A stretch of 33,166 nucleotides of DNA from Alphaproteobacteria bacterium (GCA_038131935.1 JAYPQH010000028.1:1-33166); one strand, 5' to 3'; counted from the stretch's first letter, positions 1 to 33,166 are shown. A program made the numbers and translations. The notes: a model not told the origin generated them from the letters alone.

Positions 1-287
1 ATGCTCCAGAAACCCTTGGCAATGCTCCGCCAGAGTCATAATCGTGCACGTTCATCACCACGATGACCCATATCTCCTAAGCGCGCACGCAAATGCTCGA
101 CCATCTGATCTGCGTGGGCATGTATGTTCACAATCAAAAAAGGCGGTGCGAGTGGAAGAACCATATCCAATACGTGATCAATTAATGCCTTTCGCGCAAC
201 TTCCACCAATGGTTTGGGACGCTCCAGCGTTAACGGACGCAAGCGTGTTCCAAGACCTGCTGCCAATATCATGATAGGAATACTCAT
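1..287 (-). CDS. murU: Nucleotidyltransferase, MurNAc-alpha-1-P uridylyltransferase type; 3'-partial with apparent frameshift near 36
   Basis: N-terminal ILAAGLGTRLRPLT..PKPL signature; follows amgK with a 4-nt overlap. After DERARL the expected D(S/T)GG motif (GAC TCT GGC GGA) continues in another frame towards the window edge. Confidence 0.8.
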
Positions 288-1270
288 AACTGGTCCCAGA
301 GAGCTAATGAAACCCTCGTTTCAGCTTTGAGCTTACAAAGCCAAGCCCGCCATGGCTCACAACCAGGATGCTGCAGGGCCTCCAAAAGATGTGCTTCTAC
401 GCGAGGCATCAAAGCCAAATAAGCTGGTTTTTGGTCACGTTGAGCTAAACGCGTAAAAATTCCAAGGATTTTTGCATTTCTTTGAAAAGACAATTGTGCA
501 TAAGCCACTTCAAATTGATCTTTCTGCCAACCTATTTCGAGCATAAATTGCTGCTTTAATGCATCAGACATATCTTTATCTACATCACGCCGTGCATCAG
601 TTAATAACGATCCCAAATCATACAAAGGATGACCAAGCCGTGCATCCTGAAAATCAATCATTCCGAGTTGAGCAATTGATTCACGTTCAGATAAGAAAAA
701 TAGATTTTCCGCGTGATAATCACGATGGACAAAAACTGGTGAAATATTCATGAGATCTTGTATCACACTCGCATTTACCTCAGAAAATTCATCAAGCTGC
801 TGAGCCGTAGGATGAATAAGATGAGAAGGCAGATACCATTGTACAAAAAGTGCCAATTCACGATGGTATGCGTCAGCGTCATAAGGAAGCAATGAGACAC
901 AATCTATGGGATGAAGTGCTGGAATTGCAGCCATAGCCTGACGATAAATATGCCATTCTTCGCCTGGTGCTTCCAACAAGGTTTCTTTAAGCCTGGACGC
1001 CCCAAAGTCTTCCATAACCACCAGCTGGCTGTCATCAGAAATGATCTGAATAGTAGGCACAGACAGACCAGCGCTTGCAAGCTTCCGACCCAAAAACCTT
1101 TGAACACCCACATCATGTCCTGGAGGAAGCCACATCAAAATTCGTGGGTCCTCTTTTTCGGGCATAATACGGAAATATTGACGATCAGATGCATCACCGG
1201 GAATGCATACAAAGGGCGTCCCTTGTCCAAAATGTCGCGTGATAAACTCAGTAACTTTTATGATGTCCAT
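284..1270 (-). CDS. amgK: Anomeric MurNAc/GlcNAc kinase (APH-like phosphotransferase)
   Basis: GDASDRQYFR, EDFG, HRDYHAENL, IDFQDA and QRNAKILGIFTRL motifs; tsaE-amgK-murU synteny. Confidence 0.85.
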   Translation of the reverse strand: MDIIKVTEFITRHFGQGTPFVCIPGDASDRQYFRIMPEKEDPRILMWLPPGHDVGVQRFLGRKLASAGLSVPTIQIISDDSQLVVMEDFGASRLKETLLEAPGEEWHIYRQAMAAIPALHPIDCVSLLPYDADAYHRELALFVQWYLPSHLIHPTAQQLDEFSEVNASVIQDLMNISPVFVHRDYHAENLFFLSERESIAQLGMIDFQDARLGHPLYDLGSLLTDARRDVDKDMSDALKQQFMLEIGWQKDQFEVAYAQLSFQRNAKILGIFTRLAQRDQKPAYLALMPRVEAHLLEALQHPGCEPWRAWLCKLKAETRVSLALWDQL

Positions 1271-1297
1271 GTTGCCCCTAGAGAACTTTTGGACATC

Positions 1298-1780
1298 TTA
1301 TCCCAACAAAGTCCCGATTCTATCAAAAACTTTGGGTGCGTAGACCATGATGTTGCGGCGTTCTGATCCTTGGGCAGACATCTCAATGCGCAGATCCAAG
1401 CGTCTTTTGACGTCTATTTGGTACAACCGCTCAGGCCATTCAAGCAATACAACGCCGTGATCAAGATACTCTTCCAATCCGAGCTCTACCACATCTTGAT
1501 GATGATCCAATCGGTAAAGATCAACATGGGCCACCAAATCAAATGACGCTGTCTCGGGTACCCGATAGCTCTGCACCAAGGTAAAAGTGGGACTGGGTAT
1601 AACTTCAACAATACCCAACCCATTCAACATTGCTCGAGAAAGAACAGATTTTCCAACGCCAAGCTCACCTGAAAGGGTGACAAGGTCACCACTTTCGAGC
1701 AAGGGCGCTAACCTGGCGCCAAACATACAAAGTTCAGCTTCGGTTAGGTTCAAAAATTGACGAATTTCTGAGGTCAACAC
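1298..1780 (-). CDS. tsaE: tRNA threonylcarbamoyladenosine biosynthesis ATPase TsaE
   Basis: GELGVGKS P-loop, SPTFTLVQSY, HVDLYRL, EWPE; GTG start abuts the ahcY stop. Confidence 0.95.
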   Translation of the reverse strand: MLTSEIRQFLNLTEAELCMFGARLAPLLESGDLVTLSGELGVGKSVLSRAMLNGLGIVEVIPSPTFTLVQSYRVPETASFDLVAHVDLYRLDHHQDVVELGLEEYLDHGVVLLEWPERLYQIDVKRRLDLRIEMSAQGSERRNIMVYAPKVFDRIGTLLG

Positions 1781-3066
1781 TTAGTAACGATATTGCTCAG
1801 GTTTAAATGGACCTGACGTTGGGATACCGAGATAATCAGATTGTTCCTGGCTTAACTGGGTTAACGAGACACCCAGACGCTCCAAATGTAGCCTGGCCAC
1901 TTTTTCATCCAAATGCTTGGGTAGGGTGTAGACTTTTCGCTCGTAACGATCTGCATGTAGCCATAATTCGATCTGTGCCAACACTTGGTTGGTGAATGAT
2001 GCGCTCATAACAAAACTTGGGTGGCCGGTGGCATTACCTAAATTGACCAAACGTCCCTCAGAAAGCACAATCAATCTCTTTCCATCTGGGAACTTAACTT
2101 GATCAACCTGGGGTTTAATATTGATCCATTCATGGTTTCGTAACGCGCTGATTTGGATTTCTGAGTCAAAATGGCCAATGTTACACACAATCGCCATATC
2201 CTTCATCTCCCGCATATGGTCGATGGTTATCACATCTTTGTTACCCGTCGCCGTAACAAAGATATCACCCTTGCCAGCAACTTCCTCCATGGTCTTCACT
2301 TCATAACCCTGCATGGCTGCTTGGAGCGCACATATAGGGTCAATTTCGGTAACAATCACACGGGCACCTTGAGAACGAAGCGATTCAGCCGAACCTTTAC
2401 CAACATCCCCAAAGCCACAAACAACCGCGACTTTGCCTGACATCATAACGTCTGTCGCACGTTTAATACCATCAACCAAGCTCTCGCGGCAGCCATACAA
2501 ATTATCAAATTTAGACTTGGTCACGGAATCGTTTACATTGATTGCGGGTACAGCAAGACGTCCATCTCGTTCCATTTCATACAAGCGCATCACACCCGTG
2601 GTGGTCTCCTCTGAGAGGCCACGCACATCTTTTAGCATCTCGGGATATTTGTCATGCATCAATACAGTCAAATCGCCACCATCATCCAGGATCATGTTTG
2701 GAGTCCAGCCATCAGGACCCTGTATGGTCTGCTCGATACACCACCAAAATTCTTCTTCTGTTTCCCCTTTCCAAGCAAATACAGGAATGTTTTCAGCAGC
2801 GATTGCTGCTGCTGCCTGGTCTTGCGTTGAAAAATATTACAAGAAGACCAACGCACGGATGCACCCAACGCGATCAATGTCTCAATAAGCACGGCTGTTT
2901 GAATAGTCATATGCAAACAACCTGCGATACGTGCGCCTGCCAATGGTTTGCTGTCTGCGAACTCTTCGCGCAAGGACATCAATCCAGGCATTTCCGTCTC
3001 AGCAATGGTAATTTCTTTGCGCCCCCAATCGGCAAGACCCATGTCGGCTACTTTATAATCTGTCAT
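1781..3066 (-). CDS. ahcY: Adenosylhomocysteinase, ~428 aa, split by one indel at 2830-2834
   Basis: [19 protein letters not shown] start with GGAGGG RBS; [36 protein letters not shown]. Adding one T to the T5 run restores the invariant SCNIFSTQD and joins ORFs 2692..3156 and 1781..2695. Confidence 0.95.
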
Positions 3067-3158
3067 CTGGGCCCTCCAGCACCATAATTCATAAACGAAC
3101 ACAGTATCCTTCGCGACTTGTTCCGCACCGAAGAGGGCACAGACCAACAAATGCATGC

Positions 3159-3174
3159 ATAAGGATATGTTTAT
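3159..3174. promoter_or_regulatory. Candidate SahR-type operator upstream of ahcY
   Basis: Imperfect palindrome ATAAGGATATGTTTAT ~90 nt upstream of ahcY; 14/16 match to the alphaproteobacterial SahR consensus as I recall it (ATAAAGATATCTTTAT); ahcY is a known SahR target. Confidence 0.5.
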
Positions 3175-3206
3175 ATGATGATGTGTATCATCATTTAAGA
3201 TTGAGG

Positions 3207-4931
3207 TTAAGTCCCCATGTCAACAAAAGCTCGGATTGCGTCTGGACCACCATCTTGCATCAACTTTGTCACAACGGCCTGCAACTCAGTAGTATTCCCA
3301 GAACGCACACGCTCCATTACCTCTGGCAAAGCCCTTGGCGCCATGGATAAATGGCGAAGACCAAGGCCCATAAGCAAAGGGGTCAGCACAGGGTCTCCAG
3401 CCATTTCACCACATAATGTTATAGGAATATCAGCGCGTCTTGCAGCTTCTACAGAAAACTGTATGAGCCTTAGTACAGCTGGATGAAGGGGGTCATACAT
3501 CGATGCTACTTTGTCGTTGGTCCGATCAATAGCGAGCGTATACTGGGTAAGATCATTGGTTCCCAAGGATAAGAAATCAACATGACGGGCCAGCAAGTCT
3601 GCAGACAATGCAGCCGCGGGAACCTCAATCATGATACCTAGTTGCGGAATACCCACAGGCCTTTGCACATCATCCAACTGTGCATATTCCTCCTGTACAA
3701 TAGATTTTATTTTTTGAATCTCATGAACACTCATCACCATTGGAAATAAAATATGAACGGGGCCGTGTTTTGCTGCACGCAAAATCGCACGCAGCTGAGC
3801 ACGAAATGGCTCAACATGACGCAGACTTAACCTTACGGCCCTAAGTCCCAAAGCGGGATTTTCTGCATCTCCGTCTACCTCACCATACCCTGGAAGGATT
3901 TTTTCCCCACCAACATCTAAGGTCCTAATGGTGATAGGTTTGCCAGCCATTCGTTGAACAATCTGTGTAAGCACCTCGGTCTGTTCTTCCTCTGTTGGCA
4001 TAGACCTGCGGTTTAAAAACAAAAATTCAGTACGTAGAAGGCCAATTCCCTGGGCACCCCATTCCTGTACTTCAGAAACTTCATGCGGCAATTCAACATT
4101 GGCTTGCAGGGTGTAATGCTGTCCATCATCACTAATAGCAGGCTCTCTGGCTTGAATACGCAGTCGCTCAAGCCGTTGAAAAAAATCTCGTTGTGACTGG
4201 CGCGCAGCTGCTTTCTCAGCATCATCGGGCTCAACAATGATACGCCCTCGGCCATCAACAATGATCTCAACTCCATTTCGCATGTCATCAAGCAACCCAG
4301 TCACACCCATAACGGCTGGGATACCCAATGCCCGTGCCAAAATGGCCACATGACCTTGCAAGCCGCCTGTTTCTGCGACCAATCCAACAACATGTCCTGG
4401 TTCAAAACAGGCCATATCAGCTGGTGAAATATCATGCGCTACCAAAACACTTCCCTTTGGAAGATGCCACAAAGGCTCCTCGTCAATGACCAAAATATTC
4501 AGGAGCCGATGTGCTACAGCTTCAATGTCTTGAAACCGAGAAGCTAAATAGGGATCCGTCATATTGTCATAAATGACTTTGATGTCAGCTAAGGCTGATT
4601 GAATAGCCATAGGCGCAGACATAAGCTTTTCTTGTATGGCTTGTTCTGCGATACGTAGAAGGCGAGAATTGCGCAAAAATCCAATTTGTACGTCCATGAG
4701 CGAAATCAGCTCATCGATCCCAGGGATCACCTGCTTTTGCAATCTCTTTCGCGCACGATCAAGGTCATCTTTTAATTGTTTTTGTGCCCCATGAAATCGC
4801 TCAATTTCTTGGGAAATATCGCTTTCCACCAATGACCCTTGATCGATCAAAGGCTGGCCTCTGTTCATGGTAACGGCTATACCAAGTGCCACCCCTTGGG
4901 AAACACCAATTCCGGTAAAAACTTTGGACAT
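3207..4931 (-). CDS. ptsI: PEP-protein phosphotransferase (PTS enzyme I) without N-terminal GAF domain
   Basis: [11 protein letters not shown] start, phospho-His region [56 protein letters not shown]; 574 aa. Confidence 0.93.
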
Positions 4932-5206
4932 TAGGCACCTTCACCAAAAAAGTCATCTATGAGTGCGCATACCTTCTCGACAGCTTCTCCTGCGTCATGG
5001 CCACGGGCATGTATTGAGACAAAGCATCCTGGTCCAGCAGCCAACATCATCAAACCCATAATAGAGAGTGCTGAAACCTGTAGACCGTCTTTTTCAACCA
5101 AAATCTCAGCCTCAAATTCCTGTGCGCATTTCACCAATTGCGCTGAGGCCCGAGCATGAAGTCCTCGCATATTACGGATTTGTACCTGTGCATGAACCTC
5201 TTGCAT
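4931..5206 (-). CDS. ptsH: HPr-family phosphocarrier (HPr/NPr)
   Basis: GLHARASA (His15) and SIMGLMML (Ser46) motifs; 91 aa. Confidence 0.93.
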   Translation of the reverse strand: MQEVHAQVQIRNMRGLHARASAQLVKCAQEFEAEILVEKDGLQVSALSIMGLMMLAAGPGCFVSIHARGHDAGEAVEKVCALIDDFFGEGA

Positions 5207-5207
5207 G

Positions 5208-5618
5208 TTAACCTTCTATATCACCAGCAAGAATAGCTGATGCTACAGAGATATATTTTCGGCCTGCATCTCGTGCACCCATGGCTGCTTCGGATAATGT
5301 TTTGTCAACGCGCAAGGATGCAAGCTTTATCAACATGGGTAAATTCACACCTGCAACCACCTCTGTTTGGGGCCGTTCCATGACAGAAATAGATAAATTT
5401 GAGGGGGTACCACCAAACATATCGGTTAACAAAATGGCGCCATCACCAAGATCAACACGATCTACTGCCGCAAGAATATCAAGTCTTCTTGCTTCAATGT
5501 CATCATCTGGGCCGATACAAATTGTTTCCACCTGTGACTGTGCCCCCACAACATGTTCCATCGCTGATAAAAATTCATCAGCGAGTCGACCATGAGTAAC
5601 CAATACCATACCAATCAT
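5208..5618 (-). CDS. PTS EIIA component, mannose/fructose family
   Basis: MIGMVLVTHG (phospho-His), LTDMFGGTPSN, GVNLPML; start moved to the ATG at 5618 behind GAGGG. Confidence 0.93.
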   Translation of the reverse strand: MIGMVLVTHGRLADEFLSAMEHVVGAQSQVETICIGPDDDIEARRLDILAAVDRVDLGDGAILLTDMFGGTPSNLSISVMERPQTEVVAGVNLPMLIKLASLRVDKTLSEAAMGARDAGRKYISVASAILAGDIEG

Positions 5619-5643
5619 CTCTACCCTCACTAACCCTATTCAC

Positions 5644-5665
5644 AAAAAAGCCAATTGTTTTGGCT
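5644..5665 (-). terminator. Possible weak intrinsic terminator between rapZ and EIIA
   Basis: AGCCAA-N5-TTGGCT stem followed by a U tract on the - strand; a T tract also follows on the + strand. Confidence 0.4.
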
Positions 5666-5681
5666 CATTTTTTTTCACAGC

Positions 5682-6536
5682 TTATGACCCAGATTCCTGC
5701 ATGTTTGTGTGAATAACCACAATAGGATTGTGGATTCGCTTCAAACGTTGTGCAAGATCTTCAGCCATACTCACGGATCGATGACGACCACCTGTACAAC
5801 CCAAAGCTATCGTACAATAGGCTTTTCCCGTATCAATAATACCTGGTAAAAGCATCTGCATCAGTTGCTCAATATGTTGTATATAAAACGCATAAAGAGG
5901 ATCTGCCTTAACAAAAGCTGCAACCTCTGGAGAACAACCAGTCTGGTGACGCAGTGTAGGATCCCAATGAGGATTACGCAGTTGCCGCAGATCAAACAAA
6001 AAATCTGTTTCCGGGGGAACACCATGGCGAAAGCCAAAGGACATGACGGTAAGGACCATGGCATGAGAAATTGGAACATCTGTTAAACGTTGAATTTCTT
6101 CACGCAATCGGTGAGGCGTGAATTCAGTCGTATCCAGCACAATGGCTGCATATTCACGGATACGCGCCAACAATTGCGCCTCTCTTTTAAACGCGTCACG
6201 CAAAGGAACACCATCATGTGAAAGAGGGTGCCGGCGTCTTGTCTCAGAAAATCTTTGCACAACAACGTCTTCGCGACATTCAAGAAAAATCAACCGGATA
6301 GGTTCTTGCTGTTGATTAACAGTCCATAGCCACTGCTCTAAGGTACCTGGGTATGATAAAATTTGCTCTACGTTTAAACCTATGGCCACACGATCTGGTG
6401 TCATCGCATTGATAATTTCTGACAAAAGGCTCAAGGGAGGGTTATCGACGGCACCAAACCCAATATCCTCTAGAGCGCGCAGTGCTGTGGATCTCCCTGC
6501 TCCTGACAATCCTACAATCACAAAAACCTGCTTCAT
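5682..6536 (-). CDS. rapZ: RNase adaptor protein RapZ (YhbJ/YvcJ family)
   Basis: GLSGAGRS P-loop, VDNPP, RFSETRRRHPL, SFGFRHG, LRNPHW, GCTGGRHRSV. Confidence 0.95.
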   Translation of the reverse strand: MKQVFVIVGLSGAGRSTALRALEDIGFGAVDNPPLSLLSEIINAMTPDRVAIGLNVEQILSYPGTLEQWLWTVNQQQEPIRLIFLECREDVVVQRFSETRRRHPLSHDGVPLRDAFKREAQLLARIREYAAIVLDTTEFTPHRLREEIQRLTDVPISHAMVLTVMSFGFRHGVPPETDFLFDLRQLRNPHWDPTLRHQTGCSPEVAAFVKADPLYAFYIQHIEQLMQMLLPGIIDTGKAYCTIALGCTGGRHRSVSMAEDLAQRLKRIHNPIVVIHTNMQESGS

Positions 6537-6605
6537 CTCGTTTGCCCCAAAATTGCATTTGGAATGATCACGACTGTATCTATAACATGACGCATCATGA
6601 AGCTG

Positions 6606-7046
6606 CTAATATTTCTGAGCTAGATGTGACAAACCATGTTCATGATCATACTGCTCCAAAAAGTAAGTCAGTCGCACAAAGCTGTAAGGATCCATCAACA
6701 TTTGGTGCACAGGGATACGCTGATCCAGCAATTGCTGGTAACAGTTTTCTTGCGCAAGGACATCTACTTTTTTAACCGCGCTCAAGATCAGGTCAACTTT
6801 TGCTAAGCCGCAGCATTCCATTTGTATGATACCCAATCCACGCAACTCAACCAAACCCTTGGTTGCAGGAACAGGTGCCATCATAATTTGATTTTCTAGA
6901 GATGAGAGTACTACACCGTCATCACCGATGAGCTCAGCACCGTTTTGAATAGCCTCCAGCATTAAGCCTGTTTTGCCAATGCCAGGGGGCCCCATCAGTA
7001 AAATCCCCAAACCTTTATAACGAAAGCCATTTGCCTGTATGATCAT
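6606..7046 (-). CDS. hprK: Short alphaproteobacterial HPr kinase/phosphorylase
   Basis: GILLMGPPGIGKT Walker A, LIGDD, GLVELRGLGI signature; between chvG and rapZ. Confidence 0.85.
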   Translation of the reverse strand: MIIQANGFRYKGLGILLMGPPGIGKTGLMLEAIQNGAELIGDDGVVLSSLENQIMMAPVPATKGLVELRGLGIIQMECCGLAKVDLILSAVKKVDVLAQENCYQQLLDQRIPVHQMLMDPYSFVRLTYFLEQYDHEHGLSHLAQKY

Positions 7047-8557
7047 TTCGCCCTCACAAGTGGCAATGTCATGACAACGCGTAACCCGCCAAGAGGGCTA
7101 TCATCCAATGAGATGTCTCCTCCATGCCTAGAAAGAATTTGCTTAGCAATGCCTAGGCCCAGACCTGAGTGTCCTTCAACCCCTAGCCGCGTTGAATAAA
7201 AACGCTCAAACACCCTCGATCTAAGAGCTTCTGGTATACCAGGACCTTCATCATCAATGATCACGTGGGCTTTTTGTTTCTCCATGCGCACTTGGACCAA
7301 AATTTTGCCCCCTACTTCTGAAAATGAGATGGCATTATCAAGAATATTTGCCAAAGCATGGATTAATTGCTGCCCCTTTGCCTCCACAAAAAGGCTGTCA
7401 TCATCATGTAGGAACTGGATTGTGAAACCAAGTCGTTCAGCTGACGCCATCCTTTGAGCCACAAGTTCTTCCAGCAACTCAATGAGTGCGATATGTTCAG
7501 ATGGTCCATCACCTAGCTCTCGCTCCAGTCGTGCTGAGGCCTGAATATCATCTATCAATTGATGCAAACGCTGCAAATCCCGACGCATTGCTGTCAAAAG
7601 CTTTGCTTGTCTTTCCGCATCATGTGGGCGCTCAAGAAGCTCAACGGATGTTCGAAGTGCAGTCATTGGATTCTTTAACTCATGAGCTACGTCCGCAGCA
7701 AAATCGTCGACCGCAACCAAACGCTCGCGCAAGGCGAACACCAACCCCCTTATCGCATCGCTCAAATGCCCAATTTCATCACCTCGGCGAGCAAATTCCT
7801 GAAAAGCAAGGGTATCAATATCCCCAAGACCTTGGGTGCGTTTGGCCACATTCTGCGCTTGGTGTGAGAGCCGAGCCAAGGGTTGCGCAATTGAGGTTCC
7901 AAGAAAAAGTGAAATGGCCAATGTTGCCAACAGAACAACAGCAAAATAAGTCAGATAAGCGCGTCCCTCACGCTCCATCAACTGATACAAACGTGTTTCA
8001 GGAAAGGTGACATCAAGGATGAAATCCTGTTGATGCAGCGTGACTTTGACAGCTGCAACAGCCGCATCTTTTGGTGACAATCTACGAATATAAGCCACCT
8101 CGCGACCCGTGAATGCTTCACGTACATGATCTGGCATTGATAATGGCTGCACGCGTCCGCTACCGTCCATAAATCGTGAAATAATCAGCCGGCCTACATC
8201 TCTGGACGTGCGTGTAAAAAAGCCAACATCTCCCCCAGGCAATGGACTTCTTACGGTAATGGCTTCAGGACGCGCACGAACAGCGAAACCAGTCTGTGCA
8301 TACAATCCAACCTGCAAACCAGACAATTCCGCAACACGTGCCATCAACATGGACAACCTATGATCGCGCCTAACATCATCGGACTCAGAAGCAACCCTTA
8401 GTGCCAAGGCTAAACTCTTCGCTTCCTGCAAAAGCGATCTCTCTTCAGCTTCGAGACCCGTAACTTGCCTATGAAGGAATGCCAATCCTACCGCTGCACA
8501 AAATACAACTGTTAAGTTTGTAAGAATAATGCGACGGACCAAGCCTATCCGCATCAA
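7043..8557 (-). CDS. chvG: Sensor histidine kinase, ChvG/ExoS-like
   Basis: Two TM segments, HAMP (RGDEIGHLS), H-box FAADVAHELKNP, NILDNAISFS, DEGPGIP, FERFY, SGLGLGI; chvI-chvG-hprK order. Confidence 0.85.
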   Translation of the reverse strand: MMRIGLVRRIILTNLTVVFCAAVGLAFLHRQVTGLEAEERSLLQEAKSLALALRVASESDDVRRDHRLSMLMARVAELSGLQVGLYAQTGFAVRARPEAITVRSPLPGGDVGFFTRTSRDVGRLIISRFMDGSGRVQPLSMPDHVREAFTGREVAYIRRLSPKDAAVAAVKVTLHQQDFILDVTFPETRLYQLMEREGRAYLTYFAVVLLATLAISLFLGTSIAQPLARLSHQAQNVAKRTQGLGDIDTLAFQEFARRGDEIGHLSDAIRGLVFALRERLVAVDDFAADVAHELKNPMTALRTSVELLERPHDAERQAKLLTAMRRDLQRLHQLIDDIQASARLERELGDGPSEHIALIELLEELVAQRMASAERLGFTIQFLHDDDSLFVEAKGQQLIHALANILDNAISFSEVGGKILVQVRMEKQKAHVIIDDEGPGIPEALRSRVFERFYSTRLGVEGHSGLGLGIAKQILSRHGGDISLDDSPLGGLRVVMTLPLVRAK

Positions 8558-9231
8558 AGCAAATCCAACCGGTAGCCCATGCCATAAAGGGCCGTGATCG
8601 CGTCAAATTTTGGATCAATCTTTTTGAATTTGCGTCTAATTCTTTTGATGTGAGAATCAACTGCGCGCGGATCCGTATATTCATCATCTTCATAGGCATC
8701 ATATATGAGTTGCTCGCGGCTGCATACATGACCAGGACGCTTGGCTAAGCTCATCATGATCAAACATTCTGTAACGGTCAGGGGAATATTCTCACCTTTC
8801 CATTGGCATGTCATGGCCTGTCCATCTAAAGACAAGCCTTTATGGGTAACCAACTGATCATCTCTTGGTGGTTGACTGCGACGTAGAATAGAACCAATGC
8901 GTGCCAACAAAAGATTAGGGGAGTAGGGTTTACGTAAAAAGTCATCTCCCCCCTGCCGAAGCCCTTCAAGTTCATCAAGCTCATCATCGCGTGACGTTAG
9001 AAAAACGACTGGGACTGAGGATTGCACGCGCAATCTCCGCAACACCTCAAAACCAGTTAGTCCCGGCATTTTAATATCCAAAATAACAAGGTCTGGTGCC
9101 AATCTTGCAAAATTCGCAAGAGCTAATCTTGGGTCTGCAAAGGATGTGACTTTATAGCCTTCATCTTCTAACAACATGGTCAATCCCTCAAGGATAGCAC
9201 GTTCATCATCGATCAAAACAATATGTGTCAT
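8554..9231 (-). CDS. chvI: OmpR-family response regulator ChvI
   Basis: LIDDE, LDIKMP, FLTSRDDELDE, LTVTE, DSHIKRIRRKFK, LYGMGYR, all typical of ChvI. Confidence 0.9.
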   Translation of the reverse strand: MTHIVLIDDERAILEGLTMLLEDEGYKVTSFADPRLALANFARLAPDLVILDIKMPGLTGFEVLRRLRVQSSVPVVFLTSRDDELDELEGLRQGGDDFLRKPYSPNLLLARIGSILRRSQPPRDDQLVTHKGLSLDGQAMTCQWKGENIPLTVTECLIMMSLAKRPGHVCSREQLIYDAYEDDEYTDPRAVDSHIKRIRRKFKKIDPKFDAITALYGMGYRLDLL

Positions 9232-9252
9232 GTCGCCTTACCGATATCCCAC

Positions 9253-12132
9253 TCAATGTATGGCACCCCAATGAGGCCCTATACCACAGACGACTTCTAA
9301 AGGTACCGACAAATTGACCAAAGGTTCATGCGCATGTTCCATAACATGCTGCACCAAGCGGCGCGCTTCTTGCTCATGGCCAATAGCGACCTCAAAGATC
9401 AATTCATCATGTACCTGTAAGAGCATACGAAGAAAGGGAGCGTCGGTTTCACTATGCTGGTGTAGCTGGATCATGGCACGCTTCATGATGTCAGCAGCAG
9501 CGCCTTGGATAGGCGCATTGATGGCTGCACGCTCCCCAAATGCTCTTGTTGCCGGCTGCTTATCCATCACCGCAGGCGTATGGACACGTCGGCCAAAAAT
9601 CGTTTCGACATAGCCATGCTGTCTGGCAAATTCTTTGGTATCTTCCATATAGCCCTTGATACCAGGAAACTTTGCAAAATAAGCGTCAATATATTGTTTT
9701 GCCATGTCATTCTTGATACCCAACTGCCGAGCAAGGCCAAAGGGTGAGATTCCATAAATGATCCCAAAATTTATGGCTTTTGCCTGACGCCTTAGCATGG
9801 GATCCATACCATCTAAAGGCACCCCAAAGACTTCTGAGGCTGTCATAGCGTGAATATCTTGATTTTGATAAAAAGCATCTTTCAAGGCAGGAATATCTGC
9901 AATATGCGCCAGCAACCTTAGCTCTATCTGAGAATAGTCAGCTGACATCAATTGAAAACCTTCAGCAGGTACGAAAGCCGTTCTTATATCTCGCCCCATA
10001 GCTGTTCTGATAGGTATATTTTGCAAATTAGGATCAGATGACGAGAGTCTTCCTGTTGATGTCGCTGATAGCGAAAAGCTTGTGTGAATACGGGATGTAA
10101 TAGGCTTGATAAAGTGCTGCAGCGCCTCTGTGTAGGTCGATCTTAGTTTTGCGACTTGTCTCCAGCTTAATACTTTTTCTGCAATCACATGACCCGCTAT
10201 TGCAAGATCTTCCAACACATCTGAACCGGTTTGATATCCACCTGTTTTTGTTTTTGCAGGTGAGGGCAAACCCAAATCTTCAAACAAAACAGAACCCAAT
10301 TGTTTTGGCGAACCGATATTAAATTCTTTTTCAGCCAACCCATAAATTTCAGCGGACAGTTCGCTTTGCTGCTGCTCTAAAATGTTTGATAGCTCTTTGA
10401 GACGCTCACGACTGACACATATTCCGTGCATTTCCATGCGGGCAATAACCTCAGCCAATGGTCGCTCAACTGTTTCATAAACTTTTTTCTTGCGGGCCGT
10501 CATGATATCCCGTCGAAATTTTAGCCACAAACGCAACGTAATATCAGCATCCTCTGCGGCATAAGGTACGGCCGCATCTAAGCCAACATCAGCAAAACTG
10601 ACCTGTTTGCTCCCCTTTCCTGCAACATCTTCAAAACTGATGGGACGATGATCAAAATAGCGCACCGACAAACTATCCATGCCATGGGGGTGGCGACCCG
10701 CGGCAAGAACATACGACATCAGCATGGTATCATCATAACAGGTTATGGGCATGCCATGCCTCTTCAAAACCTGCAGATCATATTTGATGTTTTGGCCAAT
10801 TTTTATGACATTTTTGTCTGCAAATAGAGGGCTTAAAACATTGCGGACGGTTTCAATGGGAAGTTGCGTAACATCTTGATGTTTCCATTTTGCGTGCCGA
10901 TGCGCGAGAGGGATATACATGGCCTGCCCTGGTATAACCGCAAGCGAAATGCCCACCAAACCCGCCGCTACGGAATCCAAAGCATCTGTTTCTGTATCTA
11001 CGGCAACATATCCTTGAGCTCTCGCTCTCAAAACCAAATTTTCAATCTCAGCCAGTGAAAAACACGCTGTGTATACGCCTGCATCCACTGGCCTTGACAG
11101 CTGTGGGTCTTCTACAACCATAGCCTGTTGAAACATATCACCTTGGGCATTTTGTGCCGCAGGCGCTTGGGTGTTTTGTGACGCAGGCGCTTGGATGTTA
11201 TGTGCCGCAGGCACTTGCGCCTGCACCACTTCTGCCACGTCATGCTGCTCTGCAATTCTCTTGGTAAGCGTTCTGAATTCCATCTTCTTACAAAACAAAA
11301 GAGCTTTATCAGGGTCAAAGGAATGAAGTCTGAGCTGATCTGCATTAAGATCCAAGGGAACATCATCACGCAGGGTAACCAAATGTTTTGAGACCCTTGC
11401 ATTTTCAGCATGCTCGATCAAAGACTGTCTGCGCTTTGGTTGCTTGATACTTCCTGCATGTTCGAGGAGCACTTCGAGACTGCCAAACTCGTGGATCAAA
11501 CTGGCCGCTGTTTTGATCCCAATTCCTGGAATGCCCGGCACATTGTCCACGCTATCGCCAGCAAGGGCCTGCACATCGATAACTTTTGAAGGCTCTACGC
11601 CAAATTTTTCAAAAACCTCATCCCTACCGATGGGACGATTTTTCATGGGATCTAGCAGGGTAATCTGTTCATCAACAAGCTGCATTAGGTCTTTATCAGA
11701 TGAGAGTATGACAACCTTCGCCCCACCCTGTGCTGCCTCTCTGGCGAGGGTTGCGATGATGTCATCAGCCTCATATCCTTCTTTTTCAATGACAGGCAAT
11801 CCAAATGCCGCTGTTGCTTCCCGCACAAGGGGGAATTGAATCGCAAGATCCTCTGGAGGAGACGGGCGGTTGGCTTTGTAATCCGGATAAATCTCATTTC
11901 TGAAAGAATATGATCCTTTATCAAATACAGCCACCACATGGGATGGTCGTTGATCACCAGCCAAATCACCAAGCATTTTGTAGAGCATGTTGGACATACC
12001 TGCGACGGCACCAACTGGCGTTCCATCACTCGCTCGGGTCAATGGGGGCAAGGCATGATACGCGCGGAATAAATAACCACTTGCATCAAGAAGATGCACC
12101 AAGTCACCAGTTTTGAAACCTCTATCTGCCAA
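9253..12132 (-). CDS. polA: DNA polymerase I
   Basis: 5'-3' exonuclease (FRAYHA, YKANR, EADD, DKD, GDSVDNVPG), 3'-5' exonuclease (DTET, YAAEDA) and polymerase motifs (DYSQIELR, AKAINFGIIYG, QVHDEL). Start set at TTG 12132 because the ORF-track start overlaps the upstream zf-CHCC gene. Confidence 0.97.
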   Translation of the reverse strand: MADRGFKTGDLVHLLDASGYLFRAYHALPPLTRASDGTPVGAVAGMSNMLYKMLGDLAGDQRPSHVVAVFDKGSYSFRNEIYPDYKANRPSPPEDLAIQFPLVREATAAFGLPVIEKEGYEADDIIATLAREAAQGGAKVVILSSDKDLMQLVDEQITLLDPMKNRPIGRDEVFEKFGVEPSKVIDVQALAGDSVDNVPGIPGIGIKTAASLIHEFGSLEVLLEHAGSIKQPKRRQSLIEHAENARVSKHLVTLRDDVPLDLNADQLRLHSFDPDKALLFCKKMEFRTLTKRIAEQHDVAEVVQAQVPAAHNIQAPASQNTQAPAAQNAQGDMFQQAMVVEDPQLSRPVDAGVYTACFSLAEIENLVLRARAQGYVAVDTETDALDSVAAGLVGISLAVIPGQAMYIPLAHRHAKWKHQDVTQLPIETVRNVLSPLFADKNVIKIGQNIKYDLQVLKRHGMPITCYDDTMLMSYVLAAGRHPHGMDSLSVRYFDHRPISFEDVAGKGSKQVSFADVGLDAAVPYAAEDADITLRLWLKFRRDIMTARKKKVYETVERPLAEVIARMEMHGICVSRERLKELSNILEQQQSELSAEIYGLAEKEFNIGSPKQLGSVLFEDLGLPSPAKTKTGGYQTGSDVLEDLAIAGHVIAEKVLSWRQVAKLRSTYTEALQHFIKPITSRIHTSFSLSATSTGRLSSSDPNLQNIPIRTAMGRDIRTAFVPAEGFQLMSADYSQIELRLLAHIADIPALKDAFYQNQDIHAMTASEVFGVPLDGMDPMLRRQAKAINFGIIYGISPFGLARQLGIKNDMAKQYIDAYFAKFPGIKGYMEDTKEFARQHGYVETIFGRRVHTPAVMDKQPATRAFGERAAINAPIQGAAADIMKRAMIQLHQHSETDAPFLRMLLQVHDELIFEVAIGHEQEARRLVQHVMEHAHEPLVNLSVPLEVVCGIGPHWGAIH
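11143..11214. repeat. Three imperfect tandem 24-bp repeats inside the polA linker
   Basis: ttgggcattttgtgccgcaggcgc / ttgggtgttttgtgacgcaggcgc / ttggatgttatgtgccgcaggcac, encoding VPAAHNIQ-APASQNTQ-APAAQNAQ. Confidence 0.9.
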
Positions 12133-12137
12133 CGAAC

Positions 12138-12308
12138 TTAGTTCCCTTCTTCGGCCTGACGCCGAAATTTTTGTCCGCAATACGGACATGTAATCGTTTG
12201 CGCCTCACCCATCTCTAAAAAGATTTTTGGATGACCCAAAGCACCCCCTCCACCATTGCACGACACTCTTGAGGTGGATACAATTTCTTCAGCACGTAAA
12301 TCTGTCAT
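12138..12308 (-). CDS. Zinc-finger CHCC domain protein (NDUFS6/NUMM-like), 56 aa, absent from ORF track
   Basis: Hand translation MTDLRAEEIVSTSRVSCNGGGGALGHPKIFLEMGEAQTITCPYCGQKFRRQAEEGN; C-x8-HP...CPYC pattern; AAGGAG RBS. Confidence 0.92.
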   Translation of the reverse strand: MTDLRAEEIVSTSRVSCNGGGGALGHPKIFLEMGEAQTITCPYCGQKFRRQAEEGN

Positions 12309-12413
12309 CAGCCGCTCCTTCTGAAAAGTTTGACTTGTCTCATTTACAAGGATTTGTCATCACAACACCAGTGATAAACAACATGACTTCATAACAACAA
12401 GGAGCCTAATATA

Positions 12414-13349
12414 GTGGAACCCGCTATTCGCCTTCGCCAACTCAAGAAAACCTATGCGGGCAGCCATGGACAACCCCCTAAGGATGCACTCAAAGGTATC
12501 GACCTTGATATTCCTATTGGATCAATGTTTGCATTGCTCGGACCAAATGGAGCAGGAAAGTCAACATTAATCAATATTTTGGCAGGCCTCGTCACCAAGA
12601 GTTCCGGTTTGGTTCATGTTTGGGGACTCGATATGGATGTCAACCCAAGAAATGCACGTGCACATCTTGGTATTGTTCCTCAAGAACTTAACCTTGACCC
12701 TTTCTTCACCCCTCGCGAAGCGGTGGAGCTGCAGGCGGGGTTTTACGGCATTGCGCCACGTAAGAGACGTACCATGGAAATTCTCAGCGCTGTGGGGCTC
12801 GATGACAAAGCGGATGCATACGCCCGTTCCCTGTCTGGCGGTATGAGAAGACGATTATTGGTTGCCAAAGCCTTGGTACATAATCCGCCTATATTGATAC
12901 TCGATGAACCAACTGCAGGTGTAGACATAAGTTTACGTCAATCACTATGGGCTTATGTACGCGAGCTGAATGCCCAAGGAACAACAGTTATCTTGACGAC
13001 ACATTATCTAGAGGAAGCGCAAGAATTATGTGACCGTGTTGCCATTATTAACCATGGCCAAATTGTTGCTGATGAGGACAAGCATCAATTGTTGGGACGC
13101 TTTACCAAAAGAAAAATGATCATAACCATAGAATCATCTGTGACGCCTGATTGGTTACCAAAACATGAAAAGGCCGATTTTCGTATAAATAGCTATGGTC
13201 AACTGGTTGTTCATTATGACAGCCAACATGTACATGCCACAGATATCATACAAATGGTTGGAGAAAAAAACATTGTTATAAAAGACTTAGAGGTGACAGG
13301 GGCAGATCTTGAAGAGGTTTTCCTTGCCCTGACCACTGATCAAAACTGA
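12414..13349 (+). CDS. ABC-2-type transporter ATP-binding protein (YadG-like)
   Basis: GPNGAGKS, VPQE, LSGGMRRR, ILDEPTAGVD, TTHYLEEA, C-terminal DLEEVF; AAGGAG RBS. Confidence 0.9.
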   Translation: MEPAIRLRQLKKTYAGSHGQPPKDALKGIDLDIPIGSMFALLGPNGAGKSTLINILAGLVTKSSGLVHVWGLDMDVNPRNARAHLGIVPQELNLDPFFTPREAVELQAGFYGIAPRKRRTMEILSAVGLDDKADAYARSLSGGMRRRLLVAKALVHNPPILILDEPTAGVDISLRQSLWAYVRELNAQGTTVILTTHYLEEAQELCDRVAIINHGQIVADEDKHQLLGRFTKRKMIITIESSVTPDWLPKHEKADFRINSYGQLVVHYDSQHVHATDIIQMVGEKNIVIKDLEVTGADLEEVFLALTTDQN

Positions 13350-13378
13350 TTAACAAATTTGATGAAGGTGCTGCGTGC

Positions 13379-14168
13379 ATGAAAAAAACAATTGTACCGC
13401 TCATTGTTGTTTTGTTTTTTTGCTTTTTGTCTCATGGAACGGTTTTTGCGCGCTTAAATAAGCTCGAAGAGAATAGCTCTATTGTCTATAAGCCCCCTCC
13501 AGGAGGTTTTCGATCCTTTGGAACCTCTAAATCGGATTATTTTTCACGCAAACATCCGCATATGGTCATGGTTTCAAGAGATCCGAGAATTTGATAGCTT
13601 TGTTCCAAAAAATAAAGTCGAGGAATTTTATACCTCACAAATTTTGGTGAATCTATCACATCACGTTGCAGAGCCATTCACAGCCATTCATGCCGTCATG
13701 ATTGGTCAGGGTTATGCCGCAGCCAATGCCGCAGCACGGTTTTCCCTCAATACAAGTCTTGGCTTGGCTGGTGCCCTTGATGTTGCGGATAATTTGGGTT
13801 TTCCAAGACGTCATATAAGTTTGGCTGATGTCATGTGCTATTGGTCGATACCTCAGGGCCCTTATATTGAAGTTCCTCTTATGGGGGGCATGCCCTTAAG
13901 AAACCTTGGCGCCAATATTTTGAGCATCTCTGCCGTTATGCAGACTATTACGCCGGATGTTCCGTTATCCCTTCCTCTAAGATTGTTGATGGTGCGTGGA
14001 GTGCAAGCAAATATATCAAATACAGAGCTTCCAATTTTAAAAAATGATTACGAAACAACGCGTCATTTAAAGATAGAAATTGTCCGCAATTCATGTCAAA
14101 ACGTCACTCAGAATGTTGGAGACCATCCCAAAAGAAATCCGACCATGAGTTGGCAGGTCAATGGATAA
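13379..14168 (+). CDS. Divergent MlaA/VacJ-like exported protein, ~262 aa, one indel near 13493-13497
   Basis: Signal peptide MKKTIVPLIVVLFF..VFA in ORF 13379; MlaA-like DPLEPLNR, RFSLNTSLGLAGALDVA and GPYIEVPLMG in ORF 13482; removing one C from the C5 run joins them. Confidence 0.75.
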
Positions 14169-14222
14169 AAAATGGCAACGACCTGCGGGGGTTGGCGCCA
14201 TTTCATCTGGAGTGAGGACAAT

Positions 14223-15341
14223 ATGGATCGTCGAGAACATGCCTCTCACTTTGTATCAGCTATCGTCATCTTGTTTTCATTAGGCGCATCCTTTTATGCC
14301 ATTGTCGGCAACCCTTGGGTTGAACCCAGAGCACTTTGGGTCACACAAAATATTTTTAAGGACAACAAACAAAATTTTCGAGGCTTTCCTGTGTATAGCT
14401 TGGATGGCCAAGGGAGCGCCCAAATTGTTGGGCGAATTCATTTGCGAGATCAAGCCGCAAAAGTGGAACTTTTTCCTGATCTCGAGAACCAAGCCAATGG
14501 TACAGAAAAATTATATTTGAATACTGGATCGGTAAATATTTTGTGGCAGTTGGTTCCACCTGATACGAAACAGCAAATCAATCAGGACCTTGTGAAATTG
14601 GGTCAAGATCTTACTCAGCTCATGAAGATCACCATGCAAACGGAAAAATTTCACCAAGAATATTCCAGCAGGCTTGAAAAACTTTTGCTGAGACAGGGTG
14701 AGGCGTTGCAACAAAGTGATGAATTTTCTGCAAAAGCAAAACGCATTCTAAGAATTATCATAAACGAGCATGCTGAGCGTGTGGGTAGTGAATTGGGTTT
14801 AGCCATGACACCACATTTGCGCGCGGCTCTCGTTGACCTTTTAACCCCCACGTTCGAGGGCATACAAAGATTTATCACATCAGGCGATATCAATATGCGC
14901 CCACTCCAAACATTTGGCGACAAAGTCATCAATGACCCCGAAATTGGCGCGATATTGCAAAAACATGTAACAACAATCACTCATGACCCAAGACTATGGA
15001 CGTTGAGTTTTGATTTGGTGAGCATGTTTTCAAAGTCTCTACTTGACGACCCAGATATGCAAAAATTGTTTGAAGATGTTCTGGCTGATAAAGAATTCAA
15101 AGCAATATTCGCACAAGCAGAACAAAAAATTGCGCAAACCTTGGACCATATCGTTAGCCAGATAATTGGTCGTGGACCAAATCTTTATCCAGACCCTCTT
15201 GCCATCAGGATTATACGAAATCTCTTCTTACAAAGGACACAGGTGGTGGCAATTATCATCATGGAAGATCATACCCTCAACAGACATTTGCTCACGATCC
15301 TTCCCACGTTAGACATGCGGCTTGAGGACCAAGACAAATGA
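14223..15341 (+). CDS. Membrane-anchored protein with short beta-rich domain (possibly degenerate MCE) and long helical region
   Basis: ATG 14223 behind GAGGA; TM FVSAIVILFSLGASFYAIV; RGFPVY..QIVGRI segment; then ~270 aa of amphipathic helix-like sequence; ATGA overlap with next gene. Confidence 0.7.
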   Translation: MDRREHASHFVSAIVILFSLGASFYAIVGNPWVEPRALWVTQNIFKDNKQNFRGFPVYSLDGQGSAQIVGRIHLRDQAAKVELFPDLENQANGTEKLYLNTGSVNILWQLVPPDTKQQINQDLVKLGQDLTQLMKITMQTEKFHQEYSSRLEKLLLRQGEALQQSDEFSAKAKRILRIIINEHAERVGSELGLAMTPHLRAALVDLLTPTFEGIQRFITSGDINMRPLQTFGDKVINDPEIGAILQKHVTTITHDPRLWTLSFDLVSMFSKSLLDDPDMQKLFEDVLADKEFKAIFAQAEQKIAQTLDHIVSQIIGRGPNLYPDPLAIRIIRNLFLQRTQVVAIIIMEDHTLNRHLLTILPTLDMRLEDQDK

Positions 15342-16890
15342 GCTCAATTCACATCAAGAACGTGACGCTTAAGCAAAAAAACGGTTCTCGCACGCTCCTT
15401 CAAAACGTCAACATCACACTACATCCTGGTGAGGTTGTGCTTTTGACAGGACCGAGCGGAAGCGGGAAATCTACAATTGTCAATATTTTAGCTGGAACCA
15501 TGGATCCCAAAGAACGCGGCTGGGAGATCACAGGATTTGTAGAATTAGACAAACAGCAGTGGTCCCTCGGTGCACAACATGCGGGTATGGGGGGCATGGT
15601 ATTCCAATCATTCGCGTTGTTTGATGATTTAAATATCGATCAGAACTTATCAATTGCCTCAGACCACAACACACCGCCTGCCCAAAATTTACGCGATGCA
15701 ATTCAAGCATTGCTGGATGATATTGATGGAACTTTATCTATCCGTTCAGCGAGCGGAGGACAGCGCCAGCGGGTTGCTGTGGCCCGAACCTTACTTGCCA
15801 ATCATCCCATTCTGTTCCTTGACGAGCCTAATTCTGGCCTTGACAGCGAAGCCACCAAAAAATTGTCTTACCTATTGAAGACATTGGCGAAAGATCTTCA
15901 TATTCCTATCGTCGTGGTGGCCCATCACCTTCGGCATTTGATTGACCATACATCAAGGTTACTGGTACTTGATCCTCAATCTGCATCTATAGACGAAATC
16001 CCGCCAAAAATAGACGCCCTTGAACAATACCTCAAAGACCTCCAGGACAACCCACAAAAACGTGAAGCAAGGAAGACGCAGACAACCAGAATCCATCAGG
16101 TAACAACACAGACCCAGGTCAACCATCGCGCAAAAAAGCCAAGCGTCCAGCTCGATTGGTTTTGTATTTTCTTCAGACAAGGCTATGGGAACTTGGATTT
16201 TCCCCCAATGCTCTATTGTTCGTAGCCCTAGGTTCGATCTTGGTTGGTTTTGTTACCAGCTGGTTTGTACTGATGTATATTCCCTTCAGAGATTACATAC
16301 TTCCCGTCATTTATGCTGACGCCTTGGCAGGGCTTGCTTTCACAGAACTACGTGTCATGACCCCTCTTACAACCGCGATGCTTATTTCTGTTCGAAATGC
16401 AGCTTTAATTTCGGCGGATACAGGTCATAAGGTTTACACAGACCAGTTTGGAGCCATGCGCAACCTCAACATACCTCATCGCATTTATCATGATGTGAAT
16501 ATTCTTTTATCTTCCACAATTATATCTTTGGCGCTGACCTTAATAGCTCTGATGATCACAACATATGTTGCCATGATGACATGGTGGATGGTCTTTCCCG
16601 AAGATTCATTATACATTTGGCGAGACTTGTTTTTTCAAAGGCTCTGGCCAGCAGGACAATTAATTCCCACGGGATGGGAATGGATACTCGCCAAATCCAT
16701 ACCTTCCATCGTAGGGGCCGCCTATATTGCTTTATTCTTTGGCCAACTACCCAAAAATGATGTGCGCGACATCAACCGAGCAACGGCGCGATCATTAATT
16801 TGGGGCCTCACTTTTGTTCTGGTATGGCATTCAGCACTGACACTGGTTGAATTCTCTTACGTCAAGGAAAAATTAGAAGCATCTTTCTAG
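15338..16890 (+). CDS. ABC ATPase-MlaE-family permease, probably one fused ~517-aa protein split by an indel at 16160-16163
   Basis: GPSGSGKS, VFQSFALF, SGGQRQR, LFLDEP, VAHH; then the MlaE-like ELRVMTPLTTAMLISVRNAALISADTG..DQFGAM. One extra T gives continuous DWFLYFLQTRLW; no RBS or good start for a separate permease. Confidence 0.75.
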
Positions 16891-16974
16891 ACAAATAGGC
16901 ATTTTTTTCTGTCACAAAAAGGCCAGATCCTTTATGAAACATGGAAGTTTGAAGCCACAAATTATGGATCAGAG

Positions 16975-17388
16975 ATGTTCTCTATAAATAACGTAATTGT
17001 GAGATTTCTTTTTACATCACTGCTGGTGTTTGGAACCTATAATCCCTTTGGCTTTTCCTATTTTCATTGGCTACTGAAGCCAGACCCTATGACATTGCTT
17101 CCGAAAATCCTCGTTGGGTTGTTGCTTTTCTTGGCGTTTCGAATGATTTTCGTTTCATCATTGTTGGCTTTGGGGATATTCGGTTCGTTTGTTGTTGGGC
17201 TTACGATTACAGCTTTGTTAGCGACCTTGATACAGTTCGGTCTCATTCCACTGTCATTTCAAGCAACACAAGTGATACTTCCTTTAGGAGTCGCACTCTT
17301 TTTTGGTATTGGTGTCTCCTATTCTGGGATTGCCAATCGCCTCTCAAGACAGACTCAATCACATTCGATTGGAGGATCCTTATTTTGA
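16975..17388 (+). CDS. Small 4-TM membrane protein (DUF6524-like)
   Basis: 137 aa hydrophobic; RFLFTSLLVFGTYNPFGFSYFHW resembles the TYNPxGxSYxxW motif I associate with DUF6524 (unverified). Confidence 0.7.
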   Translation: MFSINNVIVRFLFTSLLVFGTYNPFGFSYFHWLLKPDPMTLLPKILVGLLLFLAFRMIFVSSLLALGIFGSFVVGLTITALLATLIQFGLIPLSFQATQVILPLGVALFFGIGVSYSGIANRLSRQTQSHSIGGSLF

Positions 17389-17852
17389 TGGGTTCGCTTG
17401 CTCGAAGATATTTAAGCCGCGCTTCGCACCGTGAGACGGTTATCCATAATTCATATGCACCCGATGACATCATCATGAATGTGCGTATGTTTGGAGGCCA
17501 ATTACGCATTTATAAAGAACGCATACAGATAGAACGCTTCGGCGTTATCAATCATTTGCTGGAACCATTCGGGGCAACAACTGGCTACTCAGAGTCCACT
17601 CTTCTGATCAATAAAATATCATTGATAAATATTGCATCTCCGTTGATTTTGAATGATTTTCTATACTTTTCCTACCCGGGATCCCCACCTAGAACTGGAA
17701 ATGTTCTGCGCGATGCCACCGCAGAAAATGCTATCATGATGAATTTCTTTGACAACAGAGATGTATATGATGCCATCGATTTAATTCTCACGCTTGGGGA
17801 AGGAAGAATTGGCAGTACTATTCCTCTTCGAAGACGTAAGACATCATCATGA
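17388..17852 (+). CDS. Soluble protein with a bacterial PH-like (DUF4429-like) domain, 154 aa
   Basis: TGATG coupling at 17386-17390 with GGAGGA RBS; pattern GGQLRIYKERIQIERFG...I..I...P....FLYFSYPG...A.AENAIMM resembles DUF4429-type PH domains. Confidence 0.6.
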   Translation: MGSLARRYLSRASHRETVIHNSYAPDDIIMNVRMFGGQLRIYKERIQIERFGVINHLLEPFGATTGYSESTLLINKISLINIASPLILNDFLYFSYPGSPPRTGNVLRDATAENAIMMNFFDNRDVYDAIDLILTLGEGRIGSTIPLRRRKTSS

Positions 17853-18487
17853 TATTTTCAGATATGACAATTCTTCAATCTGATGGAACTCTTGCGGTAT
17901 CTGCCCTTCTGATTTGGCTATTTGATCGGCTTTTGACCAGTGCCGTCTTGTTTCTCTTGCCTGTATTAATCGTCAAAGCTGTACTTACACTCATTCAATC
18001 GGCCTTTGCATTTCCTTACCCTGAGGTACCTTTGTTTAACAAACTTGCCATTACCATAGGGTTTGGATTTGCCCTGCTCATTCTTCTTAACGCGGAGAGA
18101 TTAGGCATGATGGATGTGGAGGTAATTTTTTCACAAGGAGCTTACTGGGATCTCAGTTTAACCGAATTTTTCGCTGGTCCGGTGAACCCTTTCAACATCC
18201 CATCAACAATTTTTCTCATACAGAGCCATCCGTTTGGTGCCGCAGCGCAAGCAATAATTGTGATATGTTTATTAACATCAGCCATTGCTATCTGGAAAAT
18301 AGCACCACCTGGCAAACTCTTTGGTGTTTTTGCAGGTTTTTTTGCTGTAGGCATCACAAGTTGTTATCTTGTTATTTATACCACCGCACTACTCGCCTGG
18401 AGTACATCCAAACTCAATTTTTTAATTTTTTTGTTTGCGATCATATTTCTGAGGCCACTCATTCGCCTAAGATCCCGCCAGAGATAA
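17849..18487 (+). CDS. Polytopic membrane protein of unknown function
   Basis: 212 aa, 5-6 hydrophobic segments, basic C-tail; ATGA overlap with the preceding gene. Confidence 0.75.
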   Translation: MIFSDMTILQSDGTLAVSALLIWLFDRLLTSAVLFLLPVLIVKAVLTLIQSAFAFPYPEVPLFNKLAITIGFGFALLILLNAERLGMMDVEVIFSQGAYWDLSLTEFFAGPVNPFNIPSTIFLIQSHPFGAAAQAIIVICLLTSAIAIWKIAPPGKLFGVFAGFFAVGITSCYLVIYTTALLAWSTSKLNFLIFLFAIIFLRPLIRLRSRQR

Positions 18488-18532
18488 ATTTTAAACCAAC
18501 AAAAACCGCAGCGTTTTGTGATGATATGTCTA

Positions 18533-18948
18533 TCAAATTTTATTGTACCAACGTTTGCGGCGCAGCAACCATGCCTCCGCGGCTTCCAATCGTTTCGCTG
18601 CATAATCTCCTTCAGTGTCTTTCTGATTTGCTTTGGATCCGTCTTTTCACCGATCCAAGCTGCATATATCTCTGTTCCTTGCTCAAAGTCGCGTCGCCTC
18701 AAACGCCCCTTTTTATCAAGGTATAATTTCAAAACTTGCTCAATTCTCTGATCTAAATCACTTTGCAGCAGCACCTCTATTTTGTGCCACTCCCACGGAC
18801 AAACCAGCTTGTTTCTGCCTCTTTCAGACCAAAAGACCGAACCCCTTCACGTTTTAAACGTCGTTCAACATCTCTATCGATTAAGAGGCCCGCATCCAAC
18901 TCAGCTGCAACATATTCTGCAAAAACCAGCATAATCAGGGGTTGTCAT
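18533..18948 (-). CDS. Hidden ~138-aa helical protein broken by 3-4 indels (or pseudogene)
   Basis: ATG 3 nt after the TAXI-like stop with AAGGTG RBS; mosaic reading MTTPDYAG/FAEYVAAELDAGLLIDRDVERRLKREGVRSFGLKEAET../LLQSDLDQRIEQVLKLYL..WKPRRHG/LLRRKRWYNKI-stop. Confidence 0.55.
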
Positions 18949-18951
18949 CGG

Positions 18952-19986
18952 TCACACCTTTGAACTTTCAGGGGTCTTTATTGGACCACCCCAAAAAACC
19001 TCCCACGCCTGAACCAATCTAGACCAAATATCTTTCATCCAGTCTGAGAGATCATCTATATAACGACGCACTTTTCCTAAAGAAATAATCACGCCCTCCT
19101 CTAAGTAACCTTCACTGATAGGACGAACAATTTTATCTAATTTCTGATAGGGAAGTGTATTGTTCACAACGAGGCCAACACTGGTACAAATCGTTCGGAT
19201 TGACCGTTTAGGTTCCCAGAAACCATCTGCTCTCAATTCAACCTCTGTTGGCAAAAATCCAAGCAAGGAAGCCCCGTTGGCACCTTTCAAAAAAGTGAGA
19301 ATATTAGGAGCTAGGTCTAGGCTATCATCATCAATAATCCGCCTCATGCTGTCCTGCTCCAGGGTAGGAAAGTCCATAAAAAAATGCACATCAACATTCC
19401 CATCACGCAGTGCTGAAATAGCTCTTGTTCCACCTCGATAATCAGCGCGTGCAGACGATATGATGGGTGCGGTGGGTATAACGCGCTGTAAACTAATCGC
19501 CGTATCACCATCACGTGGCCCCAATGAAAAAGCTTTCACGCTTATCTCATTATCTTTATTTGACGTAAGGCTGTTGACCATATTTTTCCTGAGAACAGCA
19601 AACAGACAAATCGGACGTGAGCCATATATTTCCAAGGTATCCGCGGACAGGGGTACATCTTGCCTGAACATATCGAAAATATTTCGCTGCACAATTGCGA
19701 CTGAATTTGGGCGACCCCAAACCATCTCCAAGGCTTGATAACTTCCTAAACTGACTTCTTGTTTAATATGAAAATCGTCTGAAAGTTCATCAAGAATGCG
19801 CTGGTATATATCATTTTCTGTATCCTGCAGCAGCCCTCCAGAGAGAAACGTTAATTCTGTTTGGCTTTCCTGAGCATAACCAAACTTAGAATGTAGGGGG
19901 GAAACGACATATAAAAGCGTGAACATCAATAACCACGCTGAATACATAACTTCCCGGTAGATTGATGTTTTCCAAGTCATACGCAT
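18952..19986 (-). CDS. Divergent TAXI-family (TRAP-associated) solute-binding-like protein
   Basis: Signal-like N-terminus; LTFLSGG..IY, SLGSYQAL, AIVQ, LGPRDGDT and AISALRDGNVDVHFF align by eye with TAXI blocks. Confidence 0.6.
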   Translation of the reverse strand: MRMTWKTSIYREVMYSAWLLMFTLLYVVSPLHSKFGYAQESQTELTFLSGGLLQDTENDIYQRILDELSDDFHIKQEVSLGSYQALEMVWGRPNSVAIVQRNIFDMFRQDVPLSADTLEIYGSRPICLFAVLRKNMVNSLTSNKDNEISVKAFSLGPRDGDTAISLQRVIPTAPIISSARADYRGGTRAISALRDGNVDVHFFMDFPTLEQDSMRRIIDDDSLDLAPNILTFLKGANGASLLGFLPTEVELRADGFWEPKRSIRTICTSVGLVVNNTLPYQKLDKIVRPISEGYLEEGVIISLGKVRRYIDDLSDWMKDIWSRLVQAWEVFWGGPIKTPESSKV

Positions 19987-20003
19987 AATGTTCCACTGAT
20001 TTA

Positions 20004-20037
20004 AAAAATGAAAATTTGGCCTACCAATTTCATTTTT
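20004..20037. terminator. AT-rich imperfect inverted repeat between TPR and TAXI-like genes
   Basis: AAAAATGAAA..TTGG-CCTA-CCAA-TTTCATTTTT; terminator or operator, undetermined. Confidence 0.3.
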
Positions 20038-20095
20038 CGTGATTGGAGTTTTTTAGAATTGCTTGAAGTTCCAACATGAAAATTTATCGACTTTC

Positions 20096-21331
20096 TTAGC
20101 CCTTGCGAACGGATTGCAAAATTCTCTCTTTCACATCGCAAACTGAAAGTGGATTGCACGAAGTAACATCATCATAGCCAGATCTTTCATAAGCAGCTCG
20201 AGCATCCAGAATATCAAAACCTTGCAGCAAGGAAGCTACATAACGAAGCTTCGCTGAGATATGATCACGATAACCACGTGGACTTAACCTCAATGCTTCA
20301 CGCAATAGTTTGTCTGCCTCTACATAATTTTCTTGCTTCATCAGCAGACGGGCATATTCATAGACAACGCTGAAGTCCTGGGGATACCAATAGTAGGCAT
20401 CCGCCATTAGCTTTGTGGCCTGTGTTGTTTTATTCAATGGATCAAGCAATTCAGCCTGCAACATGTAAACTGATGGTTGCCACCCTACATCTGATGCAAT
20501 GGCTTGAGCTTCTGTCAGTGCTGCATCCAACCCATCACGCTCCACCATGAATAAGGCGTTAAGAACACGCGCAGACGGATTCATTTCGTTCCGCTTGAGC
20601 GCGGACACAACATGATCCTTTGCTTTATCAATATTCTGATGCAAGATAATCTCTTGAAGCGCCATGGTTACGTAAATATCATCCACATGCTCTGATGGCA
20701 CCTCAAACAGTAGTCTCTCTAAACGCTTTGTTAACTGTTGTGTTTCATCTTCCTCCAGAGCGTCTTTTGAGCTTTGAGAGACCATCGCTGAAGAATTAGA
20801 CGCCATGACCTGCTCTCTTAACTTTGCAGAAACATAGGTCAGTGGGTAATTTTCTAACATCAGACCCTCAGCGAGTTGGTCAACCAAATCATCGACATTG
20901 TCGAGGGGACCAGAGACCTCCACTTTGTTCAAAAAACGACGATTGTAAGGTGACAGTCCCAACGTCACGCGATCATTGTAAAATTGAGCAGAAAAACCGT
21001 ATGTATTGGGTGCGAGACCAGTTAGCCCAACAATTTTTTCAACCGTTTCAAAATCTGAGAACTCCTCGAAGATTGCTCTGTAAAGAGCAGCTACATACGT
21101 GTTGTCTTTGTCGCGATTGGGATTGAGTTGACTTCGAACAACGGTCTCTTCCTCTATCTCATCTATTCTCGCTTCAAGGTCATTCATGATGGACTCAGAA
21201 CTGTGCCCTACACGTTCTAAATTTGTCGAAAAACTCTCTTCAACCACCACAATGCCATCATGATTTGACAAGTAAAAATGACCCAGCAAGGTCCCCAGGA
21301 CAAACGTCGGTAAAATCAATAAATGTTCCAT
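20096..21331 (-). CDS. Membrane-anchored/exported TPR-repeat protein
   Basis: N-terminal hydrophobic segment; C-terminal TPR-like units such as YEYARLLMKQENYVEADKLLREALRLSP; terminal Cys pair. Confidence 0.75.
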   Translation of the reverse strand: MEHLLILPTFVLGTLLGHFYLSNHDGIVVVEESFSTNLERVGHSSESIMNDLEARIDEIEEETVVRSQLNPNRDKDNTYVAALYRAIFEEFSDFETVEKIVGLTGLAPNTYGFSAQFYNDRVTLGLSPYNRRFLNKVEVSGPLDNVDDLVDQLAEGLMLENYPLTYVSAKLREQVMASNSSAMVSQSSKDALEEDETQQLTKRLERLLFEVPSEHVDDIYVTMALQEIILHQNIDKAKDHVVSALKRNEMNPSARVLNALFMVERDGLDAALTEAQAIASDVGWQPSVYMLQAELLDPLNKTTQATKLMADAYYWYPQDFSVVYEYARLLMKQENYVEADKLLREALRLSPRGYRDHISAKLRYVASLLQGFDILDARAAYERSGYDDVTSCNPLSVCDVKERILQSVRKG

Positions 21332-21465
21332 AAAAAATCTCTTTTATAAATCTGTACGTGGTTGGGCTGACCATATTCTTGTCAAGACGTGATCTCTTAT
21401 TCCTTCAAACCCTGTACGCTGTGTTTTTTAAATGGTTTTTTCATCAGTATATTTTGACAAGTATG

Positions 21466-21732
21466 TCAGTGTTGAATGGAAACATGTGCAACATCCGAGC
21501 AATATTCCAATGCCATCAACGGATCCCCGGTTGCGGCAGAACAACTGGAGGTTGAGAATGATACAGACGCGGACGCAACCTCAAAACTCGAGACAATTAA
21601 AGGCTGTTGAACTGGCTCAACCAACTCAATCATACTTGATTGAGGGGCAGTGATTTTGTTCGCAACGACCTCTGAGGCCAACTCTAGAGCAAAACTGAAT
21701 AGAACCGCTGCCAAAAAACTTTCAATTCCCAT
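21466..21732 (-). CDS. Small putative exported protein with C-terminal Cys pair, 88 aa
   Basis: Hydrophobic N-terminus FLAAVLFSFAL, Ser-rich middle, C-x13-C; GGTGAG upstream; co-oriented with the TPR gene. Confidence 0.5.
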   Translation of the reverse strand: MGIESFLAAVLFSFALELASEVVANKITAPQSSMIELVEPVQQPLIVSSFEVASASVSFSTSSCSAATGDPLMALEYCSDVAHVSIQH

Positions 21733-22017
21733 ATCATCTCACCAACTTATTATAAAAAACACACCACCTAAGTCTCACAATTTCTGATCTTCATGATCCC
21801 ATTTAAGATCAAACCAACGATCGAACGTCATTTTGGTACGAGCGCATGTTGAACATCTTTTTCATTATGAAACGTGAGAGGACTTCTCGTCTTAACAAGA
21901 TTTTAGATACCAAGTCTTCATGACGAAGATATGACAATTTACTCTTCAAAAAATTCAATATCTCTGTATTTTTTACCAACATCCAATAGCTAATGAATTT
22001 CAACAATTTTTCTTTCA

Positions 22018-22049
22018 ACGTCATGAAAACGTCATATTAATCATATAAT
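22018..22049 (+). promoter_or_regulatory. Pho box and -10 element of the ugp operon
   Basis: ACGTCAT-GAAA-ACGTCAT (7-bp direct repeats, 11-bp period, PhoB consensus CTGTCAT) followed by TATAAT at 22044-22049; ugp is a classic PhoB target. Confidence 0.7.
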
Positions 22050-22087
22050 TCCGACGCATAAATTTTCATTTTTAACAGGATATTGTT

Positions 22088-23407
22088 ATGCGTACATTTA
22101 TTTCAGCTATTGCTGCTGTAGCAAGTATGGCAACGATGGGTTACGCAGGCGGCCATAGCGCGCCTGTGGAAGTTAATTTTTGGCATGCGATGGGTGGCCG
22201 CCTCGGTGAAATCGTTGATAAATTTGCTAATGATTTCAACACACGTCAAAATGATTACAAAATCAACGCCATCTATAAAGGCAATTACACCGAAACAATG
22301 ACATCTGCTATCTCTGCATTTCGTGCAAAGCAGCAACCTCACATTGTTCAGGTTTTTGAAGTTGGTACAGCAACCATGATGGCGGCTGAAGACAAAGGTG
22401 CGGTGTACCCTGTCTACAAATTGATGGAGGATGCAGGTGTAGCATTTGATCAAAACGCATATCTTCCAGCCGTTATTTCTTATTACACAACTGCAGACAA
22501 CAAATTGCTCTCCCTACCGTTTAACTCATCTACACCAGTCCTTTGGTACAACAAAACAAAGTTAGATGAACTCAATCTGCCGGTACCTACAACATGGGCA
22601 GAGTTGAAGGAAGCTGCAGACAAAGCCAAAAAATCTGGCGTTGAGCTCCCCTAAGCTTCGGTTGGCAGTCATGGACCCAAATTGAAAATTATTCTGCTTG
22701 GCATAACCTTGCCTTGGGCACAAAAAGAAAATGGTTTCACAGGCCTAGACACAGAGTTCACCTTCAACAATGACGCCGTTGTAAACCATATTCAATCCAT
22801 AGCTGACATGGGTAAGGATGGCACATTTAAGTATGGCGGTCGTCGTGGGGACTCACGCGCGATGTTTGTTAACGGCGAATGTATTTTCTGGATCAACTCT
22901 TCAGCCTATTATGGCGGCTTCAAAAAAGACATCAAAGACTTCGAATTTGGCCAAGCCATGCTTCCACTTGATACAAAAGTTGCTGAGCGTCCACAGAACT
23001 CCATCATTGGCGGCGCTACATTATGGGTATTGAATGGTCATGATAAGAAGGCATACGCAGGCGTTGCAGAATTCTTTAAGTTTTTATCAGAAGCCGAGCA
23101 GCAGGCCTTCTGGCATCAGGAGACAGGCTACGTTCCCATCACAACTGCGGCATATGAACTTTCCCAAAAGCAAGGTTTTTATGGGACCAACCCAGGAACC
23201 GATACAGCCATCAAACAATTGTCACTCAACACACCAACACCAAATTCAAAAGGACTTCGCTTTGGTAATTTCGTTCAGGTTCGTGATGTGATCAATGAAG
23301 AGCTTGAAGCTGTATGGGCTGGTCAAAAAGATGCACGGACAGCATTAAATGATGCCGCAACGCGCGGTAATGCTTTGCTGCGCAAATTCGAGACGGCCAA
23401 CAAGTAA
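22088..23407 (+). CDS. ugpB: sn-glycerol-3-phosphate ABC transporter binding protein, two compensating indels at ~22650 and ~22724
   Basis: FWHAM, YKGNY, QVFEVGTATMM, PFNSSTP, NSIIGGATLW, WHQETGY; the conserved GWQSWTQIENYSAWHN lies in the -1 frame between the two ORFs. Confidence 0.93.
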
Positions 23408-23433
23408 TTTGCAGCGGGCTTAAATAAAAAAAT

Positions 23434-23468
23434 AAATCCATGCCAAAGACAAGCTTTGGCATGGATTT
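23434..23468 (+). terminator. Perfect 15-bp stem-loop after ugpB (partial terminator or mRNA stabiliser)
   Basis: AAATCCATGCCAAAG-ACAAG-CTTTGGCATGGATTT. Confidence 0.75.
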
Positions 23469-23507
23469 CTATTCTATCCAATCATGATGACATGAAGGAA
23501 CATTTGG

Positions 23508-24394
23508 ATGCGGCATGCCCGTGTAGTTTTCCGTTCTGGAACCCTTCCCTATTTACTTTACTTCCCCAAATGATGGTCACCATCATTTTTTTTCTTATGG
23601 CCAAACTATCAAGCCCTTGAACAATCATTTTTATTGAAGATGCATTTGGCTTCTCTAAAGAGTTTGTTGGTTTCGAAAATTACATCGCATTATTTCAGGA
23701 TCCTGGCTATCTGCGCTCATTTGGAACAAGTTTTTGGTTTGCTTTGATGGTGACAAGTCTTTCAATGGGGTCGGCTTTGTTATGTGCAGCTTGTGCCAAT
23801 CGACTTATCAGAAGTGCATTATTTTATCGTACTTTTCTTATTTGGCCTTACGCGGTGGCTCCCGCCATTGCAGGTGTCATATGGTACTTCATGTTTAATC
23901 CCTCCCTGGGCATTATTGCCTTTTGGCTTGAGGGTTTGGGCGTTGATTGGAACCATTATATCAATGGGGATCAAGCGTTCATTTTGGTTGTTTTGGCAGC
24001 AAGTTGGAAACAAATCAGCTATAATTTCCTGTTTTTCTTTGCTGGACTTCAATCTATACCAAAATCCCTTCTCGAAGCTGCAGCTATCGATGGTGCGGGA
24101 CCCGTGAGAAGATTTTGGACCATGAGTTTCCCGCTGTTGACACCCACAACATTTTTTTTACTTGTGGTGAACCTTGTATATGCTTTTTTTGATACCTTCT
24201 CTTTAATCCATGCCACCACAGATGGAGGCCCCTTTGATGCCACCTCCATTCTTGTATTTCGGGTCTATAACACCGGATTTATTGGTCAAGATTATGGCAG
24301 CTCTGCGGCGCAATCTGTTATTCTTATGGGGCTTGTTATCACCATGACCGCTATCCAATTTCGGTATGTCGAACGCAAAGTGGTATATGCATGA
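23508..24394 (+). CDS. ugpA: G3P ABC permease UgpA, three indels in 23555-23635
   Basis: Reconstructed start [27 protein letters not shown]; [37 protein letters not shown]. Confidence 0.9.
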
Positions 24395-25236
24395 TAGAAC
24401 AACGCCCTTTTCTAAATATTCTTACCCATATGGTCATGATTGTTGGACTTTTGGCGGTATGTTTTCCACTTTGGATGACCCTCGTCGCAGCAACTCATCA
24501 TGCAGAAGAACTCTCTCTAAAGCCTTTACCTCTATGGTTTGAGACCAAGGCTGGAATAATTTTTCGGCTGTGCTTTCCCGAGGCATTCCAGAAGCAGGTG
24601 GGATACCCGTTTCAACAATGATGTGGAATTCCTTAATCATGGCTCTTGGAATTACCATTGGCAAAATAGCTGTATCAATCACAGCAGCCTATGCGGTTGT
24701 TTTTTTTAAATTCCCGTTTCGATCACTATGTTTTTGGCTCATCTTCATCACGTTGATGTTGCCTGTTGAAGTCCGTATTTTACCCACGTTTGACGTTATC
24801 GCGCGCTTAGGCATGCTGAACAATTATGCTGGATTATGTATTCCCCTCATCGCTTCAGCCACCGCAACATTCCTTTTTCGGCAGTTTTATCTCACTGTTC
24901 CACCAGAACTCATTGAAGCCGCACGAATGGATGGTGCAGGCCCACTACGTTTTTTGTGGGACATTGTCTTACCATTATCACGAACAAACATAGCTGCCAT
25001 GTTTATCATTTTGTTTATTTATGGCTGGAACCAGTATCTATGGCCACTACTGATTACAACCGATCCATCCACACAACGGTGGTCATGGGTATTCAAAGAA
25101 TGGTGAACTCTGGTGAGGCCTTACCTGTTTGGAACTACATTATGAGCACTGCTGCATTGGCACTTCTCCCCCCTGTTTTGGTGGTTGTTTGCATGCAAAA
25201 ATATTTGTTAAAGGTCTTGTCGAGAGTGAGAAATAG
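24391..25236 (+). CDS. ugpE: G3P ABC permease UgpE, indels near 24541, 25070 and 25205
   Basis: MIEQRP start, [40 protein letters not shown]; C-terminal VKGLVESEK-stop at 25236. Confidence 0.9.
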
Positions 25237-25238
25237 GG

Positions 25239-26228
25239 ATGGCGCATTTACGACTTAAAGGGTTGAGCAAGATTTATCCTGGTGGGAGTCAAGCTGTTCA
25301 ACATATTGATTTAGAAATCCCAGATGGAGAATTTCTCGTTCTTGTTGGTCCTTCTGGCTGCGGAAAGTCCACGACCTTAAGGCTCATTGCAGGGCTAGAA
25401 GAGGCAAGCAGTGGATGCATTGAGATAGATGGTGTCGACGTGAGTCGACAAGAACCAGGACGAAGAGACCTGGCTATGGTGTTTCAATCTTACGCTCTTT
25501 ATCCACATATGACCGTACGAAACAACATGGCCTATGGCCTTAAAAATCAAAAGCTATCGAAAGCAATTATATCCGAACGAATTGAGGAAGCTGCGCATAT
25601 TTTGCAGCTTTCTGACCTCCTCGACCGAAAGCCAGCGCAATTGTCTGGGGGCCAAAGACAGCGTGTTGCCATGGGCCGTGCGCTGGTACGCAAACCTAAA
25701 GCCTTTTTGCTTGATGAACCGCTATCAAACTTGGATACAAAACTCAGAAGTCATATGCGCGCTGAAATCAAAGCACTCCATCAGCGGCTTCGCACAACAT
25801 TTGTTTACGTCACACATGATCAAACTGAAGCCATGTCACTTGCTGATCGGATTGTTGTCATGAATAATGGGCGTGTCGAACAGATAGGTAGCCCCACAGA
25901 AATCTATGATGCTCCATCAAGCTGTTTTGTAGCTGGTTTTATCGGTACACCTCCTATGAATATCATGGAAGGCAAACATTTCGGGTTACACGAAAAATAT
26001 TTTGGATTTCGGCCAGAACTTGCAAAGTTGGTTACTCATGGTGATTTTGGTTTTGACGCAACAATCACATTGATTGAAAAATTAGGCGCAGAGTCTCTGA
26101 TACATCTCCAGCACCATTCAGGATCAACTTGTATTGTAAAAACACCTCGACATGAGCTTATACCAGATATTGGTTCCATGACGCATGTCTCCATAGATCA
26201 TCAACATCTCTTATTTTTTGAGCAGTAA
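25239..26228 (+). CDS. ugpC: G3P ABC ATP-binding protein
   Basis: GPSGCGKS, VFQSYALYPHM, LSGGQRQRVAMGRA, LDEPLSNLD, YVTHDQ; operon context. Confidence 0.9.
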   Translation: MAHLRLKGLSKIYPGGSQAVQHIDLEIPDGEFLVLVGPSGCGKSTTLRLIAGLEEASSGCIEIDGVDVSRQEPGRRDLAMVFQSYALYPHMTVRNNMAYGLKNQKLSKAIISERIEEAAHILQLSDLLDRKPAQLSGGQRQRVAMGRALVRKPKAFLLDEPLSNLDTKLRSHMRAEIKALHQRLRTTFVYVTHDQTEAMSLADRIVVMNNGRVEQIGSPTEIYDAPSSCFVAGFIGTPPMNIMEGKHFGLHEKYFGFRPELAKLVTHGDFGFDATITLIEKLGAESLIHLQHHSGSTCIVKTPRHELIPDIGSMTHVSIDHQHLLFFEQ

Positions 26229-26243
26229 CGACAAAGACCAGCC

Positions 26244-26987
26244 ATGCAACTTAACAAAAACAATTTATGTGCACATCGGGGTTATTCATCATGTTACCCC
26301 GAAAATACCATGGTGGCATTTCAAGCTGTGCATGATTTAGGCCTCAATCATATCGAATGTGACTTAAGCCTTTTGGGCGACGGCACGGTGGTTATTCACC
26401 ATGATGGAGAATTTGGAAGAACCGTTGCCTTGAGGGGCCGGTTACTTGATTACTCATGGCCGGATATCACTGGTGCTGACGCTGGAAGCCATAAAGATGG
26501 GCGATATGCACATGTAGGTATTCCTCGGCTTGATGAACTTCTTGATTGGGCTTCTAAGAATCAAATGTCCCTGAATTTAGAATTAAAGGTGCATGCCCAA
26601 GAGGGTGATGAGTTGGTGAACAATACGCTATCAATTCTGCGAAATTTTCCGGACTGCGATATCATGTTTTCAAGTTTTCATATGGATATCATGGAACGGC
26701 TGTCTCTCTCTTCAACCTCATATCCTTGTGCACCACTTTTTGATCATTTTGACGCGGCATGCCTCCCCTTCATCAACAAGATTGGAGCAGGTGCCATTCA
26801 TTTGAATGGACATCACCTCACCAAAGACAGTGTAGGGTTCATCAAAAACCAGAATCTCATTTTAAGATGCTATACTGTAAATCAAGCCTCTATTGCTCAT
26901 GATCTATTAGAATGGGGCTGTGACGCCATTATAAGCGATCTCCCAAGCGAAATATTGGACATTTCGACTGTTAAGCCTCTTGTTTAA
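26244..26987 (+). CDS. ugpQ: Glycerophosphodiester phosphodiesterase
   Basis: AHRG, PENT, IECD, HD, LNLELK, YTVN, IISD motifs; last gene of the ugp operon. Confidence 0.88.
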   Translation: MQLNKNNLCAHRGYSSCYPENTMVAFQAVHDLGLNHIECDLSLLGDGTVVIHHDGEFGRTVALRGRLLDYSWPDITGADAGSHKDGRYAHVGIPRLDELLDWASKNQMSLNLELKVHAQEGDELVNNTLSILRNFPDCDIMFSSFHMDIMERLSLSSTSYPCAPLFDHFDAACLPFINKIGAGAIHLNGHHLTKDSVGFIKNQNLILRCYTVNQASIAHDLLEWGCDAIISDLPSEILDISTVKPLV

Positions 26988-27003
26988 TGATCTCTCAATA
27001 GTT

Positions 27004-27861
27004 TCAGTCCAGATCTTCGAGAACAGATCTGAGAATTCCAATCATCGCCTGTGGCTTCTCCCACATGACCCAATGTCCTGCTTCGGGTACAACCGCAAAA
27101 TCTACAGACTCACATACTTCAGAGAGAATATCTTTTCGCTCTTGGAGATACTCCCCAACCACAGCATCATGTTCTGCGAAAATACCAAGCACAGGTGCTT
27201 GAACCTTGGATAAAACGTCCCTTAAGGTGCTTGTTGCAGATATAGGCCGACTTTTTAGACGATGCTGTAGGGTATTGGTTTCTTGGATGTAGAGTGCCAA
27301 AGGATCAATACAGCTTGGGTCTTTCACCATCAATATTTCTAAATTTTTTTGGTGTGCCATGACGACCTCATCACGGCTCATATGCTTATGCCGTTTCACC
27401 AGCTCTGCCATTGGTGCACGCTGTGCACCCAATCCGCCTGGAGCAACAAGAACCAGCCTTGCCAATCTCCTGTTCAAAAGTGATGCTAGATGTCCGGCAA
27501 TAACGCCTCCGAAGGAAAACCCTGTCACCACGATGGGCCCAGTTTCAGCTAATTTCTCAATAGCTTCACGCAATGGCCCTGCAACACCTTGCGCCGTATG
27601 AGGCTCGGGTGGCGTTGCTGACGCGCCAAATCCTGGCATGTCAGGGACCAGGATATTGCCAAATGTTGCCAATGAAGGCGCGACTTTAATCCAATGGGCC
27701 CAGGTACCGTAGCCGCCATGCAGGCAAACAAGTGTTTTCTCTCCTCCACCCCATTGATGAAAGCGCACATTACCAATGCTCGTTGGTACATCGATGATAT
27801 TGGCAGTTTTACCAATCTCATCATAATCCGCGCAGGGATCAGGTGTAAAAGCATCCGTCAT
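27004..27861 (-). CDS. Alpha/beta fold hydrolase
   Basis: HGGYG oxyanion loop, DMPGFGAS, GFSFGG nucleophile elbow, acid (HDAV) and AGHWV; start at ATG 27861 behind AAGGAA. Confidence 0.88.
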   Translation of the reverse strand: MTDAFTPDPCADYDEIGKTANIIDVPTSIGNVRFHQWGGGEKTLVCLHGGYGTWAHWIKVAPSLATFGNILVPDMPGFGASATPPEPHTAQGVAGPLREAIEKLAETGPIVVTGFSFGGVIAGHLASLLNRRLARLVLVAPGGLGAQRAPMAELVKRHKHMSRDEVVMAHQKNLEILMVKDPSCIDPLALYIQETNTLQHRLKSRPISATSTLRDVLSKVQAPVLGIFAEHDAVVGEYLQERKDILSEVCESVDFAVVPEAGHWVMWEKPQAMIGILRSVLEDLD

Positions 27862-28014
27862 TCTTGTTCCTTTTTTTGTATGGCAAAGAATAAGGTTGTT
27901 TTTCAAAAATGATCAATGAAAGAAAATAAAAAATATGAAAAAACCCAACTGTTACCTTGAACTTTGGAAGAAATTTTAGGCAAGTTAGGGATAGGTTTAA
28001 TTGGGAGAATCCAT

Positions 28015-28778
28015 ATGACATTTCAAGGACAAACAGCTTTTGTAACTGGAGGGACAACAGGCATTGGTCGCGCGATAGCATTGGGCTTGGCGCAAAAGGT
28101 GCTCATGTTCTATTTACAGGAATTGGCGATGATCACGCAAACAGCCTTCTTGAAGAAATCGAAAAAACCAGCGGCTCAGGGTCTTTCATTCCTGGCGACC
28201 TATCAACCAAAGATGGCTGGAAATCACTTTGGGAGAACGTGCAAACCAAAGGGCAGCAAATTGGTTTGTTCGTGCACTCAGCCTCTCCACCCCGTCCAGA
28301 AAGCCAGCATGTCATGGCTGTAACGGAGGACCAATGGGACAGCATGGTGAACACCAACCTGCGCACAGGCTTTTTTCTCACCAGGGCTGTTGGTGAGCAT
28401 ATGCTTGAAAACAATATTGCTGGTCGTATTGTTATGATTGTTTCGTTACATTCCTATGCGCCAAGAAACTTACCACATTATTCAGCATCCAAGGCTGGAC
28501 AAGTCATGTTGGTTAAAGAATTTGCACGTTGTTGGGCTAAGCGTAATATTAGGGTTAATGGTATAGCACCTGGTGCAATTGCAGGTGGGGGCTTCAAGGC
28601 TGACGTGAGCACCCTAGAGAAGAAAATTGCCATGGGCAGAACAGGTGTTGCCGAGGATTTGGTGGGACCTGCATTATCATTACTTCATGATGACCATAGC
28701 CGCTATGTGACGGGAAGCATTCTCAATGTTGATGGGGGCATCGCATTATACAACTGGTTGGATGCCCATCAATCATAA
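28015..28778 (+). CDS. Classical SDR oxidoreductase, ~254 aa, one indel at ~28095
   Basis: TGGTTGIG in ORF 27964; YSASK, RVNGIAPG and YVTGSILNVDGG in ORF 27957; one extra A in the A4 run joins them; GGGAGA RBS. Confidence 0.88.
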
Positions 28779-28791
28779 TTCAATCAACATT

Positions 28792-30281
28792 CTAACGCGA
28801 CCAAGCTGCGGGACCAAGTTGATGTATACTTTCCCCAGCTTGGTTCACCCCCACCATAACGGGCATATCCTCGACGTAAAACTCATAGATAGCCTCCATA
28901 CCTAAATCCTCATAAGCGACACATCGTGCAGTTTTAATCGCTTTTGAAACCAAGTAGGCGGCACCACCAATAGCAATCAAATAAAGCGCATTAAATTCGC
29001 GTATAGCTGCGATGGCTTCAGGCCCTCTCTCCGCTTTCCCAATCATAATTTTGAGCCCTGCATCTTTCAGCATATCTCTGGTGAATTTATCCATCCTTGT
29101 AGATGTTGTCGGGCCTGCGGGACCAATAACTTCGTCTCCCACTGGGTTCACAGGACCCACATAGTAAATAGCTTTATCCTGCAAATTTACAGGTAAAGCC
29201 TGTCCAGAATTTAAGGTTTCAACCATCCTTTTATGGGCTGCGTCACGTCCTGTGTACAAATGCCCAGTTATCAACAACATATCACCAGGCTGCAAACCCG
29301 CTAATATGTCATGATCTAGGTTATCAAGATCAATTTTTTTTGATTTTGCATCTGTATGATCCAAAACTATGTCAGGATAATGATTTCTCTCAGGTACATC
29401 AAAATAAGCTGGGCCAGACCCATCTAATACAAATGAAACCTGCCTCGTTGCTGCACAATTGGGTATCATCGCCACAGGCATAGAGGCTGCATGTGTTGGT
29501 AGATGTTGAATTTTGACATCCAACACAGATGTCATTCCTCCCAAACCTTGAGCCCCAATTCCAAGCGCATTTACCCTTTGGAATATTTCCAAACGAAGTT
29601 CCTCAATGTTATTTTGGGGACCTCTTGCTTGAATTTCCAGCATATTTAGAGGCTCTGAAAGGGCTTTTTTTGCCAAAAGCATCGCTTTATCCGAACTACC
29701 ACCACCCCAATACCAAGATAGCCTGGTGGACACCAACCTGCGCCCAAAGTCTTCATCTGTTCAACAACCCAATCAGCGACATTATCCGAAGGATTTAGCA
29801 CCACAAACTTAGCCTTGTTTTCTGACCCACCGCCTTTTGCAGAGCAAAAAATTTCAACCTTGTCGCCAGGAACCAATTCTACATGTAACATCGCTGGACT
29901 GTTGTCACCGGTGTTACGACGGCTGAATAAAGGATCTTCAATAACTGATGCTCTAAGAGGATTGAGTTTATCGGTAAATGCTTGCCGTACCCCCTCATCG
30001 ACAGCATCCTGTAAACTTCCCTGAAGCTCCCAAGTGACGCCCAAACCAATTTTCATGAAAACATTAGCGATCCCTGTATCTTGGCAAATAGGGCGCTGAC
30101 CTATTGCACACATCCGAGAATTCACGAGAATTTGCCCAATAGCCATCTTAGCAGCAACACTTTTCTCCTGCTCATAAGCAGCAGACATAGCTTTTACAAA
30201 ATCAACAGAGTGATTGTAGGAAACAAACTGGAAGGCCCTGTAAATACTCTCAACAAGATCGCGTTGTTTGATATGTGTCAT
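28792..30281 (-). CDS. fumA: Class I (Fe-S) fumarate hydratase, ~496 aa, one indel at ~29705
   Basis: PICQDTG, KGGGSENK, GWCPPG, GIGAQGLGG, PNCAATR, GRDAAH, GPTTSTRMD, DLGMEAI; GAGGT RBS before MTHIKQ. Confidence 0.92.
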
Positions 30282-30671
30282 GATTACCTCGAAACAATCT
30301 ATTTTCCAAAACTTTAGAATGCTAGGCGCGCTGATACCAGAGCACAAACAAAAGGAGTTGGACATTATTTGGTGCTCTATAGCGTTGCACAATACACTAC
30401 GCTACAAACCTTCATCAAAATGAGGTATTACTGAACGCGGTTACAAATTCCTATTTGATAACGAGATCCATGAGATCTTCATGATTGAAGCTCTTAAAGG
30501 AAACATTCTCGTTCAATGATTGAGATAGAGCCGGATCAACTTCGTTAATTCTAAATTTTTTCCATGTGCTTCGCTTGATGTCTTCCCATTTATTTTTTGA
30601 GATTGCATGAGCAGTGAAACACTGCCGCTCATGTTTGCCCAAAAATTTGGACCATCAAAGACAAACCGTTT

Positions 30672-30933
30672 CTATCGGTAAATATTTTTTTGCGGTGCGA
30701 AATTTTTATAATTTCAATCACGATTTCTTGCTCAATGATGGTGTAAATCGCGCGATATTGCCCCACGCGTATTCTCCATGCATCCCGTCCTGTTAATGGC
30801 TTTAAATTTATCGGGCCTGGGTCTTTTGCAAGATGCTCTAAAGCATTCAATATTCTAACACATCTTACTTTGGGAGGGATCGTAAGTCTTTTTTAACCGG
30901 CGACTTGAAACGGATGTTATATAATTCCGTCAT
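30672..30933 (-). pseudogene. RelE/ParE-family toxin, disrupted
   Basis: MTELYNIRFKSPVKKDLRSLPK, then stop/frameshift at ~30866, then RILNALEHLAKDP..LTGRDAWRIRVGQYRAIY..IIKISHRK; typical end NIYR-stop is out of frame at an A7 run. Confidence 0.75.
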
Positions 30934-31150
30934 TCTTCAGTTCACTTACAAAGCTCGAATAGTCCATTGACGGCTCATTTTTGCGCGCATCATATTAAGC
31001 AATATCTTCGGCATCTTCAGAAATCAGCAAAGCGATAGCTTCATTGACAATGTCAGAAACCGATCGATTTTCTTGTGCAGCCTTGAGCCTAAGTGCTTTG
31101 CGCAAGTTTGGATCAAAGTAAATTGTGGAGCGTTGAGATAATTGAGCCAC
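30917..31150 (-). pseudogene. CopG/ribbon-helix-helix antitoxin with internal stop, absent from ORF track
   Basis: MAQLSQRSTIYFDPNLRKALRLKAAQENRSVSDIVNEAIALLISEDAEDIA*YDARKNEPSMDYSSFVSELKNDGII; in-frame TAA at 30995-30997; overlaps the toxin start. Confidence 0.8.
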
Positions 31151-31176
31151 GATAACACCCCTTTCCTACAGATGTC

Positions 31177-31205
31177 GCCATAACGCTAAAACGCTATAGC
31201 GTCAA
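31177..31205 (-). promoter_or_regulatory. Sigma70-like TA promoter with overlapping operator repeats
   Basis: TTGACG-N17-TATGGC on - strand; perfect palindrome ACGCTATAGCGT at 31191-31202 plus a further ACGCTA copy at 31183-31188. Confidence 0.65.
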
Positions 31206-31576
31206 TTTTTGATCGCTATCCCTTTGCACATCGTTTTTGCGCCGTTTTTTCCTTCAATGATAACTACACTTACAGGATGGCTTAGTTGAATATCCTGTAT
31301 GTATCAGTAACAGGCTCTATACATCCGAAGATGCCCCATGAAGATCCGAACACAGATCACGCTGGCAGTGGGTGTTAGGGACGACATGCAGTTGATACCG
31401 AGCTACCATTTAACAACAGGCCCTTTTTGTCATAAAGCGCCTAAACAAAAATCGGCAGGAGTGGGAATGCAACGCTTGGATGCGACTGCTGTAGATGTAA
31501 ATAGAGTTCGAAAACCAAAAGGGGTTTCCGATTAGAGCTTTGCTACTCGTGGGTTCAGTGATATAGGTTTTGGTAT

Positions 31577-31650
<74 letters not shown>

Positions 31651-31845
31651 TATTTATTCAAAAATATTTTAAAATCAATGTAGAATTCTCTATAATAAAT
31701 TTTGACACGGTCACTTCACTGGGCACAGAAATATAACGTTTGCATGAACTGGTAAGGGTGTACTTGCTGGAAAGCGTAACAAAATTAATATGTTCGAACT
31801 GCGCAAATGGCGATACCAGATATTTTTTAGGAATACTTTTGCCCA

Positions 31846-31986
31846 CCCCGAGAAGCAACTGAGCTACAACTTGCACACAAATTTGGATCAGACGTGGAGC
31901 ACGCATATCATAGGACGCGCCTGCTAACCCAACGTGCTGAACTGCTTGAGATGTGGTATGGGTTTTCGTGGGGTAAGACAAGATAA
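31846..31986 (+). pseudogene. C-terminal remnant of a P4-type tyrosine integrase
   Basis: Hand translation PREATELQLAHKFGSDVEHAYHRTRLLTQRAELLEMWYGFSWGKTR*, matching ExxLAH..VExAYxR...R..L..W with catalytic His and Tyr; in-frame stop just upstream. Confidence 0.8.
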
Positions 31987-32421
31987 TGCCTGTTGTTCTC
32001 ATCATTGAAATAAGGTGTCTATTCAATGAACTGAATTGCTCGGATGGTAATTCAGTAAATTTAATTCCAGGTGCTATTAACACGCGTGAAAAGCACAAGG
32101 TTAGTCCAACAAAGCAGTGTTTTGTCATTTATACGGCATTAATAGCCATTCCAAACACCGTATTTATAACAAGCTTTGCTCGACGAATTTCTCATCATAT
32201 CATTGCAAAGTCTATCACATTGATAGAACAATGCCCAACAAGTAGGTCGTTAGTTTTAGCTCCCATAAGTTCACACGTCATTAGCATTCCCCTGAATCGC
32301 TCTTTGTATGATATGCTGTTTCGTTAGCTTATCATTTTGCTAGATGTTCATATTTTTCCACGTTTCTTATTGTTCCATTTAGATCGGCAGCTTGATAGGA
32401 AACTATACTGGGGGTGCACAC

Positions 32422-32649
32422 ATGCTTAAAACACCACTCAGTTTCAGCTTCACCGATCTTTTCGCCGGTATAGGAGTTTTACGCATTGGCTTTGAAGCAA
32501 TTGGTGGAACCAATGTGTCGTGTAGCAAGTGGAACCGCTTCTCACGAGAAACCTACGCTGCGAATTTGGGTGACCACCATCCACTCAATGTGAGATATCA
32601 CGGAAATTCAGCTGATCAAAGATCCCAGCTCACGAAGTCCTGCTTTTAA
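32422..32649 (+). pseudogene. N-terminal fragment of a Dcm-like C5 cytosine methyltransferase
   Basis: Motif I FTDLFAGIG, GFEAIGG, TYAAN; DITEI and IPAHEVLL continue in shifted frames; sequence ends before catalytic GFPCQ. Confidence 0.8.
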
Positions 32650-32791
32650 TCTAAAACACAGGTTTATTCTCGAATAATTGCGTATCCATTCGACTTTCAA
32701 TGTGTGATGTATTTTAAATAACTGTCGAAGTGTAATATCACATTATAGAATCGAACAGCACCGTTTTATTAAATAAAAAGAAAGTAAAAAC

Positions 32792-33166
32792 TTGAAAATA
32801 CAATTTATATTTAACCTCATAAATCTTTTCAAATTGGCATTATTTCGCCCTTGTGACATGCAAGTAGCGGCACTATGTTTTCGAACGTTAGAGAATAATA
32901 AAAATGAATTCCTACTCATAACGAGTCGTGATACTGGCCGGTGGATTCTCCCCAAAGGCTGGCCAATTGACGGGAAAAGCGACCTTCAAGCTGCGCTACA
33001 AGAAGCATGGGAAGAAGCTGGCGTCTACACTTATAAAGCATTTGATAGTCCCGTAGGGCATTATTTTTATCAAAAAAGAATCAAGGCAGGCCTTAAGATC
33101 GACGGTAAAAGCAACGGTGTATGCTGTTGAAGTAAAGAAAATGAAAAAGAGATGTAATACGGCAAC
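32792..33166 (+). CDS. NUDIX hydrolase (DIPP/Ap6A-like), start uncertain, frameshifted near 33110 and 3'-partial
   Basis: QVAALCFR, LLITSRDTGRWILPKGWP, Nudix box AALQEAWEEAGV. Confidence 0.82.

What the first reader, a model, noticed from the sequence alone, without database searches (positions are those of the whole stretch)
13379..21732. Candidate undescribed envelope system: non-canonical Mla-like transporter island with convergent TPR/TAXI arm
Seen: ten genes inserted between housekeeping loci, almost all with signal peptides or TM segments, several translationally coupled (15338-15341, 17386-17390, 17849-17852, 18948-18952). Known: MlaA, MCE, MlaE and MlaF form lipid-trafficking systems normally with MlaC/MlaB. 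Here all recognisable parts are strongly diverged, MlaB and MlaC are absent, and the neighbours are a DUF6524-like protein, a PH-like protein, a TPR protein and an orphan TAXI-like protein. Inference: a specialised envelope-spanning lipid/hydrophobic-ligand transport or membrane-stress system distinct from housekeeping Mla.
Basis: partly seen in the sequence, partly recalled or inferred. Interest (0 to 1): 0.8.

Follow-up and report, generated by a model that had tools for sequence, protein, structure and literature searches.

The report
Second, MCE-less Mla-like envelope transporter cluster
This marine bacterium carries, besides its ordinary Mla lipid-transport genes, a second conserved gene cluster in which an Mla-type membrane pump fused to its ATPase always sits next to a rare, unnamed periplasmic protein and several other unknown membrane proteins, which probably form an undescribed transport system across the cell envelope.

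Summary
The frame breaks (MlaA-like, ATPase|permease, small minus-strand gene) belong to this assembly only: contigs of four independent public runs carry indels at those sites, and those indels restore the frames. A complete ordinary Mla set (MlaFE, MlaD, MlaA-MlaC) lies elsewhere in the genome, so this is a second system.

Its core is one 517-aa protein, an ABC ATPase fused to an MlaE-like permease. Directly upstream lies a 372-aa bitopic protein of a rare family: 34 hits in 1.84 billion representatives, no Pfam domain.
- **Core pair:** adjacent in 21 of 25 loci. Three of the four misses have under 600 nt upstream.
- **Recurring neighbours:** DUF6524, a PH-like protein, a 5-TM protein and a small soluble protein each recur in 5-6 of 12 lineages. 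An MlaA-like gene recurs in 2 of 12.

The "MCE" label is not supported by sequence and only faintly by fold. "TAXI" is not supported. The TPR/TAXI arm is not conserved beyond the genus, apart from a TAXI-like relative in one other genome.

Best reading: a new variant of Mla-type trans-envelope transport of a lipid or other hydrophobic cargo. The substrate is unknown, and I found no description of it in print.

The parts
13379..14168 (+). Diverged MlaA-like protein with an N-terminal signal peptide. It is split over two frames in this assembly and is 262 aa once the 1-nt deletion seen in run X1 is applied.
   Evidence: PF04333 80.6 bits. The signal-peptide ORF 13379-13594 is in another frame. 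X1 lacks one base at 13478, and pieces of X4, X9 and X15 over 13300-13643 each carry one gap. A 262-aa open frame results after the edit. It scores only 50-70 bits against other MlaA-family proteins, the genome's own canonical copy included.
14223..15341 (+). Bitopic inner-membrane protein of a rare unnamed family (here 'A2 family'): one N-terminal TM helix, a small beta domain and a long helical periplasmic domain. Proposed stand-in for MlaD.
   Evidence: 34 hits at E <= 0.001 in 1.84 billion representatives. No Pfam family in 27 of 27 members. AF2 model with mean pLDDT 86.4. Directly upstream of the fused ABC gene in 21 of 25 loci. The start at M18 follows the collection's 372-aa form P0001.
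15338..16890 (+). One gene: an N-terminal ABC ATPase fused to a C-terminal MlaE-like permease (517 aa). This assembly splits it by one missing T in the run 16160-16163.
   Evidence: ABC_tran 87.8 bits and MlaE 46.2 bits. Fused 524-aa form in G001. Near-identical 517-aa P0038. An extra T behind 16159 in 4 of 4 runs. A 517-aa open frame after the edit.
16975..17388 (+). DUF6524 small membrane protein (3 hydrophobic segments).
   Evidence: PF20134 91.8 bits. Within 2 kb of the fused ABC gene in 10 of 25 loci, 5 of 12 lineages.
17388..17852 (+). 154-aa soluble protein, possibly of a bacterial PH-like (DUF4429-like) fold. Its start overlaps the DUF6524 stop (TGATG).
   Evidence: No Pfam family. The nearest named Atlas clusters are DUF4429 at 0.94 and 0.93, which is a lead only. 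60% identical to the G001 homologue. Next to the core in 7 of 25 loci, 6 of 12 lineages.
17849..18487 (+). 212-aa membrane protein with 5 hydrophobic segments and no named family. Its start overlaps the preceding stop (ATGA).
   Evidence: 30% identical to the G001 homologue. Relatives near the core in 7 of 25 loci, 5 of 12 lineages, and in G397 and G056 C1.
18533..18948 (-). Small soluble protein (about 138 aa, 's142 family') with the conserved C-terminal motif GW.PRR.GLL..+RWY. This assembly spreads it over three frames.
   Evidence: tblastn of the G001 142-aa protein hits three frames. Indels at 18566, 18767, 18791 and 18921 appear in 3-4 of 4 runs. After the edits the frame is 138 aa and 63% identical to G001. 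Near the core in 9 of 25 loci, 5 of 12 lineages. Alignment A6.
18952..19986 (-).
   Evidence: N-terminal hydrophobic segment. No Pfam, NCBIfam or PDB sequence match. Not matched by PF16868 at E <= 10. hhalign against the genome's four TAXI proteins gives probability 1.9%. Relatives only in G001 (44%) and G397 (24%).
20096..21331 (-). 411-aa protein with an N-terminal hydrophobic segment and C-terminal TPR repeats.
   Evidence: TPR_19 28.2 bits. No relative found in the other loci. Whether G001 has one cannot be told, because its contig ends there.
21466..21732 (-). 88-aa ORF, probably not a gene.
   Evidence: Only a sub-threshold Pfam row. No relative in any locus searched.

Best explanation
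This is a second, non-canonical Mla-type envelope transport system.

**Shown:**
- The core is a homodimer-type half-transporter, a single protein with an ABC ATPase followed by an MlaE-like permease.
- It is encoded directly after, and translationally coupled to, a rare bitopic protein (A2 family) whose bulk is predicted to lie in the periplasm.
- The pair is conserved as a cassette. It is repeatedly accompanied by DUF6524, a 5-TM protein, a small PH-like protein and a small soluble protein. In two lineages, this one included, a diverged MlaA-like outer-membrane-type protein is also present.
- The genes are intact in the natural population.

**Inferred:**
- The A2-family protein takes the place of the MCE subunit (MlaD, PqiB). 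It would anchor in the inner membrane beside the permease and reach across the periplasm with its helical domain.
- The MlaA-like protein is the outer-membrane end.
- ATP hydrolysis moves a lipid or other hydrophobic envelope molecule between the two membranes.
- The membrane and cytoplasmic accessory proteins assemble or regulate the complex.
- The 344-aa exported protein and the TPR protein are lineage-specific additions.

Substrate and direction are unknown.
For: **A separate canonical Mla set exists.**

**The permease is MlaE-like.** PF02405 matches positions 11-211 of 212 at 46.2 bits.

**ATPase and permease are fused.** This holds in G001, in P0038, and in all 120 listed relatives, each of which carries PF00005 and PF02405 and is 413-553 aa long.

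**The A2 family and the fused ABC gene co-occur.** Both were found in the same 3 of 401 genomes of the class. They are adjacent in 21 of 25 loci; three of the four misses have under 600 nt upstream.

**Accessory families near the core:**

| Family | Loci (of 25) | Lineages (of 12) |
|---|---|---|
| DUF6524 | 10 | 5 |
| s142 | 9 | 5 |
| PH-like | 7 | 6 |
| 5-TM protein | 7 | 5 |
| MlaA-like | 6 | 2 |

By contrast, DUF6524 passes its cut-off in only 18 of 401 genomes of the class.

**The A2 model fits a periplasmic bridge.** Mean pLDDT is 86.4, with a TM helix at 16-45, five strands at 54-118, helices at 121-352 and two closing strands. Positive residues precede the TM helix (sequence).

**The operon is tight.** Start and stop codons overlap.

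**The frames are intact elsewhere.** This holds in 4 runs of 4 studies. Contigs of an RNA library cover both arms, which fits transcription but does not show it.
Against: - No MCE domain is detectable in any protein of the cluster. The only structural hints are weak: YebT 6kz4_A at probability 0.63 over 68 columns, and MlaD 6zy2_A at 0.51 and 9a3a at 0.57, all with E > 0.1.
- The ATPase is not specifically MlaF-like. Its best NCBIfam rows are generic and all fall below their cut-offs.
- The MlaA-like gene is missing next to the cassette in G001, and no second MlaA was found in that 84%-complete genome.
- The accessory set varies from lineage to lineage. Most DUF6524 genes in other genomes sit in unrelated contexts: 12 of 14 loci inspected.
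- No binding, lipid or localisation data exist. The complex prediction could not be run.
- In relatives the cassette also travels with ParA/MinD-like ATPases (8 of 25 loci) and mitofilin-C-terminal-like proteins. These are not classic lipid-transporter partners.
Confidence: 0.6

Rival explanations
1. The cassette is a real machine but not a lipid shuttle. The ABC dimer and the long helical periplasmic protein would act as a mechanotransmission or contact-site device that organises inner-outer membrane contacts or internal membranes, together with ParA-like and mitofilin-like proteins. Alternatively it extracts a protein or glycolipid.
For: - ParA/MinD-like ATPases lie near the core in 8 of 25 loci.
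- The family directly downstream of the ABC gene in the Azospirillum-like lineage matches the C-terminal part of Pfam Mitofilin in 3 of 3 members tested: 31.4, 23.9 and 14.9 bits against a cut-off of 27.4. A further neighbour scores 30.3 bits.
- The A2 periplasmic domain is mostly helical bundle, and its best whole-model matches are coiled coils.
Against: - This window has neither a ParA-like nor a mitofilin-like gene, and PF09731 finds nothing in the genome at E <= 1.
- The MlaE fold and the MlaA family are so far known only from lipid traffic (established knowledge, recalled).
- The helical matches are at the noise level the tool itself describes.
Confidence: 0.2
2. Only the A2 gene plus the fused ABC gene form a unit. 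The MlaA-like gene, DUF6524, the PH-like protein, the 5-TM protein, the small protein, and the 344-aa and TPR genes are unrelated neighbours that happen to travel together in this lineage.
For: - Order, strand and membership of the accessory genes differ between lineages.
- Five short or sparse lineages show only the pair or less.
- DUF6524 elsewhere neighbours DctM, MFS, molybdopterin and other unrelated genes.
- The TPR protein and the 344-aa protein are not conserved around the core outside the genus.
Against: - Four rare families each recur within a few kb of the core in 5-6 of 12 lineages.
- In this window they are translationally coupled to each other.
- The same accessory families (MlaA-like, DUF6524, 5-TM, s142, 344-aa relative) also cluster together in G397 and G056 C1 without the ABC gene, which marks them as a set.
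Confidence: 0.15
3. It is a decaying, frameshifted remnant of a duplicated mla cluster.
For: Three genes are out of frame in the window.
Against: - Independent contigs from 4 runs of 4 studies carry indels at those very sites, and these restore open frames of 262, 517 and 138 aa.
- Essential or housekeeping genes are split in the same assembly: DnaB on C3, and AdoHcyase, UgpB and fumarase in the window.
- All ABC motifs are intact (sequence).
Confidence: 0.02

Closest known systems
E. coli / proteobacterial Mla system (MlaFEDB, MlaC, MlaA)
   Same: It has an MlaE-family permease driven by an ABC ATPase, an MlaA-family protein encoded beside it, and a bitopic periplasmic partner gene coupled to the transporter gene.
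   Different: - ATPase and permease are one polypeptide.
- There is no MCE subunit; a rare unnamed family takes its place.
- The cluster has no MlaB or MlaC.
- The genome's ordinary Mla genes lie elsewhere.
- Extra conserved partners: DUF6524, a 5-TM protein, a PH-like protein and s142.
Brucella abortus Mpc (mpcEFDA), the chimeric Mla-Pqi system (PMC12436622; abstract and the section 'Identification of the mpc genes' read)
   Same: It is a second, non-canonical MlaE/MlaF-based envelope system of Alphaproteobacteria beside the housekeeping one, and is proposed to bridge the two membranes.
   Different: According to the paper, Mpc has separate E and F genes and a true MCE protein, and is conserved in Hyphomicrobiales. 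Here E and F are fused, no MCE domain is detectable, and the partner families differ.
Pqi / Let (YebT) MCE tunnels
   Same: An inner-membrane-anchored protein with a small beta domain followed by long helices that could span the periplasm. The best non-helical Foldseek row is YebT 6kz4_A at probability 0.63.
   Different: That match covers only 68 columns at E 0.13. There is no sequence similarity to MCE. There is one beta domain, not a stack. The partner here is an ABC transporter rather than PqiA/LetA (the latter recalled).
Alphaproteobacterial Mic60 / mitofilin (recalled; Pfam PF09731)
   Same: In related loci, but not in this window, the gene after the fused ABC gene matches the C-terminal mitofilin region.
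   Different: Only one of three members passes the Pfam cut-off. The proteins are about 280-320 aa, roughly half the model's length. No such gene is in this window or genome.

Membership tests
Mla system | MlaE-family permease (PF02405) | tested here: met
   46.2 bits against a cut-off of 22.5, covering profile positions 11-211 of 212. It is far below the genome's canonical copy at 264 bits.
Mla system | Separate MlaF ATPase subunit | tested here: not met
   The ATPase is fused to the N-terminus of the permease. Its best NCBIfam rows are generic ABC families, all below their cut-offs.
Mla system | MCE-domain subunit (MlaD, PF02470) by sequence | tested here: not met
   None of the cluster's 12 ORFs hits PF02470 at E <= 0.01. 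0 of 27 A2-family members hit. hhalign against 29 MlaD sequences gives probability 0.14% for the whole protein and 0.10% for the N-terminal part alone.
Mla system | MCE fold in the periplasmic partner | tested here: inconclusive
   Foldseek against the PDB gives no match at E <= 0.001. The weak rows are YebT 6kz4_A (probability 0.63), MlaD 6zy2_A (0.51) and 9a3a (0.57). The VIA-align lists are filled by the helical domain. The beta domain was not folded on its own.
Mla system | MlaB (STAS) and MlaC in the system | tested here: not met
   No STAS or MlaC family appears among the cluster's proteins. An MlaC gene lies next to the canonical MlaA on C27.
Mla system | MlaA-family outer-membrane protein (PF04333) | tested here: met
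   80.6 bits against a cut-off of 25. A signal peptide is present once the frame is joined. No clear lipobox is visible in the sequence. Localisation was not tested.
TAXI (TRAP-associated) binding proteins, PF16868 / TIGR02122 | Match to the family model | tested here: not met
   No Pfam or NCBIfam row at E <= 0.01. PF16868 finds 4 true copies elsewhere in the genome over its cut-off but not this gene at E <= 10. hhalign gives probability 1.9%.
DUF6524 (PF20134) | Match over the cut-off | tested here: met
   91.8 bits against a cut-off of 27.
Bacterial PH-like domains (DUF4429) | Match to the family model or fold | tested here: inconclusive
   No Pfam row at E <= 1e-4. The Atlas feature search puts two DUF4429 clusters at 0.94 and 0.93. 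No structure was predicted. That DUF4429 belongs to the PH-like clan is recalled, not tested.
TPR proteins | TPR repeats over the cut-off | tested here: met
   TPR_19 scores 28.2 bits against a cut-off of 25, at residues 301-349.

The most novel reading that the evidence does not exclude
The cassette defines an MCE-independent class of trans-envelope machine. A new periplasmic protein family replaces MlaD on a fused MlaFE-type pump. In several alphaproteobacterial lineages the pump works together with mitofilin-C-terminal-like and ParA-like proteins, DUF6524 and an MlaA paralogue at inner-outer membrane contact sites. That would tie bacterial Mla-type lipid traffic to the ancestry of MICOS-type contact sites.
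Probability: 0.15. Interest if true: 0.9.

Novelty: new variant of a known kind. Interest (0 to 1): 0.7.

Why it matters
Every Mla, Pqi, Let, Mce and TGD system described so far pairs its MlaE-type permease with an MCE-domain protein. This statement rests on my own knowledge plus the papers listed.

Here a conserved cassette pairs an MlaE-type permease, fused to its ATPase, with a different and very rare periplasmic protein. It also draws in at least four families of unknown function, one of which is DUF6524. No paper in the library mentions DUF6524.

If the reading holds, three things follow:
- Envelope lipid traffic gains a new architecture.
- Several unknown families gain a first functional context.
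- The system is testable, because the core cassette with its MlaA paralogue also occurs in an Azospirillum-like genome. The named relatives include Azospirillum, Thalassobaculum and Magnetospirillum.

Searches for a published description found none: 'DUF6524'; 'MlaE' with 'half-transporter'; 'Mic60' with 'alphaproteobacteria' and 'MlaA'; the same with 'ABC transporter' and 'lipid'; and the MlaE/MlaF/fusion/MCE/phylogenetic search. Subscription journals and supplements were not searched.

Tried and rejected
- **Word-index protein searches.** With the 389-aa and 344-aa proteins as queries, each search found only the protein's own cluster.
- **First AF2 model of the 389-aa protein.** Built from 2 sequences, it was poor (pLDDT 50.1) and was replaced by the 27-sequence model.
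- **Fold searches.** Foldseek and both VIA-align searches were dominated by coiled-coil noise from the helical domain.
- **PDB sequence searches.** Profile and single-sequence searches gave nothing meaningful.
- **The search for related loci with the full fused alignment.** None of these loci was used.
- **Flanks of the G397 and G056 C1 clusters.** They held no further shared genes.
- **MlaA paralogues.** Bit scores show no clear clade.
- **TPR proteins.** The window's TPR protein and those of G397 and G056 are not detectably related.
- **Mitofilin.** Not found in this genome, which is 89.9% complete.
- **Complex prediction.** The job (A2 N-terminus with two permease domains) was never accepted because the queue was full. 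There is therefore no result of any kind on binding.
- **Earlier findings of the scan.** None concerns this cassette.
- **Veillonella Mla paper (PMC10665443).** A term search for 'fused', 'fusion', 'Alphaproteobacteria' and 'paralog' found no passage.


Full report
**What is in the window.**

| Protein | Family result | Score |
|---|---|---|
| 13482-14168 | MlaA (PF04333) | 80.6 bits, cut-off 25 |
| 15338-16225 | ABC ATPase (ABC_tran) | 87.8 bits |
| 16156-16890 | MlaE-like permease (PF02405) | 46.2 bits, cut-off 22.5 |
| 16975-17388 | DUF6524 | 91.8 bits |
| 20096-21331 | TPR_19 | 28.2 bits |
| 389-aa, 154-aa, 212-aa, 344-aa proteins | no Pfam or NCBIfam family | |

- A hydrophobicity scan finds membrane or signal segments in all proteins tested except the ATPase and the 154-aa protein. 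The small minus-strand protein was not scanned.
- GC is 0.42-0.45, little below the 0.44-0.48 upstream. Composition therefore gives no sign of a foreign island.

**The frame breaks are not biological.** Three genes are out of frame in the window.
- *MlaA-like gene.* Its signal peptide (ORF 13379-13594) is in another frame than the MlaA domain.
- *ATPase and permease.* They overlap by 70 nt in different frames.
- *Small minus-strand gene.* It is spread over three frames.

Several results show that these breaks belong to the assembly.
- The one genus relative, G001, has a single 524-aa ATPase-permease ORF.
- The protein collection holds a near-identical 517-aa fused form, P0038.
- I laid Logan contigs of four runs from four studies on the region: a salt lake, seawater, a marine metagenome and a metatranscriptome.
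  - All four carry an extra T behind 16159, which turns the T4 run into T5.
  - Three or four of the four carry indels at 18501, 18566, 18767, 18791 and 18921.
  - X1 lacks one base at 13478. The pieces of the other three runs each have one gap in 13300-13643.
- Applying these indels in a script gives open frames of 262 aa (MlaA-like with signal peptide), 517 aa (fused ABC) and 138 aa (small protein, 63% identical to G001's).
- The same assembly also splits DnaB on C3, and AdoHcyase, UgpB and fumarase in the window.

I read the breaks as assembly errors, or at most as private to this assembly. The locus therefore holds nine genes plus one doubtful 88-aa ORF.

**It is a second system.** The genome is 2.48 Mb in 67 contigs and 89.9% complete. 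It carries an ordinary alphaproteobacterial-style Mla set elsewhere:
- MlaE (264 bits) next to an ABC ATPase on C3;
- MlaD beside NDUFA12 on C26;
- MlaA (156 bits) with MlaC on C27.

That the class is Alphaproteobacteria is my inference. It rests on the gene content (chvI/chvG-like pair, short HPr kinase, PTS-Ntr genes) and on the named relatives.

**The core cassette.** The 389-aa protein probably starts at M18, giving 372 aa as in P0001. I call its family A2.
- *Rarity.* A profile search of 1.84 billion representatives gave 34 proteins at E <= 0.001. Of these, 12 were at <= 1e-10 and 6 at <= 1e-30, nearly all 340-410 aa long.
- *No named domain.* None of 27 members has a Pfam family at E <= 0.01, apart from two stray single rows.
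- *Model.* With the 27-sequence alignment, AF2 gives mean pLDDT 86.4. The model has a TM helix at 16-45, five strands at 54-118, a helical domain at 121-352 and two closing strands.
- *The fused ABC family is larger.* All 120 best relatives listed are 413-553 aa and carry both PF00005 and PF02405. Those with names come from Azospirillum, Thalassobaculum, Magnetospirillum, Magnetococcales, Terasakiella and some Gammaproteobacteria.
- *Co-occurrence.* In an even sample of 401 genomes of the class, the A2 profile and the fused protein hit the same three genomes: G000, G001 and G056. Only 3-4 candidates per genome were scored. In G056 the two genes are adjacent.

**Neighbourhood test.** A metagenome scan used two permease-specific motifs. 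It matched 179 stretches, of which 22 encode a relative, giving 22 loci. I mapped these loci, the window, G001 and G056 C3 with HMMs built from the session's sequences.

The A2 gene lies directly upstream of the fused ABC gene in 21 of 25 loci. Three misses (L189, L190, L204) have under 600 nt upstream. One (L201) is a true miss, with a LysR gene upstream.

| Family near the core | Loci (of 25) |
|---|---|
| A2 family, directly upstream | 21 |
| 280-320-aa family ('f279') | 11 |
| DUF6524 | 10 |
| small soluble protein (s142) | 9 |
| ParA/MinD-like ATPase | 8 |
| PH-like protein | 7 |
| 5-TM protein | 7 |
| MlaA-like | 6 |
| 168-aa family (c168) | 5 |
| TPR family of G397/G056 | 3 |
| 344-aa protein | 2 (window and G001 only) |
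| window's TPR protein | 1 (window only) |

I grouped the loci into 12 lineages by single linkage at >= 75% identity over the last 230 residues.

| Family | Lineages (of 12) |
|---|---|
| A2 family | 10 |
| PH-like protein | 6 |
| DUF6524 | 5 |
| 5-TM protein | 5 |
| s142 | 5 |
| MlaA-like | 2 |

- Many loci are short contigs, so these counts are lower bounds.
- For scale, DUF6524 passes its cut-off in 18 of 401 genomes of the class.
- In 12 of 14 other DUF6524 loci inspected, its neighbours are unrelated genes.
- In two genomes, G397 and G056 replicon C1, an MlaA-like gene, DUF6524 (2-3 copies) and s142 cluster with a TPR protein around an RND pump and a long HlyD-like adaptor, without the ABC cassette. 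The 5-TM family is there too, found in G397 and in G056 C1. A relative of the 344-aa protein lies in the G397 cluster only. So the accessory proteins behave as a set that can sit beside either kind of pump.

**What the labels are worth.**
- *'MCE': not supported by sequence.* Pfam finds nothing. hhalign of the A2 profile against 29 MlaD sequences from relatives gives probability 0.14%, and 0.10% for the N-terminal part alone. By fold the question stays open.
  - Foldseek finds nothing at E <= 0.001. Its few non-helical rows are YebT 6kz4_A (probability 0.63, 68 columns, rmsd 4.2) and MlaD 6zy2_A and 9a3a (0.51 and 0.57).
  - The two VIA-align runs were swamped by the helical domain.
  - The strand count, five before the helical domain and two after, would allow a split seven-stranded barrel. 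That is my reading of the model, not a result.
- *'MlaF': only a generic ABC ATPase*.
- *'TAXI': not supported.* There is no model hit. PF16868 finds four true TAXI genes in the genome but not this one at E <= 10. hhalign gives 1.9%.
- *'PH-like': a lead only.* Atlas feature scores to DUF4429 clusters are 0.94 and 0.93.
- *TPR and DUF6524: correct.*

**How it most likely works.**

*Shown:*
- a conserved, translationally coupled cassette of a fused MlaE-type half-transporter and a bitopic protein whose bulk is predicted to be periplasmic;
- a recurrent set of membrane and small soluble partners;
- an MlaA paralogue beside the cassette in two lineages;
- intact genes in natural populations from marine and saline samples. 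Of the 24 runs listed, 20 hold the stretch or part of it, from 11 studies.

Contigs of an RNA library cover both arms. This fits transcription but does not prove it.

*Inferred:*
- The A2 protein stands in for MlaD/PqiB on the permease dimer and spans the periplasm with its helices.
- The MlaA-like protein is the outer-membrane end.
- ATP hydrolysis moves a lipid or other hydrophobic envelope component between the membranes.
- DUF6524, the 5-TM protein, the PH-like protein and s142 assemble or regulate the machine.
- The 344-aa exported protein and the TPR protein are additions of this genus.

I put this reading at 0.6. Rivals:
- a contact-site or mechanotransmission role rather than lipid shuttling (0.2). 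This is prompted by the ParA-like and mitofilin-like neighbours in relatives. Mitofilin scores were 31.4, 30.3, 23.9 and 14.9 bits against a cut-off of 27.4;
- only the pair is a unit (0.15);
- a decaying remnant (0.02), refuted.

**Comparison with what is known.**
- *Canonical Mla.* It shares the permease family and the MlaA family. It differs by the fusion, the missing MCE, MlaB and MlaC, and the new partners.
- *Brucella Mpc* (PMC12436622; abstract and one section read). This is another second Mla-like system in Alphaproteobacteria, but with separate E and F genes and a true MCE protein.
- *Literature.* The searches found no description of this cassette, and no paper in the library mentions DUF6524. 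Subscription journals and supplements were not covered.

**Verdict.** This is a new variant of Mla-type envelope systems, with a rare non-MCE partner family and several unknown accessory families. Interest 0.7.

Noticed in passing
window 1781-3156, 22088-23407, 23744-25106, 28792-30392; G000 C3 (L053:5970-7435): Housekeeping genes are split into two ORFs each: AdoHcyase, the UgpB-like binding protein, Ugp permease pieces, class I fumarase, and DnaB on another contig. The assembly is rich in single-base indels, several of them next to homopolymer runs.
   Followed up: partly
L143:7002-7841, L199:8218-9177, L194:10750-11709, L185:16777-17901: In related loci, the gene right after the fused ABC gene ('f279', 280-320 aa) and a further neighbour match the C-terminal part of Pfam Mitofilin (Mic60). 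Scores are 23.9, 31.4, 14.9 and 30.3 bits against a cut-off of 27.4. This window's genome has no such gene at E <= 1.
   Followed up: partly
L047 (G397:C2:71000-90900) and L049 (G056:C1:1225000-1244900): Two distant genomes hold a shared cluster. It has an AcrB-type RND pump, a 600-650-aa HlyD-like adaptor, a TPR protein, an MlaA paralogue, 2-3 DUF6524 genes, the s142 family and the 5-TM family. In G397 it also has a relative of the 344-aa protein and a ParA/VirC1-like ATPase. In G056 it lies next to T2SS-F and secretin genes.
   Followed up: partly
L185:10750-11613: A long form of the small s142 protein carries a C-terminal SnoaL_2/DUF4440 (NTF2-like) domain. I recall that MlaC belongs to the same fold class, which would suggest small-molecule binding. 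This was not tested.
   Followed up: no
L008:5253-8824 (G001): In the genus relative, the cassette is flanked by an EamA-type transporter and a 752-aa patatin-like phospholipase instead of the MlaA-like gene. hemC and hemD follow at the contig end.
   Followed up: no
window 21332-21435 and 21753: The non-coding stretch upstream of the TPR gene varies between populations: single-base indels, and a 24-nt deletion at 21420 in run X9.
   Followed up: no
window 13300-21800: Near-identical DNA is held by 14 DNA runs (at least half of the sampled words) labelled seawater, marine, estuary, marine sediment and salt-lake metagenomes. Six RNA runs hold it in part. The organism is a widespread marine or saline bacterium.
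   Followed up: partly
window 5208-9231: The typical alphaproteobacterial regulatory block is present: response regulator, histidine kinase, a short HPr-kinase C-terminal protein (146 aa), RapZ and EIIA-Man.
   Followed up: no
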